A DNA stretch of 64,000 bases, from NCBI GenBank assembly GCA_964461255.1, contig CAYWTR010000015.1, positions 6,983 to 70,982 of the forward strand, given 5' to 3'. Below are positions 1 to 64,000 of this stretch, in pieces. The position numbers were made by a program, and so were the translations under genes. The stretch's first letter is position 1. The number at the start of each line of letters is the position of its first letter. This DNA comes from an uncultured Fibrobacteraceae bacterium (GTDB taxonomy: Bacteria > Krumholzibacteriota > Krumholzibacteriia > LZORAL124-64-63). The notes beneath the pieces are model-generated. The model saw only the letters and a program-made list of their open reading frames with translations, ran no database searches and was not told where the DNA came from.

Positions 1-76
1 TCATCCTCTCCATGCCCGCCCTCCGTGGTCTCACACCGCCCAGCGTGCCGACTTCCCAATGGCCGCCGCCCCGCCC

Positions 77-1519
77 TTAGATAACGGCATTGAAAACGTC
101 CTCCGCCAACCGTTCGCGCGGTGATTTGCCGCCAGGGATCACAAGCGCTTTCAGCAGAAGATCGTGCAAACCCATCACCCTGCAGGGAAGCTTGTAGAAC
201 TCAACCAGCTCTTTGAGTTGTTTCTTGCAGTTCGCGCAAGGCGCGATAACGATCTCGGCGCCAGTGCGCTGGATCTGCTCTGCCTTGACCTTGCCCCCGA
301 CCTGCATTCTGAAGTCATGGATTTCATCCACGGACACCAGGCCGCCGCCGCCGCCGCAGCAATAGTTGCGCTCGCCGCCTGGCTCCATATCAACGAAATC
401 GCGGACGAATGCGCGCAGGATCTCGCGCGGTTGCTCGACAATCCAGCCCGAGCGCGCAATGTTGCAGGGATCATGATACGTCACCCGCTGGGAGACAATC
501 GTGGGATCAAGTTGGATCTTGCCTCGCTGCAGGCAATCCAGCGTGTATTCCATGAAATTGATGACGGGATAGGCACGGCGCCCGCCGAATACCGGCACAA
601 ATTGGTGGGCGGCGCGCGAGGCATGACCGCACTCGCCGATTAGGACACCGCGTCCACGCAGACGTGCGACCTCGTCCAATAGTTGCTGAACGATACGCTC
701 AAGGTGCCAATCGCTATAGAATAGCCCATAGTTGATCCCATCATAGTTGCAGGTGCCGATGGTCCAACGTTCCCAGTCCCCCGCCGCATATAGCACGGCG
801 GCGTTGCCCATCAGGGTATCGGGCTCCATCAGGTAATCGCTCACGGCGCAGAAGAAGACATAATCGCGATCCTCGCGATCGACGGGGAAATCCAGCTCGA
901 CTCCAAGCTGCTCCGTCATTTCCTCCGCCAGGAAAGAAAGAGTGTTCAACATCGCCTTCTTGGGGATCTTAGACGTGTTGTGCGTCTCTCCCTCGAGCTG
1001 TTCTCGCACGCTGACCTGCAGGGCTTTGGGCACGATGCCGATGAGACTCAACACGTAACGGCCCAGCCGTGTCATGAGACCGTGGTCAACGCCCAGGGGG
1101 CATTCCAGTGTGCAGCGCCGGCAAGCCGTACAGCGATATAGCACGTCCGCCAGCTCATCCACCAGCTCCTCGGTCAGCTCGAAGCCGCGGCTGAACCGCG
1201 ATGCAAGCCAACCGCCAAGCGTGAAATAGCGTCGATAGATCTCGAGGAGTATGTTTGAGCGATAGCAGGGAATGTCGCGCGGTGACCCGGTTGTCATGTA
1301 GATCGGGCACGTCACGGCGCAGCGGTTACATTTGGCGCTGGTGTTACTATAGGAATCAAGCAAGGCACGGTAATCGGTGAATTCCAGCACGACGGCAAAC
1401 GCTTCCAGAAACCGCTCAACGCGCGGTCTTAGGGGTGCATTCTCCACGTAGTATGGAAACGAGCGACCGATATCAGGAGCGGCGTGCTGAACGGTCGATT
1501 CCATCGTCTTTGCTTCCAT
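77..1519 (-). CDS. Fe-S oxidoreductase, HdrD/GlpC-like (two 4Fe-4S ferredoxin motifs plus CCG-type Cys-rich domains)
   Basis: Two CxxCxxCxxxCP motifs (CNRCAVTCP, CTACRRCTLECP). C-terminal Cys-rich CCG-like segments (HDPCN, NYCCGGGGG, PCANC). Start re-assigned to MEAKTMESTV at 1519, since the longer ORF to 1612 only adds a non-conserved leader. Confidence 0.65.
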   Translation of the reverse strand: MEAKTMESTVQHAAPDIGRSFPYYVENAPLRPRVERFLEAFAVVLEFTDYRALLDSYSNTSAKCNRCAVTCPIYMTTGSPRDIPCYRSNILLEIYRRYFTLGGWLASRFSRGFELTEELVDELADVLYRCTACRRCTLECPLGVDHGLMTRLGRYVLSLIGIVPKALQVSVREQLEGETHNTSKIPKKAMLNTLSFLAEEMTEQLGVELDFPVDREDRDYVFFCAVSDYLMEPDTLMGNAAVLYAAGDWERWTIGTCNYDGINYGLFYSDWHLERIVQQLLDEVARLRGRGVLIGECGHASRAAHQFVPVFGGRRAYPVINFMEYTLDCLQRGKIQLDPTIVSQRVTYHDPCNIARSGWIVEQPREILRAFVRDFVDMEPGGERNYCCGGGGGLVSVDEIHDFRMQVGGKVKAEQIQRTGAEIVIAPCANCKKQLKELVEFYKLPCRVMGLHDLLLKALVIPGGKSPRERLAEDVFNAVI

Positions 1520-1793
1520 GATGTCGACACACCTCCGGGGCCGTTTGCAAGACAAGACGACAATGGCAAGGAGCGTACCCGCCGCCAAGGCAGGGCGAGC
1601 GCGCAGCCCCAACGGCCTCGAAACTGGGTGGCGTAACCGCGGGCTGAATGGCGCATGAGTCGCCAGGTTCGCCGTCTAATCACGGTCGCGGCAAGGAAGA
1701 GGCGCTGTGCCTGGAGAGCCCCGGCGCGGCGCAGGAGATCTTCCGTCAGCAGTCGGGCGCAACGGTTTGAGCGTTGCGTCGGTTGCATCGTCG

Positions 1794-1823
1794 TGTCGCA
1801 TGCGACATCGACTGCGACATCGC
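1794..1823. promoter_or_regulatory. Candidate enhancer/UAS: 14-bp perfect palindrome TGTCGCATGCGACA followed by direct repeats TGCGACATCG(A/C)
   Basis: Perfect palindrome read directly, about 200 bp upstream of the sigma-54 promoter at 2006. A TGT-N8-ACA architecture resembles bEBP upstream activator sites. Confidence 0.3.
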
Positions 1824-2003
1824 GCGACGTATCCGGCTTCTCCTACACCAGCCCTTTGGCGCAGCCGCGGCGGCCCGCCGGCGGCGTCAGGTGATGAAAC
1901 ACGCCCGCGATATCTCCGGCAACAGAGGAATAGTCGGCATCTGCCAGCGGTCTCGGATAAGCATCGAGCGGTGAAGGGGTGGCGGCAGCACGGAGAGGAT
2001 GCC

Positions 2004-2022
2004 CTTGGCACGCCCATTGCGA
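2004..2022 (+). promoter_or_regulatory. sigma-54 (RpoN) promoter, TGGCACG-N4-TTGC
   Basis: cccTTGGCACGcccaTTGCg is an exact match to the -24/-12 consensus with correct GG/GC spacing. It lies about 25 nt upstream of the 2047 start codon, which has a GAGGTG RBS, and a sigma-54 activator gene sits 1.7 kb downstream. Confidence 0.6.
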
Positions 2023-2046
2023 TGAAACGGGCAAAGCGAGGTGCAC

Positions 2047-3081
2047 ATGCGCTACGCGATCCCAGTTCTATCCCGCCGAGTATCGCCTCGCTGCACGATC
2101 GCCGAGACCGTCCTGGTTGTCGAGGCGCGCGCGGGCGAGGTTATCAACAGCCAGCGGCTGAATGCTCCGGGACGCACTTGGATGGAGCTGTTTTCGACCC
2201 TCGCAACCGAGCGCATCGATGTTCTCGTGTGCGGCGGCATATCGCGGGAGGCGAGACAGGCTCTCCGCGCGCGAAACATCACGGTGGTCGACAACGTGGC
2301 GGCCACAATCGACAGCGTGATAGGCGCGATTGCGACGGGAGAACTAAGGCCCGGCTACGGCTTTGATAGCGATGGGCGCGACGGCGGGGATCCGGACATC
2401 GTGCCTGCCGGCGTGTCCTTCCATCGCGATGCTGGCGCTCGTGATCGGGGCGCCGCTGCCGGATCCCGACCTCCGGAGTCGGGAGCGCCGGACTGCCTTG
2501 CCTGCGCCGACAGGGTGTGCCTGCTCGGAGATCCATGCCCATCGTTCGCACGCCGTGGTGGTGCCGGTCCCCATGGCAACACCCGCCGCATCCTGGAAGC
2601 GACCCACGATATCGCCTGCGAGGATGAGCGCGTCTTGTGCCGGCTGTCCGAGCTGATCTACTTCGGCCTGGAAATGGGATACCGCCGCATCGGCGTCGCT
2701 TTTTGCTGGGACCTTCTGGAGGCGACCCGGATTCTGGTTGGGGTCATGCGGCGCTTCTTCGATGTCGTGCCCATTGGCTGCAAGATCAACCGCCCCGCCG
2801 CCCCGGCCCCGGGCCGCAACTTTATGGGAACCGAATCGCCGCTGCCGTCGCGCTACATCCCCTGCAATCCTCGCGGGCAAGCGCTGGCGCTGGCGCGGGC
2901 TGGCAGCGAACTCAATGTCGCCGTCGGTCTGTGCATGGGAGCCGACTGTTTGTTCGCGCAGGCCAGTCGCGCGCCCGTAAGCACGCTGTTCGTCAAAGAT
3001 CGCTCCTTTGCAAAACAACCCCATCGGGGCATTGTACAGCGATCACTACTTAAAGGAAGCGCTGCGAGCGTCCGCGGCTGA
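2047..3081 (+). CDS. NifX/NifB-like Fe-Mo cluster-binding domain (DUF134) fused to a C-terminal Cys-rich domain (DUF1847-like)
   Basis: N-terminus (IAETVLVVEARAGEVIN...LVCGGISREARQALRARNITVV) matches the PF02579-type fold. The C-terminal half carries DCLACADRVCLLGDPC and further conserved Cys residues. The gene is driven by the sigma-54 promoter. ATG at 2047 is preferred over GTG at 2041. Confidence 0.55.
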   Translation: MRYAIPVLSRRVSPRCTIAETVLVVEARAGEVINSQRLNAPGRTWMELFSTLATERIDVLVCGGISREARQALRARNITVVDNVAATIDSVIGAIATGELRPGYGFDSDGRDGGDPDIVPAGVSFHRDAGARDRGAAAGSRPPESGAPDCLACADRVCLLGDPCPSFARRGGAGPHGNTRRILEATHDIACEDERVLCRLSELIYFGLEMGYRRIGVAFCWDLLEATRILVGVMRRFFDVVPIGCKINRPAAPAPGRNFMGTESPLPSRYIPCNPRGQALALARAGSELNVAVGLCMGADCLFAQASRAPVSTLFVKDRSFAKQPHRGIVQRSLLKGSAASVRG

Positions 3082-3150
3082 GCGCGCCTGGCGTCTGACC
3101 AACTGCTCAACGCTCGTGTCCGCGGCATCTTCGCCAAAGGAGGCATTGCC

Positions 3151-3682
3151 ATGACGGTCACTCGCATTAGCGCCGTGGGTTTTTGTGCACACTATTCACC
3201 CGCAGGCGATTTGGCCTTTGACTTCGCGTTGCGCCTTTCGCGCGATCATGGCTTTCAACTCAACGTGTTTCACTTTCTCGTTGATCCCTACGCGCGCACT
3301 GAGGCTCTGACCCGTTTCTACAGCGGCCGCGAATTGGCCGATCTGGCCTATGAGCGCGAACGAGAACTGCGCCTTTACTACGACGAACGCGCGGGAGACT
3401 ATCTTGAGATCGGCTTTCGGCTGTGCTACGACGATAGCTGGCGCGAGCTGCATCGCTGCCTGGCCGGTCCACGAGTTCCAGCTGCTGGTGCTCGCGAAAC
3501 CAGCTGCCGACAGTGTGTTTTGCCGCAAACCGATTGAGATCTTCGCCGATAGCTTCGTCTGCCCGGTGGTGCTGGTCGGGCCCGACGACGCCGGCCATTA
3601 CCGACTCAACAGCAGCGCCTCCTTGCTAGCCGATCAGTTGGATCTGCCGGCGGAACGGTGGCAGCGTATCGAAACCGCCTAG
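3151..3682 (+). pseudogene. Universal stress protein (UspA family) with an apparent +1 frameshift near 3465-3480
   Basis: Frame 1 (3151-3537) gives a Usp N-terminus (ISAVGFCAHYSPAGDLAFDFALRLSRDHGFQLNVFHF). Frame 2 (to 3682) gives the Usp C-terminus (HEFQLLVLAKPAADSVFCRKPIEIFADSFVCPVVLVGP). The junction lies at HRCLAGP / VHEFQ. This is either a genuine frameshift or an indel error. Confidence 0.45.
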
Positions 3683-3813
3683 CGCGCGGGAGGCAGCGAT
3701 TGGGCGCGACCATTTCAGAGCCCCTGAGGACAGATTGTCACGCTGCCGCTCGCGCTGGTTGCGCTATCCGCTCCCCAGCCTATTTTGGGGACAGGAAAGA
3801 GCGGATTGATGCC

Positions 3814-5118
3814 ATGCCCGAGAAGTTGAGTCAGATTATCTTCAACAGCATCAGCGATGGTGTGTTCACGGTCGACCGTGACTGCATCATCACCTCGTTC
3901 AACCACGCCGCGGAACGCATCACCGGCTTCAGCGCTGCCGAGGCTGTCGGCAAGCACTGCTTCGATGTGTTCCGCACCGACATCTGCCACAAGCAGTGTG
4001 CACTGAAGGACACGCTGCACACGGCCGCTCCCGTCGAGAACACGCGCGTCACGATTATAACCCGCGATGAACGCGAGGTGCCGATCCGTGTTACAACTAC
4101 GCTGCTGCGAGACGACAACGGCCAGGTTATCGGCGCGGTGGAATTCTTCCGAGACATTTCCGAACTCGAGCACCTGCGGGAAAGCCTCGATCGCAAGCGC
4201 GGTCTGGAAGACATTGTCAGTGTCAACCGGCAGATGCAGCAGCTTATCGCACTGCTGCCTGACATCGCCGAATCCGAATGCAACGTGCTGCTGGAAGGAC
4301 CCAGTGGCTGCGGCAAGGAGCTGGTGGCGCAGACCATCCACAATTTGAGCCCCAGACGCTATGGCCCCTACATAAGGATCAACTGCGCCGCACTGCCGGC
4401 ACCCCTGCTCGAATCCGAGCTTTTCGGCTACGAAAAGGGGGCCTTTACGGACGCCAAGCGCAACAAACCGGGCCAGTTCAGCCTTGCCAATGGCGGCACG
4501 CTGCTGCTCGACGAGATCGCCGAGATGGCTGTCTCTCTGCAGGTCAAGCTTCTGCGCGTTCTGAACAACGGCGAGTATCAGCCCTTGGGCTCGGCGAAAT
4601 CCATGCGCACCGATGCGCGCATCGTCGCGGCCACCAACGCCGATCTCCAGCAGGAGGTCAGCGCCGGCCGGTTCCGCGAGGATCTCTACTATCGCATCAA
4701 CGTCGTCAACCTCAAGATCCCGCCTCTTGACCAACGCCCCGAGGACATTCCGCTGCTGGTCAACCACTTTCTCGGCCTCTTCCGCGCGCCCCGCGCCAAG
4801 AACATCACTCAGGTATCAAGTGAGGCGATGGCGGCCCTGCGGCGGTACCGCTATCCAGGTAATATTCGGGAACTGGAAAACGCCATCGAGCATGCCTTCG
4901 TTATGTGCCATGGCGAGCGCATCGAGCTGGAGCATTTGCCGGCGCATCTTGTTTCCCTGGCCGAGACGGTGAACGGCATCACGGCTCATCCGCAATGCGA
5001 GCGCGATGTCATCCTGGAAGCGCTGCAAAGGCATAAAGGCAATCGCGCCGCCACAGCCGCGGAGCTGGGCATCCACCGCAGCACTCTTTGGCGCAAGATC
5101 AGGTCGCTGAAGGTCTGA
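3814..5118 (+). CDS. sigma-54-dependent transcriptional activator (PAS sensor, AAA+ sigma-54 interaction domain, Fis-type HTH)
   Basis: Walker A GPSGCGKE, sigma-54 activator box ESELFGYEKGAFTDA (GAFTDA variant of GAFTGA), GGTLLLDEI, C-terminal HTH AAELGIHRSTLWRKI. The N-terminal PAS carries a C-x8-C-x3-C cysteine motif. An RBS (aggaaagag) precedes the ATG at 3814. Confidence 0.85.
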   Translation: MPEKLSQIIFNSISDGVFTVDRDCIITSFNHAAERITGFSAAEAVGKHCFDVFRTDICHKQCALKDTLHTAAPVENTRVTIITRDEREVPIRVTTTLLRDDNGQVIGAVEFFRDISELEHLRESLDRKRGLEDIVSVNRQMQQLIALLPDIAESECNVLLEGPSGCGKELVAQTIHNLSPRRYGPYIRINCAALPAPLLESELFGYEKGAFTDAKRNKPGQFSLANGGTLLLDEIAEMAVSLQVKLLRVLNNGEYQPLGSAKSMRTDARIVAATNADLQQEVSAGRFREDLYYRINVVNLKIPPLDQRPEDIPLLVNHFLGLFRAPRAKNITQVSSEAMAALRRYRYPGNIRELENAIEHAFVMCHGERIELEHLPAHLVSLAETVNGITAHPQCERDVILEALQRHKGNRAATAAELGIHRSTLWRKIRSLKV

Positions 5119-5149
5119 GTGTTTCACGAGCCGTTGGCTGCCCCACGGA

Positions 5150-6523
5150 CTACTCCGCCAAGAGCGCGGCCACTTCCATGCCGCCACTCGCATCGCAGCC
5201 CAGATCGAGCGTCGGCGCGTCCGCCCCGCGCAGTGCGCGGCCGTCGGCGTGGTGCGTCACGCGCACCAGCGGGCGCTCGATGTCTGCGCCGGCGGCGATC
5301 ACCAGGGCCTGCTCGCCGGTAGACATGCGGACGCTGCTGCCCGGGGGATACAGGCCCAGGGCGCGCACGAAGGCCGCCAGCAGATCGGGCGCGAAGGCGC
5401 CCTCGTCGGCGAGCATGATCTCGTACGCGCGGCGCGGAGCCAGCGCGCGCTTGTAGGGCCGGACGGCGGTGAGCGCCTCGTACACATCGCAGATGTGGAG
5501 CAGCGCCGTCAAGCGGCCGGGCGCGGCCCAGGTCGGACGGGCGGGATACCCGCCGCCGTCGTGCCGCCAGTGATGGCCCAGCGCGGCGGCGACGGCGGGC
5601 ATCCCGGCGGCGCGGTTCTGGAGCAAGAGGCGCGCGCCCAGCGCGGCGTGCTCCTCGATCGCGCGCCGCTGCTCGGCATTCAGCCCGTCCGGTTTGTACA
5701 GGATCTCCTCCGGGATGCACGCCTTGCCGACGTCGTGCAGCAGGCCGGCCTCGCCCAGATGGTGAAGCTGCGGCGGCGGCAGCCCCCAGCGATGGCCGAC
5801 CAGCACGGCGATCGTCGCCACGCGCACGGAGTGGCCGATCAGGTAGCTGTCGTGGTCGGGATAACGGACGAGCCGCATCAGGTCGAGACAGCCGCCGTCC
5901 TCGACCCGAGACAGCTTCTCGCTCAGCGACCTCACCGCCTCAACGTCCAGCTGGTCGCCGGCGGCGGCCTGTCCGTGGACGGCTTCGACGGTGTGGAACA
6001 ACGACTGGTACAGCTGGATCACGGCCTCCAGATGGCGGGCGCTGTCTTCGTCCTCCCGCGACGCCGCGCCGGAGGCGGCGCTCGGGCAGATGGAGTCGGC
6101 CTCAGCGCAAACCACCGCCAGCTCGATGAGGCGTACGCCGCGGGCCCGCAGCAGGCGGCGCGCTTCCTCTAGGTCGCTGGCCGGCTCGGCGAGCTCGGCC
6201 GACAGTGAGTACAGCTCGGACAGTTCCCGCGGCTCGGCGCCGTGGTGGAAGAGGAAACCGCCGCAACGCAGCTGTTCGGCGAGGGCCACGACCTTGCCGC
6301 CGGCGATCGTCGAACCGATCAGATAGTTCCCATCGTGAACCAGCTTACCGTCGACCACCCCCAGCAGGAAAGACTCCTTGCCCGCCTCGCGCAGCACGCC
6401 GTCCAGCTGGGCGGCGAAGCGTTCGCACAGCGCCGCGACCTTGGGATGATCGCGGAAGTACATCTTGCGCTGGCCGAGGCCGCTGCTCAGCAGGATCACC
6501 AGCTGGTCGTAGCGCGCGTTCAT
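5150..6523 (-). CDS. HD-GYP domain protein (putative c-di-GMP phosphodiesterase) with N-terminal sensory region
   Basis: HD motif (LLHDVGK) and HHWRHDGGGYP signature. The start overlaps the upstream ORF stop (ATGA). Confidence 0.8.
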   Translation of the reverse strand: MNARYDQLVILLSSGLGQRKMYFRDHPKVAALCERFAAQLDGVLREAGKESFLLGVVDGKLVHDGNYLIGSTIAGGKVVALAEQLRCGGFLFHHGAEPRELSELYSLSAELAEPASDLEEARRLLRARGVRLIELAVVCAEADSICPSAASGAASREDEDSARHLEAVIQLYQSLFHTVEAVHGQAAAGDQLDVEAVRSLSEKLSRVEDGGCLDLMRLVRYPDHDSYLIGHSVRVATIAVLVGHRWGLPPPQLHHLGEAGLLHDVGKACIPEEILYKPDGLNAEQRRAIEEHAALGARLLLQNRAAGMPAVAAALGHHWRHDGGGYPARPTWAAPGRLTALLHICDVYEALTAVRPYKRALAPRRAYEIMLADEGAFAPDLLAAFVRALGLYPPGSSVRMSTGEQALVIAAGADIERPLVRVTHHADGRALRGADAPTLDLGCDASGGMEVAALLAE

Positions 6524-8547
6524 GACGCGTCACCTCGCTGTCCGGCGCCTCCCTCGAGGGCGGGCGACGGGGCGGGGTGTTGCAGCCGAAGCAGCGCCTC
6601 GCCCGCCGCCAGCCGGCAGCGCGCCGGCCAGGCCGGCCAGACCAGCAGCCGCCGCCCGCTCTGGATTGCGCGCAGCACGTGGACGGCGGCGCCCCCGCCC
6701 AGCAGGCCCAGCGCCGCAATCGCGTCGGCCGCAGCCGCCTCGCCCCGGCGCGACGGCGGCAGCATGCTCAACGCCTCCGACAGCAACCGACCCCACAGCG
6801 CGCGCGTTTCGGCGGAGGGAGCCGCGGCGCCGGCATCTCCCAACACGCGGGCCAGCAACGGACGGTGGCGCGGCTGGTAATCGCCCAACAAGGCCAGCGT
6901 GCGTCCGGGCAGCCAGACCGGCGGCCGCTGGCGCAGGCCTTCCCAGAGCGCGGCGCCGATCGCCAACCCCTGCGCGGACCACAGCAGGAGCGCGCAGAGA
7001 GGCGCCAGGCCGGGAGGCGGCGCGTGCAGCCAGCGCAGGGAGAGCTTGCCTTCCCGCAGCGACGCCAGTCCCTCCAGCCGCGGCAGGGCGCGGCGCATGG
7101 CGTCTTCGTCTAGGGACGCGGCCGCCTGGTGCAGCGCCTCGCGCACCGCCGGCTCTTCGTGTTCGAGGCCCGCGAGGATCTCGTTGACGATGTGCGGCCA
7201 CAGCGCGGCCAGCGCCTCGCCCGCCAGGCCGCGGGCCGCGTCGCGCAACAGGCTGCCGGGCGCAGACGGGCTTCCGGCGCGCAGGGCCCCGCACACGGCG
7301 TCCAGCAGGGGGTCCAGCAGAGCGAGCGGAACGCGCGCGGCCAGATCGCCCAACGCGGTCGCCAGCAGCGCGTGCTCGGCCGGTTGCAGCGGGGGGGCGA
7401 CGTTTTCCCGCAACCTGTTCAAGACCTCGGCCGACAGCGCGGGCGGCGGCGCGGCGGTCGCGATCTGCAGCAGAACGGCGAGGGTTTCGCGGCGGTCGGC
7501 CGGCGCGGGCGCGCCGCTGTCCCCTTCCGCCGCCTCGTCCAACCGCCGGTTCAGCTCATCCACGGTCCACTCGCAGGCTTCTGCTTCGCGCGTGTGCTTG
7601 ATCGGCGGCGCGGCATGCCGGCTTCCCCGCGCCTGCCTGGCCGCCTGGCGGAAGGCGTCGAGCATCAACGCGACCATGTCGCCGTCGCCAGGCTGAACCA
7701 GAGCCAGCTGCGCCTGCGCCAAGGCCCCCGCCAGATCGGCCGCGGTCGCCGTCGCCGGCACGGTCTGCAGGAGCGCGTGGCGGAGAGCCTGGGCGGCGAG
7801 CGCGAAGACGTCGTCGAACGAGCGGACGCCGGCGGCTTGTCCCCCTTGCTGCTGGGCGGACCCCTGCTCCATCTGCCCGGCCAGCTTCGCCGTCAGCGTC
7901 TCAAGCAGCTGCTCGCAGGCCGCCCGTGCGCCAGCGTCGAGATCGTCCCGCTCGAGCGCGCCCAACGCCGCGTCGGCCGCCGCCCTGATCCTTGCGCCGA
8001 GGAAGGCGACATCGCCCCCGGCCAGCGCCAGCTTGAATTCCCGCCGTGTGGTCCTGATCGCCGGGCCCAGGTCGTCGAGCTGGATACGGTGAAATCCCTG
8101 GACGGTGTCCGCCTCGAGCTTGTGGCGTTGCATCGTGGTCACGAACCGATGCAGATCCTCGGGTGTGACGCCGGCGTCGAACTCCAGGCGGGCGACGCCG
8201 AGGCGATCGAGCAACTCGTGCAGGCGCACCGCGCCGCGTTGCGATGAATCGAGCCGTTGTCCGCCGATGACCAGGAAGCCGCGGCCGACGTCGATCCCGA
8301 GCGTCGTTCCACCGTCCAGGGCCTGCTGCAGCTCGCGCGTGAACGCGGCGGCGACCTCGGCGACCAGCGTATGCCCGGCGGGATAGTAGGTGGCGATGGT
8401 GAACAGGCGGTCGAGTGCGCCGAGGAGTCCGGCATGCTGCCGTGGTGGGCTGCGGGGTGGAACCGTGGCAACGTTCATGACGGCGCCCTGGCCTTCGCGG
8501 AGCACGGATCGGGCTCGCGTCCGGCGATCTTGATCGATCGTTTGCAA
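6520..8547 (-). CDS. Hypothetical Ala/Leu-rich protein, translationally coupled to the HD-GYP gene
   Basis: Long ORF on the same strand whose stop overlaps the HD-GYP start. No recognisable motif. Start is uncertain: TTG at 8547 or ATG (MNVATV) at about 8478. Confidence 0.45.
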   Translation of the reverse strand: MQTIDQDRRTRARSVLREGQGAVMNVATVPPRSPPRQHAGLLGALDRLFTIATYYPAGHTLVAEVAAAFTRELQQALDGGTTLGIDVGRGFLVIGGQRLDSSQRGAVRLHELLDRLGVARLEFDAGVTPEDLHRFVTTMQRHKLEADTVQGFHRIQLDDLGPAIRTTRREFKLALAGGDVAFLGARIRAAADAALGALERDDLDAGARAACEQLLETLTAKLAGQMEQGSAQQQGGQAAGVRSFDDVFALAAQALRHALLQTVPATATAADLAGALAQAQLALVQPGDGDMVALMLDAFRQAARQARGSRHAAPPIKHTREAEACEWTVDELNRRLDEAAEGDSGAPAPADRRETLAVLLQIATAAPPPALSAEVLNRLRENVAPPLQPAEHALLATALGDLAARVPLALLDPLLDAVCGALRAGSPSAPGSLLRDAARGLAGEALAALWPHIVNEILAGLEHEEPAVREALHQAAASLDEDAMRRALPRLEGLASLREGKLSLRWLHAPPPGLAPLCALLLWSAQGLAIGAALWEGLRQRPPVWLPGRTLALLGDYQPRHRPLLARVLGDAGAAAPSAETRALWGRLLSEALSMLPPSRRGEAAAADAIAALGLLGGGAAVHVLRAIQSGRRLLVWPAWPARCRLAAGEALLRLQHPAPSPALEGGAGQRGDAS

Positions 8548-8703
8548 TTCTGGTTGTCGGCGGTATTCCGGGCGGCCTTAGCCCGAATTGCGTCCGTCGG
8601 CCACAGGGCAATCGGGCAGAGGACGACTGCATCCTCGGACGCCATCTGCTATGATGGCTCGTGATCACGATTCTCGATACTCGACCTCAACCGGGGGGAT
8701 GCC

Positions 8704-9189
8704 ATGGCCGGCAGGAACATCGACCTGCGCGTGAAGGAATTGATGGCCCGCGACGTGGTCTGCGTGCACCCGGAGGATCCGCTGCGCGAGGCGCTCGCGC
8801 TGATGTTCGAGAACCGGGTCTCGGCCGTGCCGGTGGTCGACAAACGTGAACGGTGCAAGGGGATCCTGTCCACAACCGACCTGGTGGGCCTGCTGTTCGG
8901 CCGCCAGGCCGAGCCGGCCGGCGGCGAAGAACCGGCGGACCTGGCGGATTTCCCCGCCGATCTGGCCGAGGCCGGACGGCCCGGCTCCCGCCTGGGCGAT
9001 CGGCTGGTCGGCGAGGTCATGACGCGCAGCGTCATCACCGTCTCCCTGGAAGACACTGTCCTGGCCGCCGCCCGCGAGATGGCCCGCAACCGCGTCCATC
9101 GGCTGGTCGTCATCGATCCCCAGCAGCGGGTTATCGGCATCCTCTCGACCATGGACCTGATAGAAGCCTTCGCGGCGGAGACGCCCTAG
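8704..9189 (+). CDS. CBS domain pair protein
   Basis: Two CBS-like segments (VMARDVVCVHPEDPLREALALMFENRVSAVPVVD and VMTRSVITVSLEDTVLAAAREMARNRVHRLVVID). GGGGAT RBS-like sequence before the ATG. Confidence 0.8.
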   Translation: MAGRNIDLRVKELMARDVVCVHPEDPLREALALMFENRVSAVPVVDKRERCKGILSTTDLVGLLFGRQAEPAGGEEPADLADFPADLAEAGRPGSRLGDRLVGEVMTRSVITVSLEDTVLAAAREMARNRVHRLVVIDPQQRVIGILSTMDLIEAFAAETP

Positions 9190-9232
9190 CCCCGCCGCCG
9201 AACGGTCCGCCCGCAGCCGCAAGGAGGGCCTG

Positions 9233-11338
9233 GTGTCAAGCCGCCTGTTCCACCCGCGAAGGCCGCGCGCGCGCTACTTGGCTGCCGCGGCGGCGTTGCT
9301 CGCGCTGGCCGGCGCGCTGCCGGCGGCCGCGCAGCTCGAGCGCGACCGCCCCCAGCCCCCGGGAGCGCCCGAGCCTCCCACCGTCCACGCCCGCCTGGCT
9401 CGCGCCGGCGCCGCCGCCGATCATCCCGGCGCCGGCCACCTCATCGTGCTCGACCACGCCGTCAACCACGTCGAGCCCAGCGGCGTCACCTACATCGACC
9501 ATTACCAGCTGCTGAAGATCCTGACCCCGGCGGGGGCGGTGCAGCGCTCGGCGCTGGTGTGGCCCTACGATCCGCGCAGCAGCCACGTGGAGATCGCCGA
9601 GGTCAACCTGGTGCGAGACGGACGGCGGCTGCCGGTCGATCTGGCGGCGCTCAAGGATCTGCCGGCGCCGCAGGCCGCCATCTACTGGGCGGATCGCATC
9701 AAGACGCTGCAGCTGCCGCGGTTGCGGGCCGGCGACGGCGTCGAGATCGTGGCGATGCGCAAGGGCTACAACTACGCCCTGCTGCGCGACGGCGGGGACG
9801 AGGCGCCCCGCCTGGCGGGCGCCCGCGAGCGCATCCGCGGCGCCGGCGACGAGGACGACCGTTACATCCCCCCCATGGCCGGCGAGTACTTCGACATCGT
9901 GGTGATGCAGGCCGACGTGCCCATCGTCGAGAAGCGGTACGAGCTGGTGCTGCCGGCGGACAAGCGTCTGATCAGCCAGGTCTACAACGGCCCGCTCTAC
10001 GCGCGCACGGACTACGACGCGCAGGCCACGCGCTACAGCTGGTGGATCGAGAACGTCCCCGCGAGGCCGCGCGAGCCGCGCCAGCCGGGCGAGCAGGACA
10101 TCTGCCCCAAGGTGGTGATGACCACGGCTCCCAGCTGGGAGGCGAAGTCGCGCTGGTTCCTGGACGTCAACCGCAACCAGTTCGAGATCACCGGCGACAT
10201 CCGCGCGCACGTCGCGAGCGTGCTGGCGGAGGCCGGGCTGACCCAGCGCAGCGATCCCCTGCAGGTCGCCAAGGCGCTGAACCACTGGGTGGCGCAGAAC
10301 ATCCGTTACAGCGGCCAGACGATGGGCGAGGGCGAAGGCTTCACGCTGCATCCGTCGCACATGTTGTTCGAGTACCGCAGCGGCGTCTGCAAGGACATCG
10401 CCTCGATGAGCGTGACCCTGCTGCGCGCGGCGGGACTGGCCGCCTATCCCGCGATGACCATGGCCGGCAGCCGCATCGAGGACATCCCGGCCGACCAGTT
10501 CAACCATTGCGTGGTCGCCTGGGAGCAGGCGCCCGGCGAGTTCGTGATGCTCGACCCCACCTGGGTGCCTTTCACCAACGACATCTGGTCGAAGCTGGAG
10601 ACCGAGCAGCAGTACGTGATCGGTCACCCGCAGGGGATGGCGCTGCAGGAGATCCGCTACAGCCCGCCGGAGGAATCGCCGCTGGCGGTGCGGCACACGG
10701 CCGAGCTGCGGCCGGACGGAACGCTGTCCGGCAGGCTGCGCCTGGAGGGGCGGGGAGCCCTGGACGGACGTTTGCGCAGCCTGGTGGCGGGGCAGTCGCG
10801 GCGCGGTCTGACGCCGGCGCTGGCGGCCCTGCTGGCGCAGGCCAGCCCCCGCGCGGTCGTGCAGACGGTCGCGCACCGCGCGCCGGACGATTTCACGGGC
10901 GACATGTGGCTGGAGATCGCCTACGAGGCGCCCGGGCACGCCCTGGAGGTCGGCGACGGACTGGAGTTCAAGCCGATGGCGGCCGCGCTGCTGAAGGACC
11001 ATCCCTCGCTCTTCCGCGCCGGCGCGAGCGACTGGCCGGCCGAGCGCCGCACGGACCTGCTGCTGTACCACACCCAACGCCTGGAGCTTGTCGAGGAGAT
11101 CCGCCTGCCCGCCGGCTACCGGCTGGCCAGCGCGCCGCTGCCGGCCGGCGTCGACGAGACCTACGCCGCCTTCAGCGCCGAAGCGGAGCTGCGTGGTCGG
11201 ACGCTGCGCCTGCAGGCGCGCACCGATATCCGGCGCCGCCAGATCCCGCCGGACGGTTACGCCGGCTTCCGGAAGACGGTCGCCGCGCTCGACGATTTCG
11301 CCGCGACCGTCATCCGCGTGAGCAAGGGAGGTTCATGA
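9233..11338 (+). CDS. Secreted DUF3857-like plus transglutaminase-like cysteine protease domain protein
   Basis: Signal peptide, then transglutaminase core with Cys/His/Asp context (YRSGVCKDIASMSVTLLRAAGLAAYPAMT ... FNHCVVAWE ... VMLDPTW). Confidence 0.65.
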   Translation: MSSRLFHPRRPRARYLAAAAALLALAGALPAAAQLERDRPQPPGAPEPPTVHARLARAGAAADHPGAGHLIVLDHAVNHVEPSGVTYIDHYQLLKILTPAGAVQRSALVWPYDPRSSHVEIAEVNLVRDGRRLPVDLAALKDLPAPQAAIYWADRIKTLQLPRLRAGDGVEIVAMRKGYNYALLRDGGDEAPRLAGARERIRGAGDEDDRYIPPMAGEYFDIVVMQADVPIVEKRYELVLPADKRLISQVYNGPLYARTDYDAQATRYSWWIENVPARPREPRQPGEQDICPKVVMTTAPSWEAKSRWFLDVNRNQFEITGDIRAHVASVLAEAGLTQRSDPLQVAKALNHWVAQNIRYSGQTMGEGEGFTLHPSHMLFEYRSGVCKDIASMSVTLLRAAGLAAYPAMTMAGSRIEDIPADQFNHCVVAWEQAPGEFVMLDPTWVPFTNDIWSKLETEQQYVIGHPQGMALQEIRYSPPEESPLAVRHTAELRPDGTLSGRLRLEGRGALDGRLRSLVAGQSRRGLTPALAALLAQASPRAVVQTVAHRAPDDFTGDMWLEIAYEAPGHALEVGDGLEFKPMAAALLKDHPSLFRAGASDWPAERRTDLLLYHTQRLELVEEIRLPAGYRLASAPLPAGVDETYAAFSAEAELRGRTLRLQARTDIRRRQIPPDGYAGFRKTVAALDDFAATVIRVSKGGS

Positions 11339-13245
11339 TGGGCCGGCTGTCGCTGCCGCTGCTGGCGCTGGGTCTGCTGGCGCACGCGCCGGTCGCTCGC
11401 GCCGCGGCCGACTACCCCGCCGCCGATCCGCGCCCCCTGCTGGAGGAGGCGAGCGCCGCCTGGGACCTGTCGCAACAGGACGCCGTGCTGCTGCGCGAAG
11501 AAGCGCGCCACGTCCAGCTCGCGGACGGGCGGTGGCGCGAGGAGCGCCGCCGCGTGGTCTGGATCCGCACGCACTGGGCGCTGGGCGTTTTCGCCGATCT
11601 GCGGCTGCCTTGGGACAGCGCGCGGCAGACCTTCACGGTCGGCGCGCTGCGCGTCTGGCGCGACGGGCGCTGGATCGAGGGGCGGCCGACCGCCGTGGTC
11701 GAGACCACCCCCTTCGCCCTGCGCGACGCGCCCGATTACGCCTCCGTGCGCGAGACGATGCTGCTGCACGACGGCATCGAGCTGCCCTGCGTTTTGGAAT
11801 GCGCTTACGCGCTGGAGGACCTGGCGCCGCCGCGCGGCGGCCGTGAGGGGCTGTGGGCCTTCCGCCATGTCGTCCCCGCGCTGGAGAGCCGCCTGACCAT
11901 CGAGACGCCGGCCGGCGCGCCGTTGCGCGCGCTGCCGGCCGGCGGCGCCCCGGCGGCCAGGCCGGAGCCCGCCGGCGGCGAGCCGGGCCGCACGGTTCTG
12001 ACGTTCGCCATGCGCCGCACGGAGGCGGCGCCGCTGTTCGCGGCCGACCCGCCCGAAGCCGACCTGCCGCGCGTGGCCTGGTCCAGCTTCGCGGACTGGC
12101 CGGCGCTGGGCCAGGCCGTGGCCGCCGGCCTGGACGGCGGCGATGAACTGGACGCGGCGCTGGTCGACAGCCTGGAGGCGCTGCGCGTGGGCGGGCCGCC
12201 CATCGCGGAACTGGCCGGTCGCGTCGCCGCCTTCGTCGCCCGGGCGCACCGCCATGTCCACTATCCGGCGCGGGTGCTGCCGCCGGCCGCGCGGCCGGTG
12301 GCGCGCATCCACGACACCGCCTACGGCGGCGATCTCGACCTGGCGGCGCTGGCGGCGGCGCTGTTGCGGCGTGCCGGCTGCCGGGTATGGCCGGCCCTGG
12401 TGGGCCGGGGGCACGGTTCCATCGACGGCGAGCCGCCCTCGCTGGCGCTGCTGCGCGCACCAGGCCTTTGGCTGGAGGCCGACGGCCTGGCGGCCTACTG
12501 GGACGCCGCCACCGGACACCTGCACCACGGCGGCGGCTTCCTCAGCGGGCGGACCCTGTGGCGGATAGGGCTCGACGAGCGGCCGGCCGTCTGGCCGCCC
12601 GGCGGCGACGGCGGCGGCCGCCTCGACCTGAGCGTCCTGCTGCGTTGGGACGCCGCCGCGAAGCGCTGGACCGGCAGCGGCTACCTGGAGGCGGCGGGCG
12701 CGTGCAGCCCCTACGACCAGATGGCGGGCCCGGGCGGCGCGGCGCAGGCGGAGCTGGACCGCATGATCAGCGGCGTGCTGGCGGGCATGGCCACCCAGTC
12801 CTATGGCCCTCGTGCCTTCGCACCCACAGCTGTCGGCCTGCATTTCGATCTGCGCCCAGCAGCCGCCGCGCGCGACACTCTGGGCCGCCTGCCATTGGCG
12901 ATCGGCGCTCCCGCCGGCGGACCGCTGTCGCTCGTGCCCGGCGACTGGAAGCTGCATCTGCCCGCGCGCGAGGCTGCGGCACGGCTGCCCGGTCCGCTGG
13001 CCCAGACCATCAAGATCGACGTCGATCTGGGCGGGCTCGAGAGCGTCCGCCTGCCGGCGCCGGTCCAGATCAGCAACGCGGCGGGAAGCTTCCGGCTCGA
13101 GGCCGCGCGCGCGGGCGAGCGGCTCTCGATCACCCGCGCGCTGCGGCTGGACCGGGCGCGCTACGAGCCGGCGGACTGGCCGGCATTGCGCGCGCTGCTG
13201 CTGGCGGAAAGCGGCTCCGCCGGCCGCCTGGTCCTGCTGCGGTAG
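11335..13245 (+). CDS. Secreted DUF3858-like protein, partner of the transglutaminase-like gene
   Basis: Start ATGATGG overlaps the upstream stop (ATGA coupling). Signal peptide MMGRLSLPLLALGLLAHAPVARA. The pairing is typical of DUF3857/DUF3858 operons. Confidence 0.5.
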   Translation: MMGRLSLPLLALGLLAHAPVARAAADYPAADPRPLLEEASAAWDLSQQDAVLLREEARHVQLADGRWREERRRVVWIRTHWALGVFADLRLPWDSARQTFTVGALRVWRDGRWIEGRPTAVVETTPFALRDAPDYASVRETMLLHDGIELPCVLECAYALEDLAPPRGGREGLWAFRHVVPALESRLTIETPAGAPLRALPAGGAPAARPEPAGGEPGRTVLTFAMRRTEAAPLFAADPPEADLPRVAWSSFADWPALGQAVAAGLDGGDELDAALVDSLEALRVGGPPIAELAGRVAAFVARAHRHVHYPARVLPPAARPVARIHDTAYGGDLDLAALAAALLRRAGCRVWPALVGRGHGSIDGEPPSLALLRAPGLWLEADGLAAYWDAATGHLHHGGGFLSGRTLWRIGLDERPAVWPPGGDGGGRLDLSVLLRWDAAAKRWTGSGYLEAAGACSPYDQMAGPGGAAQAELDRMISGVLAGMATQSYGPRAFAPTAVGLHFDLRPAAAARDTLGRLPLAIGAPAGGPLSLVPGDWKLHLPAREAAARLPGPLAQTIKIDVDLGGLESVRLPAPVQISNAAGSFRLEAARAGERLSITRALRLDRARYEPADWPALRALLLAESGSAGRLVLLR

Positions 13246-13263
13246 GCGGACCGCCGTGCCGCG

Positions 13264-13602
13264 CTAGTGGTCGCAGACGTTCTCGCCCTGGCGCAGCGTG
13301 CCCGCCAGGTAATCGGCCACAAGCCGCTCGGGCGCTTCGGCCGGGGCGCCCACCATGACCTCGATGCCCTGCGCCGCGAAGAGCTCGCGCGCTCGCTGCC
13401 CCATCCCGCCGGCGATGATCACGCTCGCCCCCTGCTGCGCCAGCCAGGGCGGCAACAGACCAGGCTGATGCGGCGGGGCGGGAATGTCCTCGCGCGCGAG
13501 CACGCGCTGCGCGGCGGGATCGACATCGAGCAGGGCGAAGCTGGCGCAGTGGCCGAAATGCAAGGCCAGCTTGCCGTCGGCGAGCGGGATGGCGATGCGC
13601 AT
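13264..13602 (-). CDS. NifX/NifB-like Fe-Mo cluster-binding family protein (DUF134)
   Basis: MRIAIPLADGKLALHFGHCASFALLD ... VIIAGGMGQRARELFAAQGIEVMVG. RBS caaggagaacggacagATG. Confidence 0.75.
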   Translation of the reverse strand: MRIAIPLADGKLALHFGHCASFALLDVDPAAQRVLAREDIPAPPHQPGLLPPWLAQQGASVIIAGGMGQRARELFAAQGIEVMVGAPAEAPERLVADYLAGTLRQGENVCDH

Positions 13603-13659
13603 CTGTCCGTTCTCCTTGATTGATGTGATCCTGCGGCCGCCGCGGCGGCCGGACGCGGG

Positions 13660-14559
13660 TCACGCCGCCGCCGCGCCGTCCACCAGGGACAACACGCGAC
13701 GCCAGACCCGGCGAATGTCCTCCGCGGAGGGGGTCTCGATCTCGACGACGGCGCGCGCCGCCAGTTGCGCGCGGGTCACACCCGCGTCGTAACGGATTCG
13801 CCCGACCGGCACCGCGCCCGCCGCCAGCGCCCGCGCCTCGATGCGCTCACTCAAGGCGGGCGAAAGATCCCACTTGTTGACGCAGACCGCCGCGGGCAGC
13901 CCGAAATGGCGCGCCAGCGACAGCACGCGCGCCAGGTCGTGATCGCCGGCAACCGTCGGCTCGGTCACGACCACCACCAGCGAGGCGCCCGTGACCGAGG
14001 CGATGACCGGGCAGCCGATTCCCGGCGGCCCGTCCACGAGCACGAGCCCGCGCTGCTGCGCCTCCGCCAACCGCCGCGCCTCCCGCCGCACAGTCGACAC
14101 CAGTTTGCCCGAGTTCTCGGCGGCGATCCCAAGGCGCGCGTGCACCATGGGACCGCTGCGCGTGTCGGAGACCATCCATTCCCCGCAAAGGCGCTCGGGG
14201 AAATCGATGGCCTGCGCCGGGCAGAGCCGCACGCAGAGACCACAGCCCTCGCAGGCGATGGGATCGACGGCGAAGATGGGCGCGCCCTGCTCGCCGGCCG
14301 CGACGCGCATGGCGTCGAATCGGCAGTGCGCCAGGCAGTCGCCACAGCCGGTGCAATCAGCCGGTCGGATGATCGCCTCGCGGCCGCTGTGGAAAGGCCG
14401 GCGCGCGCGCAGGTGCGGCTCCAGCACCAGATGCAGGTCGGCCGCGTCGACGTCGCAGTCGGCGACGACCGCATCCCCGCTGAGAATGGCGAACGAAGCG
14501 GTCAGGCTGGTCTTGCCCGTGCCGCCCTTGCCGCTGATGACCACGATCTCGCGCATCAC
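13660..14559 (-). CDS. MinD/ParA-superfamily P-loop ATPase with inserted 2x[4Fe-4S] ferredoxin domain (COG1149-type)
   Basis: Walker A GKGGTGKTS. Two Cys clusters, CTGCGDCLAHC and CEGCGLCVRLCP, inserted into the ATPase fold. Confidence 0.8.
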   Translation of the reverse strand: MMREIVVISGKGGTGKTSLTASFAILSGDAVVADCDVDAADLHLVLEPHLRARRPFHSGREAIIRPADCTGCGDCLAHCRFDAMRVAAGEQGAPIFAVDPIACEGCGLCVRLCPAQAIDFPERLCGEWMVSDTRSGPMVHARLGIAAENSGKLVSTVRREARRLAEAQQRGLVLVDGPPGIGCPVIASVTGASLVVVVTEPTVAGDHDLARVLSLARHFGLPAAVCVNKWDLSPALSERIEARALAAGAVPVGRIRYDAGVTRAQLAARAVVEIETPSAEDIRRVWRRVLSLVDGAAAA

Positions 14560-15395
14560 GCCTCCCGCGGCGTCATGACAAGCTCGCCCAGGCGCGCAAA
14601 CAGCGGCCGGTAGGCCGGCAGCGCGTCGATCAGCAACGCTCCCTCCGCGTACGCCTCGGCGATGCGCCGGTCATCGGGAATCTCGAGCAGGATCGGTATC
14701 CCCTGCTGCGCGCACCATTCCTGGACACGCCGGTCGCCGGCGCCGGCCCGGTTGATCACCACGCCGTGCGGCAGTTCCAGCTCGCGCGCCAGCGCCGCCG
14801 CCAGGGTCAGGTCGTGCAAGCCGAAGGGCGTCGGCTCGGTCACCAGCAGCAAGTAGTCCGCGCCGCGCACCGCCGCGATCACCGGGCACGATGTCCCCGG
14901 CGGCGCGTCGATCAACGCCGGCAGATCATCTCGCCCTCGCTGTCTCACAGCTCTGATCAGCGGCGGAGCCGCGGGCACCCCGACGTCGAGCCTTCCCTGG
15001 ATCAGCGTGATCGGTCCCGCCGTCAGGGTCTCCACGACACCGATGCGCCGGCCCGTTTCGCTGATGGCGCGTTGAGGACAGACCAGGGCGCAGCCGCCGC
15101 AGCCGTGGCAGAGCTCGGCGAAGACAAGCGGCTCCGTCCCGAACGAGACGATGGCGTGGTACTGGCAGAAGCGGCTGCACTCGCCGCAGCCGTCGCAGCG
15201 AGCCGCATCGACCACCGGGACGGGCAGCGTCACCTCGACGCTGTCGCGGCATGTTCCCGCCAGGAACAGGTGCGCGTTGGGCGCCTCGACATCGCAATCC
15301 AGCAGCTGCACCGGTTCTCCCAGAGCCTTGGCCAGGTTCACCGCGACCGTGGTCTTGCCGGTGCCGCCCTTGCCCGAAGCCACGGCGACGATCAT
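14556..15395 (-). CDS. MinD/ParA-superfamily P-loop ATPase with inserted 2x[4Fe-4S] ferredoxin domain (second copy)
   Basis: Walker A GKGGTGKTT. Cys clusters CDGCGECSRFC and CHGCGGCALVCP. Start at MIVAVASGKGG (15395) overlaps the upstream stop (ATGA). The stop overlaps the downstream paralog start. Confidence 0.8.
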   Translation of the reverse strand: MIVAVASGKGGTGKTTVAVNLAKALGEPVQLLDCDVEAPNAHLFLAGTCRDSVEVTLPVPVVDAARCDGCGECSRFCQYHAIVSFGTEPLVFAELCHGCGGCALVCPQRAISETGRRIGVVETLTAGPITLIQGRLDVGVPAAPPLIRAVRQRGRDDLPALIDAPPGTSCPVIAAVRGADYLLLVTEPTPFGLHDLTLAAALARELELPHGVVINRAGAGDRRVQEWCAQQGIPILLEIPDDRRIAEAYAEGALLIDALPAYRPLFARLGELVMTPREA

Positions 15396-15754
15396 GCCCA
15401 GTGGCCTTCCACGTCCGCGTCGCTCGCCGGCGCCAGCTCCCCGGCGCGGAAGCGCTCCACGGCCGCCGCCACGGTCGGCGCTTCCGTGTTGTGGATGGAG
15501 ATGCCAGCGGCCTGCAGCACCCGAAACGCCTTCGGCCCGCAATGCCCCGTCACCAGCGCCCTTGCCCCGCTGCGCGCGATGGTCTCGGCCGCCTGCACCC
15601 CCGCGCCTGAGGCGGCCGCCAGGTTCTGCGCGTTGTCGATCACCTGGAATTCATCGGCGTCCAGATCGTAGACGATGAAGCATGCCGCCCGGCCGAAACG
15701 GGGATCCAGCGGCGCGTCCAGCGCCCCGGCCGTCGCTGTCAGCGCGATCTTCAC
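15392..15754 (-). CDS. NifX/NifB-like Fe-Mo cluster-binding family protein (DUF134)
   Basis: VKIALTATAGALDAPLDPRFGRAACFIVYD ... LVTGHCGPKAFRVLQAAGISI ... ERFRAGEL. GTG start preceded by GGAAGGAG with 6-nt spacing. Confidence 0.75.
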   Translation of the reverse strand: MKIALTATAGALDAPLDPRFGRAACFIVYDLDADEFQVIDNAQNLAAASGAGVQAAETIARSGARALVTGHCGPKAFRVLQAAGISIHNTEAPTVAAAVERFRAGELAPASDADVEGHWA

Positions 15755-15851
15755 TCTGCGCTCCTTCCGTAGCGCCGGCGCCGGGCGGCGGTCTCGCCGC
15801 ATCGCCCCCGACGCGGACCGCCCGCCGCGGCGCCGGCCTGCCCAGACGTAC

Positions 15852-16217
15852 TCACGCGCCCGTGTTGTCCGACGCGAGCTCCTGCAGCCGTTTCTCGACC
15901 GCCGCCAGTTGCGCTTTCAGGTCTCCGGCCAGCTGGCGCAGACCCTGCAGCTCCCGGCCGGCATCAAGCGGCGCCCACGGCGCGGGCGCGAAGCCCGCCC
16001 CCGTGGGCAGCCAGCCCGGCTGCCCGGTCGCCCAGGCCCGGTTGCGCCAACCGCGCCCCGCGCCGAAGCCCGGACCGTCGCCCCAGGCGCCGCGCGCGAA
16101 GCGGCGGCCCGGCCAGCCGCTCGCGTACCCGGGCCAGGCGCCGCCGCCGCAGTACCCGGCGCCGCGCCCTGTCATCGGTCCCTGACCCCAGGGTCCCGTC
16201 CTGTCTCCTCCCGGCAT
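15852..16217 (-). CDS. DUF5320-like small protein: Gly/Trp/Pro-rich N-terminal repeats plus C-terminal coiled coil
   Basis: MPGGDRTGPWGQGPMTGRGAGYCGGGAWPGY ... then LQGLRQLAGDLKAQLAAVEKRLQELA. AAGGAGG RBS, 7 nt before the ATG at 16217. Confidence 0.55.
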   Translation of the reverse strand: MPGGDRTGPWGQGPMTGRGAGYCGGGAWPGYASGWPGRRFARGAWGDGPGFGAGRGWRNRAWATGQPGWLPTGAGFAPAPWAPLDAGRELQGLRQLAGDLKAQLAAVEKRLQELASDNTGA

Positions 16218-16262
16218 GGTCATGCCTCCTTTCACATCGCGCCTCTCCACCGCCGCGCAGCA

Positions 16263-16913
16263 TCAGCCATCCCGGCGCATGGCGATCCCGCACTGCGGGC
16301 AGCGCTGCTGCGCGCAGGGGACGCCCCGCGCATGCGGCTCCCGGCGCCCGCACTGCGGGCAGACACAGCTGCCGCCGGGACCGCCCGCCTGCGGCCCTCC
16401 CATGCGACCGCGGCCGCCGCCTCCCGCGCCGCCGCCACGTCCTCCTCCGGCACCGCCGCCTCTTGCGCCGCCGCCACGTCCTCCGCCGGCACCGCCGCCG
16501 CCACCGCCGCCGCCGCCGCCACCACGTCCCATGCCTCTCATCGCCCTGTTCCTTCCCAGGCCGCGCCCGCGTCCGGCGCCGCAGCATCCCGGCATCGCGA
16601 AGCGCTCGCCTTCCAGGCGCGCTTCCAGCCACGCCCGCACGATCTCCTCCATCTCCCCGGCCACGAACGGAATCACCTTGATGCCGTAAGACTCGATCAG
16701 CTCCTGCAGGGGCCGCGAGATCGCGCCGCACACCAGCACCTGCGCGCCGCGCTCGGCCAGCCTGAGGGCCCTGGCGGCCGGCGGTTCGAGCGGCAGCATC
16801 TCGTCCGCCGTGCCGACGATGCGCCCCCCCTCCGCTTCCACCACCCGCATCCGTCGCGCGACGTCGAAGACCGGCGCCAACCTGTCGTTCCAGATCGCGA
16901 AAGCCGCCTTCAT
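16263..16913 (-). CDS. DUF134-like domain fused to a Gly/Arg-rich low-complexity region and a C-terminal CxxC...CxxC zinc ribbon
   Basis: N-terminal about 105 aa NifX-like (AFAIWNDRLAPVFDVARRMRVVEAEG...QVLVCGAISRPLQELIESYGIKVIP). Then GGGRGGGA x4. Then CVCPQCGRREPHARGVPCAQQRCPQCG. Confidence 0.65.
   Translation of the reverse strand: MKAAFAIWNDRLAPVFDVARRMRVVEAEGGRIVGTADEMLPLEPPAARALRLAERGAQVLVCGAISRPLQELIESYGIKVIPFVAGEMEEIVRAWLEARLEGERFAMPGCCGAGRGRGLGRNRAMRGMGRGGGGGGGGGGGAGGGRGGGARGGGAGGGRGGGAGGGGRGRMGGPQAGGPGGSCVCPQCGRREPHARGVPCAQQRCPQCGIAMRRDG
16373..16586. repeat. Imperfect about 39-bp tandem repeats (GC-only codons) encoding the GGGRGGGA low-complexity tract
   Basis: ccgccgccacgtcctcc(t/g)ccggcaccgccgcc... 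is repeated 2.5 times within the coding sequence. Confidence 0.6.
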
Positions 16914-16960
16914 GCGGGCGCTCCTCTCTGCGGGCTGGGGGAAAGATCCAGCATGGATCG

Positions 16961-16999
16961 CGCCGCCGGCACCGCGGTTCGTTCATTGACACAACGTGT
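16961..16999. promoter_or_regulatory. AT-rich island with consensus TTGACA and TATAAT hexamers and an ACAC-N3-GTGT inverted repeat. It lies upstream of the minus-strand NifX-like/ATPase cluster, just downstream of the sigma-54 activator gene
   Basis: ttgacacaacgtgtttatttataattgattatgatgaca sits in an otherwise about 70% GC context. The hexamer spacing is only 13 nt, so this may be a DNA-bending or binding site rather than a promoter. Confidence 0.3.
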
Positions 17000-17098
17000 T
17001 TATTTATAATTGATTATGATGACAGCCGGCGCAGGCCGGCCGGATTTACAGTCGCGTTATTGCTACGATATGTGTTCCAAAGGGTCGCGGATATGAGA

Positions 17099-18484
<1,386 letters not shown>

Positions 18485-18510
18485 GGCGCGGCCGTCGCGG
18501 CCGCCTCCTC

Positions 18511-19506
18511 CTAGAACTGCTTGGGCGCCTCGGGCTTGTTGGCCACGATCTTCTCGATCTCCTCCAGCACGGGCGCGGTCAACCGCGGCAGCACGCGCAG
18601 GGCGTCCAGGTTCTCGCGCAGCTGCTCTAGCCGCGACGCGCCCAGGATGACGGTGCTGACGCGCGGGTTGACCAGGCACCAGGCGATGGCCAGCTGCGCC
18701 AGCGTGCAGCCCAGCTCGGCCGCCACCGGTTCCAGCGCGGCGGCGGTGCGGATCCGCGCGCGGCCCTTGTCCGACAGCACATGCTCGCGCAGCCATTCGT
18801 AGCCGGGCAGGGTCAGGCGCGAACCGGCGGGGACACCGTCCTTGTACTTGCCCGTGAGAATTCCGGCGGCCAGCGGCGACCAGGTTGTCAACCCCAGGCC
18901 GGCCCCCTCGCAAAGCGGCAGGTATTCCCGCTCGACCCGCTCGCGATGCAGCAGGTGATACTGCGGCTGTTCCATCGCCGGCGGCGTCAGGCCGTACTGC
19001 CGCGCTGCGCCATGGGCCTCCTGGATCTGCTGCGCGCTCCACTCCGACGTCCCCCAGTACAGCACCTTGCCCTGCCGCACCAGCTCGTCCATCGCCCGCA
19101 CCGTCTCCTCGATCGGCGTGCTCAGGTCGGGGCGATGGCAGAAGTACAGATCGAGATAATCCAGCTGCAGCCGCCTCAGCGCGGCGTCGCATGCCTCGCG
19201 CACGTGCTTGCGGTGCAGGCCGCGCTGCGTGGGCCGCTGGCCGCCCCAGTACACCTTGCTGGACACGCAGTAGGTGTCCCGGCCCCACCCCAGCCGCGCG
19301 AGCGCGCGGCCCATGATCAGCTCGCTCTGGCCGTCGGCGTAGACCTCGGCGTTGTCGAAGAAATTGACGCCGGCGTCGTAGGCCGTCTTCATGCAGGCGG
19401 CCGCGCCCTCGTCGTCCAGCTGCGCGTGGAAGGTGACCCACGAGCCGAACGACAGGGCGCCCAGCTTCAGGCCGCTGCGCCCCAGGTTGCGGTAGGGCAT
19501 CTCCAT
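18511..19506 (-). CDS. Aldo/keto reductase, Kv-beta-subunit-like family
   Basis: MEMPYRNLGRSGLKLGALSFGSWVTF ... typical AKR N-terminus and (alpha/beta)8 motifs. The 27-nt gap to the downstream regulator suggests co-transcription. Confidence 0.8.
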   Translation of the reverse strand: MEMPYRNLGRSGLKLGALSFGSWVTFHAQLDDEGAAACMKTAYDAGVNFFDNAEVYADGQSELIMGRALARLGWGRDTYCVSSKVYWGGQRPTQRGLHRKHVREACDAALRRLQLDYLDLYFCHRPDLSTPIEETVRAMDELVRQGKVLYWGTSEWSAQQIQEAHGAARQYGLTPPAMEQPQYHLLHRERVEREYLPLCEGAGLGLTTWSPLAAGILTGKYKDGVPAGSRLTLPGYEWLREHVLSDKGRARIRTAAALEPVAAELGCTLAQLAIAWCLVNPRVSTVILGASRLEQLRENLDALRVLPRLTAPVLEEIEKIVANKPEAPKQF

Positions 19507-19520
19507 GCCGGCGGCTCCGT

Positions 19521-22500
19521 TCATTTCACGAGCGTCATGCGCCGCTGGCGCAGCTCGTCGCCCGCCTGCAGCCGGTACAGATAGATCCCGCTGGCCACCC
19601 GGGCGCCGCCGTCGTCGCGGCCGTCCCACTGCGCGGAGTGCGCGCCGGCTGCCTGGGGACCGTCGAGCAACGTGCGCACCAGGCGTCCGCGCAGATCGTA
19701 GACGCGCAGGCTCACGGGCCCGTCGCGCGGCACCGTGTAGGCGATCGTGGTCGCCGGGTTGAAGGGGTTGGGGGCGTTCTGCGCCAGCGACAGCGCGCGC
19801 GCCGGCGGTCCGTCCGCGACGTCGGTCGGGCTGCCCACCTGGATCTCCAGGTTGTCGATGGCCCAACCCCAGCCGTTGACGGCGGCGTCGGCGTACAACC
19901 GGAAGCGCAGCAGGATCGTCTCGCGCCAGGCGAAAACATCGTGCAGGTCGAACTCATGCCGGCGCAGCAGCGAGCTGCTGCCGGGCGTGCCGCTGTTGAA
20001 GGCGCTCTCCCAGGCGGGATCGCGGCGGCTGTCGTAGCCGTCCGCCAGCGGCAGCCACGTCACGCCGTCGCGGCTGCCCTCGACGATCACGTAGTCCCAG
20101 AAGGCGTTGTCGCCGAAGACGGTGCCGGGGTCGCCCGGCTCGACCAGCACGACCTCGTCGAAGGCCACGAAGGCGTTGGCCTGCGCCACCTGGATCGGCA
20201 CGGTGAGCATGCAGATCAGGGTGGCGTTGTTGGGGTAGTTGTGCGTGGAGTGGATGGCCCCGCCAGTGAAACCGGGGTAGCCGCCGACGGTGAAGCCGTT
20301 GCCCACGAAATCGCCGCCGCCCTGTTCAAAGCTGTTGGCGTAGGCGAACACCGGCGCCTGGAACGGGTAGACGGCGATCGCGCGCGTGACCGAATCATAG
20401 GTCAGCCCGCCGCGGTGCGCCCGTGCGAACACGCTGCGCGTGCCGGCGCTGGCCACCGGCGCCTGCACCAGGGCGGGATCCTGGAAGCCGTTGGCCGGGA
20501 GCGTGGCCAGCGGCGCGCCGTCGACGTACACCACGGTCGAGTCGTACTCCGAGCGCAGGTTCAGCTCGATGCTGAGCATCCCGTCGGGTCCCTGGTAGAG
20601 ACGGTCGATCAGCGGCTTGAACGTCTTGCCCGCCACCAGCGAGGGGCGCTTGACGCTCCAGATCCCCTGGCCGTGGGTGCCCAGCACGACCTCGTCCTCG
20701 ACCTCGGTCATCGCCCAGATCGACACGCGGGGCAGCCCGTTGGCGGCCAGCGACCAGGTGGCGCCGCCGTCGAGCGACTCGACCAGGCCGATCTCGGTGC
20801 CGGCCCAGAGCTGGTCGGGGTTGTCCGAGAAGACCTGCAGGTCGTAGACCGCCACGTCGGGGAAGCCGTTGGTGCTCGCGCCGCCGCCCGCGAAGCCGGT
20901 CAGATCGGTCCAGGTCTGGCCCAGGTCCTTGGTGCGCAGGATCTTGGGCCGCTGGGCGAAGCTGAACAGCACGTAAGCGGTCTGCGGCTCGGTCGGATGC
21001 GTCGCCAGGCCCGAGATGCCGCCCATCGTCACGTCGGTGTAGTTGGGCACGGCCGTGAAGCCCAGGCCGCCGTTGGTCGAGACGTGGATGCGGGCGCTGC
21101 CGTCCATGCGCGAGCCGGCCCAGACGACGTTGGGGTCGGCGCGCGAGATCTTGATGTCGAGGAAGCTGCTGATCGACCCCCAGGTGGCCTGCGGAATGGC
21201 GGTCAACGACCAGCTGCCGCCGAAGTCCGTCGACCGCCACACGCCGCTGCGGCCCACGGCGAACAGCAGGTTCGGAGATGCGTTGGTCTTGGCGATCTTG
21301 GTGATGAAGGGCGCGTTGGCGGAGCCGGTGTCGGTCAGGCCGCTGGTCGCGCTGACCCAGGTCGCGCCGCCGTCGAGCGACCGCCGCAGGCCGTTGTACT
21401 GGAAGCCGCCGATCATGCGCAGCGGGTCGTCGAAGTGCCACGAGGTCTCGTAGCCGTCGCCGCCGATGGCGAAGGTCCACGGGGTCAGACGATCGGGCGC
21501 GATCGGCGAGAACCAGGTGCCGTTGTCCTGCATGCCGCCGAAGTAGGCGCTGGCGCCGGGCCGCTTGTCCACGCCGTAGAACTGGGTGGTGGTCATGCCA
21601 TCGATCGGCGCGCTCCAGTTGGCGGCCATGCCGCCCGAAAGCCCCACGCCTCCATCGTTGGTGTTGAGCAGCCGCCACGCGCCGCCGCCATCCTGCAGGA
21701 CGACCAGGCCGTGATGGTCAACGTGCACCGGCCCGGTGCTCAGCCGCGCCGTGACTCGGCTGGTGCCGCTGAGCGTGATCTGCCACAGGTAGATGCCGCC
21801 CACGTACACGATGTTCACATCCGTGGGATGGCAGACGATGGTGTTGTCGTACCATCCCTGCGCGCCCAGCCAGTTGGGCTCGGTCCCGGATTCGAAGGTC
21901 TCGGACCAGCTGGCGCCGCCGTTGGTCGAGATCCACAGCTCCGAATGGCTGGCGCCCTCGGCCGACGCGTACAGGCGGTTGGAGTTGACCGGCGAAACCG
22001 CCAGCTCGAACCGCCCCGTGAAATCGGTGATGCCGTTGTTGATCCAGCTCCAGCTGTCGCCCGCGTTGGTCGACTTCAGGATGCCCGCCTCGTCGACGGT
22101 GGCGTAGAGCACGTTGAAATTGGTGGGATCGGCCACCAGCTGCTGCAGCTTCTTGACCCGCCCGAAGGTGCCGATGTCGGTGACCGCCAGCACCTCGGTC
22201 CAGTTCAGGCCGCCGTCGATCGACTTGAAGATGCTCGAGCGCGGCAGCACCGACTCCTTGTACCGCCCCACGGTGGTGGCGGCCAGGACGATGTCCTCGT
22301 CGGCGGGGTCGACCAGCAGGCGCGCCACGTTGTTGAAGGCAGGGTTGTCGATCGTCGCCGGCAGGTGCGTCCAGGTCTGTCCGCGGTCGGTGGTCTTGAG
22401 GATGCCGTTGCCGTTGATGGTGTCGATGTTGTAGAAGCTCTCGCCGGTGCCGGCGTAGATCACATCCGGGTTGCTCGCCGCCATGGCCAGCGACTGGACC

Positions 22501-23048
22501 GACAGCACCGGGAAATCGGGGGTCAGCTCGACCCAGGTGGCGCCGGCGTCGGCGGTCTTCCACACGCCGCCGCCTGCGGTCCCGATGTACCAGGTGCCGT
22601 TGGTCGGATCGCCGGGGTCGACCACGATGGCGCGCGCGCGGCCCGCCACGTTGCCCGGACCGCGCTTCTCCCACGCCAGCGCCGTCGCCGGCGCCTTGGC
22701 CAGCCGCCGCGCCTCCGCCAGCTCGCGCACGCGGTAGCCGGCCTCGTATTCGGCCTCGCGCCGGTCGGCGGGGATGCGCATCTCGTTCAGGATGCGGGCG
22801 AACTGGTCGGGTTCTTCGAACGCGGGCCGGCCGGAGCGCCAGCGCTCCAGGCGGGCCAGGCGCCTTTCGGCCTTGAACCGTTCCGAGGAGCCGGGCTGGG
22901 CATGATCGCGCACGCGCTCCAACCGAGCCATTTCCCCGGCGACGGGATCGGCCGGGGTTTTAAGACCAGGGCCGAGCTGCACGGCCAGCAGAACACCCAA
23001 TACCAGGCCGGCGGCGGCCAGCCATCCGAATCTGAACTTGTTTCGCAT
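19521..23048 (-). CDS. Secreted BNR/Asp-box repeat beta-propeller protein (sortilin/VPS10- or GH74-like) with T9SS-type C-terminal sorting domain
   Basis: Signal peptide MRNKFRFGWLAAAGLVLGVLLA. Multiple SxDxGxTW repeats (TADAGATWVEL, SIDGGLNWTEV, STNAGDSWSWI, STNGGASWSET, SLDGGATW). C-terminus has NPFNPATTIAY...GIYLYRL...RRMTLVK. Confidence 0.7.
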   Translation of the reverse strand: MRNKFRFGWLAAAGLVLGVLLAVQLGPGLKTPADPVAGEMARLERVRDHAQPGSSERFKAERRLARLERWRSGRPAFEEPDQFARILNEMRIPADRREAEYEAGYRVRELAEARRLAKAPATALAWEKRGPGNVAGRARAIVVDPGDPTNGTWYIGTAGGGVWKTADAGATWVELTPDFPVLSVQSLAMAASNPDVIYAGTGESFYNIDTINGNGILKTTDRGQTWTHLPATIDNPAFNNVARLLVDPADEDIVLAATTVGRYKESVLPRSSIFKSIDGGLNWTEVLAVTDIGTFGRVKKLQQLVADPTNFNVLYATVDEAGILKSTNAGDSWSWINNGITDFTGRFELAVSPVNSNRLYASAEGASHSELWISTNGGASWSETFESGTEPNWLGAQGWYDNTIVCHPTDVNIVYVGGIYLWQITLSGTSRVTARLSTGPVHVDHHGLVVLQDGGGAWRLLNTNDGGVGLSGGMAANWSAPIDGMTTTQFYGVDKRPGASAYFGGMQDNGTWFSPIAPDRLTPWTFAIGGDGYETSWHFDDPLRMIGGFQYNGLRRSLDGGATWVSATSGLTDTGSANAPFITKIAKTNASPNLLFAVGRSGVWRSTDFGGSWSLTAIPQATWGSISSFLDIKISRADPNVVWAGSRMDGSARIHVSTNGGLGFTAVPNYTDVTMGGISGLATHPTEPQTAYVLFSFAQRPKILRTKDLGQTWTDLTGFAGGGASTNGFPDVAVYDLQVFSDNPDQLWAGTEIGLVESLDGGATWSLAANGLPRVSIWAMTEVEDEVVLGTHGQGIWSVKRPSLVAGKTFKPLIDRLYQGPDGMLSIELNLRSEYDSTVVYVDGAPLATLPANGFQDPALVQAPVASAGTRSVFARAHRGGLTYDSVTRAIAVYPFQAPVFAYANSFEQGGGDFVGNGFTVGGYPGFTGGAIHSTHNYPNNATLICMLTVPIQVAQANAFVAFDEVVLVEPGDPGTVFGDNAFWDYVIVEGSRDGVTWLPLADGYDSRRDPAWESAFNSGTPGSSSLLRRHEFDLHDVFAWRETILLRFRLYADAAVNGWGWAIDNLEIQVGSPTDVADGPPARALSLAQNAPNPFNPATTIAYTVPRDGPVSLRVYDLRGRLVRTLLDGPQAAGAHSAQWDGRDDGGARVASGIYLYRLQAGDELRQRRMTLVK

Positions 23049-23502
23049 GGAGCATCCCCAAGGTTGGCGGCGGAACGGGGTAGAGTTGGGCCCGGCGATG
23101 GTCTTGACGGCCACCGCCGGCGGCTCCAACGCACGGGCCTCACATCATTATAAATGAGCGCGGGCATGGCCGGCAACAGGCCGTGCTCAACAATTCTGCC
23201 ATAATATCAAATGCGGGCGGCCGCGAGCCCAGCGCGCCGGCTATGAGGATCTCGATGGACCGGAGCCGAAGCGGCGCCAGCCTGTTTGCTATCTGGTTCC
23301 TGCACGCTCGCTCGCGCATTGTCCCCGCCCGCCTGCTCCCAACACGTGCCTGCACAGGGCATCGCTCTGCCACACATGGCTCTGCCGCGTCTTGACACCG
23401 CCTCCCAACTGGGCGATGCTTTGATCGGTTTCCGCACAAAGAAAGCGCCCGGCAGGCATCGTGACGCCGTCCTGCCCGGAACACCTGTCGAAGGAGGCGG
23501 AC

Positions 23503-24888
23503 GTGATCCCTCCCAGGAATTCGTTTCAGGTCCTGATGGCGCTTCTTCTGACCGCGCTCGCCCTGCTCGGCTCGGGCTGCAGCGGTCGGGATCCCGCCGG
23601 CCTGGACATGGCGCGCGCGCCGATCGATCCGGTGGTCTTCGACGACGCCTACGGGCCTGACGTCTATTTCCAGGCCTTTGCGGGCACGGATCCCTATGCG
23701 GTGAGCTTCGATTCGGTCTTCGCGCGCGGCGGCGCGAAGTCGCTCAAGATCGCGGTTCCCCCGGAGGGTTCGAACCTGGGCGGCTATGCCGGCGGGGTGC
23801 TGACGTCGGTGGGCTGCCGCGACATCGCCGATTTCAACGCGCTCACGTTCTACGCGCGCTCCAGCATCCCGTCCGCGCTGGACGTCGTCGGCTTCGGCAA
23901 CGACAACACGGGCCGCTCGCTGCACGAGGCCGGCCGCGGGCAAGTGCCCTTGACGACCGCCTGGTCGTTCGTCGTCGTGCCCATCCCCTCGCCTGCGAAG
24001 CTGATTTGCGAGCGCGGGCTGTTCACCTTCGCCGAAGGCCGCGAAACCGGCCGTCCCGAGGGCCACCATGTGTGGATCGACGACATCCGCTACGCCAGGA
24101 TCGAGAGCATCACCAACCCGCGCCCCGTCATGCCGACCGTGCGCAAGCAGTACTTCATCGGCGCGAGCGTCAACCTGTCGGGCACGGCCACGACGTTCAA
24201 CGTTTCCGGTGCCGATGTCGTGGTCAATCACGACCCGGGCTACTTCGACTTCCGCTCCTCTGACCCGTCGGTCGCCATCGTGCAGAGGGGGGCGGTCAGG
24301 GTCGTCGGCGCGGGCGAGGCGGTGATCTCGGCCACGCTGGATGGGATCGACGTCGCCGGCGCGGCGACCGTGAGCGGATTCACCCCGCCGTCCGCGCCCG
24401 CTCCGCGGCCCACCGTGGCCGCCGCCGATGCCATCTCGCTGTTCAGCGACGTCTACCGCGACGTCACGGTCGACAGCTTCAATCCCCGCTGGCAGTACTC
24501 GACGACCGAGGACGCCCGCTACTGGGTCGACGGCGATGAAACCATCATGTACTCGTTCCTCAACTTCGTGGGCATCGACTTCCGCGCCCACACCCTCGAC
24601 GTCAGGGAGATGACGCACTTCCATCTGGATGTCTTCGCCCCCGTGGGGACCAATTTCCGGGTCAAGCTCGTGGCCTTCAACACCGTCAACGGCTACATCA
24701 CCGCGCAATCGGAGCTGACCTTCGACGCGGCCACCACGCCCGCCTTCGCGGCGGGCGCCTGGTCGTCCCTGGAGATCCCCATGGCGGATTTTCAGTTCAC
24801 CGTCCCTCTGGACCACGTCGGCCAGGTCGTGCTCAGCACCAGCGACGCCCAGCTCGTGCTGGTGGACAACCTGTACTGGCACCGGTAG
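23503..24888 (+). CDS. Lipoprotein with Big_2-like Ig domain; first gene of the beta-glucan locus
   Basis: GTG start with AAGGAGG RBS. Lipobox LLGSGCSG. Big_2-like segment (VAIVQRGAVRVVGAGEAVISATLDGID). Confidence 0.5.
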   Translation: MIPPRNSFQVLMALLLTALALLGSGCSGRDPAGLDMARAPIDPVVFDDAYGPDVYFQAFAGTDPYAVSFDSVFARGGAKSLKIAVPPEGSNLGGYAGGVLTSVGCRDIADFNALTFYARSSIPSALDVVGFGNDNTGRSLHEAGRGQVPLTTAWSFVVVPIPSPAKLICERGLFTFAEGRETGRPEGHHVWIDDIRYARIESITNPRPVMPTVRKQYFIGASVNLSGTATTFNVSGADVVVNHDPGYFDFRSSDPSVAIVQRGAVRVVGAGEAVISATLDGIDVAGAATVSGFTPPSAPAPRPTVAAADAISLFSDVYRDVTVDSFNPRWQYSTTEDARYWVDGDETIMYSFLNFVGIDFRAHTLDVREMTHFHLDVFAPVGTNFRVKLVAFNTVNGYITAQSELTFDAATTPAFAAGAWSSLEIPMADFQFTVPLDHVGQVVLSTSDAQLVLVDNLYWHR

Positions 24889-24934
24889 GATGCCGCATTC
24901 GGCGCAGCGCCGTCATCGCGAGGGAACGGATGGG

Positions 24935-26206
24935 ATGAACAACGGCAACCTGCATTGGAAAGGGCTGCGGCGCACCGATCCGGACCGCCCCCGGCCCCTG
25001 GCGGACGCGGTCCTGCGCCTGATCTGGCAGCAGAGACAGATCTCCCGCGCCGACATCGCGCGGCTGGCCGGCCTGTCGCGCTCCACCGTGTCCGAGATCG
25101 TCAGCGAGATCCTTCCGCTGGGCGTCGTCGTCGAGGTCGGCGAGGGCCCGTCCCAGGGCGGCCGCCGCCCCATCGTGCTCGAGTTCCGGGACGACGCCTG
25201 CGTCGTCCTCGGCGTCGAGATGGGCGCCACGCACGTGGTGGTCGTCATGACCGACCTGCGCGGCCGCGTCCTCGCCTGGGAATCCCGGGATCATCCGGTC
25301 CGCGTCGATCCCCACGGCACGCGCCGGCTCGTGGAGGAGATCTGCCGCCGGTGCCTGGCCTCGCCGGAGGCGCAGGGCCGCCCTCTGGTCGGCATGGGCG
25401 TCGCCGTGCCCAGCCCGTTGCACCCCTCCCAGCCCGACCGGCTGTCCGAGATCGTGCTGCCCGCGTGGCAAGGGCGGCTCGGTTTCGGGGAGCTGTCCGA
25501 GCGGCTGGGCGCGCCCTTGATGGTCGACAATGACGCCAATCTGGGGGCCCTGGCCGAGCAGTGGTGGGGCGCGGGGCGTGGCGTCGACGACCTCGCCTAC
25601 ATCAAGGTCGCCACCGGCATCGGCTCCGGACACGTGATCGGGGGCGAGATCTACCGTGGCGCCACCGGCACCGCCGGGGAAATCGGGCACATCTCGATCG
25701 ATCCCCAGGGCAGGCGGTGCATCTGCGGCTTGCAGGGGTGCCTGGTCACGCTGGTGGGCGCGCAGGCGCTCGTCGAGCGCGCCCGCGAGCTCGGCTCCGA
25801 GTTCCCGAGCAGTCCCCTGGCCGGCCGGGAGAACACGATACGCGATCTCGAGGACGCGGCCCTGGCCGGCGACCCTCTGGCGCTGCGGGTGGCCAAGGAG
25901 GCGGCGGAACACCTGGGGCGGGCCGTCGCCGGCCTGATGAACCTGATGAACCCCAGACTGGTGATCGTGGGCGGCGACCTCGGCCGGCTCGGCGACATCC
26001 TGATCGAACCTCTGCGCGAGACCGTCCGCAACCGCACGCTGGTCAGCTCTCTCGCGGCCGCGCAGATCCAGACCAGCGAGCTGGGACCGCTGGCGGTGGC
26101 CATCGGCGCCGCCACCCTGGTGCTGAAGGCGGCGCTCGAGGACTCCAGCCTGTTCCCCCTCGTCGCCTGCGAGGGCCGCGGCGCCCGGCCCAGCCCCGTC
26201 GCATGA
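24935..26206 (+). CDS. ROK-family transcriptional regulator (NagC/XylR-like)
   Basis: N-terminal HTH (ISRADIARLAGLSRSTVSEIVSEIL). ROK sugar-kinase-like fold with DNDANLGALAE and Cys motif CICGLQGCL. Confidence 0.8.
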   Translation: MNNGNLHWKGLRRTDPDRPRPLADAVLRLIWQQRQISRADIARLAGLSRSTVSEIVSEILPLGVVVEVGEGPSQGGRRPIVLEFRDDACVVLGVEMGATHVVVVMTDLRGRVLAWESRDHPVRVDPHGTRRLVEEICRRCLASPEAQGRPLVGMGVAVPSPLHPSQPDRLSEIVLPAWQGRLGFGELSERLGAPLMVDNDANLGALAEQWWGAGRGVDDLAYIKVATGIGSGHVIGGEIYRGATGTAGEIGHISIDPQGRRCICGLQGCLVTLVGAQALVERARELGSEFPSSPLAGRENTIRDLEDAALAGDPLALRVAKEAAEHLGRAVAGLMNLMNPRLVIVGGDLGRLGDILIEPLRETVRNRTLVSSLAAAQIQTSELGPLAVAIGAATLVLKAALEDSSLFPLVACEGRGARPSPVA

Positions 26207-27012
26207 GGCTGGTGCGCGCCGGGATCGCTGTTCTCCTGCTCTGCGTCGGGATGGCGGGCTGCGGCGAGGACGGGCAGCCGGGGGCTTACGGCTTGACCTG
26301 GCAGGATGATTTCGAGGGGCCGGCGGGCCACCCGCCCGATCCCGCGAAGTGGCGGTTCGATATCGGCACGGACTGGGGCAACGGCCAGCTGGAGTACGAC
26401 ACCGATCGTCCCCAGAACGTGAGCCTGGACGGCGCCGGCTGCCTCGCCATCACGGCGCGCGCCGAGGACTTCGGGGGGCGGTCCTACACGTCGGGCCGCA
26501 TCAAGACCGAGGGACTGTTCGCGCAGACCCGGGGACGCTTCGAGGCTCGCATCAAGCTGCCGACCGGGCGAGGTCTCTGGCCCGCCTTCTGGCTGCTCGG
26601 CGCCGACTTCGGCGCCGTCGGCTGGCCCGAGTGCGGCGAGATCGACATCATGGAGTACCGCGGGCAGGATCCCCGGACCATCCACGGCAGCCTGCACGGG
26701 CCGGGGTACTCCGGCGGCGCGGCCATCACCGGCCAGCACACCCTGGCGCAGGGCGGCTTCAACCTCGGCTTCCACACCTTCGCCGTGGAGTGGACCGAGG
26801 CCGCCATCACCTGGTTCGTCGACGGCTACGTTTACCAGACGGTGCGCCCGGCCGACCTGCCGGCCGGCGCGCGGTGGGTCTTCGATCGCCCGTTCTTCAT
26901 CCTGCTCAACCTGGCCGTGGGGGGACGGTGGGTCGGACCACCCGATCAGACCACGGCCCTTCCGCAGACCATGCTCGTCGACTGGGTCCGCGTTTACGGC
27001 GAGCTGCCTTGA
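26203..27012 (+). CDS. Glycoside hydrolase family 16 (laminarinase/beta-1,3-glucanase type), lipoprotein
   Basis: Catalytic motif GEIDIMEY (ExDxxE). Lipobox LLLCVGMAGCG. The start overlaps the ROK stop (ATGA). Confidence 0.8.
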   Translation: MRLVRAGIAVLLLCVGMAGCGEDGQPGAYGLTWQDDFEGPAGHPPDPAKWRFDIGTDWGNGQLEYDTDRPQNVSLDGAGCLAITARAEDFGGRSYTSGRIKTEGLFAQTRGRFEARIKLPTGRGLWPAFWLLGADFGAVGWPECGEIDIMEYRGQDPRTIHGSLHGPGYSGGAAITGQHTLAQGGFNLGFHTFAVEWTEAAITWFVDGYVYQTVRPADLPAGARWVFDRPFFILLNLAVGGRWVGPPDQTTALPQTMLVDWVRVYGELP

Positions 27013-27064
27013 GCGCGGACCCGACCGCAGGAGCCGGGTCCTCGCGCGCGGCGGCCCAGCGTCG

Positions 27065-30000
27065 TCAGATGGCCAGGTGCAGGTAGGTCCTGATCTCCCA
27101 TTCCCGCCCCTCGGGCAGACCCTCCGGATACAGCTCACCTTCGGCGGGCGCGGGCACGCCAGGCGGCCGGTACCGATTGGAGTGCCTGTCCAGTGTGCGG
27201 TAGGCGAAGCGGACGCCGACGCGCGTCTGCGGTAGGTCGAACCAGCGGGGCCTGCCCAAGGTGTAGGACACGTCGGCCATGGCCTGCAAGGGGTACGTCA
27301 GATTGAAATCGCGATGGTAATCGTAGGGGCCGTAGTCGTTGAACTTCAGGAAACCGGCCACGGCCACCGCGGGCCAGACGATGCGGCTGTCCCAGCCGAA
27401 ACGGCGGACCAGGCGCGTGTCGGCGCCGTTGGGCTCGGCCGTGCCCAGATAGAGGTGGCTGATCATGCGCGCTCGGTCGGTCAGCCGGTTGACCACGCGC
27501 CACTTCATCTCCCACAGGTCGCGAGCCGGGGTGCCGCCCGGGAAGGGGTACACCTGCCCTTCCGCGGAGATGAAAAGGCCCGCGTCGGCGGTGGTCTTGT
27601 GGCGCATGAACTTGAGGTCCGCGCTGAAGGCCAGACGGGCGTCCTCGCGGACGTCGCTGTCCCAGGCCCACATCCACGTGGCTGGCGTCGGATCATAGGT
27701 CACCATGATCTCGGCCGCTGTGGTCTCGCGATTGCCGCGCACCGCGAACGGATCGTCCAGGATGTTGCGCGGCCGGCCGGCCGTGCCCTCCAGCAGCTCG
27801 GGGCGGGGCATGGGCCCGACGATCGGTTTCTGCCACAGGACATTGGGTCCGACCTGCCAGTTGCCCAGCGTGACGGCCACGCCGCTCAGGGCGTTGACCT
27901 GGTTGCCCGATCCGCTGTCCTTCAGCTCCCAGCCGGTGAAGGTGGGAATGGCGGTCGGGCCGGCCTCGGCCACAAGGCCCATGTAGGCGCCCTGTCCGTA
28001 CCAGTTCCACCGCCCCGCTTGCCAGGTCAGCTTGCCCCGGAAGCCGAACGTGTCCTCGTCCTTGATCACATCCTGGCGGACGTCGGCGGGCGACAGCGGG
28101 ATCTCGGCCTTGAGGCGGTCTTCGTCTACCAGTTGGAAAGTCTCGCCGACGCGCGGACGTCCCGACCACAGCACGCCCCCCTCGAACCCGAACGGCCCCA
28201 GCGGCGCCTGCATCTGCAGCGACGCCTTGCGGGTCGACCGCACCGGGATCGCCACGGAACTGCTGAACCGGGTCTGCTGGGCGAAATCCTCCTGGAACAT
28301 GCCCGTCCAGTCGATGCCGCGCCAGGACCGGCTGTACTTGAGGAAGAGCGCGGGATTGGCCCCCCACCAGAGCTGGGGGCCTATGGCGACCTTCAGGCCG
28401 TGCAAGGCCTTCTTGCCGGCCATCTCGAAGCCCACCGGCGCCTCGCCGTTGTAGATGTCGACGTTCTCGCCGTAGTAGGCGTCGCGATAGAGCCCGAAGA
28501 AATCCCCCTCGTACTGCCAGTGCAGGTGGCCGGCGCGGTAGAACCCCTCGAGGTTGAACCAGTGGTCGTTCCAGGAAATCGACGACTGGTACACCTTCAC
28601 CCGCTCCAGCGACTCGATCTCGATGGGGTCGCCGTCGCTCCCCTCGGCCAGGCGCGGGCGGCCCCGGTTCTCGTAGAAGATCTCGTCCAGCGGATTGCGG
28701 GGCACGTGGCCCAGCACGTTCACGGAAAGCCGCGCGATGACGGCTTCGCTGGGCTTGGCCTCGAAATCGGCGTAGAACGACTGTCCGTGATCGAATCCTC
28801 GGTACGAGGGGAAGCCGGCCTGCGGCGTCTCCGCGGGCGGCGTGCTGATGTTCTTGCCGCCCGTGCTGTAGGTCTCGTACTCGAGCCGCAGCCCGGCCAA
28901 CCGCACCTTGCTCAGCGTTTCCGTCCTCAGACTGGCGGCGTCGCCGCGGGCCGCGAGCACGCCGCTCATCGGCGTGATGCGGTCGAAGTGCGCGCGGATA
29001 GCGTCGATGCCGGTGCCCGCGCCGTAAGGATCCAGGAGGAACGCCTCGCGCAGGGCGTAGTAGGCGGCGCGAGGGTAGACATGATAGAGGCCGCGGGAAT
29101 CGGAGAATCCCTTGGCGGTGATGCCCCACCACTCCTCGTTCATGTTGTTCTGGCCCTCGACGTAGTCCTCGGGATAGCCGGCGTTGGGCCACGAGGCGTT
29201 GGTGTCGTGGATGTCGAGGCGGCTCTCCTGTCCGAACTTCCACCACCCGTCGCTCCACTGGAAGATCAGGCCGCCGATCGCGTTGCCCACCCGGCCCTTG
29301 CCGGCCGATTGCTCGTAGATCTCGCGCCACTGGCCGATCAGGTAGCGCGCCTGCGTCGCCTGGTCCTCCTGCATGGTCCGGGCGTTGAACGCGTCCGCGC
29401 CGAACTCGGTGAACATCACGGGCACGCCGAGCTTGTCGTGCACGACCTGGAACAGGTCGCGCGCCGAGATGCCGCGGTAGACGTTCGTTCCGAACACATC
29501 CAGACCCGCGCACTCCTCGGCGATCAGATCGATGTACTGCACGTCGCCGTTGGCGATGGCCACCGGCCGGCGGGAATCGCGCTGTTTGATCTCGGCGATG
29601 ATCTCGCCGAAGAGCGAATAGAGGAATCGCGCCCGCGCCGCGTCGCGCTCGCCCTCGGGCAGCGCCTCGATCTCGAACGACTTCCAGGACAGGCCGTAGT
29701 TGTTCTCGTTGCCCAGCAGCCACATCAACACGCCCGGCGTGTCCCGGTAGCGCTCGACCACCTCCACCAGTTCGGCCCTGAGCAACCGCCGCACGCGGGG
29801 ATCGCTGTAGTCGGTCAGGGGGTGCCAGATCCCATCGATCGTCAGCCCGTAGCGGCCCACGAAGTGGTTGATCACCGAGTGGATGCCATAGCGGCGGTAG
29901 ATGTACTCCACCCAGCGCGGCGGCACGTCCGCGCCCTGGCGGATCGTGTTGACGCCCAGGGTCCTGAGCAGCGACATGTCCCGGTCGAGAGCATCCTTGA

Positions 30001-30259
30001 CGACGTCGTCCGGTTGCGCCCACAGGCTGTAGGTGTAGTTCTGCCCGATCGGCATGTAGTCCCAGTTCATGCCCAGGACCATGAAATCGCGGCCGTCCAC
30101 TTGCAGGCGCGACCCGCTCGCATCGGTCACCACCTCGATTCTCTGCCGCTCGCCTCCCTCCTGGGCCCGGGCCCCGATCGGCAGCGAGACCAGGAGCAGG
30201 ACCCACGCGAGGGTGGCCCAACCACCGTGCCGACGGCTGACATCACGCTTCGTGCACAC
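27065..30259 (-). CDS. Secreted clan GH-A (GH2-like TIM barrel) glycoside hydrolase fused to a large Trp-rich C-terminal beta-domain
   Basis: VLMWLLGNENNYG (acid/base NE) and VMFTEFGAD (nucleophile) resemble GH2 beta-glucuronidase motifs. GTG start at 30259 has an AAGGAG RBS and is followed by a signal peptide. Confidence 0.55.
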   Translation of the reverse strand: MCTKRDVSRRHGGWATLAWVLLLVSLPIGARAQEGGERQRIEVVTDASGSRLQVDGRDFMVLGMNWDYMPIGQNYTYSLWAQPDDVVKDALDRDMSLLRTLGVNTIRQGADVPPRWVEYIYRRYGIHSVINHFVGRYGLTIDGIWHPLTDYSDPRVRRLLRAELVEVVERYRDTPGVLMWLLGNENNYGLSWKSFEIEALPEGERDAARARFLYSLFGEIIAEIKQRDSRRPVAIANGDVQYIDLIAEECAGLDVFGTNVYRGISARDLFQVVHDKLGVPVMFTEFGADAFNARTMQEDQATQARYLIGQWREIYEQSAGKGRVGNAIGGLIFQWSDGWWKFGQESRLDIHDTNASWPNAGYPEDYVEGQNNMNEEWWGITAKGFSDSRGLYHVYPRAAYYALREAFLLDPYGAGTGIDAIRAHFDRITPMSGVLAARGDAASLRTETLSKVRLAGLRLEYETYSTGGKNISTPPAETPQAGFPSYRGFDHGQSFYADFEAKPSEAVIARLSVNVLGHVPRNPLDEIFYENRGRPRLAEGSDGDPIEIESLERVKVYQSSISWNDHWFNLEGFYRAGHLHWQYEGDFFGLYRDAYYGENVDIYNGEAPVGFEMAGKKALHGLKVAIGPQLWWGANPALFLKYSRSWRGIDWTGMFQEDFAQQTRFSSSVAIPVRSTRKASLQMQAPLGPFGFEGGVLWSGRPRVGETFQLVDEDRLKAEIPLSPADVRQDVIKDEDTFGFRGKLTWQAGRWNWYGQGAYMGLVAEAGPTAIPTFTGWELKDSGSGNQVNALSGVAVTLGNWQVGPNVLWQKPIVGPMPRPELLEGTAGRPRNILDDPFAVRGNRETTAAEIMVTYDPTPATWMWAWDSDVREDARLAFSADLKFMRHKTTADAGLFISAEGQVYPFPGGTPARDLWEMKWRVVNRLTDRARMISHLYLGTAEPNGADTRLVRRFGWDSRIVWPAVAVAGFLKFNDYGPYDYHRDFNLTYPLQAMADVSYTLGRPRWFDLPQTRVGVRFAYRTLDRHSNRYRPPGVPAPAEGELYPEGLPEGREWEIRTYLHLAI

Positions 30260-31646
30260 GGGATTCTCCTTGGCTGATCGGAATGGAGCCGTCCGCGACG
30301 GCGTTGGCGAGCGCGACTCCGCGATACCAGGACGCGCTGTCCCGGGCAAGGCGTTTCTGGCTCCGGGGGTCGACCGCGAAGAGGCCGAACTTCATGCCGA
30401 AGCCGAAGCCCCATTCGAAATTGTCCATCAGCGTCCAGACAAAGTAGCCCGCCAGGGGAACTCCTTGCTCGATGGCGCGGTGCGCGGCCAGCAAGTGTTC
30501 GCGCAGGTAGGACACGCGCCGCCGATCGGCGCTGCGGCCCGACGCGTCGACCGGGTCGTCGTAGGCGGCGCCGTTCTCCGTGACGTAGACCTTGCGCGGG
30601 CCGTAATCGCGCTGGATCCGCAGGAGGCTCTCGCACAGCCCGTCCGGGTACACCTCCCAATCCATGTCCGTGATCCGCGCCGAGTCCGCCGGCGGCACGG
30701 ACAGCGGCCGCCCGTCCGGCCCCTCGCGCATCACCGCGCGGCTGTAATAGTTGACTCCCAGGAAATCCAGGGGCCTGGAGATGGCGGCCAGATCGCCGTC
30801 ACGCACGAAGGGCAGCTCGGGCCCAACGAGGTGGCCCAGGGCGACCCGGTCGGCGATCGCGTCCGCGGGATAGACGCCCCGGAAGATCGGATCGAGATAC
30901 CAGCGATTGAACGAGCCGTCGAACCAGCGGGCGGCGTCCCGGTCCGCCTCGCTGTCGCTGGCCGGATGCGCCGGGCAATGGATCAGCACGAGGCCGACCT
31001 CTGCCCCTGGCGATGTGTCGCGCAAGACGGCGGCCGCCCCCGCGTGCGACAGCAGGAGATGGTGGCCGACGCGGAGGGCCTCGGCGGGGTCGGTGTGCCC
31101 GGGCGCGTGGCGCCCTTCCTCGTGGCCGAGGGTCGCGACGCACCAGGGTTCGTTGTGGGTCACCCAGCGGCGGATCCGATCGCCGAGCCGCCGCCCGACA
31201 ACCGCCGCGTAGTCCGCAAAGGCTTCGACCGTGTCGCGCTGTGCCCACCCCCCGCGATCCTGCAGAGCCTGCGGGAGATCCCAGTGATAGAGCGTGGGGA
31301 ATGGTTCGATGCCCGCCTGGAGCAGGCCGTCAACCAGGGCGTCGTAGAAGTCGAGGCCGGCGGGGTTCGCCCTGCCGCGCCCCTCGGGCAGGATCCGCGG
31401 CCAGGCGATCGAGAAGCGGTACCCTCCCAGGCCAAGTCCCTCGATGAGCGCGACGTCCTCGCGCCAGCGATGATAGTGGTCGCAAGCGATCTCGGGGGTC
31501 GACCCGTCGGCGACATGCCCGCGACCCGCTGCGAAGGAGTCCCAGATCGATGCCCCCCGGCCTCCCGCCCGGCAGCCGCCCTCGATCTGCTGGGCCGAGG
31601 TGGCCACACCCCAGACGAAACCCTCAGGGAATTCCCGGCGGGGCAT
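30243..31646 (-). CDS. Glycoside hydrolase family 1 beta-glucosidase
   Basis: THNEPW (acid/base) and YVTENG (nucleophile). N-terminus FPEGFVWGVATSAQQIEG. Confidence 0.85.
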   Translation of the reverse strand: MPRREFPEGFVWGVATSAQQIEGGCRAGGRGASIWDSFAAGRGHVADGSTPEIACDHYHRWREDVALIEGLGLGGYRFSIAWPRILPEGRGRANPAGLDFYDALVDGLLQAGIEPFPTLYHWDLPQALQDRGGWAQRDTVEAFADYAAVVGRRLGDRIRRWVTHNEPWCVATLGHEEGRHAPGHTDPAEALRVGHHLLLSHAGAAAVLRDTSPGAEVGLVLIHCPAHPASDSEADRDAARWFDGSFNRWYLDPIFRGVYPADAIADRVALGHLVGPELPFVRDGDLAAISRPLDFLGVNYYSRAVMREGPDGRPLSVPPADSARITDMDWEVYPDGLCESLLRIQRDYGPRKVYVTENGAAYDDPVDASGRSADRRRVSYLREHLLAAHRAIEQGVPLAGYFVWTLMDNFEWGFGFGMKFGLFAVDPRSQKRLARDSASWYRGVALANAVADGSIPISQGESRVHEA

Positions 31647-31735
31647 TTCCAGCGCCTCCCCTGGAACGGTGGTCTGCGCAACCGCCGACCGGCGGCGGAG
31701 AACCGGGAACATCGCTCGCGGCCAGAAAAAAGTCT

Positions 31736-31764
31736 TTGTTCGGACTCCGAACATAGTGTATGAT
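31736..31764 (+). promoter_or_regulatory. sigma-70-type promoter (TTGTTC-N17-TATGAT) overlapped by the perfect palindrome GTTCGGACTCCGAAC (31738-31752)
   Basis: Hexamers and 17-nt spacer read directly. The 7-1-7 palindrome covers the -35/spacer, the classic repressor-operator position. The promoter drives the 31882 gene. Confidence 0.45.
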
Positions 31765-31881
31765 ACTGGTGGCTCTGTCAAGACACGATTCACGGGCATC
31801 GCACAGAGAAGATGCGACGCCGCAAGCCGGTGCAGGGAGTTCCGATGGCAGGGTGACGGCCTGCCAAGAGAGGTGGTTGAG

Positions 31882-32856
31882 ATGCAAACCAAGGCCGCTG
31901 CTGTTCTGGCGGTTGTCGTGCTGATCGGCATGACGCCAGCGATGGGTTCGGCCCTCGCGCCCTACAGCCAGGATTTCGAGGGGCTGGCTCTGCCGTCGCC
32001 CGGCGGACTGCTCGGCGACGGCTGGCTTGTGTACGGCAACGTCTTCAGCCCGGGCGGGACGTACCTGTACGGATACGGTCCTTTCCCGGCGCCCAACGAC
32101 GGCGCCGCGTTCTGCGCCATCGCCGCCGACGAGGGAGGGGCAGAACAGGGCGCTCACCAGCTGTCCGTCTACAGCGATTACAACAACGGCGATCACGCCG
32201 CCGGCAATCTGATCGAGGCCAACGTCTTCCAGGAGCAGACGATCCTGCCCGCAGATGTCGGCAACGTCTGGATCTTCGAGTTCCAGGCCAAGCTCGGCAA
32301 CCTGGTCGCCCCCTCGACCGCCGCGGCCTTCATCAAGACGCTCGATCCCGGCGCCGGTTACGCCATGACCAATTTCATCACCGCGGACATGACGGCCATT
32401 CCCACGACCTGGTCGGGCTACTCCTTGTCGATCACGATCGATTCGAGCCTGGCGGGTCAGATCCTGCAGTTCGGATTCATGAACACGGCGACGCTCTACG
32501 TATCGTCAGGCGTCTTCTACGACAACGTGAACTTCCGCCTGAGCACGGCGACCGACGTGCCCGGGGGCGACGCCGCGCGCGGCGCGATGCTGCGCCAGAA
32601 CTATCCGAACCCGTTCAACCCGTCGACACGGATCGACTTCGCGTTGGAGAGCGCGGGGCCCGTCGAGCTGTCCGTCTTCGACGCCGGCGGCCGCAGGGTC
32701 GCCACTCTGCTGCAGCGCAACCTCGCGGCCGGCGAGCACCATGCTGTCTGGAACGGGCGGACGGACGGCGGCCGGCCCGCACCCGCGGGCCAGTACTACT
32801 ACCTCCTGGAGACGGCGACGACGCGCATCTCCCGGGGCATGGTGCTGGTGAAGTAG
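31882..32856 (+). CDS. Secreted protein of unknown function with T9SS-type C-terminal sorting domain (paralog of 38219-38926)
   Basis: Signal peptide MQTKAAAVLAVVVLIGMTPAMGSALA. Core LAPYSQDFEGLALPSPGGLLGDGWLVYGNVF... C-terminus NYPNPFNPSTRIDFAL...GQYYYLL...SRGMVLVK. Confidence 0.6.
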   Translation: MQTKAAAVLAVVVLIGMTPAMGSALAPYSQDFEGLALPSPGGLLGDGWLVYGNVFSPGGTYLYGYGPFPAPNDGAAFCAIAADEGGAEQGAHQLSVYSDYNNGDHAAGNLIEANVFQEQTILPADVGNVWIFEFQAKLGNLVAPSTAAAFIKTLDPGAGYAMTNFITADMTAIPTTWSGYSLSITIDSSLAGQILQFGFMNTATLYVSSGVFYDNVNFRLSTATDVPGGDAARGAMLRQNYPNPFNPSTRIDFALESAGPVELSVFDAGGRRVATLLQRNLAAGEHHAVWNGRTDGGRPAPAGQYYYLLETATTRISRGMVLVK

Positions 32857-32958
32857 CCGGCGCCGACACGGGGGGCCGACGGCCTCGGCCCCCCCCATCG
32901 TCCACGCCGAGAAGCGAGACGTTCATGAGACCCCGCACTCCACTCCGGACGGCAACAG

Positions 32959-35900
32959 ATGGAGGGTAGGCCGGCACCATCGCCGCTGCCGGCGCCGCTC
33001 GGCGCCGCGCCCGCATCCCCGGCGGGCGGTCTCGTCGACTTCGAGGGGGAGCCTTACTACCGGATTTCTGCCTATCAGCGGCTGGCTCCCTTCCTGGTGT
33101 GCCTGGCAAGCGACACCGATCTCTGGATGTTCGTCTCCTCCCGGGGCGGGCTCACGGCCGGCAGGGTCGACCCCGATGGCAGCCTCTTCCCCTACGAGAC
33201 CGTCGATCGGCTGCACGATGCCCACCACCACACCGGACCGGTGAGCGTGATCCGATTCGAGCGCGGCGCGAGCGCGCCCGCGACGTGGGAACCATTCTCC
33301 GAGACGGCGGCGCAGCATCCCGCCAGCGAACGGAACCTCCTCAAGAACGTCGCCGGCAATCGCCTCGTGTTCGAGGAGACCCGCCACGACCTCAAGCTCT
33401 GCTTCCGGTACTCCTGGGCCGCCTGCGACGCGTTCGGGTGGGTGCGGACAGCGGTTCTGGAGAATCGCGGCCCCTGTCCCGTCCACATCTCCCTGCTGGA
33501 CGGCCTGCGGAACGTGCTGCCCCATGGCGCGCCGCTCGCCCTGTACCAGCAGGCGTCCAACCTGGTCGACGCCTACAAGAAGGCGGAGGCGGATCCGGAG
33601 ACCGGGCTGGGCATATTCTCGCTGACGGCCGGGATCACCGACCGGGCGGAGGCGCTGGAGTGCCTCACCGCCAACGTCGCCTGGTGCTGCGGCCTTGAGC
33701 GGTTCCGGGTGCACCTGTCGCTCGCCTGCCTGGCCGACTTCCGGCAAGGGCGGATCGTCGCGGGCCAGCACGCCCTCAATGGGGCCAGGGGGAATTACCT
33801 GGTGAGCTCGCGGCTGGACCTGGACCCCGGCGAGAGCGCGCGCTGGCATCTGGTCTGCGACGCGGGCAGGGACCACGTCCAGATCGCCGCCCTGCGCCGG
33901 CGATTGATCGCGCAGGAGGACCTGCCCGCGCGGATCGACGCCGGCCTGCGGCAGGCCGCCGAGAATCTCCGGCGCTGCGTCGGCAGCGCCGATGGCATTC
34001 AGCTCTCGGGCCGTCCCGAGACCTGGAGCCATCATTTCGCGAACGTCCTCTTCAACAACATGCGCGGCGGCATCTTCTGGCGGAACCACGAGGTTCCGGT
34101 GGGCGACTTCGCCGATTTCCTCCGCACGCGCAACGCCGCCGTTGCCGCGCGGCAGGAGCGGCTGCTCGGCGAGCTGCCCGCCGTGATCGCGTCGCCCCGG
34201 CTGCGCGCCATCGCCTCCGGCAGCGGCGACGCCGACTTCGCGCGGCTGGCCCACGAATACCTCCCGCTTTACTTCGGCCGCCGTCACGGCGATCCCAGCC
34301 GGCCCTGGAACCGCTTCGCGATCCGCGTGCGCGCTCGCGACGGCGCACAGAAGCTGCACTACGAGGGCAACTGGCGGGACATCTTCCAGAACTGGGAGGC
34401 CCTCTGCGCCTCGTACCCTTGCTTTCTGCCCAACGTCGTCGCCAAGTTCGTCAACGCCTCGACGGTGGACGGCTTCAACCCGTACCACATCTCCCGCGAC
34501 GGCATCGCCTGGGAGACCGTCTCGCCGGACGACCCCTGGAGCAACATCGGGTACTGGGGCGACCACCAGATCATCTACCTGCTGAAGCTGCTCGAGGCGT
34601 TGGATCGCTACGACCCGGCGGCGCTGGACCGGATGCTCGCCGCGGAGATCTTCTGCTACGCCGACGTGCCGTACCGGATCCGACCGTACGCGGCGATCCT
34701 GCAGAACCCGCGAGCCACCATCGAGTACGACGCCGCGCGCGCCGCGCGCGTCGCCAGGCGGGTCGCGCAGCTGGGCGCCGACGGCAAGCTCCTCGGCGGC
34801 GCGGACGGAACGATCCACCACGTCAATCTGCTGGAAAAGCTGCTCGTGCCGGCCCTGTCCAAACTGTCGAACCTGATCCCCGGCGCCGGCATCTGGATGA
34901 ACACCCAGCGGCCGGAGTGGAACGACGCGAACAACGCGCTCGGCGGGGGCGGCGTGTCGGTGGTCACGCTCTGCTACTTGCGCCGCTACCTGGCCTTCCT
35001 CGCCGTCCGGCTGCAGGCCGCCGGCGATGCGTCGCTGCCCCTGTCCAGCGAGGTGGCCGACTGGTTCGCCGGGGTCGAGGCGGCGCTGGAGCGCGAGCGG
35101 GGAGCGTTGCGCGCCGGCGTCTACGACCCGCGCGACCGCAAGAGGCTGATGGATCTGCTGGGCGGCGCTTTCGATGCGTACCGGGAAGCGGTGTACGCGC
35201 GCGGCTTCTCGGGGCGGAAGCTCCTGCCGGTCGCGCGGGTGGTGCGACTGTGCCGCACGGGGCTGGCGCACCTGGACCACGCGATCGGCGCCAACCAGCG
35301 CGACGATGGCCTCTACCATGGCTACAACCTGCTGGAGATATCCGCGGACGGCAGCCGGGCCGGCCTGGGTCGCCTGCCGCTGATGCTCGAGGGGCAGGTG
35401 GCCGCCCTCAGCTCGGGAGCGCTCACGGCCGAGCAGTCGCTGGCTGTCCTGGAGCGTCTCTTCGCCAGCGCGCTCTACCGGCCCGATCAACGCTCCTTCT
35501 TGCTCTACCCCGAGCGGTCGCTGCCGGGCTTCCTGGCCAAGAACGTCGTGCCGGACGAGCCCGCCGCCGCTATCCCCCTGCTGCGAGACATGTTGGCGGC
35601 GGGGGATTCGACCGTGCTGGCGCGTGACATCGACGGCGTGATCCGCTTCGCCGGGCATCTGCGAAACGCCCGCGATCTCGCGGTCCTGCTGGAAGACCTC
35701 GAGCGGCGATCAGAATGGTCGGCCGCCGTCGCGCGGGACCGCGGCGCCGTGCTCGATCTGTTCGAGCAAGTCTTCCGCCACAGGTCCTACACCGGGCGCT
35801 CCGGCGTGATGCACGCCTACGAAGGCCTCGGTTGTATCTACTGGCACATGGTCGCGAAGCTGCTGCTCGCGGCTCAGGAGGCCGCGCTGCGCGCCGAGCG

Positions 35901-36450
35901 GGAGGGCGCGCCCGCCTCGGTCCGCGACGGCCTGAAGGCCGTCTACTTCCGGATCCGCGCCGGTCTGGGCCACGAAAAGACGGTGGCCGAGTACGGCGCC
36001 TTCCCCACCGACCCCCACTCGCACACGCCGCCCGGAGGCGGGGCGCAGCAGCCGGGCATGACCGGGCAGGTGAAGGAAGAGATTCTCACCCGCCTGGGCG
36101 AGCTCGGGGTCTGCGTCGAGAGCGGAACGCTGCGGCTGAGGCCCTGCCTCTTGCGTGAGGACGAGCTGCTCGAGCGGCCCGCCGAGTTCCGGTATTACGA
36201 TGTCGGTGGCCACGCGCGGGCGCTCGCTCTGCCCAGCGGCAGCCTGGCCTTCACCTTCTGCCAGGTGCCGGTGGTCTACGCGCGCGCCGCCGCAGCGGCA
36301 AGCATGAAGATCGTCCGTGCCGACGGGAGCGAAGAGGAACGCCCCGGCGACACGCTCGACGCCCGCTGGAGCGCGGAGCTGTTCGCGCGCAGCGGGGCGA
36401 TCGATCGCATCGAGGTCAAGGTCTCGCCGCACGGCATCGACCCCGTCTAG
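32959..36450 (+). CDS. Large cytoplasmic GH94-like glycoside phosphorylase candidate, possibly a beta-glucan phosphorylase of GH94/GH149/GH161 type
   Basis: 1163 aa with no signal peptide. RPEWNDANNALGG resembles the GH94 general-acid GDWND motif. NWRDIFQNWEAL is typical of (alpha/alpha)6-barrel phosphorylases. Size fits GH149/GH161. Confidence 0.45.
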   Translation: MEGRPAPSPLPAPLGAAPASPAGGLVDFEGEPYYRISAYQRLAPFLVCLASDTDLWMFVSSRGGLTAGRVDPDGSLFPYETVDRLHDAHHHTGPVSVIRFERGASAPATWEPFSETAAQHPASERNLLKNVAGNRLVFEETRHDLKLCFRYSWAACDAFGWVRTAVLENRGPCPVHISLLDGLRNVLPHGAPLALYQQASNLVDAYKKAEADPETGLGIFSLTAGITDRAEALECLTANVAWCCGLERFRVHLSLACLADFRQGRIVAGQHALNGARGNYLVSSRLDLDPGESARWHLVCDAGRDHVQIAALRRRLIAQEDLPARIDAGLRQAAENLRRCVGSADGIQLSGRPETWSHHFANVLFNNMRGGIFWRNHEVPVGDFADFLRTRNAAVAARQERLLGELPAVIASPRLRAIASGSGDADFARLAHEYLPLYFGRRHGDPSRPWNRFAIRVRARDGAQKLHYEGNWRDIFQNWEALCASYPCFLPNVVAKFVNASTVDGFNPYHISRDGIAWETVSPDDPWSNIGYWGDHQIIYLLKLLEALDRYDPAALDRMLAAEIFCYADVPYRIRPYAAILQNPRATIEYDAARAARVARRVAQLGADGKLLGGADGTIHHVNLLEKLLVPALSKLSNLIPGAGIWMNTQRPEWNDANNALGGGGVSVVTLCYLRRYLAFLAVRLQAAGDASLPLSSEVADWFAGVEAALERERGALRAGVYDPRDRKRLMDLLGGAFDAYREAVYARGFSGRKLLPVARVVRLCRTGLAHLDHAIGANQRDDGLYHGYNLLEISADGSRAGLGRLPLMLEGQVAALSSGALTAEQSLAVLERLFASALYRPDQRSFLLYPERSLPGFLAKNVVPDEPAAAIPLLRDMLAAGDSTVLARDIDGVIRFAGHLRNARDLAVLLEDLERRSEWSAAVARDRGAVLDLFEQVFRHRSYTGRSGVMHAYEGLGCIYWHMVAKLLLAAQEAALRAEREGAPASVRDGLKAVYFRIRAGLGHEKTVAEYGAFPTDPHSHTPPGGGAQQPGMTGQVKEEILTRLGELGVCVESGTLRLRPCLLREDELLERPAEFRYYDVGGHARALALPSGSLAFTFCQVPVVYARAAAAASMKIVRADGSEEERPGDTLDARWSAELFARSGAIDRIEVKVSPHGIDPV

Positions 36451-36500
36451 CCGGCGAGCGCCCCTGGTTCGAAACACCGCCAGTCGCACAGGAGTCGATC

Positions 36501-38111
36501 ATGAAGCCGATATCCCTCCCGCCGGCGGCCGCTCTCGCCCTGGCCTTCCTCGCTCTGAGCAGCGCAGAGGCCCCGGGGCAATGCATCCTCGCCAATCCCA
36601 GCTTCGAAATCGTCGGTTCGGGAGGAACCGTTTTCGGCGGCTGGTCTCAGTTCGGAGCCATCGGCGCGGTCACGACGGCCGTCCACGGGGCCAGAGCGGC
36701 GCGCGTCAGCGGTCCGAACCAGGGCGGTTGGGATGTCTCGGGTTACTGGCAGCCGCTGGACTGCGTCCCTGGGGAGCGGTGGGCGGTCACGGGCCACGTG
36801 CGCCATCCCGGGAGCAAGCCTCTGACAGGCCAGTGCATCGCCCTGGTCAACCTCGAGTGGCGCGATGCCGGCGGCAACTTGATCAGCTACGATTCCCACA
36901 CCGTCGCCGACGCCTCCACGCCGACGGACACGTACCTGGATTTCTCGTTCGTGAGCGCCGCGGCGCCCGCGGGGACCGTCAAGACGCGGCTCCTGCTCGG
37001 CGTCCTGCAGAGCCCGGCCGATCCGTCGCCTGATGTGCACTTCGACCAGATCACATGCCACAGCACGACGCCGCCGACCATCGACGACATACAGTGGATG
37101 GATTTCCCCGGGGGCACCACTCTCGTCTTCGGCGGCAGGACCTGGCGCGTCAAGGGCCCCGGCTACTACGGTCCCGGCGGCAACCTGTTCAGCAACGCCG
37201 CCAGCAGCGTCTGGGTCGACGCGAGCGCCCGGTTGCACCTGACGCTCAAGAGGATCGGCGGTTCGTGGTACAGCACCGAGGTGGTCGTCGAGCAGCCGCT
37301 GGGCTACGGAGACTACATCGTGACCACCGTCGGCCGACTGGACCAGCTCGATCCCCAGGCGGTGCTGGGCCTGTTCCTGTGGCAGTATGGCGATTGCTGG
37401 GACGAAGGCTACCTGTGGTGGAACGCCTTCAACGAGGTCGATATCGAATACAGCCGCTGGGGCAACCCTGCCGCGGACATCGGGCAGTTCGTCGCCCAGC
37501 CCTATGATTACCCGGGCAACATCCGGCGCTTCGCCGCCACCTTCGGGGACGACGAATTGACCAGCCACGCCATGCGTTGGCTGCCCGATCGCGTCGAGTA
37601 CCGCGTCTGGCGCGGCGGGCCCGGCGACGAATCGCCGGCGACCACGGTCAGCGCCTGGACCTACGCCGGCCCGCACATCCCACGCCCCGAGCAGCCCCGA
37701 CTGCACCTGAACCTGTGGAAGCTCGGCGGCACGCCGGCCGCGGACCAGGAAGTGATCTTCCAGAACTTCACCTTCGTTCCGGAGGGTCTGACCGCCGTGG
37801 CGGCGCAGCAGAGCCCCGCCTCTCCCGCGACCCCGGCCGGCCGTCTGCACCCGGCGGCGCCGAATCCGTTCAATCCCTCGACCACGGCCCGCTTCGATCT
37901 GATCCGCGGCGGCCGCTTTCGGCTTGCGGTCTACGACTTGGGGGGAGGCATCGTGCGGACTCTCGCCAGCGGCGACCTGCCCGCCGGCAGCCATTCGGCC
38001 AGGTGGGACGGGCGGGACGACCATGGCCGCCCTCTGCCCTCGGGAGTGTACATCCTGCGGTTGCAAGGCAGCGATTTCAGCGACAGCCGGCCGGTCGTGC
38101 TGACGAAGTGA
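36501..38111 (+). CDS. Secreted CBM4/9-like plus GH16-like (concanavalin-type) beta-glucanase with T9SS-type C-terminal sorting domain
   Basis: Signal peptide. N-terminal ANPSFE...GWSQ CBM-like module. NEVDIEYSRWG (ExDxE). C-terminus NPFNPSTTARFDL...GVYILRL...RPVVLTK. Confidence 0.55.
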   Translation: MKPISLPPAAALALAFLALSSAEAPGQCILANPSFEIVGSGGTVFGGWSQFGAIGAVTTAVHGARAARVSGPNQGGWDVSGYWQPLDCVPGERWAVTGHVRHPGSKPLTGQCIALVNLEWRDAGGNLISYDSHTVADASTPTDTYLDFSFVSAAAPAGTVKTRLLLGVLQSPADPSPDVHFDQITCHSTTPPTIDDIQWMDFPGGTTLVFGGRTWRVKGPGYYGPGGNLFSNAASSVWVDASARLHLTLKRIGGSWYSTEVVVEQPLGYGDYIVTTVGRLDQLDPQAVLGLFLWQYGDCWDEGYLWWNAFNEVDIEYSRWGNPAADIGQFVAQPYDYPGNIRRFAATFGDDELTSHAMRWLPDRVEYRVWRGGPGDESPATTVSAWTYAGPHIPRPEQPRLHLNLWKLGGTPAADQEVIFQNFTFVPEGLTAVAAQQSPASPATPAGRLHPAAPNPFNPSTTARFDLIRGGRFRLAVYDLGGGIVRTLASGDLPAGSHSARWDGRDDHGRPLPSGVYILRLQGSDFSDSRPVVLTK

Positions 38112-38218
38112 GCCGACGGCCGGTCGCCCCAGGCGCGCCGGCCGCCGCGTGCACGAGCCGATATAGGGAAGGGCCGCCTCCCTGACGGAAGACGGCCCTT
38201 GATTTGGGTCACTCCATA

Positions 38219-38926
38219 TCAGCGGAACAGCGACTTCACGCCGCCCCAGGAGCTTTCCTCGCTCGGCACCGGTGTGCCGGTGTAGAACTGCACGTCGTCG
38301 TAGAAGACGCCCGACGGCTCGTACAGCCGCGCGTGGCTGACGAATCCGAATTGCAGGATCTGGCCCACGAGGCCAGCGTCGATCGTGATCGTCAACGTGT
38401 GCGCCGACCAGGTCGTGGGGATGGTCGTCATGTCGGCGGTGATGTAGTTGGTCATGGCGTAGCCGGCGCCGGGATCCAGGGTCTTGATGAAGGCCGCGGC
38501 GGTCGTGCTCCCGGCCAGGTTGCCGAGCTTGGCCTGGAAGCTGTAGGTCCAGGTCTCGCCGACATCTTCAGCGGTGACGATTTGCTCCTGGAAGACGTTG
38601 GACTCGATGATGCCGTCGGCGTGGTTGCCGTTGTTGTAATCGCTGTAGACGGACAGGCATTGCCCGCCGATGCCTTCGCCGGCGACGATCGCGCAGAACG
38701 CGGCGCCATCGTTGGGGGCCGGGAACGGGCCGTAGCCGTACCACCAACCCCAGTCGTACCCGAAGACGTTGCCGTACACCAGCCAGCCGTCGCCGAGCAA
38801 CCCGCCCGGCGATGGCAGAGGCAGGCTCTCGAAGTCCTGCCCATAGGGCGCCAGCGCCTGGCTCGCCGCGGGCAGCAGGCAGACCAGCATGGCGGCCCCG
38901 AGGATGGAAGCGGTTCGTGCACGCAT
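38219..38926 (-). CDS. Secreted paralog of the 31882 protein, ending in the short SWGGVKSLFR tail instead of a T9SS domain
   Basis: Signal peptide MRARTASILGAAMLVCLLPAASQALA. The core is about 65% identical to 31882-32856. C-terminus ...TGTPVPSEESSWGGVKSLFR. Confidence 0.6.
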   Translation of the reverse strand: MRARTASILGAAMLVCLLPAASQALAPYGQDFESLPLPSPGGLLGDGWLVYGNVFGYDWGWWYGYGPFPAPNDGAAFCAIVAGEGIGGQCLSVYSDYNNGNHADGIIESNVFQEQIVTAEDVGETWTYSFQAKLGNLAGSTTAAAFIKTLDPGAGYAMTNYITADMTTIPTTWSAHTLTITIDAGLVGQILQFGFVSHARLYEPSGVFYDDVQFYTGTPVPSEESSWGGVKSLFR

Positions 38927-39039
38927 CTCTCGACCTTTCTGCGAGGGGTTCCCGCTTGCTCTCGGAACGCCCGAAACGATCGCGGTCCGGTTGGCAAGTC
39001 GCTCCAAAGTTGATTCTCTGTCGTATATCATAGACTATG

Positions 39040-39099
39040 TTCGGTCACCGAATCAAGTCAAAAATGCCGCTTGACCGGATTCGGATCCGGAGATACTTT
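39040..39099. promoter_or_regulatory. Divergent control region with nested inverted repeats: TTCGGTCACCGAA (39040-39052) and CCGAATCAAGTCAA/TTGACCGGATTCGG (39048-39084), overlapping a TTGACC-N17-TACTTT promoter
   Basis: Palindromes read directly. They share the TTCGG-N3-CCGAA half-site arrangement with the operator at 31738-31752. Confidence 0.4.
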
Positions 39100-39174
39100 G
39101 TTCGGGTTTCGTACAAAGAAATTCTCCTCAGCGGGCGATCCTCCGAACCTGGAGGCGGCAAACGAGATGGCACG

Positions 39175-40665
39175 GTGAGCGCCGCCGCGCAGTCCATCAC
39201 GGCCCCCGAGGACCGCATCAAGCTGACCCACAAGCTCGCCTACGGGGCGGGAGCGTTCGTCAACAATCTGCTGGCCGCCGCCAGCGGCGGCATGATGATC
39301 GTCCTGAACCTCGGGCTGGGACTCAACCCGGCTACCGTGGGCCTGCTCGGCGCGCTGCCGCGTTTGACCGACGCGATCACCGACCCCCTCATGGGTTTCA
39401 TTTCCGACCAGACCCGCAGCAAGTGGGGACGACGGCGACCGTACATCTTCGGCGGCGCCATCGCCGCGGGGTTGATCTTCGCGCTGCTGTGGCAGCTCCC
39501 CCGCGGCCAGAGCGAGACCTTCTATTTCGTCTACTTCCTCGTCGGCTCGATTCTCTTCTATGCGGGCTACACGGTCTTCGCCACGCCGTGGGTGGCGCTG
39601 GGCTACGAGCTGACGCCCGACTACAACGAGCGCACGCGCTTGATGGGCGCCCAGAACTTCATCGGTCAGCTTGCCTATGTCGCCTCTCCCTGGTTCCTCT
39701 GGATCATGACCTACGAGGGGTTCTTCCCCGATCAGGTGGCGGGGGCGGCGGCACTGGCGATCGTCGTCGCGCTGGTGGCCGCCGGTCTGGGGATCGTGCC
39801 GGCGATCTTCCTGCGCGAACGCATGCAAAACATCGCCGCGGCCGGAGTGGCGGCCGCCAAGCAGCGCGCGACGACGAGGGACAGTGGTGGCCTTGCCCGC
39901 AACATCAAGGCATTCAGCCGGGGCTTCGGCGTCACGCTCTCCTCCGGCCCCTTCCTCAAGCTCTGTCTGGCGACTTTCCTCGTTTTCAATGGCTTCATGC
40001 TCATATCATCGTTCCAGTACTATGTGATCATCTACTACGTGTGCGGCGGCGTGCAGGTCACCGGCGCCAAGTACGCTGGATACGCGGGGACGGTGGGAGG
40101 CCTCAGCACCTTCGCCGTCGTCGCGTTCGTCGCCTGGCTCGCCACGCGGATCGGCAAGCGTCGCGCCTTCTTCTTCTCCACCGGGGTGTCCATCGTCGGC
40201 TACGCGCTCAAGTGGATCTGCTACAACCCGTCCTACCCGTTGCTGTCCGTCCTGCCGGCGCCTCTGCTGGCTTTCAGCCTGGGCGGTCTGTTCACGCTCA
40301 TGCCGTCAATGGTCGCCGACGTCGTGGACACGGACGAACTCAAGACCCACCAGCGCCGCGAGGGGATGTTCGGGTCGATCTTCTGGTTCATGGTGAAGCT
40401 CGGTATGTCCGCCGCCCTGGCCGGCGGCGGCTATCTGCTCAACGCGACCGGCTTCGACGTGGCGCTGGGAGGGGAGCAGTCCGGCCGGACGATCATGCTG
40501 ATGCGGCTCTGCGACGCGGGCATTCCCATCCTGACCTCGATCATCGCCATCTGGGCGGTGGCGACCTTCCCCATCACCGAAAAGAGAGCCAATGAGGTCC
40601 GCAGGGAGCTGGAGCGCCGCCGGGGCAGGCCAGAGGCCGCGCTGGCATCACCAGCCGAGCCCTAG
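39175..40665 (+). CDS. MFS transporter, glycoside-pentoside-hexuronide (GPH):cation symporter family
   Basis: GPH signature DQTRSKWGRRRPYIFGG and 12 predicted TM segments. Start is uncertain: GTG at 39175 was chosen, while the ORF opens at 39037 inside the regulatory palindromes. Confidence 0.7.
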   Translation: MSAAAQSITAPEDRIKLTHKLAYGAGAFVNNLLAAASGGMMIVLNLGLGLNPATVGLLGALPRLTDAITDPLMGFISDQTRSKWGRRRPYIFGGAIAAGLIFALLWQLPRGQSETFYFVYFLVGSILFYAGYTVFATPWVALGYELTPDYNERTRLMGAQNFIGQLAYVASPWFLWIMTYEGFFPDQVAGAAALAIVVALVAAGLGIVPAIFLRERMQNIAAAGVAAAKQRATTRDSGGLARNIKAFSRGFGVTLSSGPFLKLCLATFLVFNGFMLISSFQYYVIIYYVCGGVQVTGAKYAGYAGTVGGLSTFAVVAFVAWLATRIGKRRAFFFSTGVSIVGYALKWICYNPSYPLLSVLPAPLLAFSLGGLFTLMPSMVADVVDTDELKTHQRREGMFGSIFWFMVKLGMSAALAGGGYLLNATGFDVALGGEQSGRTIMLMRLCDAGIPILTSIIAIWAVATFPITEKRANEVRRELERRRGRPEAALASPAEP

Positions 40666-40699
40666 AGCGGTCGGGACCCAGCGCCGCAGCGTCCCGGCG

Positions 40700-41746
40700 A
40701 TGCCGCGCCTCCGGCGCGTCGCGCCGGCGGCCGCCCTGCTCGCCCTCACCTGCCTGGCGGCGGGCTGCGCGGGCGGGCGAGACAGCCCCTCTTCCTCCCC
40801 GGAGGCCGCCATGGTCATCCGCCCTTTCCACGCCGGCAGCGCGGAACGCTGGCTCGGCAACGCCATCTGTTACGGCCCCCACCGCGACGGCCAGCACCCG
40901 GGCGGCCCCGCCCCCTCCGCCGCGCAGGTGCGCGAGGATCTGCGCTTGATGTCGCCCCGCTGGAGCCTGCTGCGCCTCTACGGATCGGCCGAGGTCGCCC
41001 CGACCGTCCTGTCGGTGATCCGTGCGGACAGCCTGGACATGAAGGTGATGCTCGGGGCGTGGATCGCCGTCGAGGAGGAACGCGACGATCGCGGCGCCGT
41101 CGTGGCGAGACATCCCGAAGAGGCCACCGCCAATCGGCGGGAGGTCGACGCCGCGATTCTTCTGGCGAACGACTATGCCGACATCGTGGTCGCCGTCTGC
41201 GTGGGCAACGAAACCCAGGTCTCCTGGTCGCCCCATCGCAGCCCGCTCGCTGTCCTGATCGGGCATCTGCGGCGCGTGCGGGCGGGCGTGTCGGTGCCGG
41301 TCACATCGGCCGACGACTTCCAGTACTGGCTCCTACCCGAAAGCCGAGCGCTGGCCCGCGAGGTCGACTTCATCACGCTCCACGCCCATCCCATGTGGAA
41401 CGGCCGGCAACTGGCGGAGGCACTGCCCTGGCTGCAGGACCAGGTCGCCGCCGTGCAGGCCGTCCACCCCGGGGCGACCATGGTGCTCGGCGAAACGGGC
41501 TGGGCGACCTCCGTCTCCGCGGCGGGCGAGCAGGCGGCGCTGATCAAGGGACGCCCGGGAGAGGCGGAGCAGGAGATCTACTATCGCGCCGTCGTCTCCT
41601 GGATCGAGGCGGTGCGGCTGACCTGCTTCTTCTTCGAAGCCTTCGACGAGAACTGGAAGGGCGGCCCGGATCCGGCGGAGGTCGAGAAGCACTGGGGCCT
41701 GTTTCGCGCCGATCGCTCGCCGAAGCTCGCTCTGTTGCCGCGTTAG
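40700..41746 (+). CDS. Glycoside hydrolase family 17-like beta-1,3-glucanase/transglycosylase, lipoprotein
   Basis: Lipobox LTCLAAGCAG. Catalytic motifs VGNE (proton donor) and GETGWAT (nucleophile), characteristic of GH17. Confidence 0.65.
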   Translation: MPRLRRVAPAAALLALTCLAAGCAGGRDSPSSSPEAAMVIRPFHAGSAERWLGNAICYGPHRDGQHPGGPAPSAAQVREDLRLMSPRWSLLRLYGSAEVAPTVLSVIRADSLDMKVMLGAWIAVEEERDDRGAVVARHPEEATANRREVDAAILLANDYADIVVAVCVGNETQVSWSPHRSPLAVLIGHLRRVRAGVSVPVTSADDFQYWLLPESRALAREVDFITLHAHPMWNGRQLAEALPWLQDQVAAVQAVHPGATMVLGETGWATSVSAAGEQAALIKGRPGEAEQEIYYRAVVSWIEAVRLTCFFFEAFDENWKGGPDPAEVEKHWGLFRADRSPKLALLPR

Positions 41747-41781
41747 CCGCGCGGGAGGTGGAGCGACCTTCCCCCCGCGCC

Positions 41782-44487
41782 CTACCCCGGCATCGCCCTC
41801 TCGCACCGCACGAGCCCGCCGCCGGGGTCGATGTCGATCATGAACCCGCGCCGCCGGAAGACCGCGATCATGCGCTCGTTGTCGGTCGTGGTCTCGGCCA
41901 CGACCCGGCGCAATCCCCACCCAGCGGCGATCTCCAGGCAGGCGTCGGTGAGCGCGCCGCCCAGGCCGCGGCCCTGCCAGGCGTCGGTGACCAGCACCGC
42001 GTACTCGACCGTCTCGTGCCCCGGGTCGGCGACCAGGCGCCCGACGCCTACCAGCCGCGGGCCGTCAGGCAGGGGCGACTCCGCCACCATCGCCAGCTCG
42101 CGGTCGTAGTCGATGAAGCAGTAGCGCGACGCCACCGAGTGCTCGTTCCAGACGAAGAAATGGCGGAAGCGCGAGTAGAGGGTCTCGCGCGAGCAGCTGC
42201 CCAGCATCTCCAGCCACAACGGCTCGTCCTCGGGGCGGATGGGGCGCAGCCGCAGCAGCGCACCGTCGGGCAACACCGCCTCGCGCGCCAATTCCTCGGG
42301 GTACGGCCGCAGCGCCAGGTGCGGGTAGGGGGGCGCGGGCGGACCGCCGTGAGCGGGCGGCAGCAGCTGGCGATCCACCGCCACGCGGGCGTCGAGCGCC
42401 AGCACGCCGGACGGGGTCGCCAGCAGCGGATTGATGTCCAGCTCGCGAATCGCGGGCAGGTCGGCCACAAGGTAGGACAAACGCATCAGGGCCTCGAGCA
42501 GGCGGTCCAGGTCGACCGGCGGGCGACCCCGATGGCCGCGCAGCAGCGGCCAGGAACGCAGCGATTCCAGCATCCGTCGCGCCAGCCGTTCGTTCAGCGG
42601 GGGCAGGCCGAGCGCTCGATCGCGCAGCACCTCGGCGGCCGTGCCGCCCAGACCCGCCATGATGATCGCGCCGAAGGTGGGATCGCGCTTGGCGCCCAGG
42701 ATCAGCTCGACGCCGTCGCGCGTGTCGGCCTGCGCCTGCACCGTCACGCCCAGCAGCCGGGCCTGCGGCCGCAGGCGCGCCGCCTCGGCGGTCAGGCGCG
42801 CGAAGGCGCCGTGCACCGACGCGGCGTCGCGCAGGTCGAGCGCCACGCCGCCCACGTCGCTCTTGTGGGAGATGTCGGGCGAGTGGATCTTCAGCACCAC
42901 CGGATACCCGATCGCCGCCGCCGCATCCGCCGCCGCGTCGGCCGTGGGGGCCGCGACCGGCCTTGCGACCGGGATGCCGTAGGCAGCCAGCAGCTCCTTG
43001 GCCGCCGCCTCGTCCAGCATGTCGCCGGCGGCCGGCAGCACGGCCGCGAAACGGCGCCGCAGCTCGGCGCGGTCGGCGGTGAACGCGACCGGGATGTCGC
43101 GGGGGGTCTCGTACAGGATCTCCAGGTTGCGGCCATAGTCCACCAGGGTCATGAAGGCCCTGACGGCCTGCTCGGGGGTGCCGTAGACCGCGACGCCCGC
43201 CTCGGCCAGCAGGCGCGCCCCCTCGCGCACGCTGGCCCCGCCCACCCAGGCCGCCAGCACCGGTTTGCGCGACGACGACGCCAGCTCGCCGATCGCCTTG
43301 GCCGTGCCGGTGGGGTTGGTCATCGCCTGGGGCGTCAGGATCACCAGCGCCGCGTCCACGGCCGGATCGGCCAGCACGATCTCGGCGGCCCGGGCGAAGC
43401 GTTTCGCGCGGGCGTCGCCCAGCACATCGACCGGGTTGCCGCGCGACCACATCGGGGGCAGCTGCTCGTCCAGACGCGCCACAGTCGCCGGCGCCAGCTC
43501 GGCCAGCTCGCCGCCGCAGGCGATCAGCGCGTCGACCGCCATCACGCCGGGCCCGCCGGCGTTGGTGACGATGCCCAGCCGGCGGCCGGCGGGCAGGCGG
43601 TGGCGGCCGACCAGCTCGGCCACGTCGAAGATCTCACCGATCTCGTGGACGCGCACGATGCCGGCGCGCGAGAAGGCCGCGTCGTGCACGGCGTCCTCGG
43701 CCGCCAGCGCTCCCGTGTGCGAGGCGGCTGCCCGCGCCGACTCCGCGAAGCGCCCCGCCTTGTAGGCGACGATCGGCTTGCGGCGGGCGAAGGCGCGCGT
43801 GGCGGTCATGAACTTGCGCGCGTCGCCGATCGATTCGACGTACATCAGGATCGACTCGGTCCGCTCGTCCTCGCCGAAGTAGTCGACCAGATCGCCGAAA
43901 TCGACGTCGAGCATGTTGCCGACCGACACGAAGTACGAGAAGCCGATGTTGCGGGCCAGCGCCCAATCGAGCACCGAGCTGCAGAGCGCGCCCGACTGCG
44001 AGATGAACGCCACGCCGCCCGGTCTGGGCATGCCGGCCGCGAAGCTGGCGTTCAGGCCGCGTCCGGGGGCGATCACCCCCAGGCAATTGGGGCCGAGGAT
44101 CCGCATGCCGTCGAAGCGCCGTTGCTCCTGGCGCAGGCGCGCCTCGAGGGCGCGCCCCTCGTCGCCGGCCTCGCCGAAGCCGGCCGAGATGATGACCAGA
44201 CCCAGGATCCCCGCCTCGCCGCAGCCGCGCACCCACTCCGGGCCCTGCGCCGCCGGCGCGCAGATCACCGCCAGGTCGGGCGTGCGCGGGAGCTCGCGCA
44301 GATCGCCATAGCAGGGGATCCCCATCACCGCCTCGAAGTCGCGGTTGACGGGATAGACGACGCCGGCGAAGCCTCCCCCCACCAGATTGCGCAGCACGGT
44401 GCCGCCGACGCTGTTGGGATTGGCGCTCACCCCGCACAGGGCTATGCGCTGCGGCTTGAAGATGCGGTCGAGGCTGAGGATGGCCAT
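41782..44487 (-). CDS. Pat-like bifunctional protein: NDP-forming acyl-CoA synthetase domains fused to C-terminal GNAT acetyltransferase
   Basis: CoA-binding/succinyl-CoA-synthetase-like and ATP-grasp segments, plus a C-terminal GNAT (VLVTDAWQGRGLGGAL). The architecture matches protein lysine acetyltransferase Pat and ADP-forming acetyl-CoA synthetase. Confidence 0.7.
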   Translation of the reverse strand: MAILSLDRIFKPQRIALCGVSANPNSVGGTVLRNLVGGGFAGVVYPVNRDFEAVMGIPCYGDLRELPRTPDLAVICAPAAQGPEWVRGCGEAGILGLVIISAGFGEAGDEGRALEARLRQEQRRFDGMRILGPNCLGVIAPGRGLNASFAAGMPRPGGVAFISQSGALCSSVLDWALARNIGFSYFVSVGNMLDVDFGDLVDYFGEDERTESILMYVESIGDARKFMTATRAFARRKPIVAYKAGRFAESARAAASHTGALAAEDAVHDAAFSRAGIVRVHEIGEIFDVAELVGRHRLPAGRRLGIVTNAGGPGVMAVDALIACGGELAELAPATVARLDEQLPPMWSRGNPVDVLGDARAKRFARAAEIVLADPAVDAALVILTPQAMTNPTGTAKAIGELASSSRKPVLAAWVGGASVREGARLLAEAGVAVYGTPEQAVRAFMTLVDYGRNLEILYETPRDIPVAFTADRAELRRRFAAVLPAAGDMLDEAAAKELLAAYGIPVARPVAAPTADAAADAAAAIGYPVVLKIHSPDISHKSDVGGVALDLRDAASVHGAFARLTAEAARLRPQARLLGVTVQAQADTRDGVELILGAKRDPTFGAIIMAGLGGTAAEVLRDRALGLPPLNERLARRMLESLRSWPLLRGHRGRPPVDLDRLLEALMRLSYLVADLPAIRELDINPLLATPSGVLALDARVAVDRQLLPPAHGGPPAPPYPHLALRPYPEELAREAVLPDGALLRLRPIRPEDEPLWLEMLGSCSRETLYSRFRHFFVWNEHSVASRYCFIDYDRELAMVAESPLPDGPRLVGVGRLVADPGHETVEYAVLVTDAWQGRGLGGALTDACLEIAAGWGLRRVVAETTTDNERMIAVFRRRGFMIDIDPGGGLVRCERAMPG

Positions 44488-44670
44488 CGGCGGCTCCGGC
44501 TCCGGGACAGGAAGAGGCGGCGTGGCTCGCCAAAGATGCACGCCCCGCCGCCTTCGCGCCAACCCGGCGGATCCGCGGCCGGCCGGCGCTTGACGCGGAC
44601 CGGGGTTGAGCCGATAAAGAACCGAAGGGCGCCGCGCGCGTCGGCCCCGCTCGTTACGGAAAGGAGTATC

Positions 44671-45834
44671 GTGAAGTGCCTCGGTTGTTGGCCCGGCGTC
44701 CTGCGAAACGCCGCGCCGCGCCCGCGCCGCGCCATGACCCGGGCCGCGCCGGCGTTCCTGATTCTGGTCCTGGCGTCAGGCGCGACCGCCGCCCGGCTCG
44801 GCGACGCCGGCATCGACCCGGGCTCGCTGGAGCGCTTCGCCCGGCTGGCGCTCGATTGCGTGGAACGCGAGTACCCCAGCAAGATCGCCCACGTCATGCA
44901 GAGCGACGCCGACGTGGCGCCGCCGCGCGAGCTCACGCCCGTCTTCTACGGTTGCTTCGACTGGCATTCCGCCGTGCACGGCCACTGGCTGCTGGCCCGC
45001 CTGGCGCGGCTGCATCCCGGCGCGCCGCTGGCGGCTGAGGCGCGCGCCGCGTTGGCACGCAGCCTCGCGCCCGACCGCATCGCGCGCGAACTCGCTTATC
45101 TGCGGGGCGAGGGACGGACCACGTTCGAGAGGCCCTACGGGCTGGCCTGGCTGCTGCAGCTGGCCGCCGAGCTGCGCGAATGGGATGACCCGCAGGCGCG
45201 GCGCTGGGCCGGCGCCCTGGCGCCGTTGGAGCGCGAGGCCGCGGCGCGCTTCGCATCGTGGCTGCCGCGGCTGCGCTACCCGATCCGCGGCGGCGAGCAC
45301 GATCAGACCGCGTTCGCGCTGGGACTGGTTCTGGACTGGGCGCGCACGGCGGGGGACGACACGCTGGCGGCGCTGGTCGCGCGCAAGGCGCTGGCCTTCC
45401 ACGCCGGCGACCGCGGCGCGAATCTGGCCTTCGAACCCTCAGGCCAGGATTTCCTTTCCCCCATCCTGGGCGAAGCCGACCTGATGCGGCGGGTGCTGCC
45501 GCCCGGCGAGTTCGCGGTCTGGCTGCGCGCGTTCCTGCCCGCCCTGCCGGAAGGGGAGGACGCCTCGTGGCTGCCAGTCGCCGAGGTGACCGACCGCGCC
45601 GACGGCAAACTGGCGCATCTGGACGGCCTGAACCTGAGCCGGGCCTGGATGCTCGACGGCATCGCGGCCGGCCTGCCGCCAGGCGACGCGCGCCTGCCCG
45701 CGCTGCGCGCCGCCGCCGCCGCCCACCGCCGGGCCGGTCTGCAAGCCGTGACCGGCGAGCACTATGAAGGGGGACACTGGCTGGGCAGCTTCGCCGTCTA
45801 CCTGACGACCGGCCGCGGGCTGCCCTCGCCATAA
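44671..45834 (+). CDS. DUF2891-like protein (conserved GCFDWHSAVHGHW motif), probably secreted
   Basis: GTG start 4 nt after GGAAAGGAG, in frame with MTRAAPAF. Hydrophobic N-terminus. This is the only credible part of a 1591-aa antisense ORF. Confidence 0.45.
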   Translation: MKCLGCWPGVLRNAAPRPRRAMTRAAPAFLILVLASGATAARLGDAGIDPGSLERFARLALDCVEREYPSKIAHVMQSDADVAPPRELTPVFYGCFDWHSAVHGHWLLARLARLHPGAPLAAEARAALARSLAPDRIARELAYLRGEGRTTFERPYGLAWLLQLAAELREWDDPQARRWAGALAPLEREAAARFASWLPRLRYPIRGGEHDQTAFALGLVLDWARTAGDDTLAALVARKALAFHAGDRGANLAFEPSGQDFLSPILGEADLMRRVLPPGEFAVWLRAFLPALPEGEDASWLPVAEVTDRADGKLAHLDGLNLSRAWMLDGIAAGLPPGDARLPALRAAAAAHRRAGLQAVTGEHYEGGHWLGSFAVYLTTGRGLPSP

Positions 45835-45863
45835 GGACCGGAGCCGGAACGCGGGCGCGCCCC

Positions 45864-49054
<3,191 letters not shown>

Positions 49055-49058
<4 letters not shown>

Positions 49059-50209
49059 CGCGAGTCGCCGCCCGCCGGCTCGCCGCCTGCCGCCGTCCCT
49101 TCCGGCGGCCCGCCGCCGGCAGGCCCGCCGTCGGTGACGCGCACGAGCGCGCCCGGCCGCAGGTTCAGGTGGCCGGACCTGACCACCCGCGCGCCCGCGT
49201 CGAGGCCGCCGGTGATCTCTATCCAACCCTCGGCCGTCATGCCGGTCGCTACGGCTCGCCGGCTGACGGTATCGGCGTCGACCACGTAGACGAACGGGCC
49301 GGCGTCGCCGACGCCGACGGCCGACACCGGGACGGCCAGAGCGCCGCGGCGGCTGTCCAGCGTGAATTCGACGCGAGCCAGGAAACCGGGGCGCGGCTCG
49401 ACGCCCGCCGGCGCGGGATCCAGAGCCACCTCCACCGGCACCAGGCGGCTGGTGGGGTCGGCGCTGGGGAAGATCCGCCGTATCCGCCCCGTCAGCCTGG
49501 CGTCGGGATAGGCGTCGAGCCGGACGCCCACCTGCCGCCCGGACCCGAGCTGCACCACGTCGAGCTCCGAAACCTGCACGCGCACGACCAGCAGGGCGTC
49601 CTCGGCGATCTCGAACAGGGGAGCGTTGACCGCGACCGCCGCGCCCCGCTCGGCCCGTTTGGCCGTGACCACCCCCGACGCGGGGGCCGTGATGCGGCTG
49701 AACGCCACGCGCGTGCGCCACAGCTCCGCGTCGGCCCGGGCGATCCCGAAGGCGCTGCGCAGCAGATCGAGCTCAGATTCCGAAACCAGATCCTCGGCTT
49801 GCAGCCGCTCGGCGCGCTGGAACGCGGCCGCAGCGTTGGCGAGCGCCGCCTCGGCGCGCGCCAGCTGGGCCAGGGCCTCGCGCGCGTCCAGCTCGGCCAG
49901 GAGCTGGCCGGCGCGCACCCTGCTGCCCTCCTCGACCAGCACGCTCTCCAGCGTGCCCGCCAGCTGGGCGCTGACCGGCACGGCGCGGATCGGCTCGAGC
50001 GGGCCGGTCACCGTCACCGTCCGGACCAGATCGCGCGGCCGCGCCGCCACGGCGGCGACGGGGACCGCCTGACCCGCGCGGCCGCGCGAGCCTGCGCCTG
50101 CGCCGGCGCCGGCCGCCGCGCCGCCGTCCCGCGAGCAGCCGGCGGCAAGAGCGATCGCCAGCAGCCATCCTGTCCAACCAGCGTGCGCCAGCGCGCGCCT
50201 CATCCGCAT
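49055..50209 (-). CDS. RND efflux membrane fusion protein (periplasmic adaptor), lipoprotein
   Basis: Lipobox LAIALAAGCS. Coiled-coil hairpin and beta-barrel segments typical of the HlyD/AcrA family. Confidence 0.75.
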
Positions 50210-50353
50210 CGATCTTCTCCCGCTCGCGGCCGCGGGCCCCTCCCGGCAGCATGATCTGTATGATAGCGCCGCGGCGCCCGAAGGCGAAAAGCAAAACAGA
50301 GAAAAGGCCGCCTCCCCTCAGGGGAGGCGGCCGGGAGAGTGGTCAAGCCACGG

Positions 50354-51352
50354 TTAGCGGTACATGGACTTGGTGCTGCCCCAGCTGTTGACCTCGGTCG
50401 GCACCGGCGCGTTGACGATCATGTGGTAGGTGCCGCAGACGTCAAGGCCGTAGGCGTCGACGATCAGGTACAGCGTGACCGGCCCCTCGCCCTCGTTGGT
50501 CCAGGAGACGGTCTCGGTGGCACCGCCGCAGCAATTATCCGAGCCGTCCACGCAGGTGCCCGGAATGTCCGCGCAGTCGGTCACCAGGTAGAGCGACATG
50601 TCGACCGTGCCGCTCTGCGAGGCGGAGAAGGTCTCGCCCGGCCCGATCGTGATCTTGTAGACCACGTCCTTGCCCGCCGCCGGGTAGCCGGTGCAGCTCG
50701 GCGTGCCCGGCGTGTAGGTGTTGTTGGCTTCGCAGGTGTTGACATCCCACTCGACCAGCCCTTGCTCCTGCAGATCGATGGCGCCGTCGCAGGTGTCGTT
50801 GACCGGCGGCGGCGGGGGCGGTTCGCCCTCGGTGATCGTCAGGTTGAAGGACGGGATGCACGTGGGCGAGGGCCAGGTGTCCACCATGATGTAGTAGCTG
50901 CCCGGCTCGAGCGTCAGGCCCAGGATCTCGCGCGGCAGTCCGGACGATCCGGTGCGGATGGCGATGCAGCTCGCATCCAGCGGACACGCATCGTCGATGG
51001 CGATGCCGGTCCACGTCGTGCCCAGCGGGTCCATGACGATGTCGACGATCGTCGTCGTGGTGATGTCCAGCCGGTAGATGATGTCCTCGCCGCCGTCATA
51101 GTAGCCGAGGCAGGTGTCGAAGTAGTTGTTGCCCCGCCCGCAGGTCGTCTGGCCCAGGTCGCTGAACGGCAGGCTGCTGATGACGATCGGGCTCGTGCAG
51201 TCGTCCCCTTCCGCCCGCGAGCCTTCGGCGGCCGGCGGCACGATGACCGTCGGGCCATGCTTGGCATCAGGCTTTTCGGCGTAGGCGGCCGCGGCCAGCC
51301 CCAGGACGAGCAGCGGAAGCAGCGGGGTGACGAGCATTCTGGCTGTCTTCAT
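50354..51352 (-). CDS. Secreted tandem PPC-like (pre-peptidase C-terminal-type) domain protein ending in SWGSTKSMYR
   Basis: Signal peptide MKTARMLVTPLLPLLVLGLAAAAYA. Two repeats with the DxxYxxxI ... GxYYIxVD pattern. Confidence 0.5.
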   Translation of the reverse strand: MKTARMLVTPLLPLLVLGLAAAAYAEKPDAKHGPTVIVPPAAEGSRAEGDDCTSPIVISSLPFSDLGQTTCGRGNNYFDTCLGYYDGGEDIIYRLDITTTTIVDIVMDPLGTTWTGIAIDDACPLDASCIAIRTGSSGLPREILGLTLEPGSYYIMVDTWPSPTCIPSFNLTITEGEPPPPPPVNDTCDGAIDLQEQGLVEWDVNTCEANNTYTPGTPSCTGYPAAGKDVVYKITIGPGETFSASQSGTVDMSLYLVTDCADIPGTCVDGSDNCCGGATETVSWTNEGEGPVTLYLIVDAYGLDVCGTYHMIVNAPVPTEVNSWGSTKSMYR

Positions 51353-51690
51353 GGTGCGTTCCCTTCTCTGCGGTGATGGTGCGATGCTGCCCTGCGAATC
51401 GCCCGCCAGGCGATCCCGGCAAGCCAGCGCGGTAGCGATGCTCACTATGGCTGGGTCCGACCTCCTTACTCCACGCATTGTCATCGTGGAGACAAGAACA
51501 ACGAAGGCGCGCAACGACGGCCGCGGCCGCGCTGTCGCACGTATCCAGGCGGGGAACTCAATCATAGCACATGCCGCTGCGAGATTCGCCCCCAAAGCGC
51601 ACGGCCGGTCCGATATCCCATGGACCCGCTAGGGGCGTTGCCGCGACCGGCCGTCCCCTTCCTCTTCCGGCAGCCGGTGGCCGCGGCAAG

Positions 51691-51728
51691 GCACGGCCCC
51701 CTCTGCGCCGTGGCAGAGGGGGCCGTTG
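51691..51728 (-). terminator. Strong GC hairpin (14-bp perfect stem ACGGCCCCCTCTGC/GCAGAGGGGGCCGT, 6-nt loop) just downstream of the 51756 gene end
   Basis: Inverted repeat read directly. There is no U-tract, which is common in high-GC genomes. Confidence 0.4.
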
Positions 51729-51755
51729 CGCTCGTCGAGCTGTCCGATTCCGCTC

Positions 51756-52727
51756 CTACCGGAACGTGCTCTTGACCTGGCCCCAGCTCGAAGGCGTCCC
51801 CGAAACCGGCGCGTCGATGGTGACCAGGGAGGTCCCGCAGCCGCCGGCCGCGTAGCCGTCGATGACCAGGTAGTACACGCCGTCCGCCTCCGCCACGTAG
51901 GTGAACGTCTCGGGGTCGTCCCCGCCCGCCACGCACGAGTTCATGTCGGAGCAGTCGGTCAGCAGATAGATCGCCGCGTCGTAGTTCTCGCCCGTCAGCG
52001 TCACGGCGATGGTCTGCCCGGCGTTGAGGTAGATGCTCCAGACCGCGTCATCGCCGTTGGCCTGGCTGTAGCCGGTGCAGCCGTTGGTCGGGCTGTAGTT
52101 GTTACCACCGCCGCAGGTGTTGACCTGGAATTCCTGCAGGCTCTGATCCTGCAGATCGATCGCGGTCGCGCAGGTGGGATTCGGGTAGGGCACTCCCGCG
52201 GTGATGGTCAGGTTGAAGGCCGGAATGCAGGCGGGCGCCGGCCAGGTGTCGACCATGATGTAGTAGCTGCCCGGAGCGAGCTCCAGGCCCAGGATCTGCC
52301 GCGGCGCGGAGGACGAACCCGTGCGCACGGCGAGGCAGCCGGAGAGCGCCAGCGGGCATTCATCGTCGATCGCGAGGCCGGTCCAGGTCGTGCCCAGCGG
52401 ATCCATGACGATGTCGACGGCCGTCGGCGCGGCGATGTCCAGGCGATAGATGATGTCCTCGCCGCCGTCATAGGAGCCCAGGCAGGTATCGAAGTAATTG
52501 TTGCCCCGCCCGCAGGTGGTCTGGCCCAGATCGCTGAAAGGCAAGCTGTTGATGATGATCGGATTCGTGCAATCGTCCCCGACTGCCCGCGAACCCTCCT
52601 CGGCCGGCGTGACGATGACCGTCGGGCCGTGGTCGGCTTCGGGCTTCTCGGCGGCGTACGCGGCCGCGGCCAGTCCCAAGACGAGCAACGGAAGCAGCGG
52701 CACGATGGATATTCTGGCTGTCCTCAT
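51756..52727 (-). CDS. Secreted tandem PPC-like domain protein ending in SWGQVKSTFR (tandem paralog of 50354-51352)
   Basis: Signal peptide MRTARISIVPLLPLLVLGLAAAAYA. About 75% identity to the downstream paralog in the first domain. The duplication includes the 5-prime leader. Confidence 0.5.
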   Translation of the reverse strand: MRTARISIVPLLPLLVLGLAAAAYAAEKPEADHGPTVIVTPAEEGSRAVGDDCTNPIIINSLPFSDLGQTTCGRGNNYFDTCLGSYDGGEDIIYRLDIAAPTAVDIVMDPLGTTWTGLAIDDECPLALSGCLAVRTGSSSAPRQILGLELAPGSYYIMVDTWPAPACIPAFNLTITAGVPYPNPTCATAIDLQDQSLQEFQVNTCGGGNNYSPTNGCTGYSQANGDDAVWSIYLNAGQTIAVTLTGENYDAAIYLLTDCSDMNSCVAGGDDPETFTYVAEADGVYYLVIDGYAAGGCGTSLVTIDAPVSGTPSSWGQVKSTFR

Positions 52728-53004
52728 GGCGTTGTCCCCTTTTCTGCGATGATGTCATGCCGGGCGCCCGGCGCGCAGCGCCGGACTCTCGCTTCAACGC
52801 AATGCACTGGCACGCAATACCAATACTGCCTGGTCTCGGGCGACCTCCTTCCGTGCGGTACGTCCGCGCTGCACGAACAAAGAACACGCTGGGCGGCGAC
52901 CCCCTCGGTTCGCCGCCGCGTTCGCTTCAGACGGTGATGGGGAAGATTGTACCACACCGGCGGCGAAAAGTCGCGCCTGAACGCAGGCGTCGGCATCCGG
53001 CCGG

Positions 53005-55911
53005 TCAATGGTCCCGCACGGCCGCGACCTGACTGCTGGTGGGGCGTCCGGCCGCGATAAACCCGCACCAATTGGCAGGATGCGCGTCCCTGCCGGCCGC
53101 GCGGCGCGCGACGAGGCTGGCCAGGGAAGCCCTCCTGGCGGCGGACGCGGTGTCCAGGCCTTCCTCCAGCAGCGTTCTGTAGAAGGCCGTCATCCACGCC
53201 AGCGCGCAGTCGTCCGGGACCGGCCACAGGCTCATGACGACCGCTGCCGCCCCCGCGATCTGGAAGGAGCGTCGCAACCCCAGGACCCCTTCTCCACCGG
53301 TCGCCACCCCCAGGCCGCTCTCGCACGCCGACAACACCACCAGGTCCACCCCGGTCAGATCCAGCGACACCACCTCCTCGGCCGTCAGAAGCCCGTCGTC
53401 CGGAGTCCCGTCTGTCGCGGCGGGTGCCGCATAGGCCGGCAGGCCACGATTGGCTCCCGCCAGCGCCAGCCCGCACATCGCCAGCGGGTTGTCCGGGACC
53501 GGCGCTTCGCGGGCGGAGAGCAGGGCGGTCTCCAGCCCGGCGGCGGCGGCGCAAGCCTCATCCCAGAAGAAGCCGTGCGTCGCCAGATGCAGAACGGTCT
53601 TGTCCGGCGCCGCCCCCGCGAACGCGGTCTCGGTGGCCTCGGATCCCAGGAGCAGGGTCGCCGTCCCGCGTGCGCCCGGAACCGTGGACCACATGCGGGC
53701 GATGACCGACGCCTCCTGTCCGCTTCCCGGCAACGGCGAGAAGGGTGAGCCGATCACGCCGTCGCAGGGGCCTCGCCGTCTGTCCTCCCGCGCAGAATCG
53801 GGAACCGGTCCATCGGCAAGCGGCTGGGCGTCGTAATCCGGCTCTCCCAGGACGAGCAGGCCGCCGGCGCCAGGCCTGCCGTCGCCGGGGCGGCCGCCAT
53901 CGCCGCGGCGGGCCGCGCCGTCTCCCGCCATCAGTTCTCGCTCCCCTGTCAAGTAGGTCAGCGGCGGCGCCGTTTCGATCAGATAGCGCATCGGCGATCC
54001 GCGGGCCGGCAGCGCCTCGAAGCCGACCAGGCCCAGGGCACCATCGGGCACCACGAAGACATGGCGCGCGCCCTCCAGACCTGCGGCCAGCGGATCCCAG
54101 ATCCTCGCCCGCAGCGCCTCGCCCGCCCGGCGGCTTCTCGACTCCCGACGCGCGGACTCGCCCAGCCGAGCGGGAGGTCGATAGAGCTCGCGGCGCCAGT
54201 TCGCGACCAGCGTGTCGATCTGCGCGGCCGCGCCCAGGACGAGCAGCGTCATATCCTTCCCGGCGTGTCGACCCAGGAGAAACGCGGCATAGGCCGGCTC
54301 GGACCCGCCATCCTCGCCTTGCCGCCAGAACCGCACATAGGACAGCAGCGCTGCACCGGCGGGCAGCGCCTCCGCCGGCCGCGCGGGGGGCGGCGCGCTC
54401 TCGCCCTCCTCCACCCGCTCGGCCAGCGACCTTTCCAGCGCGTCGCGCTTGCGGCGCAGCGAGACCAGCCTCGCCTGGTAGTCCTCCAGCGACCGGGCGC
54501 CCGACCCGCCGAGGATCGATTCCGCCAGCTCCTTCCGGCAGGCGGCCAGGCGATTGATCAGCTCGCCCTCGCGCCCTAGCCCGCGCACGCGCCGCTGGCG
54601 CGCGGCCATCTCTTCCAGCACGATCGCGCGAGAGATGCGCAGCGCGTCCCAGGCAGCGGCGGCGTCCCGGGGGCGGCCGGTTGCGGCCGCGATGGTCAAG
54701 GCCACGTCCAGGCCCGCCGGGCGCACGGCGCCATAGCGCAGCGCCTCGCGCTGGGACAGTCCGCGCGCCATCGCGCGCAGGTGGCGGCAGCCGATCTGCT
54801 CGACCCGCAGGGCGGTCGCCAACGCGCCGGCGCTGTCGCCCGCCGCCAGTTGGGCGCGCGCCTGGGCGTGCAGGGCCGCGGCCAGCTCCGGATGCCCCGG
54901 CCCGTGCACCCATTCCCGCAATCGAACGGCCTGGAGGCAATGCGCGACCGCAGCCCGCGCGTCGCCCCGCCGCAGCGCCGTCTCGGCCAAGGTCAGCAGC
55001 GGAATGGCCAGTTCCCAGTGCTGCTCGCCCTGAGCCGCCCGCCAGGTCGACAGCGAGGCCTGCCCGGCGGCTTCCGCGTCCTCCGTGCGACCAAGCTCCA
55101 GCAGGCAGCGCGCCACGCTGCTGTGCGACGCTGCGACCTCACGGTGAATCTCGCCCAGCGCCGCCCGACGCTTGTCGCGCGCCGCCTCCAGCAGCGGCAG
55201 CGCCCCGCGCGCGTCTCCGCGCGCCAGCGCGAGGTTGGCCAGGTTGTCCAGCGTGGCGATCGTCTCCGGATGCTTCGCCCCGAGCTGACGCTCGCGGATG
55301 GACAAGGCTCTGGCGTACGAGAGGCGCGCCTCTTCGAAATCACCCAGCTCGTGCAGCAACATGCCGATCTTGTTGGCGGTCTTGCCGACCTCGTGATGCC
55401 CGGCGCCCAGCGCCCGTTCCTGCAGCGCGAGCTTGCGCGCGAAGAGCCGCCGCGCGGCGGTCAGATCCCCGCGGTCCTGCAGCACCGAGGCCAGCTCATC
55501 CAGGGCACGCCCGGTGTCCAGGTGGTCGCCCCCCAGCTCGCGTTCGATGATGGCCAACGACCGCAGCGCCAGCGCCTCCGTTTCCGGTTCGGCCGAGCGT
55601 CCCCGGAGCCGCAGAACCGCGATCATGTGCATCTGCGCAGAGGCGGCGGCGAGCGATCCCTCCCCCTGCTCGCGCTGGGCGCGGGCCAGAACCTCCCAGC
55701 CGGCGGCCTCCGCCTCCTCCAGACGTCCCTGGACCTGCAGCGAGAGCATCCGCTCCAGGCCCGGCAGCAGCGGCAGAGAGGTCGGAACGGGTGCGATGTC
55801 GGCCGCGCGCGTTGCGGCCGCGGCCAGGACGATGAGCAGCGCGGCCGGCAGCAGGATCGCCGCGCCCGGCCTTCGGCATGCCACTGGCGCGGCCCGATCG
55901 CGTCTTGGCAT
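53005..55911 (-). CDS. Exported TPR-repeat plus CHAT-domain protein (caspase-like His/Cys dyad)
   Basis: N-terminal signal/TM (MPRRDRAAPVACRRPGAAILLPAALLIVLAAAATRA). More than 8 TPR units. C-terminal CHAT domain with LHLATHGFF and LVVLSACESG. Confidence 0.7.
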   Translation of the reverse strand: MPRRDRAAPVACRRPGAAILLPAALLIVLAAAATRAADIAPVPTSLPLLPGLERMLSLQVQGRLEEAEAAGWEVLARAQREQGEGSLAAASAQMHMIAVLRLRGRSAEPETEALALRSLAIIERELGGDHLDTGRALDELASVLQDRGDLTAARRLFARKLALQERALGAGHHEVGKTANKIGMLLHELGDFEEARLSYARALSIRERQLGAKHPETIATLDNLANLALARGDARGALPLLEAARDKRRAALGEIHREVAASHSSVARCLLELGRTEDAEAAGQASLSTWRAAQGEQHWELAIPLLTLAETALRRGDARAAVAHCLQAVRLREWVHGPGHPELAAALHAQARAQLAAGDSAGALATALRVEQIGCRHLRAMARGLSQREALRYGAVRPAGLDVALTIAAATGRPRDAAAAWDALRISRAIVLEEMAARQRRVRGLGREGELINRLAACRKELAESILGGSGARSLEDYQARLVSLRRKRDALERSLAERVEEGESAPPPARPAEALPAGAALLSYVRFWRQGEDGGSEPAYAAFLLGRHAGKDMTLLVLGAAAQIDTLVANWRRELYRPPARLGESARRESRSRRAGEALRARIWDPLAAGLEGARHVFVVPDGALGLVGFEALPARGSPMRYLIETAPPLTYLTGERELMAGDGAARRGDGGRPGDGRPGAGGLLVLGEPDYDAQPLADGPVPDSAREDRRRGPCDGVIGSPFSPLPGSGQEASVIARMWSTVPGARGTATLLLGSEATETAFAGAAPDKTVLHLATHGFFWDEACAAAAGLETALLSAREAPVPDNPLAMCGLALAGANRGLPAYAAPAATDGTPDDGLLTAEEVVSLDLTGVDLVVLSACESGLGVATGGEGVLGLRRSFQIAGAAAVVMSLWPVPDDCALAWMTAFYRTLLEEGLDTASAARRASLASLVARRAAGRDAHPANWCGFIAAGRPTSSQVAAVRDH

Positions 55912-56180
55912 CACAGATTGTGATACCAAGGTGAGAACCGCCCGCGACCTGCCTGCATCCCCGGCGGTCACGCCCGCGCCAACGCCGCGGCCGGCGACAA
56001 CCAGGGGCAGCGGCAAGCCAGCAGGGATATCGCGCCATGGCCGCAGCGAGAGGGGCCGCGCGGCCGCGCGCGCGCGCCGGCGAGGCCGCTCGCGCGGGCG
56101 CCGACGGCGCCGTCCGCCCCCGCGACCAGATGGCCGCGGGGGCGGCGACAACCGGCCGGCCTCGCGCCCGCCGGGAGATG

Positions 56181-58148
56181 TCAACGGACCAGCATGATCT
56201 TCTTGGCGTCCAGCTTGCCGTCCGCTTCGAGCTGAGCCAAATAGGCGCCCGAGGCGACGGGGCGGCCGGTCTGATCCAGGCCGTTCCAGTCGACCGCGTG
56301 CTCGCCTGCCGTGAACGCGCCTTCCGCCAGCGTCGCGATCAGCCGCCCGGAAAGGTCGCGCACGACCAGCTGCGCATCTTGCGGGCGGGCCACCGTGAAC
56401 ACGATCCGCGTCTGCGGGTTGAAAGGATTCGGGTGCGCTCCCACCACGCGCGTCAGCAGCGCGGGAGCCGGCACCTCGGCCGTCTGGCTGCTCAGCAGGG
56501 TCCAATCCCCGCCGGCGGCCTGCAGATAGAGCGCGTAGGTGACGGTGGCGCCCGGTTCGGCCTGCGCATCCACCGCCTGGAAGCTGCCCGCGCCGACCTG
56601 CTGGTAAGGCACTTCCCAGCTCGCATCGCCTTGGCTGGCCAACAGCCGGAACACCGGCGCGGCCGCTTCGTCGCCCACGCGCCACGTGATGACGACGCCG
56701 TTCGCGTTGGGCGCTAGGTGGAAGACCGCCAGGTAGTTCGACACCGCGGTGGGGACGATCAGGACGAAGGCCCCCTCGACGACCACGCGCTGCGGATCCT
56801 CGAGTTCGGCCAGATCGCCGTCGCTCAGACCCGCCTGCTCCCGCGCCGCGAGGCTCGCCGGCGGCGCCTGCGGCTCGCGCACGAACGCCGCTCCCGAGGG
56901 GATGTCGACGTTGGCCGTGAAGTAGACGCGCGTGTAGGCGTCGCCGCCGCGATCGCCCAGGGCCAGCGACGCGATGCCGGTGATGTCGGTGATGACGGCG
57001 CCGGCGTCCGGCACCAGGTCGCCGTCGATGTCGACCTCCTGCCCGACCTTGAGCAGGGGCTGGTCGTTGACGAAGAGCGTCTTGGCGGTGCCCGTCGCGG
57101 TCACGACCGGCCAGACGTAGGCGATGTCGCCGTCGGCGTTCATGTAGGCCATGGTGATCCCGCCGGTGACGACGGCGCCGCCGATGTCCATCCCCTCGCG
57201 GTACAGGATCACACCGTCCTTGCAGATGAACTCGTCGATGGCCGTGGACGCGCTGGTGTCGCCGGTGAACATGTAGCTGCCCGATTCCGTGATGCCGGTG
57301 TAGTCGAAGTTCTGCCAGTTCTCGCCCGGCAGGCCGCCGATGGCCTCAGGCACCGGCCGGCCCTCGCCGACGATCGAACCTCCGGCGAAGATGCCCGCTC
57401 CGTCGATCACGATGTAGTTGTTCAGCGAGCTTGTTTCGGTGGTCTCGACCTTGCCTATGTAGTGCGTCCCCAGCGGTGAGAATCGATAGTCGAAGGCGAT
57501 GGTATTGGCGGTCGAAAGCGGCGCCGGGATGTTCGGCAGCGTCATGCCCCCGATCAGCAGCGGCGTGGCGCTGTAACCGTAGAACAGGCCGCGGTTGGAG
57601 GTCGAGCCGGTCTGCGTCGTGCGCACGCCGCCGACGAAGTACGGAATGCCGTCCGCGGTGATGCCGGGCCGGCTGCCGAACGACCACCACAGGCCCGGCG
57701 CGTGCGGATAGACCTCCTGCTCGTTCATGATGGAGACGTCGTTGACCCAGACGCCGTCGAGGCTGGTGGCGCCGCTGTCAAGGTTGGTGGAGAGAGGGCT
57801 GTACGCGGTCAGACCGGCGTCGCTGAAGCCGTAGAACGACTCCCAGGAAGCCTGCGCGTACGACCCGTACGTTCCCTCGGTCCAGAGCACGGCGCCCGGC
57901 CCGCCCGTGGGGCTGCCCCACGAGCGGCTCAGCGTGACGATGCCATCCGAGGTGTCGACCCGGAACGCGTAGCCGCCGGCATGGTTGGCGGCGCCGCCGT
58001 GGATGGAGCTGACGTTGTGGCCGGGCGGCGCGCCGGGCAGCTGATCGCCGTCCTTGAACATCAAGGTCGCGATCTGCCCCTGGCACGGCACGGATGAGGC
58101 GGCGACCAGCAAGGCCGCCGCGGCGAAGAGCATGAACCTCCCGCGCAT
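56181..58148 (-). CDS. Secreted protein of unknown function with T9SS-type C-terminal sorting domain
   Basis: Signal peptide MRGRFMLFAAAALLVAASSVPCQGQ with an AAGGGGG RBS. C-terminus HPNPFNPQTRIVFTV...GAYLAQL...KKIMLVR. Confidence 0.55.
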   Translation of the reverse strand: MRGRFMLFAAAALLVAASSVPCQGQIATLMFKDGDQLPGAPPGHNVSSIHGGAANHAGGYAFRVDTSDGIVTLSRSWGSPTGGPGAVLWTEGTYGSYAQASWESFYGFSDAGLTAYSPLSTNLDSGATSLDGVWVNDVSIMNEQEVYPHAPGLWWSFGSRPGITADGIPYFVGGVRTTQTGSTSNRGLFYGYSATPLLIGGMTLPNIPAPLSTANTIAFDYRFSPLGTHYIGKVETTETSSLNNYIVIDGAGIFAGGSIVGEGRPVPEAIGGLPGENWQNFDYTGITESGSYMFTGDTSASTAIDEFICKDGVILYREGMDIGGAVVTGGITMAYMNADGDIAYVWPVVTATGTAKTLFVNDQPLLKVGQEVDIDGDLVPDAGAVITDITGIASLALGDRGGDAYTRVYFTANVDIPSGAAFVREPQAPPASLAAREQAGLSDGDLAELEDPQRVVVEGAFVLIVPTAVSNYLAVFHLAPNANGVVITWRVGDEAAAPVFRLLASQGDASWEVPYQQVGAGSFQAVDAQAEPGATVTYALYLQAAGGDWTLLSSQTAEVPAPALLTRVVGAHPNPFNPQTRIVFTVARPQDAQLVVRDLSGRLIATLAEGAFTAGEHAVDWNGLDQTGRPVASGAYLAQLEADGKLDAKKIMLVR

Positions 58149-58330
58149 CACGATCCCCCTTTGGTTGTGGCGTGGCGATGTGGTGGGACGTCCAGCCCCG
58201 CAGCAGACGGTGAGCGCCGCCAAGGGCCGGATCCCGGGCATTATAGCACCTCCGTCGGCGGGATTGTAGAGGGATGGCCTGGGGACGGAGGGATCCTGCG
58301 GTGCCGGGGCAGCCCAGGCGTCGGCGCAGC

Positions 58331-59776
58331 TTATCCCCCGCCGAACACCCATGCGGCGAGCAGCATGACCGCCGCGTTGATCAGCAGCAGCATCAATAGG
58401 TTGAGCCACACTCCCGCCGTCGCCATTTGCGGTATCGTCAGGCGGCCGGCGCCGAAGACGATGGCGTTGGGCGGGGTTGCCACCGGCATCATGAAGGCGC
58501 AGCTGGCGGCCAGGGCGACGGGCACGGCCAGCAACACCGGGTCGACGCCCATCGCGACGGCGACGGCCCCCATGATGGGCAGGAAGACGGCCGCGGTGGC
58601 CGTGTTGCTGGTCAGCTCGGTGAGCAGCAGCACCACGGCCGTGGCCGCGGCGGTGGCGCCCAGCAAGGGCAACGCGCTCAGCGCCGTCAATGAGCCCGCG
58701 ATCCAGTCGGCCAGCCCCGAGGCGCTGATGGCCTGCGCCAGCGACAGGCCGCCGCCGAACAGAATCAGCACCGACCACGGCACTTCTTCGGCCTCCGCCC
58801 AGCGCAGCGCCGGCCGCAGGCCGCCGCGCTCGATTGGAATCAGAAACATCAGCAGGGCGCCGGCGATGGCGATGCCTGCGTCGCTCAACCCCGGCAGCGC
58901 CCGCTCCAGCAGCGGCCGCGCGATCCAGCACGCCGCGGTCAAGCCCGTGATGGCGCCGACGGTCCACTCCGCCCGCGAGGCGGGTCCCAGCGCCGCCGCC
59001 GCCCCCTGCAGCGCCTCGCGGCCGCCGGCGATCTCGCCTTCCGGCAGGGGATGCAGCCGGCGCACCAGAATCAGCCACGCCAGCGGCAGCGCGGCCGCGA
59101 CCAACGGCACGCCGACCAGCATCCATTGCGCGAAGCCGATCTCGCGTCCGTAGGTCTCGGACATGAAACCGGCCAGCAGGGCGTTGGGCGGGGTGCCGAT
59201 CAGCGTGCCCAGGCCGCCGATGTTCGCCGCGTACGCCAGGCCAAGCAACAACGCCGGCGCCAGGCGCCGGGCGATCTGCGGCTCCTGTCTTTCCGTCAGC
59301 TCGATGACCGACAGGGCCAGCGGATACATCATCACGACCGTGGCCGTGTTGCTCACCCACATGCTGATCAACGCCGTGGCGACCATCACCCCGCCGACGA
59401 TGCTGGCCGGCCGCGCCCCCACCAGCTTCAGAACAGCGAGCGCCGCCCGCCGGTGCAGTCCGCACGCGGCCAGCGCCCGGGCGATGAGGAATCCGCCCAG
59501 GAACAGGAAGATGATGGGGTTCGCGTACGGCGCCGCGCTGGCCGCGATCGGCTGGACGCCCAGCAGGGGGAAGAGCACCAGCGGCAGCAACGCCGTCGCC
59601 GGGATGGGGATGGCCTCGGTGACCCACCAGACAGCCATCAGCGCGCCTACGGCCGCCGCGCGCGCGGCGGCGGGCGCCATGCCTTGCGCCGGCGGCAGCA
59701 GCAGCAATGCGCAGAACAGCACCGGCCCGAGCGCCAGCCCGACGCGCCTGCGCATACCTGAGCCGCCGCTGGCCAT
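58331..59776 (-). CDS. DASS/SLC13-family divalent anion:Na+ symporter (citrate/sulfate/dicarboxylate type)
   Basis: SNTAT signature (LTSNTATAAVFLPI) and its symmetric counterpart (VSNTATVVMMYP). Multi-TM protein. Start is MASGGSG (59776) or MRRRV (59755). Confidence 0.75.
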   Translation of the reverse strand: MASGGSGMRRRVGLALGPVLFCALLLLPPAQGMAPAAARAAAVGALMAVWWVTEAIPIPATALLPLVLFPLLGVQPIAASAAPYANPIIFLFLGGFLIARALAACGLHRRAALAVLKLVGARPASIVGGVMVATALISMWVSNTATVVMMYPLALSVIELTERQEPQIARRLAPALLLGLAYAANIGGLGTLIGTPPNALLAGFMSETYGREIGFAQWMLVGVPLVAAALPLAWLILVRRLHPLPEGEIAGGREALQGAAAALGPASRAEWTVGAITGLTAACWIARPLLERALPGLSDAGIAIAGALLMFLIPIERGGLRPALRWAEAEEVPWSVLILFGGGLSLAQAISASGLADWIAGSLTALSALPLLGATAAATAVVLLLTELTSNTATAAVFLPIMGAVAVAMGVDPVLLAVPVALAASCAFMMPVATPPNAIVFGAGRLTIPQMATAGVWLNLLMLLLINAAVMLLAAWVFGGG

Positions 59777-59976
59777 GAACCGTGAAACCTCCGCGGCGCG
59801 ACGGTCGATTGTCCTGGCCCCGATCAGCTCCAGCCGATCATCGACGGCGCATCGGCGCGGCCGCCAGATTGCCATTGACGCGCCCGCCTGCCGATGGCCT
59901 GCTGGCGGCGGGGACGCAGACCCAGATCCCCCCTCCCCTATTGGGCCCGGGACATCGTGTACGAGAGGAGAGCGCA

Positions 59977-60669
59977 ATGTCGACAACGAAAAAGGCCGTG
60001 GCGGAATTCATCGGCACGTTCTGGCTTGTGCTCGGCGGTTGCGGAACGGCGGTGCTGGCCGGCGATCACGTCGGCTGGCTCGGCGTTTCCCTGGCCTTCG
60101 GCCTGACCGTGGTGACGATGGCCTACGCCATCGGCCACATCTCGGGCTGCCATCTGAATCCCGCGGTCTCGATCGGCCTGGTCGCCGGTGGTCGCATGCC
60201 GGCAAAGGATCTGCCCGCCTACATCATCGCGCAGGTTCTGGGAGGGATTGCGGCCGCACTGGTGCTCATGATCATGCTGCAGGGCGCGGAGCTGTGGGAC
60301 GCCGCGCGGCAGGCGGGATTCGCCGCCAACGGCTACGCGGAGCACTCGCCGAAGGGATTCGGGCTGGGAGCGGCCTTGCTGGCCGAGCTGGTGCTGACCT
60401 TCATCTTCCTGATCGTGATCCACGGGGCCACGGACCAGCGCGCCCCCGCCGGCTTGGCCGGCCTGGCGATCGGTCTGACCCTGGCCCTGATCCACCTGAT
60501 CTCGATCCCGGTCACGAACACCTCGGTCAACCCCGCGCGCTCGACCAGCCAGGCGCTGTTCGTGGGCGGGTGGGCGATGTCGCAGCTGTGGTTGTTCTGG
60601 ATCGCCCCGATCGCCGGCGCCGTTCTCGGCGGCTTGGTGTACAAGGCGCTGGGCAGGAAGCCTGCCTAG
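59977..60669 (+). CDS. aqpZ: Aquaporin Z (MIP family water channel)
   Basis: Two NPA boxes (HLNPAVS, SVNPARS). Ar/R context typical of AqpZ. GAGGAG RBS before the ATG. Confidence 0.9.
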
Positions 60670-60792
60670 GTTGCGCGGTCAAACAAGCAGCCGCCGCAAC
60701 GTCGCCCGGCCGGCGATCGCTGCGGCGGCTTCCTCATCTCAGGCCGCCGATTTCGGCGGTGTTGCGTCTCGCGACCCTCGCGCGAGGTCCGC

Positions 60793-62082
60793 TCAGTCTA
60801 GCTTGTTCAGCTCGGTGCGGCGGTTCTGCGCGCGCCCCGCGTCGGTATCGTTGGGCGCGATCGGCTTGTCGGGGCCGTAGCCTTTGGCAATGAGCTGCCC
60901 CGCGGGCACGCCCTTGCCCACCAGGAAGTCGCGCACAGCGTCGGCGCGCTCCTGCGACAGCTTGAGGTTCATAGCGCGCCGACCGGTGCTGTCGGTGTGG
61001 CCCGCCACCTCGATCTTGAGTTCCGGATACGCCAGCAGGCTGACGGCCACCCGGTCGAGCACCTCGCGCGACTCCTCCGTCAATTCCGCCTTGCCCACCG
61101 CGAAGTTGACCCCTTCGAGAATCAGGGTCGTCTTCTCCTCCTCGAAGAGCTGCGGGCAGCCCTGCTTGTCGACCTTGGTGCCCGCCGGCGTGCCGGGGCA
61201 CTTGTCCAGGTGGTCGGGCACACCGTCGCCGTCGCTGTCGAGCGGGCAACCGTGCGCATCGACCTTCACGCCCGCCGGCGTGCCGGGGCACTTGTCCAGG
61301 TGGTCGGGCACGCCGTCGCCGTCGCTGTCGAGCGGGCAACCGTGCGCATCGACCTTCACGCCCGCCGGCGTGCCGGGGCACTTGTCCAGGTGGTCGGGCA
61401 CGCCGTCGCCGTCGCTGTCGAGCGGGCAGCCGCGCGCGTCGACGCTCACGCCCGCGGGCGTGTCGGGGCACTCGTCCAGATGGTCGAACACGCCGTCGCC
61501 GTCGCTGTCGAAGTAGCGCGGTCCCGCTCCCAGCATGTAGCTGATTCCAAACTGGACGCCGTAGTCCAGGTGGTTGTCCTTCTCCACGAAGTCGGTGTCC
61601 GCGTACCAGTCGACCGTGCCTTCGAGACGGAACGAGATCTTCTCGTTGGGCCGGTAGCGCAAGCCCAGCAGCGCGCCCGCGCCGTCGCCCGAAGCGTCGG
61701 CGTCGCCGCCGTACTGGGTGTGCGTGTAGCCGGCGCCCAGGAGCAGCCGCGTCTGCTCACCGTAAGGCAGACTGAAGAGCAAGCGGGCATGGATCGGCAG
61801 GACGTTGACCTTCTGCTCGCTGCCGTTGACGGGACGCCCGTCCGTGCGCGTCAGCGAGATGTCTCCCTCCAGGGATACATTGCGCGTGAAGAAATACCCC
61901 ACGCGCGCGCCCGCTCCGGCCCAGTCGTCCAGCCCCAGCGGAGGATCGAAGACCGAGATGCGACCGAACGCGCCAATCTCCAGGACACCGCTATCCTGGG
62001 CCGAAACGGGGAACGACGTCATGGCCACCGCTGCCGCCATGACCACACAGCTGCGCCAGGACCACATCTTGAGCCTGCTCAT
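60793..62082 (-). CDS. OmpA-family outer membrane protein with four thrombospondin type-3 (TSP3) calcium-binding repeats
   Basis: N-terminal beta-rich domain. DSDGDGVPDHLDKCPGTPAG x3 plus a variant. C-terminal OmpA domain (EVAGHTDSTGRRAMNLKLSQERADAV). Confidence 0.8.
   Translation of the reverse strand: MSRLKMWSWRSCVVMAAAVAMTSFPVSAQDSGVLEIGAFGRISVFDPPLGLDDWAGAGARVGYFFTRNVSLEGDISLTRTDGRPVNGSEQKVNVLPIHARLLFSLPYGEQTRLLLGAGYTHTQYGGDADASGDGAGALLGLRYRPNEKISFRLEGTVDWYADTDFVEKDNHLDYGVQFGISYMLGAGPRYFDSDGDGVFDHLDECPDTPAGVSVDARGCPLDSDGDGVPDHLDKCPGTPAGVKVDAHGCPLDSDGDGVPDHLDKCPGTPAGVKVDAHGCPLDSDGDGVPDHLDKCPGTPAGTKVDKQGCPQLFEEEKTTLILEGVNFAVGKAELTEESREVLDRVAVSLLAYPELKIEVAGHTDSTGRRAMNLKLSQERADAVRDFLVGKGVPAGQLIAKGYGPDKPIAPNDTDAGRAQNRRTELNKLD
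61171..61530. repeat. 90-bp tandem DNA repeat, 3 near-identical units plus 1 degenerate, encoding the TSP3 repeats
   Basis: cttgtccaggtggtcgggcac recurs with an exact 90-nt period (61201, 61291, 61381). Units differ by a single nucleotide. Confidence 0.7.
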
Positions 62083-62192
62083 GGCCGACCTCCCTTTGCT
62101 CCCACCCGCGAGGGGTGACGTGCGCCGCGCCCGGGACGGCGGTTCGCCAATGGCGCGCGACTTGCGCCGTCCGCTCCGCGCTCCTAGCCGGT

Positions 62193-62221
62193 ATCATAGG
62201 AATCTTGAATACGTTTTCCAA
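62193..62221 (-). promoter_or_regulatory. sigma-70-type promoter TTGGAA-N17-TATGAT for the OmpA/TSP3 gene
   Basis: Read on the minus strand inside the only AT-rich stretch of the intergenic region. It leaves a 5-prime UTR of about 100 nt. Confidence 0.4.
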
Positions 62222-62281
62222 TTAATTTTTGAGCGCGAAGGATGAGGGCGCTGGACCTCGGCGCGAAGGCCATGAACGGCA

Positions 62282-62315
62282 AGAGGCCCCCGCGATCCGC
62301 GCCGCGGGGGCCTCT
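62282..62315 (-). terminator. Intrinsic-terminator-like hairpin (13-bp perfect stem AGAGGCCCCCGCG/CGCGGGGGCCTCT, 8-nt loop) after the 62357 gene end
   Basis: Inverted repeat read directly. On the minus strand it is followed by a moderately U-rich CUUGCCGUU. Confidence 0.45.
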
Positions 62316-62356
62316 TGTACGATGGATCCGGTTGTCGGGCCTTGACCCGGCCGCCG

Positions 62357-64000
62357 CTATTTCACGAGCATCATCTTGCGGGTCAGCGATCGTCCTTCGG
62401 TTTCGAGGCGGTACAGGTACATGCCCGACGGCATGCGCTCGCCGGTGTCGCTGGCGCCGTCCCAGACCACGCTGTGCCGGCCGGGCGCGTACGACTGGTC
62501 GGTCAGCGTGCGGACCTTGCGGCCGGCCAGGTCGTACACCGCGATCGCCACCGGGCCCTCGCGCTCGACCGTGAACAGGATCGTGGTCGACGGGTTGAAC
62601 GGGTTGGGCCGGTTCTGGCCCAGGTCCAGCGGCATGGGCGGCTGGTTCTCGGCCACCGGCGTCGTGTAGTACATCATCTGCGCCGCGTCCGTGTTGGCCT
62701 GCAGATCGGCCAGGTTCTCGCCCATCACCAGCGCGAACACGAACTTGACCTCCTGCCCCGGCGCGATGTCGAACCCGCCGGCCGAGGTCAGCGCCGACCA
62801 GTCGTCCGCCGAGGGCGTCGTGGCCAGCGACATCAGGTTGCGAAGGTGCCGCGCCTTGATGCCGTCGTCGATGGACGCCTCCGGGTAGACATAGGTCGGG
62901 TTGCTGATCAGCGTCAGGTTCTTGTGCGTGTGCGGGTAGAGCAGGGCGATGCCGGCGTAGGGTCCGCTGGTCGTCTCGTACATGTAGGTCAGGTGCCGCG
63001 CCGGATCGGTGGCGCCCCAGTTGGCACCGGCGTTGCCGATGTCCCAGTCGACGAAGACGCCGCCGTGGTAGTCGGTCACGGTGGTGACGCCGTCGTTGCG
63101 CACCGTGTAGCTGAGGATGATGAAGTCGTCGTAGCCCGGATCGGCCCAGGCGTAGCTGTGCTGGGTCACGACGATGTTCCTGGGCGAGGCGTGGCCGCTG
63201 TCGTTGAAGATGGCCAGGAACTCCTGGTCGGCCGCGCCCGGCGTCAGCACCTGCACCCGTCCGTTGGGCGAGGTGACGGTCTGCCATTCGTAGGTCTCTA
63301 CGGTCGTGCCGGCGCCCAGACCGCTGTAGTCGCGGTTGCAGATGTAGGCCTGGCCGTTGCCTCCCCAGAAGGAGCCGACGAACAGCACGCTGCCCTCGTC
63401 CCGCCAGCCGAAGCCCGTGCCGGCCGCCTGCGTGTCGTCCATGTAGCCGATGCTGCCCTGGTCGGTGACCGTCCCCTGCACCTCGCCCACCGCGTGCTGG
63501 CGATGGTCGGGCAGGCCGACGGCCAGCTTGCGGTCGAAGGTGACCTGGTAGCCGGTGTCTGCCGTCACCGTCAGCAACATGGTGAAAACGTAGCCCTGCG
63601 GCGCGCCGGGCGCGATCTGCAGCGTGAAGACGTTGCCGGCGTTGCTGCCCGTGCCCCCGCCCAAGGGGATATCCGGGAAGGTGCCGGCGGCGTCGATCAC
63701 GGACACGTGCGGGTTGGCGGCGACCGCCAGACCTCCCACCACGTTGACCGCGTCGAGCACCAGGCTGTTGTTGGTCAGCTCGAAGATGATGTCGACGGTC
63801 TCGCCGGGATCGAGCACCCCGTCGCTGTTGGTGTCGTTGGCGATCAGACCGGTGGGCACGAGGTGCGGCCGCTGCGCCGCCGGCGTGGCGTTGATCGCCG
63901 CCAGCGCGTCCAGCTGCCCCGAACCGAAGGTGTTGTCCTTGCCGGGCGTGCCGAGCGGCACGGCGGTCTGCTCCAGGATCGAGTCGATCCCGGCCGGCGA
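62357..64000 (-). CDS. C-terminal part of a large secreted protein (possibly subtilase-like; catalytic region outside the window) with T9SS-type C-terminal sorting domain
   Basis: The ORF is open to the window edge. FGSGQLDALAAI resembles the end of an S8 domain. C-terminus NRPNPFNPSTTILFTV...GMYLYRL...RKMMLVK. Confidence 0.45.
   Translation of the reverse strand, partial: SPAGIDSILEQTAVPLGTPGKDNTFGSGQLDALAAINATPAAQRPHLVPTGLIANDTNSDGVLDPGETVDIIFELTNNSLVLDAVNVVGGLAVAANPHVSVIDAAGTFPDIPLGGGTGSNAGNVFTLQIAPGAPQGYVFTMLLTVTADTGYQVTFDRKLAVGLPDHRQHAVGEVQGTVTDQGSIGYMDDTQAAGTGFGWRDEGSVLFVGSFWGGNGQAYICNRDYSGLGAGTTVETYEWQTVTSPNGRVQVLTPGAADQEFLAIFNDSGHASPRNIVVTQHSYAWADPGYDDFIILSYTVRNDGVTTVTDYHGGVFVDWDIGNAGANWGATDPARHLTYMYETTSGPYAGIALLYPHTHKNLTLISNPTYVYPEASIDDGIKARHLRNLMSLATTPSADDWSALTSAGGFDIAPGQEVKFVFALVMGENLADLQANTDAAQMMYYTTPVAENQPPMPLDLGQNRPNPFNPSTTILFTVEREGPVAIAVYDLAGRKVRTLTDQSYAPGRHSVVWDGASDTGERMPSGMYLYRLETEGRSLTRKMMLVK

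What the first reader, a model, noticed from the sequence alone, without database searches (positions are those of the whole stretch)
77..5118. Second redox/metallocluster module: HdrD-like CCG protein divergent from a sigma-54-driven DUF134-DUF1847 fusion, Usp and PAS sigma-54 activator
The arrangement mirrors the 13-19 kb cluster: a NifX-like domain and a PAS sigma-54 activator paralog. Here it carries an HdrD/GlpC-type Fe-S/CCG oxidoreductase and a Cys-rich DUF1847-like domain. Two paralogous regulatory circuits controlling related metallocluster genes suggest a regulon.
Basis: partly seen in the sequence, partly recalled or inferred. Interest (0 to 1): 0.6.

Follow-up and report, generated by a model that had tools for sequence, protein, structure and literature searches.

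The report
Redox-switched sigma-54 module, Hmc-like complex
The region is one end of a seven-gene module, conserved in at least 137 mostly uncultured bacterial species, in which an iron-sulfur-type redox-sensing activator appears to switch on two back-to-back sigma-54 operons; this genome's copy looks imported and carries two frameshifts.

Summary
The genes, the sigma-54 promoter (2006-2020) and the palindrome are real. Several labels need correcting.

- **Fusion gene.** It is NifX/orange-protein fold (PF02579) plus DUF1847, not DUF134.
- **"Usp".** It is recognisable only at fold level.
  - The HdrD-like gene has its own conserved sigma-54 promoter (1565-1580, minus strand).
  - That gene is the first of a four-gene Hmc/Tmc-like membrane-complex operon that runs off the window's left edge.
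  - The palindrome is part of a conserved array of GTYGC half-sites (1759-1828), midway between the two promoters.

**Conservation.** In 80 species genomes from at least 8 phyla, gene order and orientation are almost invariant. The CCG gene was present in 76 of 76 testable loci, the Usp-like gene in 79 of 79, and the activator in 73 of 75.

**Activator.** All 71 module activators carry the Cys triad and GAFTDA motif of Desulfovibrio OrpR, a [4Fe-4S] redox sensor.

**Best reading.** An OrpR-type activator drives both operons from a shared enhancer under reducing conditions.

**This copy.** Its composition is foreign (GC3 0.59-0.77 against 0.85-0.93 in the flanks). It has single-base insertions in both the fusion gene and the Usp-like gene.

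I found no literature on the module. I rate it a new variant of a known kind.

The parts
1..13 (-). First 13 nt (ATG at 11-13) of the TmcC/HmcE-like membrane subunit gene. The rest of this gene, the HmcB-like Fe-S subunit gene and the NrfD/HmcC-like + six-heme cytochrome c gene lie off the window's left edge.
   Evidence: The window is identical to Logan contig L001 at offset 3954. Gene calls in L001/L088. NCBIfam: TmcC 2e-32, HmcE 1e-29, HmcB 7e-63, HmcC 2e-69.
77..1519 (-). DsrK/HmcF/TmcB-like cytoplasmic Fe-S/CCG subunit (480 aa), first gene of the left operon.
   Evidence: Pfam CCG 3.5e-13, Fer4_8 1.5e-8. NCBIfam DsrK 279 bits (cut-off 400), HmcF 224 (750), TmcB 195 (735). 64-80% identical in 76 of 76 orthologous loci.
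1565..1580 (-). Sigma-54 -24/-12 promoter of the CCG (Hmc/Tmc-like) operon: GGGTACGCTCCTTGCC, 46 nt before the ATG.
   Evidence: Scores 9 of 12 with GG and GC intact. A site of this quality lies 15-65 nt upstream in 61 of 78 loci, against 0.5 in shuffles and 0 in a control interval.
1759..1828 (.).
   Evidence: Exact GTTGCAAC in 66 of 78 loci, at a median of 242 nt from the CCG start and 253 nt from the fusion start. Palindrome families occur in 30-32 of 78 loci, against <= 3 in shuffles. The pattern occurs once in the window.
2006..2021 (+). Sigma-54 -24/-12 promoter of the right operon: TGGCACGCCCATTGCG, 26 nt before ATG 2047.
   Evidence: Conserved position in 64 of 78 loci, against 0.5 in shuffles.
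2047..3154 (+). NifX/orange-protein-fold (PF02579) + DUF1847 fusion gene. The ORF as it stands ends at 3081, because a 1-nt insertion near 3007-3014 shifts the frame. The ancestral frame continues (…NNPIGALYSDHYLKEALRAS…) to TGA 3152-3154, overlapping the next ATG.
3151..3682 (+). Divergent Usp-fold protein gene (176-181 aa in orthologs), split here by a 1-nt insertion near 3467-3470 into frame A (3151-3537) and frame B (to 3682).
   Evidence: Protein alignment, DNA alignment, tblastn in two pieces. Pfam Usp 1.2e-3 on the intact ortholog. AF2 pLDDT 85, and the top 40 PDB Foldseek hits are all Usp.
3814..5118 (+). OrpR-type enhancer-binding protein: PAS with C49-x-D51-x6-C58-x3-C62, sigma-54 AAA+ domain with GAFTDA, Fis-type HTH.
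   Evidence: Pfam. Alignment with orthologs (80-81%) and the window paralog (50%). Cys triad and GAFTDA in 71 of 71 module activators. OrpR C52/D-E54/C61/C65 in PMC8359166. GAFTDA for DVU2106 in PMC4641369.

Best explanation
Coordinates 77-5118 are the right-hand part of an ~8.7-kb, seven-gene module made of two divergent sigma-54-dependent operons that share one central enhancer.

The left operon encodes an Hmc/Tmc-like transmembrane electron-transfer complex. Only its first gene lies in the window. The four genes are:
- a DsrK/HmcF-like CCG subunit (in the window);
- a TmcC/HmcE-like membrane subunit;
- an HmcB-like four-cluster Fe-S subunit without a signal peptide;
- an HmcC/NrfD-like subunit fused to a six-heme cytochrome c.

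The right operon encodes three proteins:
- a NifX/orange-protein-fold + DUF1847 Cys-rich protein;
- a divergent Usp-fold protein;
- the module's own activator.

Proposed mechanism, step by step:
1. By analogy with D. vulgaris OrpR, the activator holds a redox-sensitive [4Fe-4S] cluster in its PAS domain. The cluster is inferred from the conserved Cys triad.
2. When the cell is reduced, the activator is active. It assembles on the array of about six GTYGC half-sites (inferred).
3. It uses ATP to open both sigma-54 promoters, which lie about 200 bp away on either side (inferred).
4. The membrane complex and its cytoplasmic partners are therefore made together, only under low-potential conditions.
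5. The NifX-DUF1847 and Usp-like proteins most likely act on or with the cytoplasmic CCG subunit, as a metallocluster carrier/maturation factor or as a thiol/cluster redox partner. This is the weakest step.

In this particular genome the whole module looks horizontally acquired. Its two accessory genes each carry a 1-nt insertion, so the right arm is probably decaying. The CCG gene, the activator, both promoters and most of the enhancer are intact.
For: Shown:
- Domain content of each gene.
- Near-invariant synteny and orientation in 80 GTDB species loci spanning Zixibacteria, Ignavibacteria/Kapabacteria, Gemmatimonadota, Acidobacteriota, Krumholzibacteriia, Planctomycetota and others: NrfD-cytochrome c 61/61, Fer4_11 64/64, 232-aa subunit 66/66, CCG 76/76, Usp-like 79/79, activator 73/75.
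- Sigma-54 boxes at fixed distance on both sides, in 64 and 61 of 78 loci against 0.5 by chance.
- A conserved half-site array centred between the two promoters.
- No sigma-70-like promoter in 1-5400.
- The OrpR Cys triad with D/E, plus GAFTDA, in 71 of 71 module activators, matching PMC8359166 and PMC4641369.
- OrpR is experimentally known to drive two divergent sigma-54 operons and to be switched off by raised redox potential (PMC8359166).

Link of the fusion to the ORP world:
- The N-domain hits the MrpORP Di-Nase domain at 3.5e-8.
- Standalone DUF1847 lies inside orp-like clusters in 2 of 8 sampled contexts, and next to a ParA/Mrp ATPase in a third.
- An orp cluster lies adjacent to the module in 14 of 80 loci.

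For this copy:
- The two frameshifts are reproduced with 0 mismatches in four independent Logan assemblies; the same 344-aa and 128-aa truncated gene calls recur in contigs from several more runs.
- GC3 is 0.59-0.77 for all seven genes, against 0.85-0.93 for the flanks. In L005 and L006 the module matches its flanks.
Against: - Nothing here is experimental. Cluster binding by the PAS domain, DNA binding to the array and co-activation of both promoters are all inferred.
- The enhancer motif differs from the OrpR site GGGCGYRTTTTGCGCCC.
- No IHF consensus was found (2 of 78 loci, 4 expected by chance), although the D. vulgaris system needs IHF.
- About 10 of 78 loci (mostly Ignavibacteriaceae) show no box by my simple scoring.
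- Five of eight standalone DUF1847 contexts are not orp-like.
- The Fe-S subunit lacks a Tat signal in every ortholog, so the topology does not simply copy Hmc.
- The sequencing platform of the runs is unknown to me, so a systematic error at the two insertion sites is not strictly excluded.
Confidence: 0.65

Rival explanations
1. First reader's model. Only the fusion-Usp-activator operon is sigma-54 driven. The HdrD-like gene is an independent divergent neighbour. The two PAS activators in the window form one regulon acting on the 1794-1823 palindrome.
For: A perfect sigma-54 box lies before the fusion gene. The paralogous activators have similar HTH recognition helices.
Against: - A conserved sigma-54 box lies before the CCG gene in 61 of 78 loci.
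- The CCG gene heads a four-gene operon that is always present.
- The GTYGC/GTTGCAAC array occurs once in the window.
- Orp operons next to the second activator elsewhere use a different repeat.
Confidence: 0.1
2. The two operons are co-regulated only, with no physical coupling. NifX-DUF1847 and the Usp-like protein belong functionally to the ORP metallocluster system (Fe-S or Mo/Cu cluster handling). The Hmc/Tmc-like complex is simply another anaerobiosis-induced function sharing the enhancer.
For: DUF1847 and NifX-like proteins recur in orp-like clusters that lack any Hmc-like genes. The orp cluster is often adjacent to the module. No homology or fold link between DUF1847 and CCG proteins was found.
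Against: The NifX-DUF1847 fusion was never seen without the Hmc/Tmc-like operon (CCG 76/76), while an orp cluster is adjacent in only 14 of 80 loci. Such strict linkage across at least 8 phyla usually reflects a shared function.
Confidence: 0.3
3. The PAS domain senses something other than redox through an Fe-S cluster, for example a small ligand or a thiol/disulfide switch. The Cys triad would then have a different role, so the module is not a low-potential switch.
For: No spectroscopy exists for this subfamily. The activator is only about 50% identical to its own orp-linked paralog. I could not compare it directly with the D. vulgaris OrpR sequence.
Against: The C-x-[D/E]-x6-C-x3-C spacing is identical to OrpR C52/D-E54/C61/C65 in 71 of 71 module activators and in 17 of 17 orp-adjacent paralogs. 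In OrpR these three Cys are required for sensing (PMC8359166).
Confidence: 0.15
4. The two frameshifts are sequencing or assembly artefacts, or are tolerated. The module would then be fully functional in this organism.
For: Some long-read MAGs among the orthologs (L012, L028, L049) show many fragmented hits typical of indel errors. The first insertion lies next to short T and A runs.
Against: - The same sequence, with 0 mismatches over 5-9 kb, was assembled independently from four SRA runs of two projects, and the same 344-aa and 128-aa truncated products are called in contigs from several more runs.
- The second insertion (GGTCC) is not in a homopolymer.
- The insertions remove residues that are invariant in 114 homologs and cut the Usp-fold protein in two.
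Confidence: 0.15

Closest known systems
orp divergon and OrpR (DVU2106) of Desulfovibrio vulgaris Hildenborough
   Same: - A one-component PAS-AAA+-HTH sigma-54 activator with the same Cys triad/acidic residue spacing and the GAFTDA variant.
- Two divergent sigma-54 operons under one cognate activator.
- NifX/orange-protein-fold proteins among the products.
- Restricted to anaerobe-type genomes.
- A true orp-like cluster with its own OrpR-like paralog sits 8 kb away in the window.
   Different: - The target genes are an Hmc/Tmc-like membrane complex, a NifX-DUF1847 fusion and a Usp-fold protein, not Orp3-9.
- The activator gene is the last gene of one operon rather than sitting between the two operons.
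- There is one shared central enhancer of GTYGC half-sites instead of two GGGCGYRTTTTGCGCCC sites.
- No IHF consensus was found.
- The carriers are FCB-group, Gemmatimonadota, Acidobacteriota and similar lineages, not Desulfovibrio.
Hmc, Tmc and DsrMKJOP transmembrane redox complexes of sulfate reducers and sulfur oxidisers
   Same: The subunit types match: a cytoplasmic CCG/Fe-S protein (DsrK/HmcF/TmcB-like), a small membrane subunit (TmcC/HmcE-like), an Fe-S subunit of the Fer4_11 type (HmcB/DsrO-like), an NrfD-type membrane subunit (HmcC/DsrP-like) and multihaem cytochrome c.
   Different: - Every subunit scores well below the NCBIfam equivalog cut-offs.
- The cytochrome has six CxxCH motifs and is fused to the NrfD subunit, where HmcA has 16 haems and DsrJ has 3.
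- No HmcD is present.
- The Fe-S subunit has no Tat signal.
- Gene order is F-E-B-C/A.
- There is sigma-54/OrpR-type control and an obligatory divergent NifX-DUF1847/Usp operon.
- No dsrAB or dsrC was seen in the flanks.
NifX/NafY/orange-protein family (PF02579) and MrpORP
   Different: - Here the domain is fused through a variable linker to DUF1847, which has nine invariant Cys.
- The CxHFGHCE/CDH motifs described for MrpORP are not evident. The conserved motifs here are PRC-T-A and VCGGI.
Universal stress protein family (PF00582)
   Same: The predicted fold of the intact ortholog matches Usp structures (Foldseek E 2e-5, TM 0.5-0.6). NCBI names the ortholog 'universal stress protein'.
   Different: - The sequence score is below the Pfam threshold.
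- I could not see the G-x2-G-x9-G(S/T) nucleotide motif.
- The family instead has invariant Cys/His (C12, H14, H41, C92, H101, C103), hinting at a metal or cluster site.

Membership tests
OrpR-type sigma-54 enhancer-binding protein | PAS + sigma-54 AAA+ + Fis-type HTH one-component architecture | tested here: met
   Pfam PAS_9 2e-17, Sigma54_activat 1e-65, HTH_8 4e-14.
OrpR-type sigma-54 enhancer-binding protein | Three conserved PAS cysteines (C52, C61, C65 in OrpR) with D/E two residues after the first | tested here: met
   C49-x-D51-x6-C58-x3-C62 in the window. The pattern is present in 71 of 71 module activators. Reference: PMC8359166.
OrpR-type sigma-54 enhancer-binding protein | GAFTDA variant of the sigma-54 contact loop | tested here: met
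   GAFTDA in 71 of 71. DVU2106 is listed as GAFTDA in PMC4641369.
OrpR-type sigma-54 enhancer-binding protein | Binds a redox-sensitive [4Fe-4S] cluster and is inactivated by raised redox potential | not testable with these tools
   Needs anaerobic purification, UV-visible/EPR spectroscopy and in vivo reporters.
OrpR-type sigma-54 enhancer-binding protein | Recognises the 17-bp site GGGCGYRTTTTGCGCCC and controls the orp operons | tested here: not met
   The enhancer here is a GTYGC/GTTGCAAC array, and the adjacent genes are not orp3-9. This is therefore a paralogous subfamily with a different regulon, not OrpR itself.
Sigma-54 promoter | GG at -24 and GC at -12 with TGGCAC-N5-TTGC-like context, close upstream of the gene, conserved in orthologs | tested here: met
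   2006-2021(+) scores 11 of 12 and 1565-1580(-) scores 9 of 12. Conserved in 64 and 61 of 78 loci, against 0.5 by chance. Activity itself was not tested.
DsrK / HmcF / TmcB (NCBIfam equivalogs) | Score above the curated equivalog cut-off | tested here: not met
   DsrK 279 bits against a cut-off of 400; HmcF 224 against 750; TmcB 195 against 735.
HdrD/CCG-domain Fe-S oxidoreductases | Ferredoxin-type Cys motifs plus a CCG domain (C..CCG..CxxC) | tested here: met
   Pfam Fer4_8 and CCG, residues 351-441 covering the whole profile. HDPC…YCCGGGGG…APCANC is visible in the sequence.
Hmc complex | HmcA 16-haem cytochrome, Tat-exported HmcB, HmcC, HmcD, HmcE, HmcF | tested here: not met
   Six CxxCH motifs fused to the NrfD subunit. 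HmcB-like subunit without a signal peptide. No HmcD. All subunits below cut-off.
DUF1847 (PF08901) | Match above the Pfam gathering score | tested here: met
   89.5 bits against 25; residues 182-316 match profile positions 23-157 of 157. The last ~25 residues of the domain are out of frame in the window.
Nitro_FeMo-Co / NifX-NafY-ORP fold (PF02579) | Pfam match and fold | tested here: met
DUF134 (PF02001) | Pfam match | tested here: not met
No hit at E <= 0.01.
Universal stress protein (PF00582) | Pfam match above the gathering score | tested here: not met
   No hit for either window fragment. The intact ortholog scores 19.9 bits against 24.
Universal stress protein (PF00582) | Usp alpha/beta fold | tested here: met
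   AF2 model pLDDT 85. The top 40 Foldseek PDB hits are all Usp, best E 1.9e-5.

The most novel reading that the evidence does not exclude
The NifX-DUF1847 protein, with the Usp-fold protein, may be the dedicated cytoplasmic partner of a previously unrecognised Hmc/Tmc-like respiratory complex. It would act either as the carrier that delivers an unusual metallocluster to the CCG subunit, or as the redox substrate of that subunit, as DsrC is for DsrK. That would tie the long-enigmatic orange-protein (ORP) protein set to transmembrane electron transfer in many uncultured anaerobic lineages.
Probability: 0.3. Interest if true: 0.75.

Novelty: new variant of a known kind. Interest (0 to 1): 0.55.

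Why it matters
- **ORP biology.** The function of the ORP proteins, and the physiological partners of HmcF/TmcB-type CCG subunits, are both unresolved. A seven-gene module that strictly couples an ORP-type fusion protein, a Usp-fold protein and an OrpR-type redox switch to an Hmc/Tmc-like complex gives a concrete, testable link. The module occurs in at least 137 species of Zixibacteria, Ignavibacteria, Gemmatimonadota, Acidobacteriota, Krumholzibacteriia and others.
- **Reach of the OrpR paradigm.** It would extend the Fe-S-PAS activator model well beyond Desulfovibrio and beyond the orp genes.
- **First context for DUF1847.** I found no paper that mentions this family.
- **Practical annotation risk.** The subunits resemble DsrK/M/O/P but fall below the curated cut-offs. 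In metagenome-assembled genomes they could be miscalled as a Dsr complex and taken as evidence for sulfur respiration.
- **This genome.** The copy is probably a recently imported, partly inactivated module.

Tried and rejected
- **DUF134 label.** Rejected by Pfam.
- **Homology between DUF1847 and the CCG protein** (the idea that 'CCK.GG' resembles a CCG motif). hhalign probability was 12% over only 21 columns.
- **Usp by sequence against the PDB.** No hit. Only the fold search worked.
- **IHF site as in D. vulgaris.** 2 of 78 loci, against 4 expected.
- **Sigma-70 promoters and terminators in 1-5400.** No promoter-like site, and the terminator-like hits are inside genes.
- **Rfam on 1-6000.** Nothing.
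- **A second GTYGC array in the window**, to test cross-regulation of the orp cluster. None.
- **A clear sigma-54 box before the window's own orp operon.** Not found by eye or by score.
- **The fusion on plasmids.** Only standalone DUF1847 hits.
- **Literature.** No paper for DUF1847, PF08901, COG4887 or IPR014997. Nothing relevant for HmcF with these phyla or for TmcB with Usp.
- **Naming the window's organism.** Cluster look-ups returned no names, and the one genome-contig scan did not return this genome.
- **A scoring bug.** My first promoter scan used a wrong index for the -12 GC. It was discarded and redone.

Full report
**What is in the window**

ORF listing and domain scans give four genes.
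- 77..1519(-) encodes a 480-aa Fer4/CCG protein. Its best NCBIfam matches are DsrK (279 bits), HmcF (224) and TmcB (195), all far below the curated cut-offs.
- 2047..3081(+) encodes a two-domain protein. Residues 12-96 match Nitro_FeMo-Co (PF02579, 5e-7). They also hit the C-terminal 'Di-Nase' domain of MrpORP (3.5e-8). Residues 182-316 match DUF1847 (2e-25). There is no DUF134 hit.
- 3151..3682(+) is covered by two overlapping ORFs in different frames, neither with a Pfam hit.
- 3814..5118(+) encodes a PAS + sigma-54 AAA+ + HTH_8 activator.

The 527-bp spacer between 1519 and 2047 holds an exact TGGCAC-N5-TTGC at 2006-2020 and the palindrome TGTCGCATGCGACA at 1794-1807. It has two NifX-like genes, two MinD-type ATPases with ferredoxin inserts, DUF5320, a NifX-like/Gly-rich/zinc-ribbon protein and a second PAS activator.

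**The window shows only half of the unit**

The fusion protein occurs, residue for residue, on contigs assembled independently from several sequencing runs. Four of those contigs are identical to the window over 5-9 kb. They show that window position 1 lies 13 nt inside the next gene of the CCG operon. That operon continues with three genes:
- a 232-aa membrane protein (TmcC 2e-32, HmcE 1e-29);
- a 257-aa Fer4_11 protein (HmcB 7e-63);
- a 666-aa NrfD/HmcC-like protein (2e-69) whose C-terminus carries six CxxCH motifs.

The 'HdrD-like' gene is therefore the cytoplasmic subunit of an Hmc/Tmc-like transmembrane complex. No subunit reaches an equivalog cut-off. The cytochrome is fused to the NrfD subunit. 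The Fe-S subunit has no Tat signal in any ortholog.

**Conservation**

The fusion architecture has at least 278 full-length homologs at 40-56% identity. It is found in 137 GTDB species genomes. Against 50%-identity representatives, 193 proteins score below 1e-30, and shorter standalone DUF1847 proteins follow further down the list.

In the 80 loci fetched, the seven genes keep the same order and orientation wherever the contig is long enough:

| Gene | Present / testable loci |
|---|---|
| NrfD-cytochrome c | 61/61 |
| Fer4_11 | 64/64 |
| 232-aa subunit | 66/66 |
| CCG | 76/76 |
| Usp-like | 79/79 |
| Activator | 73/75 |

The carriers are uncultured Zixibacteria, Ignavibacteria/Kapabacteria, Gemmatimonadota, Acidobacteriota, Krumholzibacteriia, Planctomycetota and others. 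An orp cluster lies within the fetched flank in 14 of 80 loci, and a second OrpR-like activator in 18 of 80.

**Regulatory anatomy**

I scored the divergent spacers for -24/-12 elements, with GG and GC required. A strong box lies 15-65 nt before the fusion gene in 64 of 78 loci and before the CCG gene in 61 of 78. Shuffles give 0.5, and a control interval in the real sequences gives 0. In the window the second box is GGGTACGCTCCTTGCC at 1565-1580 on the minus strand.

Midway between the promoters there is a conserved array: GTYGC-N4-GTTGCAAC-N4-5-GTYGC-N3-GCRAC-N5-7-GCRAC. The exact central palindrome is present in 66 of 78 loci, at medians of 242 and 253 nt from the two start codons. The window's array spans 1759-1828. 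Three forward and three reverse half-sites would suit three dimers, that is one hexamer; this is inference.

No sigma-70-like promoter, Rfam element or IHF consensus was found.

**The activator**

It is 80-81% identical to its orthologs and 50% identical to the window's orp-cluster paralog. Its PAS domain carries C49-x-D51-x6-C58-x3-C62. This is the same spacing as C52, D/E54, C61 and C65 of D. vulgaris OrpR. In OrpR those cysteines are needed for redox sensing, and the PAS domain binds a [4Fe-4S] cluster (PMC8359166).

The triad is present in 71 of 71 module activators and in 17 of 17 adjacent paralogs. All module activators have GAFTDA, the variant listed for DVU2106 (PMC4641369). OrpR is also the precedent for one activator driving two divergent sigma-54 operons.

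The DNA motif and the target genes differ from OrpR's. I therefore treat this as a paralogous subfamily that works like OrpR, not as OrpR itself.

**The accessory proteins**

An AlphaFold model of an intact ortholog of the fusion (pLDDT 80) shows three parts:
- a disordered linker;
- a DUF1847 domain with only generic Rossmann-like matches.

DUF1847 has nine invariant cysteines, including C-x2-C-x4-C-x5-C. It has no solved relative and no detectable homology to the CCG protein.

Eight standalone DUF1847 genes were sampled for context:
- two sit inside orp-like clusters;
- one sits beside a ParA/Mrp ATPase and radical-SAM genes;
- two sit beside other Fe-S or radical enzymes;
- three sit in unrelated contexts.

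The middle protein forms a tight family of 176-181 aa (at least 460 hits). It has a weak Pfam Usp score on an intact member, and its predicted fold has Usp structures as its top 40 PDB matches. It has invariant Cys/His residues, and I could not see the usual nucleotide motif.

**This copy is damaged and looks foreign**

Against 20 and 114 homologs, the window's fusion protein loses the invariant C-terminal motif. That motif reappears intact in another frame (NNPIGALYSDHYLKEALRAS), which ends at a TGA overlapping the next ATG. The Usp-like gene switches frame after residue ~107.

DNA alignments show one extra base at each place, near 3007-3014 and near 3467-3470. Both insertions are in all four independent assemblies compared base by base, and contigs from further runs call the same truncated products.

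All seven module genes have GC3 of 0.59-0.77, while the flanking genes have 0.85-0.93. The break right after the activator's stop codon is sharp. In two other genomes the module matches its flanks. The simplest reading is horizontal acquisition followed by early decay of the two accessory genes. This is inference.

**Verdict**

- **Observation.** It is largely right, with wrong or weak labels for two domains and with important omissions.
- **Interpretation.** 'A second, paralogous metallocluster/redox circuit' holds. The unit, however, is a conserved OrpR-type sigma-54 module for an Hmc/Tmc-like complex plus ORP-related partners, with its own enhancer rather than one shared with the orp cluster.
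- **Literature and novelty.** I found no description of it in the searchable literature. I rate it a new variant of known kinds.
- **Interest.** It is of moderate interest for anaerobic bioenergetics and Fe-S biology, and lower for this particular frameshifted copy.

Noticed in passing
window 13264-19866 (minus strand): A complete orp-like cluster. It comprises an aldo/keto reductase (18511-19866), an OrpR-like activator with GAFTGA (17099 to about 18440), a NifX-like + long poly-Gly + zinc-ribbon protein (16275-16911), DUF5320 (15854-16217), NifX (15392-15802), two MinD-type ATPases with ferredoxin inserts (14556-15542 and 13660-14559) and NifX (13264-13602). I could not find a convincing sigma-54 box or enhancer for it.
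   Followed up: partly
window 1-5118 versus 5150 onward (also L088 2600-11305): A sharp compositional break. All module genes have GC3 of 0.59-0.77, while neighbouring genes have 0.85-0.93. This suggests the 8.7-kb module was acquired horizontally.
   Followed up: partly
window 63022-63036 (+) and 62151-62165 (+): A second exact TGGCAC-N5-TTGC and a one-mismatch copy. The exact one lies inside, and antisense to, a long minus-strand ORF (62357-63961). Possibly chance.
   Followed up: no
L053 5386-6477: A 363-aa protein made of two tandem DUF1847 domains, encoded directly downstream of the module's activator in a Gemmatimonadaceae MAG.
   Followed up: no
L099 528-8573; L097 1984-4872: Orp-like clusters that contain a standalone DUF1847 gene. 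L099 also has DUF134, CGGC, ARMT1-like and DUF5320 genes, two Orp3/4-like ATPases and an MrpORP-like gene. L097 has a MerR-NifX fusion, a NifX gene, a ParA/Mrp ATPase and a small ferredoxin.
   Followed up: partly
L010 12491-12704, L016, L017, L023, L043 (spacer after the second activator): Orp operons next to the second OrpR-like activator carry repeated ATTGCA-N4-6-TGCAAT palindromes and a GGCA(C/T)-N5-TTTG(A/T)-type -24/-12 box. This differs from the module's GTYGC array.
   Followed up: partly
L001 2496-3269 and orthologs: The HmcB-like Fe-S subunit starts directly at M-x-AILVDVT-C-x-GCE, with in-frame stops just upstream in low-GC genomes. It therefore has no Tat signal peptide, unlike HmcB, DsrO or HybA. 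Its side of the membrane is unclear.
   Followed up: partly
L012, L028, L049: In some long-read MAGs the module genes appear as several frame-shifted tblastn fragments. These are probably sequencing indels, and are a caution for gene calls in those assemblies.
   Followed up: no
window 5150-6523 (-) and 6520-8547 (-): An HD/HD_5-domain protein (457 aa) and a 661-675-aa protein without Pfam hits lie directly after the module. They have native composition and were not examined further.
   Followed up: no

What the first reader, a model, noticed from the sequence alone, without database searches (positions are those of the whole stretch)
1794..2022. Textbook sigma-54 promoter with an upstream 14-bp perfect palindrome and direct repeats
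TTGGCACGcccaTTGCg at 2006-2021 matches the RpoN consensus exactly. About 200 bp upstream lie TGTCGCATGCGACA (perfect palindrome) and TGCGACATCGA/TGCGACATCGC direct repeats. This is a plausible enhancer for one of the two PAS activators encoded in the window.
Basis: seen in the sequence. Interest (0 to 1): 0.5.

Follow-up and report, generated by a model that had tools for sequence, protein, structure and literature searches.

The report
Bidirectional sigma-54 enhancer-promoter region
The sigma-54 promoter and its upstream repeats are real, and the repeats sit midway between two back-to-back sigma-54 promoters that a neighbouring redox-sensor-type activator probably uses to switch on a membrane electron-transfer complex and its own operon; this is a well-supported but ordinary kind of bacterial control region.

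Summary
TGGCACG-N4-TTGC (2006-2020, +) is the only perfect match in 64 kb. It lies 26 nt before the ATG (2047) of a NifX-DUF1847 gene. The 14-bp palindrome alone is not unusual, but it belongs to an array of TGYRACA heptamers (core 1794-1819, degenerate copies 1758-1829).

About 80 related metagenomic loci share the gene order: HmcF/DsrK-like gene (-), then NifX-DUF1847, a USP-like gene and a PAS sigma-54 activator (+). Nearly all of them carry three things:
- a -24/-12 promoter before NifX-DUF1847;
- one compact heptamer cluster about 180-200 bp from each promoter, 29-fold enriched.

The cognate activator is almost certainly the one at 3814-5118. It is always syntenic, and it carries the Cys triad and the GAFTDA variant described for OrpR, the [4Fe-4S] redox-sensing activator of Desulfovibrio vulgaris. 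Its DNA motif and target genes differ from OrpR's.

Verdict: supported and extended. This is a new member of a known kind. Binding, transcription starts and rpoN in this genome remain untested.

The parts
2006..2020 (+). Sigma-54 (-24/-12) promoter P(+) TGGCACGcccaTTGC. GG is at 2007-2008 and GC at 2019-2020. The predicted start is about 2031-2033.
   Evidence: It is the only perfect match in the window. Score >=5 sites sit before the orthologous ATG in 60/70 relatives, with consensus YGGCAYG-N4-TTGC.
1566..1580 (-). Second, divergent sigma-54-type promoter P(-) GGGTACGctccTTGC, read on the minus strand. GG is at 1579-1578 and GC at 1567-1566. The predicted start is about 1553-1556, and there are 46 nt from the -12 C to the ATG at 1519.
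   Evidence: It has 2 mismatches to the consensus. The site is conserved as TGGTAYG-N4-TTGC in 48/54 relatives, 46 of them 15-60 nt before the HmcF-like start. L025, L038 and L063 also read GGGTACG.
1794..1819 (.). Enhancer (UAS) core with three exact heptamers: TGTCGCA (1794-1800, reverse orientation), TGCGACA (1801-1807) and TGCGACA (1813-1819). The first two form the 14-bp palindrome. The last two are 12 bp apart.
   Evidence: The same heptamer family, TGYRACA/TGTYGCA, clusters midway between the promoters in relatives: 7.46 per kb there against 0.26 per kb elsewhere.
1758..1829 (.). Extended enhancer with degenerate half-sites flanking the core: CGCAACG 1758-1764, CGTTGCG 1772-1778, GGTTGCA 1781-1787 and CGCGACG 1823-1829. 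Left-hand sites mostly point left and right-hand sites point right, giving rough dyad symmetry about 1800/1801.
   Evidence: Read from the sequence and from the inverted-repeat list (I11, I9). The 9-10 bp spacings match the commonest spacings in relatives. Which sites are used is inferred.
2047..3081 (+). First gene of the P(+) operon, a NifX-like (Nitro_FeMo-Co) + DUF1847 fusion. A GAGG Shine-Dalgarno lies at 2037-2040. The C-terminus is frameshifted relative to all homologues.
   Evidence: Pfam, the alignment with 31 homologues, and the alternative frame that restores NNPIGALYSDHYLKEA.
3151..3682 (+). Second gene of the P(+) operon, weakly USP-like and about 175 aa in relatives. In the window it is split into two frames (3151-3537 and 3350-3682) by an indel near 3463-3469.
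   Evidence: In relatives, tblastn shows the two halves contiguous and in one frame. There is a weak Usp hit for the L009 orthologue.
3814..5118 (+). Cognate activator (EBP1) with PAS, a sigma-54 AAA+ domain and a Fis-type HTH. It has the Cys triad C49/C58/C62 with D51, and a GAFTDA loop.
   Evidence: Pfam and the sequence. It is syntenic in the ~60 relatives whose fetched sequence reaches it, at 59-85% identity. GAFTDA is present in 57/58 orthologues, and the triad and recognition helix are conserved.
77..1519 (-). First gene of the P(-) operon, an HmcF/DsrK/TmcB-like Fe-S protein with a CCG domain. The operon continues left of the window with an HmcE/TmcC-like membrane anchor, an HmcB-like Fe-S protein and an HmcC-like NrfD protein fused to a c3-type cytochrome.
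   Evidence: Pfam, NCBIfam, and the gene calls on identical contigs L001-L005.

Best explanation
The 527-bp intergenic region 1520-2046 is a bidirectional sigma-54 control region.

Layout (shown):
- Two back-to-back -24/-12 promoters face outward. P(+) at 2006-2020 drives nifX-DUF1847, the usp-like gene and probably the activator gene. P(-) at 1580-1566 drives an Hmc/Tmc/Dsr-like transmembrane electron-transfer operon.
- A single compact array of TGYRACA heptamers (core 1794-1819) lies midway, about 203 and 225 bp from the two -24 GG dinucleotides.
- Both promoters, the array, the synteny and the activator's sequence motifs are conserved in related loci.

Mechanism (inferred):
- The activator encoded at 3814-5118 binds this array through its Fis-type HTH and assembles into the usual AAA+ ring.
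- By DNA looping it contacts sigma-54 holoenzyme parked at either promoter and uses ATP to open it.
- Its PAS domain has the C-x-[D/E]-x6-C-x3-C motif that binds a redox-sensitive [4Fe-4S] cluster in OrpR of Desulfovibrio vulgaris. The likely signal is therefore redox potential, with activation under reducing conditions.

Nothing was measured here: not binding, looping, the transcription start sites, Fe-S binding, the direction of the redox response, co-transcription of the activator gene, or the presence of rpoN.
For: (1) P(+) is the only perfect TGGCACG-N4-TTGC in 64 kb. It lies 26 nt before an ATG confirmed by homologue N-termini.

(2) 81 related loci (L007, L008-L087) share the gene order.

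(3) Promoters are conserved. For P(+), 60/70 non-redundant relatives score >=5 in the 150 bp before the ATG, 57 of them at 15-60 nt. For P(-), the figures are 48/54 and 46. Chance is 0.046 per 150 bp. The apparent failures carry TGGCAT-N5-TTGT variants. The two logos are distinct: YGGCAYG on the plus side and TGGTAYG on the minus side.

(4) The enhancer is conserved. TGCAACA occurs in 51/55 and TGCGACA in 32/55 intergenic regions. Density is 7.46 per kb between the promoters and 0.26 per kb elsewhere. The median cluster span is 39 bp. The cluster centre lies a median 181 and 200 bp from the two GG.

(5) The window holds no other heptamer cluster.

(6) The activator has a complete Sigma54_activat, AAA_lid and HTH_8 architecture. 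Its recognition helix HRSTLWRK is conserved among orthologues, which fits a conserved half-site.

(7) The Cys triad and GAFTDA match what is published for OrpR/DVU2106. C52, C61 and C65 bind a [4Fe-4S] cluster, and OrpR co-regulates two divergent sigma-54 operons (PMC8359166). GAFTDA is listed for DVU2106 in PMC4641369, Table 1.

(8) The regulatory DNA is base-for-base identical in five independently assembled contigs, and a sixth, shorter one matches from about 1856 onward.
Against: - No experimental data exist for this locus.
- rpoN is not in the window (no RpoN box), and the organism could not be identified.
- P(-) in the window has G instead of T at -26 and T instead of C at -23.
- In the window the two central half-sites are 7 bp apart centre to centre. 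The family norm is 3 bp (TGTTGCAACA), or 9-10 bp between neighbouring sites. The geometry of binding is therefore unclear.
- The enhancer lies further from the promoters (~200 bp) than the OrpR sites do (-88 and -131, PMC3897727).
- No IHF consensus site lies in the spacers of the window, and the family-wide test is inconclusive.
- The first two genes of the P(+) operon are frameshifted in this organism, so part of the output may be non-functional.
- A median gap of ~136 bp precedes the activator gene, so it may have its own unrecognised promoter.
Confidence: 0.8

Rival explanations
1. The heptamer array is bound by a different protein. One candidate is the window's second PAS activator (17099-18484, minus strand), which would cross-regulate. 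Another is a repressor of the divergent genes.
For: The second activator is 50% identical to the first. It has the same Cys triad and a similar recognition helix, HKSTLFRK against HRSTLWRK. No binding data exist.
Against: Only the first activator travels with the array: it is syntenic in the ~60 relatives whose sequence reaches it. The second activator sits next to its own likely targets, an orp-like gene cluster. No heptamer cluster lies near that cluster. No other DNA-binding protein is encoded in the conserved module.
Confidence: 0.07
2. The control region is a relic in this organism. The module arrived by horizontal transfer and is decaying, so the textbook promoter now drives pseudogenes.
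For: The two operons form a ~60% GC island in a 70-76% GC background. NifX-DUF1847 has lost its nearly invariant C-terminal motif through a frameshift, and the USP-like gene is split. Both lesions are present in all six independent assemblies.
Against: Both promoters, the heptamer array, the activator gene and the HmcF-like gene are intact. The Hmc-like genes to the left are called full-length. If the activator is co-transcribed from P(+), that promoter stays under selection. This reading changes the output of P(+), not the nature of the elements.
Confidence: 0.1
3. Only P(+) is a working promoter. The GGGTACG-N4-TTGC site on the minus strand is a non-functional look-alike, and the HmcF-like operon is transcribed from another kind of promoter.
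For: The site has two mismatches to the consensus in the window, at -26 and -23.
Against: The site is conserved in 48/54 relatives at a fixed distance from the start codon. It has its own consensus, with T at -23 in 80% of cases. No sigma-70-like promoter was found in 1400-5300. The enhancer is placed symmetrically between the two sites.
Confidence: 0.03

Closest known systems
OrpR (DVU2106) and the orp1/orp2 operons of Desulfovibrio vulgaris Hildenborough (PMC8359166, PMC3897727, PMC4641369)
   Same: Both are one-component PAS + sigma-54 AAA+ + Fis-HTH activators. Both have three PAS cysteines spaced C-x8-C-x3-C with an acidic residue two positions after the first Cys. Both have the GAFTDA variant of GAFTGA. 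Both control two divergently transcribed sigma-54 operons next to the activator's own gene, and a NifX-type (Nitro_FeMo-Co) domain protein is among the targets.
   Different: The DNA site differs: TGYRACA heptamers here, against the 17-bp GGGCGYRTTTTGCGCCC for OrpR, which has no convincing copy in the window. Here one central array serves both promoters at ~200 bp. OrpR has two separate sites, at -88 and -131, on either side of orpR. The targets are an Hmc-like membrane complex and NifX-DUF1847 rather than the orp genes. The activator gene lies at the end of one target operon, whereas orpR has its own sigma-70 promoter. The window's second activator, which sits next to orp-like genes, may be the closer functional counterpart.
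ZraR with the divergent zraP / zraSR promoters of E. coli, and FhlA with hyc / hyp (from my own knowledge, not checked here)
   Same: Two back-to-back sigma-54 promoters are served by activator sites in the shared intergenic region. One of the operons encodes the activator, which gives positive autoregulation.
   Different: Those are a two-component response regulator (ZraR) and a formate-binding activator (FhlA). Their DNA motifs, signals and targets differ.
NtrC enhancers (TGCACCA-N3-TGGTGCA) and the NifA UAS (TGT-N10-ACA) (from my own knowledge)
   Same: Both are dyad-symmetric sites with TGT/ACA-type ends for Fis-type HTH dimers, with several sites arrayed about one helical turn apart upstream of a -24/-12 promoter. 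The arrangement TGCAACA-N3-TGTTGCA, seen in 11 relatives, has the same 7-3-7 format as the NtrC site.
   Different: The half-site sequence differs. The window's own arrangement, 7+7 with no spacer plus a third copy 12 bp on, fits neither template. The activator has a PAS sensor rather than a receiver or GAF domain.
Hmc, Tmc and DsrMKJOP transmembrane redox complexes of sulfate reducers (NCBIfam models)
   Same: The P(-) operon encodes HmcF/DsrK/TmcB-like, HmcE/TmcC-like, HmcB-like and HmcC-like subunits plus a c3-type cytochrome domain.
   Different: All hits fall well below the equivalog cut-offs. The gene order and the NrfD-cytochrome fusion also differ. It is a distinct, uncharacterised relative.

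Membership tests
Sigma-54 (RpoN) dependent promoter | GG and GC dinucleotides exactly 10 nt apart within TGGCAC-N5-TTGC | tested here: met
   P(+) is perfect over TGGCACG-N4-TTGC. P(-) keeps GG-N10-GC with 2 mismatches elsewhere.
Sigma-54 (RpoN) dependent promoter | Placed shortly upstream of a gene start and conserved at that place in orthologous loci | tested here: met
   The sites lie 26 nt (+) and 46 nt (-) from the starts. Score >=5 sites occur in 60/70 and 48/54 relatives, against a chance rate of 0.046.
Sigma-54 (RpoN) dependent promoter | An enhancer-binding AAA+ activator is available | tested here: met
   Two proteins with Sigma54_activat + HTH_8 are encoded in the window. One is in the same gene cluster.
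Sigma-54 (RpoN) dependent promoter | The genome encodes RpoN | not testable with these tools
   No RpoN box in the six-frame translation of the window. The rest of the genome is not available and the organism is unidentified.
Sigma-54 (RpoN) dependent promoter | Transcription start 11-13 nt downstream of the -12 GC, dependent on sigma-54 and the activator | not testable with these tools
   Needs 5' RACE, dRNA-seq or reporter assays.
Bacterial enhancer (UAS) for an EBP | Repeated or dyad-symmetric sites roughly 80-250 bp upstream of the -24/-12 element | tested here: met
   Three exact heptamers plus four degenerate ones lie 203 bp and 225 bp from the two GG.
Bacterial enhancer (UAS) for an EBP | The motif co-occurs with the activator gene across genomes | tested here: met
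   29-fold enrichment between the promoters in 48 loci that carry the orthologous activator.
Bacterial enhancer (UAS) for an EBP | Direct binding by the activator | not testable with these tools
   Needs EMSA, footprinting or ChIP.
OrpR-type Fe-S redox-sensing EBP | PAS domain with three conserved cysteines (C52, C61, C65 in OrpR, i.e. C-x8-C-x3-C) and an acidic residue at +2 | tested here: met
   C49, C58 and C62 with D51. The triad is conserved in the orthologues. The definition comes from PMC8359166.
OrpR-type Fe-S redox-sensing EBP | GAFTDA variant of the sigma-54 contact loop | tested here: met
   GAFTDA at residue 209, and in 57/58 orthologues. DVU2106 is listed as GAFTDA in PMC4641369.
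OrpR-type Fe-S redox-sensing EBP | Binds the 17-bp site GGGCGYRTTTTGCGCCC | tested here: not met
   The only hits have 3 mismatches, at chance frequency, and none lies in the intergenic region.
OrpR-type Fe-S redox-sensing EBP | Regulates the orp genes | tested here: not met
   The adjacent targets are an Hmc-like operon and NifX-DUF1847. The orp-like genes of the window lie next to the other activator.
OrpR-type Fe-S redox-sensing EBP | Binds a [4Fe-4S] cluster and responds to redox potential | not testable with these tools
   Needs anaerobic purification and spectroscopy.
OrpR-type Fe-S redox-sensing EBP | Sequence orthology to DVU2106 | not tested
   The DVU2106 sequence could not be obtained.
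OrpR-type Fe-S redox-sensing EBP | IHF site between the enhancer and the promoter | tested here: inconclusive
   No WATCARNNNNTTR match in the window's spacers. Across 48 loci there are 3 matches against 0.9 expected, and 16 of 200 shuffles reach that.

The most novel reading that the evidence does not exclude
This is a self-contained, horizontally mobile redox regulon. An OrpR-like Fe-S PAS activator with a GAFTDA loop uses one central enhancer array to fire two outward-facing sigma-54 promoters ~200 bp away on either side. It thereby couples its own synthesis to that of an uncharacterised Hmc-like respiratory complex and a NifX-DUF1847 metal-cluster protein. The module is conserved, with the same layout, in several mostly uncultured phyla (Planctomycetota, Zixibacteria, Krumholzibacteriia, Gemmatimonadota and others). 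It would define a second, widespread branch of the OrpR family, with a new DNA motif and a new physiological role.
Probability: 0.4. Interest if true: 0.5.

Novelty: new member of a known kind. Interest (0 to 1): 0.35.

Why it matters
Until now the only characterised sigma-54 activator with an Fe-S PAS sensor, OrpR, has been known with a single tiny regulon in one sulfate reducer. This result links a sequence relative of OrpR to a different, clearly delimited target set. That set is an Hmc-like membrane electron-transfer complex and a NifX-DUF1847 protein for which no paper in the held library was found.

The module comes with a precise and testable cis-regulatory map: two promoters, one enhancer and a heptamer motif. 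It is conserved in about 80 environmental loci from several phyla.

For genome annotation, the result provides a ready motif pair. This pair is YGGCAYG-N4-TTGC with TGGTAYG-N4-TTGC, plus TGYRACA clusters. It can be used to recognise the regulon. The result also offers a functional hint, anaerobic or redox control, for DUF1847. It does not change what is known about how sigma-54 promoters work.

Tried and rejected
- Rfam scan of 1-6000 at a permissive threshold found only one sub-threshold hit, far from the region. The long intergenic region therefore holds no known RNA.
- The sigma-70 promoter scan of 1400-5300 found none. The terminator-like hits are all inside genes.
- The OrpR binding motif is absent.
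- The IHF consensus test was inconclusive.
- I first took GAFTDA to be a sign of decay of the activator. That is rejected, because 57 of 58 orthologues have it and it is published for OrpR.
- I considered sequencing error as the cause of the two frameshifts. That is rejected, because six independent assemblies are identical.
- I considered programmed frameshifting at the A-run 3012-3015. The run is too short, nothing supports it, and I did not pursue it.
- A second sigma-54 promoter or heptamers directly upstream of the activator gene were not found in the family.
- Literature searches for DUF1847 (0 papers) and for TGTTGCAACA (nothing relevant) gave no prior description.
- Fievet et al. 2011 (PMC3133258) is not held.
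- The organism could not be named from the cluster look-ups.
- The other perfect TGGCAC-N5-TTGC, at 63022-63036, lies inside a long minus-strand ORF and was treated as chance.

Full report
**The observation.**
Reading the window confirms every element.
The core TGGCACG-N4-TTGC is 2006-2020.
- The palindrome TGTCGCATGCGACA is 1794-1807.
- The direct repeats TGCGACATCGA and TGCGACATCGC are 1801-1811 and 1813-1823.

The promoter core is the only zero-mismatch hit in 64 kb on either strand. Looser versions of the pattern are no more common than in shuffles. A single match therefore says little without context. The same holds for the palindrome: the window has 19 perfect 14-bp palindromes against 12.4 +/- 4.3 in shuffled sequence.

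What stands out is the clustering. Three of the window's 11 TGYRACA heptamers lie within 26 bp.

**Genes around it.**
- On the plus strand, the promoter lies 26 nt before the ATG at 2047, with GAGG at 2037-2040. The gene fuses a NifX-like Nitro_FeMo-Co domain to DUF1847. Its N-terminus MRYAIP matches all homologues.
- Next comes a gene of about 175 aa that is weakly USP-like.
- Then, at 3814-5118, comes a PAS / sigma-54 AAA+ / Fis-HTH activator.
- On the minus strand, from 1519, lies an Fe-S protein with a CCG domain. Its best NCBIfam hits are DsrK, HmcF and TmcB.
- Contigs identical to the window show this gene is followed by an HmcE/TmcC-like membrane anchor, an HmcB-like Fe-S protein and an HmcC-like NrfD protein fused to a c3-type cytochrome. 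Together they form an Hmc/Tmc/Dsr-like transmembrane electron-transfer complex. All hits fall below the equivalog cut-offs.

**Comparative evidence.**
One genome locus (L007, a Planctomycetota MAG) and 80 metagenome loci (L008-L087) encode relatives of the NifX-DUF1847 protein. A tblastn of the window's five products shows the same order and orientation wherever the contig is long enough. Identities are 66-76% for full-length hits to the HmcF-like protein, 36-49% for NifX-DUF1847 and 59-85% for the activator.

I scored -24/-12 sites by requiring GG-N10-GC and counting matches at eight further consensus positions.
- P(+): 60 of 70 non-redundant relatives have a site scoring >=5 in the 150 bp before the NifX-DUF1847 start. 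57 of these lie 15-60 nt from it.
- P(-): on the other strand, 48 of 54 have such a site before the HmcF-like start. 46 of these lie 15-60 nt from it.
- The background rate of such a score is 0.046 per 150 bp.
- The loci that failed carry TGGCAT-N5-TTGT or TGGTAT-N5-TTGT, a -12 variant found in A+T-rich relatives.

The two promoters have distinct logos. The plus side is YGGCAYG-N4-TTGC, with C at -23 in 98% of loci. The minus side is TGGTAYG-N4-TTGC, with T at -23 in 80%. The window's minus-strand site, GGGTACGctccTTGC at 1566-1580, fits the second logo. It lies 46 nt before the ATG at 1519.

**The enhancer.**
Among 55 non-redundant intergenic regions, the commonest 7-mers are TGCAACA (51 regions) and TGCGACA (32). 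The commonest 8-mer is GTTGCAAC, in 45. Printing the sites shows one compact cluster of two to six heptamers near the middle of each region.
- Between the two -24 elements the density of TGYRACA is 7.46 per kb. Elsewhere in the loci it is 0.26 per kb.
- The median span of the cluster is 39 bp.
- Its centre lies a median 181 bp from the minus-side GG and 200 bp from the plus-side GG. In the window these distances are 225 and 203 bp.
- The usual arrangement in relatives is the 10-bp palindrome TGTTGCAACA, with further heptamers 9-10 bp away. TGCAACA-N3-TGTTGCA occurs 11 times.
- The window differs in detail. It has TGTCGCA directly abutting TGCGACA, a third TGCGACA 12 bp further on, and degenerate copies at 1758-1764, 1772-1778, 1781-1787 and 1823-1829.

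The conserved unit is therefore the heptamer, not the 14-bp palindrome. The exact geometry of binding cannot be deduced from sequence.

**Which activator.**
The window encodes two PAS activators. The one at 3814-5118 accompanies the promoters and the heptamer array in the ~60 relatives whose fetched sequence reaches it. Its recognition helix HRSTLWRK is conserved. The window holds no other heptamer cluster.

The second activator (17099-18484, minus strand) is 50% identical. It is followed by genes for Nitro_FeMo-Co proteins, DUF5320 and two MinD/ParA-like Fe-S ATPases. That set resembles the orp cluster of Desulfovibrio vulgaris.

**Link to OrpR.**
The first activator has GAFTDA instead of GAFTGA. 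I first read this as damage. However, 57 of 58 orthologues have GAFTDA. A full-text search led to the D. vulgaris regulome paper, which lists GAFTDA for DVU2106 and counts it among the variants that remain active (PMC4641369).

DVU2106 is OrpR. It is a PAS sigma-54 activator whose conserved C52, C61 and C65 hold a redox-sensitive [4Fe-4S] cluster. It is active under reducing conditions, and its regulon is two divergent sigma-54 operons, with help from IHF (PMC8359166, PMC3897727). The window's activator has C49, C58 and C62 with D51, the same spacing and the same acidic residue. The orthologues conserve this. The second activator has the triad too.

There are also clear differences:
- OrpR binds GGGCGYRTTTTGCGCCC, at -88 and -131. 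That motif is absent here.
- The targets are different genes.
- One central array serves both promoters at about 200 bp.
- No IHF consensus is detectable in the window.

I therefore say it works like OrpR. I do not claim it is the OrpR orthologue.

**Mechanism proposed.**
Shown by the sequence and the comparisons:
- two conserved outward-facing -24/-12 promoters;
- one conserved heptamer array midway between them;
- a syntenic activator with a complete sigma-54 interaction module and an OrpR-type PAS motif.

Inferred from established knowledge of sigma-54 systems and from OrpR:
- the activator binds the array, oligomerises, loops to sigma-54 holoenzyme at either promoter and opens it with ATP;
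- its activity is gated by the redox state of an Fe-S cluster, probably on when reduced;
- the activator gene is read through from P(+), giving positive feedback.

The last point is the weakest. A median gap of 136 bp precedes the activator gene in the family, without a sigma-54 site or heptamers. No sigma-70-like promoter was detected in the window.

**Complications in this organism.**
- The two operons form a ~60% G+C island inside 70-76% G+C DNA. The right edge is sharp, just after the activator gene, near window 5120.
- NifX-DUF1847 has an extra A in the run at 3012-3015. This replaces the nearly invariant C-terminal motif ANNPIGALYSD-YLKEA. The alternative frame restores the motif and runs to a TGA that overlaps the next ATG.
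- The USP-like gene is split near 3463-3469.
- Both lesions are identical in six independently assembled contigs from different runs, and so is the regulatory DNA in the five that span it, so they are not assembly errors.

The control region is intact. Part of what P(+) expresses may be non-functional in this lineage.

**Verdict.**
It is extended to a bidirectional, shared-enhancer design with a named cognate activator. In kind it is a standard sigma-54 regulatory region. Related designs are known for OrpR and, from my own knowledge, for ZraR and FhlA. The DNA motif, the target operons and the breadth of the family appear undescribed in the library searched. I rate it a new member of a known kind, of moderate interest.

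Noticed in passing
window 3005-3152: NifX-DUF1847 is frameshifted relative to all 31 aligned homologues. An extra A in the run 3012-3015 replaces the nearly invariant C-terminal motif (S)LANNPIGALYSD.YLKEA with FAKQPHRGIVQRSLLKG. The other frame restores the motif and ends at a TGA overlapping the next gene's ATG (3151). The sequence is identical in six independent assemblies.
   Followed up: partly
window 3151-3682 (break near 3463-3469): The ~175-aa, weakly USP-like second gene of the operon is a single ORF in relatives. Here it is split into two overlapping frames (3151-3537 and 3350-3682).
   Followed up: partly
window 1-5120 (continues ~3.5 kb to the left, L001 ~2700-11300): The two sigma-54 operons form a compositional island of ~58-66% G+C, with GC3 ~0.70-0.73. 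The flanking DNA is 70-76% G+C with GC3 0.85-0.95. The right boundary is sharp, directly after the activator gene. This suggests horizontal acquisition of the whole module.
   Followed up: partly
window 13264-18484, minus strand: A second OrpR-like PAS activator (17099-18484) has GAFTGA and the same Cys triad, and is 50% identical to the first. Downstream of it lies an orp-like cluster: Nitro_FeMo-Co proteins at 16263-16913, 15392-15802 and 13264-13602, DUF5320 at 15852-16250, and two MinD/ParA-type Fe-S ATPases at 14556-15542 and 13660-14559. I saw no convincing -24/-12 site or OrpR motif in the A+T-rich gap 16914-17098.
   Followed up: partly
L008-L087 and window 1566-1580: The promoter of the HmcF-like operon has its own family-wide signature, TGGTAYG-N4-TTGC, with T rather than C at -23 in 80% of loci. 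The partner promoter keeps C in 98%. This systematic difference between two promoters served by one enhancer is unexplained.
   Followed up: no
L014, L041, L042, L045, L054, L058, L069: A+T-rich relatives use a -12 element TTGT or TTGA instead of TTGC (for example TGGCATatatgTTGT) at both promoters, so the supposedly invariant GC is replaced.
   Followed up: no
L007-L087 versus window: Within the module, the HmcF-like protein (66-76% for full-length hits) and the activator (59-85%) are much better conserved than NifX-DUF1847 (36-49%). This holds across loci of very different G+C content and several phyla.
   Followed up: no
window 63022-63036 (+) and 62151-62165 (+): A second perfect TGGCAC-N5-TTGC (TGGCACCGGCGTTGC) and a one-mismatch site. 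The first lies inside a long minus-strand ORF (62357-64000, GC3 0.95) and is probably chance.
   Followed up: partly
window 19521-23129 (-) and 36159-38111 (+): Large secreted-type proteins end in FlgD_ig-like C-terminal domains, and one also has Sortilin/BNR repeats. Such C-terminal domains recall FCB-group or Gemmatimonadota-like lineages. The organism itself could not be identified.
   Followed up: no

What the first reader, a model, noticed from the sequence alone, without database searches (positions are those of the whole stretch)
3814..5118. Paralogous PAS sigma-54 activators with a conserved Cys motif in PAS, and a GAFTDA variant in one copy
Both activators (3814-5118 and 17099-18484) share the PAS sequence ISDGVFTV...ITG...A(V/L)G..C..VFR....C...CAL. 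Three or four conserved cysteines suggest a metal, Fe-S or redox sensor. The 3814 copy has GAFTDA instead of the near-invariant GAFTGA sigma-54 contact loop, which may alter or weaken sigma-54 engagement.
Basis: partly seen in the sequence, partly recalled or inferred. Interest (0 to 1): 0.55.

Follow-up and report, generated by a model that had tools for sequence, protein, structure and literature searches.

The report
Two OrpR-type iron-sulfur redox regulators
Both genes are sigma-54 activators of the known OrpR type, which senses redox state with an iron-sulfur cluster in its PAS domain, and the "odd" GAFTDA loop is a conserved, working variant that OrpR itself carries.

Summary
Both proteins are PAS + AAA+ + HTH sigma-54 activators, 50% identical. 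Both carry C-x8-C-x3-C with D/E two residues after the first Cys. [quoted passage not shown]

The Cys interpretation is therefore right but already known. The GAFTDA interpretation is not supported:
- GAFTDA is invariant in all 120 closest homologues (69-100% identity).
- The exact protein is read on 13 contigs.
- 48 of 150 related cluster representatives have GAFTDA.
- OrpR itself has GAFTDA and activates sigma-54 promoters, even in E. coli.
- The same substitution in E. coli NorR (G266D) stays active.

The two genes belong to separate, old subfamilies:
- Copy 2 (GAFTGA, three Cys) sits directly upstream of an orp-like gene cluster.
- Copy 1 (GAFTDA, Walker A GPSGxGKE, a fourth invariant Cys, C24) sits beside two divergent sigma-54 promoters. 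A dense half-site array lies between them. The promoters face a DUF1847 operon and an Hmc/Tmc-like redox-complex operon. This layout is conserved in three other genomes.

Verdict: new members of a known kind, modest interest.

The parts
3814..5118 (+). Copy 1: 434-aa OrpR-type activator (PAS, AAA+, HTH_8) of the GAFTDA subfamily
   Evidence: ORF and translation; Pfam domains; 120 homologues at 69-100% identity, lengths mostly 434-437 aa, which supports the ATG at 3814.
3883..3999 (+). Copy 1 PAS cysteine set: C24 (3883-3885), C49 (3958-3960), D51, C58 (3985-3987), C62 (3997-3999). Predicted [4Fe-4S] ligands.
   Evidence: All four Cys are invariant in 120/120 homologues and D51 is 95% D. The C-x8-C-x3-C spacing with D/E at C+2 equals OrpR C52/C61/C65/D-E54. 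In the AF2 model C24 is the residue just before strand B (25-29), C49 starts helix 49-53, and C58 and C62 lie in a non-regular segment (54-62) ahead of helix 63-70, where confidence falls (residues 51-60 average pLDDT 62).
4297..4320 (+). Copy 1 Walker A variant GPSGCGKE
   Evidence: Sequence. The clade has GPSG[S/C/A]GKE in 118/120. The G-x2-G-x-G-K core is retained.
4438..4455 (+). Copy 1 L1 loop GAFTDA (D213)
   Evidence: 120/120 homologues. Same loop as DVU2106/OrpR.
2006..2021 (+). Sigma-54 promoter TGGCACGCCCATTGCG, about 26 nt upstream of the ATG of the DUF1847 gene
   Evidence: Best -24/-12 match in the whole 64-kb window. An equivalent site sits at the same place in L004 and L005, and a near match in L006.
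1565..1580 (-). Divergent sigma-54 promoter GGGTACGCTCCTTGCC, about 46 nt upstream of the DsrK/HmcF-like gene
   Evidence: Equivalent sites in L004 (TGGCATGCCACTTGCA), L005 (TGGTACGCCTCTTGCC) and L006 (CGGCATACTCTTTGCA).
1758..1828 (.). Candidate enhancer (UAS): 7 GT[CT]GC[AG] half-sites in about 70 bp, including the perfect palindrome TGTCGCATGCGACA (1794-1807)
   Evidence: It is the densest 80-bp window in the 64 kb (7 sites; mean 0.28 per 80 bp; next best 3). The same holds for the homologous intergenic region of L004, L005 and L006 (7-9 sites; next best 2-3).
2047..3081 (+). Nitro_FeMo-Co + DUF1847 protein (344 aa), first gene behind the 2006 promoter
   Evidence: Pfam. Weak NCBIfam match of its N-terminus to the C-terminal domain of MrpORP/Orp9. 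Synteny in L001, L004, L005 and L006.
3151..3682 (+). USP-like gene between the DUF1847 gene and copy 1, frameshifted in this genome
   Evidence: tblastn of the 178-190-aa orthologues splits into two frames at about 3466-3472.
77..1519 (-). DsrK/HmcF/TmcB-like CCG iron-sulfur protein, first gene of the divergent Hmc/Tmc-like operon, which continues beyond the window edge
   Evidence: Pfam CCG + Fer4_8. NCBIfam DsrK 279 bits, below the cut-off. The rest of the operon (TmcC/HmcE-like, Fer4_11, NrfD with faint cytochrome c hits) is seen in L001 and L004-L006.
17099..18484 (-). Copy 2: 461-aa OrpR-type activator of the GAFTGA subfamily. C58 (18311-18313), E60, C67 (18284-18286), C71 (18272-18274); GAFTGA at 17816-17833.
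   Evidence: 119 homologues with an invariant Cys triad and GAFTGA.
17047..17067 (-). Conserved element CGTAGCAATAACGCGACTGTA just after the copy 2 stop codon. Candidate enhancer for the orp-like operon.
   Evidence: Aligned with the equivalent regions of L005 and L087.
16950..16965 (-). Weak -24/-12 element CGGCGCGATCCATGCT, about 37 nt upstream of the first orp-like gene. An A+T-rich block (about 16990-17020) lies between it and the conserved element.
   Evidence: Clearer sites at the same place in L005 (GGGTACGCCGCTTGCG) and L087 (TGGCATGGAGAATGCA).
13264..16913 (-). orp-like cluster downstream of copy 2: Nitro_FeMo-Co (16263-16913), DUF5320 (15852-16223), Nitro_FeMo-Co (15392-15754), two MinD/ParA-type ATPases with 4Fe-4S ferredoxin inserts (14556-about 15390; 13660-14559), Nitro_FeMo-Co (13264-13659)
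   Evidence: Pfam. The last gene matches the C-terminal domain of MrpORP at 1.8e-37. Composition matches the published ORP proteins Orp3/4 (two-ferredoxin-motif proteins) and Orp9 (PMC6345978). The same gene set follows the copy 2 orthologues in L005 and L087.

Best explanation
Both genes encode OrpR-family enhancer-binding proteins. Each has one N-terminal PAS domain, predicted to hold a redox-sensitive [4Fe-4S] cluster on the C-x8-C-x3-C triad. The fourth ligand would be C24 in copy 1 and possibly E60 in copy 2. By analogy with OrpR, the PAS domain gates an AAA+ ATPase that remodels sigma-54 RNA polymerase: the protein activates under reducing conditions and switches off when the redox potential rises.

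The two are not a normal copy and a damaged copy. They belong to two old, separately conserved subfamilies with separate targets:
- Copy 2 (GAFTGA) activates the orp-like metallo-cluster operon directly downstream of it.
- Copy 1 (GAFTDA) binds the GT[CT]GC[AG] half-site array at 1758-1828 and drives two divergent sigma-54 promoters. One (2006-2021) reads into the DUF1847 / USP-like / copy 1 operon, so copy 1 would autoregulate. The other (1565-1580) reads into an Hmc/Tmc-like transmembrane electron-transfer complex.

GAFTDA is a functional, selected form of the sigma-54 contact loop, not a defect.

Shown here: sequence features, their conservation, synteny, promoters and the half-site array. 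Inferred: Fe-S binding, direction of the redox response, DNA binding, and which promoters each protein drives.
For: Domain architecture.

Cys triad identical in spacing to the experimentally defined OrpR ligands: against PMC8359166. The triad is invariant in 120 and 119 homologues.

GAFTDA:
- It is the native OrpR loop (PMC4641369).
- OrpR is required for orp transcription and works with E. coli sigma-54.
- NorR G266D and G266N are active. Of the other 17 residues tried at G266, only Q, S, C and M gave partial activity; the rest, including E, were non-functional. The natural non-Gly residues in this family are D (48), N (6) and E (1).

Copy 1 keeps the Walker A lysine, Walker B DE, the asparagine of INCAAL, ATN, FREDLYYR and GNIRELEN, and most of these positions are invariant in A1.

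Copy 1 targets: the best sigma-54 promoter in the window is next to copy 1. The divergent promoter pair and the half-site array are conserved in L004, L005 and L006. The Hmc/Tmc-like | DUF1847 - USP-like - bEBP synteny is conserved in the same three genomes.

Copy 2 targets: the orp-like genes lie beside copy 2 here and beside its orthologues in L005 and L087. Upstream elements are conserved.

In L005 the two subfamilies sit in tandem, each with its own loop variant.
Against: No biochemistry exists for either protein. Fe-S binding is inferred from a motif shared with one characterised homologue.

The D. vulgaris OrpR sequence could not be retrieved here. Comparison rests on published residue numbers and loop sequence, not on an alignment.

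The published OrpR binding palindrome is absent from the window (3 matches at 3 mismatches against 2.2 expected), so DNA specificity differs.

The -24/-12 element upstream of the orp-like cluster in this window is weak.

The half-site motif was defined after looking at the four loci, so its enrichment statistic is partly circular.

NorR G266D has lower, less cooperative ATPase and gives weaker open-complex footprints in vitro, so a quantitative effect of D213 cannot be excluded.

No rpoN gene lies in the window.
Confidence: 0.75

Rival explanations
1. One reading: D213 weakens or abolishes the sigma-54 contact. Copy 1 would then be a poor activator, a DNA-bound repressor, or a poison subunit that forms mixed rings with copy 2.
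For: The second glycine of GAFTGA is sensitive. In NorR most substitutions at G266 are non-functional, and G266D/N have reduced, less cooperative ATPase and weaker open-complex footprints in vitro. VfmH of Dickeya, which has GAFTDA, did not pull down sigma-54 (PMC10714721).
Against: GAFTDA is invariant in 120/120 homologues down to 69% identity, and all catalytic AAA+ residues are kept. OrpR has GAFTDA and is an obligatory sigma-54 activator, also in E. coli. NorR G266D is fully active in vivo. Strong -24/-12 promoters and an enhancer-like array sit next to the gene in four genomes, which a non-activator would not need. L004 and L006 show no second OrpR-type gene within 8 kb of the copy 1 orthologue; the rest of those genomes was not searched.
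Confidence: 0.08
2. The conserved cysteines do not hold an Fe-S cluster. They bind a structural or regulatory Zn ion, or act as a thiol-disulfide switch.
For: Four invariant Cys in copy 1 (C24, C49, C58, C62) would suit a Zn(Cys)4 site. There is no spectroscopy on these proteins and no solved structure of this PAS type. The AF2 model is uncertain over residues 54-62.
Against: The same triad in OrpR gives UV-visible and EPR signatures of a [4Fe-4S]2+ cluster that converts to [3Fe-4S]1+, and a Cys-to-Ser triple mutant loses redox control. The genomic context is saturated with Fe-S and metallo-cluster proteins.
Confidence: 0.1
3. GAFTDA does not change sigma-54 contact but changes how the sensor domain controls the ATPase. 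As in NorR G266D, an Asp at this position would prevent direct masking of the L1 loop by the N-terminal domain. GAFTDA-type proteins would then have to be regulated at the level of oligomerisation or ATP hydrolysis, while GAFTGA-type relatives could use loop masking.
For: NorR G266D and G266N fully escape repression by the GAF domain, and the escape is suppressed by GAF-domain changes. D/N and G states are each strictly fixed within subfamilies yet alternate across the family tree. This fits co-evolution with the sensor domain.
Against: OrpR (GAFTDA) is still negatively controlled by its PAS domain, since deleting PAS makes it constitutive. An Asp in the loop therefore does not in itself prevent repression by the sensor. 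There is no evidence on the repression mechanism in any PAS-type member.
Confidence: 0.2
4. The D codon is an assembly or sequencing error, or copy 1 is a decaying pseudogene in a laterally acquired block.
For: Copy 1 lies in a low-GC3 block, and the gene just upstream of it carries a frameshift.
Against: The identical 434-aa protein is read on 13 contigs; the three loci fetched came from three sequencing runs and all translate to it. The ORF is intact and full length. Every homologue has the same Asp.
Confidence: 0.01

Closest known systems
OrpR (DVU2106) of Desulfovibrio (Nitratidesulfovibrio) vulgaris Hildenborough: Fe-S PAS sigma-54 activator of the orp operons (Fievet 2011, 2014, 2021)
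   Same: PAS + AAA+ + HTH architecture. C-x8-C-x3-C triad with D/E at C+2. GAFTDA loop (copy 1). Neighbouring orp-type genes: Nitro_FeMo-Co/ORP-like proteins and MinD/ParA ATPases with ferredoxin motifs (copy 2). Sigma-54 promoters with an upstream enhancer, and in copy 2's case an A+T-rich block between them. A divergent promoter pair (copy 1).
   Different: Copy 2 has GAFTGA. Copy 1 has a fourth invariant Cys (C24), a GPSGxGKE Walker A, and different target genes (DUF1847 operon and an Hmc/Tmc-like complex). The OrpR palindrome GGGCGYRTTTTGCGCCC is absent; copy 1's candidate site is an array of GT[CT]GC[AG] half-sites. Copy 1 appears to lie inside a sigma-54 operon, whereas orpR is transcribed from a sigma-70 promoter. 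The hosts are uncultivated bacteria: named homologues of copy 1 come from Krumholzibacteriia and Zixibacteria MAGs.
E. coli NorR variants G266D and G266N (engineered GAFTDA / GAFTNA)
   Same: The same residue change in the same loop of a sigma-54 activator. Shows that Asp or Asn at loop position 5 is compatible with sigma-54 contact and open-complex formation.
   Different: NorR senses NO with a non-haem iron GAF domain, and the change is a laboratory mutation that abolishes regulation. Here the Asp is native and fixed, and in OrpR regulation by the PAS domain is retained.
Other Fe-S or iron-based redox and oxygen sensors (NreB PAS [4Fe-4S]; FNR; AdhR GAF-PAS Fe2+ bEBP of Clostridium beijerinckii)
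   Same: A labile iron centre in a sensor domain reports redox or oxygen status to a transcriptional output. AdhR is also a sigma-54 activator.
   Different: Different Cys patterns and output domains (own knowledge for NreB and FNR). No sequence relationship was tested here beyond the general PAS fold.

Membership tests
Bacterial enhancer-binding proteins (sigma-54 activators, PF00158) | Sigma54_activat AAA+ domain with Walker A, Walker B, arginine fingers and sensor II | tested here: met
   PF00158 at E 1e-65 (copy 1) and 1.3e-68 (copy 2). GxxGxGKE, DE, FREDLYYR and GN[IV]RELEN are present in both. K168, D233, E234, R288, R294 and R352 are invariant in A1.
Bacterial enhancer-binding proteins (sigma-54 activators, PF00158) | GAFTGA sigma-54 contact loop | tested here: met
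   Copy 2 has GAFTGA. Copy 1 has GAFTDA, a variant documented as functional in OrpR and in NorR G266D. F and T, the residues most critical for contact (own knowledge), are intact.
Bacterial enhancer-binding proteins (sigma-54 activators, PF00158) | C-terminal Fis-type HTH and a nearby -24/-12 promoter with an upstream enhancer | tested here: met
   HTH_8 in both. For copy 1: top-scoring -24/-12 site at 2006-2021, a divergent site at 1565-1580 and a half-site array, all conserved in three other genomes. For copy 2: a weak site here and clear sites in L005 and L087.
Bacterial enhancer-binding proteins (sigma-54 activators, PF00158) | ATP-dependent activation of sigma-54 RNA polymerase | not testable with these tools
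   Needs a reporter or in vitro open-complex assay.
OrpR-type Fe-S PAS activators | Single N-terminal PAS with three conserved Cys spaced C-x8-C-x3-C and D/E two residues after the first Cys | tested here: met
   Copy 1: C49, D51, C58, C62. Copy 2: C58, E60, C67, C71. OrpR: C52, D/E54, C61, C65. The Cys are invariant in homologues.
OrpR-type Fe-S PAS activators | [quoted passage not shown] | not testable with these tools
   Needs anaerobic purification and UV-visible or EPR spectroscopy. No solved structure of this PAS type exists.
OrpR-type Fe-S PAS activators | Encoded next to orp genes (ORP/Nitro_FeMo-Co proteins, Orp3/4-type ATPases with ferredoxin motifs, MrpORP) | tested here: met
   Met for copy 2 (also L005 and L087). 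For copy 1 only partly: the neighbouring DUF1847 protein carries an N-terminal Nitro_FeMo-Co domain, and the rest of the neighbourhood is an Hmc/Tmc-like complex.
OrpR-type Fe-S PAS activators | Binds the palindrome GGGCGYRTTTTGCGCCC | tested here: not met
   Only 3 matches at 3 mismatches in 64 kb against 2.2 expected, and none is in a promoter region of either gene. DNA specificity differs, as is usual between orthologues in distant phyla.
OrpR-type Fe-S PAS activators | Sequence orthology to DVU2106 in a phylogeny | not tested
   The DVU2106 sequence could not be obtained. The genome scan was saturated by generic activator motifs, the paper's supplements are not held and Fievet 2011 is not held. 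No NCBIfam equivalog model reaches its cut-off.

The most novel reading that the evidence does not exclude
The copy 1 subfamily (GAFTDA, GPSGxGKE, four invariant PAS cysteines) is a distinct all-Cys-ligated Fe-S redox sensor with a different midpoint potential from the three-Cys, GAFTGA, orp-linked subfamily. The cell would then read two redox thresholds with two related sensors. One would switch a Hmc/Tmc-like membrane electron-transfer complex and the other the ORP metallo-cluster machinery. The fixed G/D difference in the L1 loop would reflect two different ways in which the PAS domain restrains the ATPase.
Probability: 0.2. Interest if true: 0.5.

Novelty: new member of a known kind. Interest (0 to 1): 0.25.

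Why it matters
The finding itself is largely explained by published work on OrpR, so it is not a discovery. The follow-up adds three things.

1. OrpR-type Fe-S PAS activators are widespread well beyond sulfate reducers. 97 of the 150 nearest cluster representatives carry the Cys triad.
2. Asp or Asn at position 5 of the "invariant" GAFTGA loop is a common natural state. It should not be read as loss of function when annotating genomes.
3. A well-conserved sister subfamily is predicted to put an Hmc/Tmc-like respiratory complex and a DUF1847 protein under redox-dependent sigma-54 control in uncultivated Zixibacteria/Krumholzibacteria-like bacteria. That gives a testable handle on two poorly understood gene sets: DUF1847 and this Hmc-like complex.

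Tried and rejected
- Plus-strand translation of 17099-18484 gives nonsense. The gene is on the minus strand.
- Searching the window for the published OrpR palindrome gave no more than chance.
It returned only 35-51% relatives, so it named neither the source organism nor D. vulgaris OrpR.
- The supplements of Fievet 2021 and the text of Fievet 2011 are not held, so no direct alignment with DVU2106 was possible. I looked for a representative with Cys at 52/61/65 as a stand-in, but none could be tied to D. vulgaris.
- NCBIfam has no model specific to this family. All matches are sub-threshold hits to other activators.
- No paper in the library mentions DUF1847.
- No rpoN gene lies in the window.
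- A sequencing error or pseudogene explanation for GAFTDA was considered and rejected.
- The AF2 model gives secondary structure and confidence only, not coordinates, so Cys-Cys distances could not be measured.
Full report
**1. The observation**

Window 3814-5118 (+) is an intact ORF of 434 residues. The second gene occupies 17099-18484, but on the minus strand. The plus-strand translation is an Arg/Ala-rich artefact, and the minus-strand ORF contains a 461-residue protein starting at the ATG at 18484, behind a GGAGGAGG ribosome-binding site. Homologues of copy 1 are mostly 434-437 aa and those of copy 2 mostly 459-465 aa, which supports both start codons.

Both proteins match PAS, Sigma54_activat, AAA_lid_14 and HTH_8. 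They are 50% identical end to end (E 1e-147).

- Copy 1 reads ...AVGKHCFDVFRTDICHKQCAL... with C49, D51, C58 and C62, plus C24 in DRDCIIT. Its loop is GAFTDA at 209-214 (nt 4438-4455).
- Copy 2 reads ...ALGRLCSEVFRCSMCEAECAL... with C58, E60, C64, C67 and C71. Its loop is GAFTGA.
- Copy 1 also has an unusual Walker A, GPSGCGKE.

**2. Conservation**

The 120 best homologues of copy 1 (69-100% identity) are metagenomic. The named ones are Krumholzibacteriia, Zixibacteria and GN15 MAGs. All have GAFTDA and C-x8-C-x3-C, and 118 have GPSG[S/C/A]GKE. In an alignment, C24, C49, C58 and C62 are each 120/120 and D51 is 95% D.

The exact copy 1 protein is read on 13 contigs. The three loci fetched came from three sequencing runs and all translate to it, so the Asp codon is not a read error.

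The 119 best homologues of copy 2 (72-81% identity; named ones include Syntrophaceae and Acidobacteria MAGs) all have GAFTGA. 113 have GETGTGKE. C58, C67 and C71 are invariant, position 60 is E or D, and Trp is invariant where copy 1 has C24. The extra C64 is kept in only 12%.

These are therefore two separately conserved subfamilies: one with four PAS cysteines and GAFTDA, the other with three and GAFTGA.

**3. What is already known**

D. vulgaris Hildenborough OrpR (DVU2106) is a PAS-AAA+-HTH sigma-54 activator.

- C52, C61 and C65 are fully conserved among its homologues, and a D/E at 54 lies close by.
- Changing the three Cys, or deleting PAS, makes expression constitutive.

The spacing C-x8-C-x3-C with D/E at C+2 is exactly what both window proteins have.

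**4. GAFTDA**

Table 1 of the D. vulgaris sigma-54 regulome paper lists the loop of DVU2106 as GAFTDA, with targets DVU2105-2103 and DVU2107-2109. It groups GAFTDA with variants expected to retain activity (PMC4641369).

OrpR activates the orp1 and orp2 sigma-54 promoters even in E. coli (PMC3897727).

In E. coli NorR, random and saturation mutagenesis gave these results (PMC2941729):
- G266D and G266N (GAFTDA, GAFTNA) are fully active in vivo.
- Both form ATP-dependent open complexes in vitro, although with lower, less cooperative ATPase.
- Both escape repression by the sensor domain.
- Most other residues at this position are non-functional.

Among the 150 nearest 50%-identity cluster representatives of copy 1, 97 carry the Cys triad. 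The loop is GAFTGA in 63, GAFTDA in 48, GAFTNA in 6 and GAFTEA in 1. The dominant natural non-Gly states, Asp and Asn, are the two that were fully active in NorR. The single GAFTEA is an exception, since Glu was non-functional there.

A rough neighbour-joining tree shows D and G states interleaved. Copy 1 sits in a GAFTDA/GPSG group and copy 2 in a mostly GAFTGA group. Copy 1 keeps every catalytic AAA+ residue.

The idea that the loop weakens sigma-54 engagement in a way that matters is not supported. A quantitative effect, or an effect on sensor-ATPase coupling, cannot be excluded.

**5. Genomic context and likely targets**

Copy 2 is followed on the same strand by these genes:
- Nitro_FeMo-Co (16263-16913)
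- DUF5320 (15852-16223)
- Nitro_FeMo-Co (15392-15754)
- two MinD/ParA-type ATPases with 4Fe-4S ferredoxin motifs
- a further Nitro_FeMo-Co protein that matches the C-terminal domain of MrpORP/Orp9 at 1.8e-37

This is the make-up of the ORP complex genes (PMC6345978). The same set follows copy 2 orthologues in L005 and in a Syntrophaceae genome, L087.

Between copy 2 and the first orp-like gene lie three elements: a conserved 21-nt element (17047-17067), an A+T-rich block, and a -24/-12-like element (16950-16965). The last is weak here but clear in L005 (GGGTACGCCGCTTGCG) and L087 (TGGCATGGAGAATGCA).

Copy 1 is the last gene of a three-gene row: DUF1847/Nitro_FeMo-Co protein (2047-3081), USP-like gene (3151-3682), copy 1. 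A DsrK/HmcF/TmcB-like CCG protein (77-1519) runs divergently from this row. Outside the window it is followed by a TmcC/HmcE-like membrane anchor, a Fer4_11 protein, and an NrfD protein of about 650-666 aa that also gives faint multihaem cytochrome c hits. This arrangement is conserved in L004, L005 and L006, whose activators are 70-78% identical to copy 1.

The best sigma-54 promoter match in the whole window, TGGCACGCCCATTGCG (2006-2021), lies 26 nt upstream of the DUF1847 gene. A divergent GGGTACGCTCCTTGCC (1565-1580) lies upstream of the CCG gene. Equivalent pairs exist in L004 and L005, and one clear site plus a near match in L006.

Midway between them is an array of GT[CT]GC[AG] half-sites that includes the perfect palindrome TGTCGCATGCGACA.
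- Here there are 7 sites in 80 bp against a mean of 0.28 and a next-best window of 3.
- The homologous regions of the other three loci have 7-9 sites against a next best of 2-3.
- The motif was defined after inspecting these loci, so the statistic is partly circular. Its recurrence at the same position in four diverged intergenic regions is still good evidence of an enhancer.

In L005 the copy 1-type and copy 2-type genes are adjacent, followed by the orp-like genes. The pairing of the two subfamilies is therefore old. In the window they are 12 kb apart.

**6. Mechanism proposed**

Each protein holds a [4Fe-4S] cluster in its PAS domain (inferred). Under reducing conditions the AAA+ ring assembles on its enhancer and remodels sigma-54 holoenzyme. 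Oxidation of the cluster lets the PAS domain shut the activator off, as shown for OrpR.

- Copy 2 would drive the orp-like operon.
- Copy 1 would drive two divergent operons, one of which includes itself, and so link redox state to an Hmc/Tmc-like electron-transfer complex.
- The invariant C24 of copy 1 is the residue just before PAS strand B in the AF2 model. C49 starts the short helix 49-53. C58 and C62 lie in a non-regular segment ahead of helix 63-70, where confidence falls (residues 51-60 average pLDDT 62).
- C24 is a plausible fourth ligand. In copy 2 the fourth ligand may be E60, as proposed for D/E54 of OrpR.

No solved structure of this PAS type exists; the best PDB hits are FixL-type PAS domains at E about 0.006.

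**7. Comparison and membership**

Both proteins meet every sequence-testable criterion for sigma-54 activators and for the OrpR-type Cys motif. Copy 2 meets the orp-neighbourhood criterion, and copy 1 shares OrpR's loop.

The OrpR DNA palindrome is absent. Orthology to DVU2106 could not be tested because the sequence was not obtainable. NCBIfam has no equivalog model for the family.

I file both as members of the OrpR-like Fe-S PAS activator family, in two distinct subfamilies.

**8. Other points**

The block 1-5118 has GC3 of 0.70-0.77 against 0.82-0.93 for the neighbouring genes. L005 shows no such contrast. In this genome the copy 1 module may therefore be a lateral acquisition, and "paralogous" should be read loosely.

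The USP-like gene upstream of copy 1 carries a one-base frameshift.

**9. Verdict**

The Cys interpretation is correct but already known. The GAFTDA interpretation is not supported. The additional value lies in defining a conserved GAFTDA/four-Cys subfamily and its predicted regulon. Interest 0.25; new member of a known kind.

Noticed in passing
window 3151-3682 (+): The USP-like gene of about 178 aa, conserved between the DUF1847 gene and the GAFTDA activator in L004, L005 and L006, is split into two frames here by what looks like one extra C (GGTCCACGAG, about 3466-3470). The same split gene calls appear in assemblies from three sequencing runs.
   Followed up: partly
window 1-5118: This block (CCG gene, DUF1847 gene, copy 1) has GC 58-65% and GC3 0.70-0.77. 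The following genes have GC about 70-74% and GC3 0.82-0.93. That suggests lateral acquisition of the whole module. The equivalent module in L005 shows no such contrast.
   Followed up: partly
window 77-1519 (-), continuing in L001 1-3706: Hmc/Tmc/Dsr-like transmembrane redox complex: a DsrK/HmcF/TmcB-like CCG protein, a TmcC/HmcE-like membrane anchor, a Fer4_11 protein, and an NrfD protein of about 650-666 aa that also gives faint multihaem cytochrome c hits. All NCBIfam scores are below the equivalog cut-offs, so it is an uncharacterised relative.
   Followed up: partly
window 2047-3081 (+): Fusion of an N-terminal Nitro_FeMo-Co (ORP-like) domain with DUF1847. No paper in the searchable library mentions DUF1847. 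In L004-L006 the precomputed Pfam list for the orthologue shows only DUF1847.
   Followed up: no
window 15852-16223 (-): A Gly/Pro/Trp-rich DUF5320 protein (E 2.3e-23) lies inside the orp-like cluster. A DUF5320 gene occupies the same place in the Syntrophaceae locus L087.
   Followed up: no
window 5150-6523 (-) and 6520-8547 (-): An HD-GYP-type (HD_5) protein and a 675-aa protein with no Pfam match lie directly after copy 1, in the 12 kb that separate the two activators here. In L005 the two activators are adjacent.
   Followed up: no
L004 9443-11960: In L004 the copy 1 orthologue is followed by a histidine kinase and a response-regulator-type sigma-54 activator, so a second sigma-54 system sits next to the module in that genome.
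   Followed up: no
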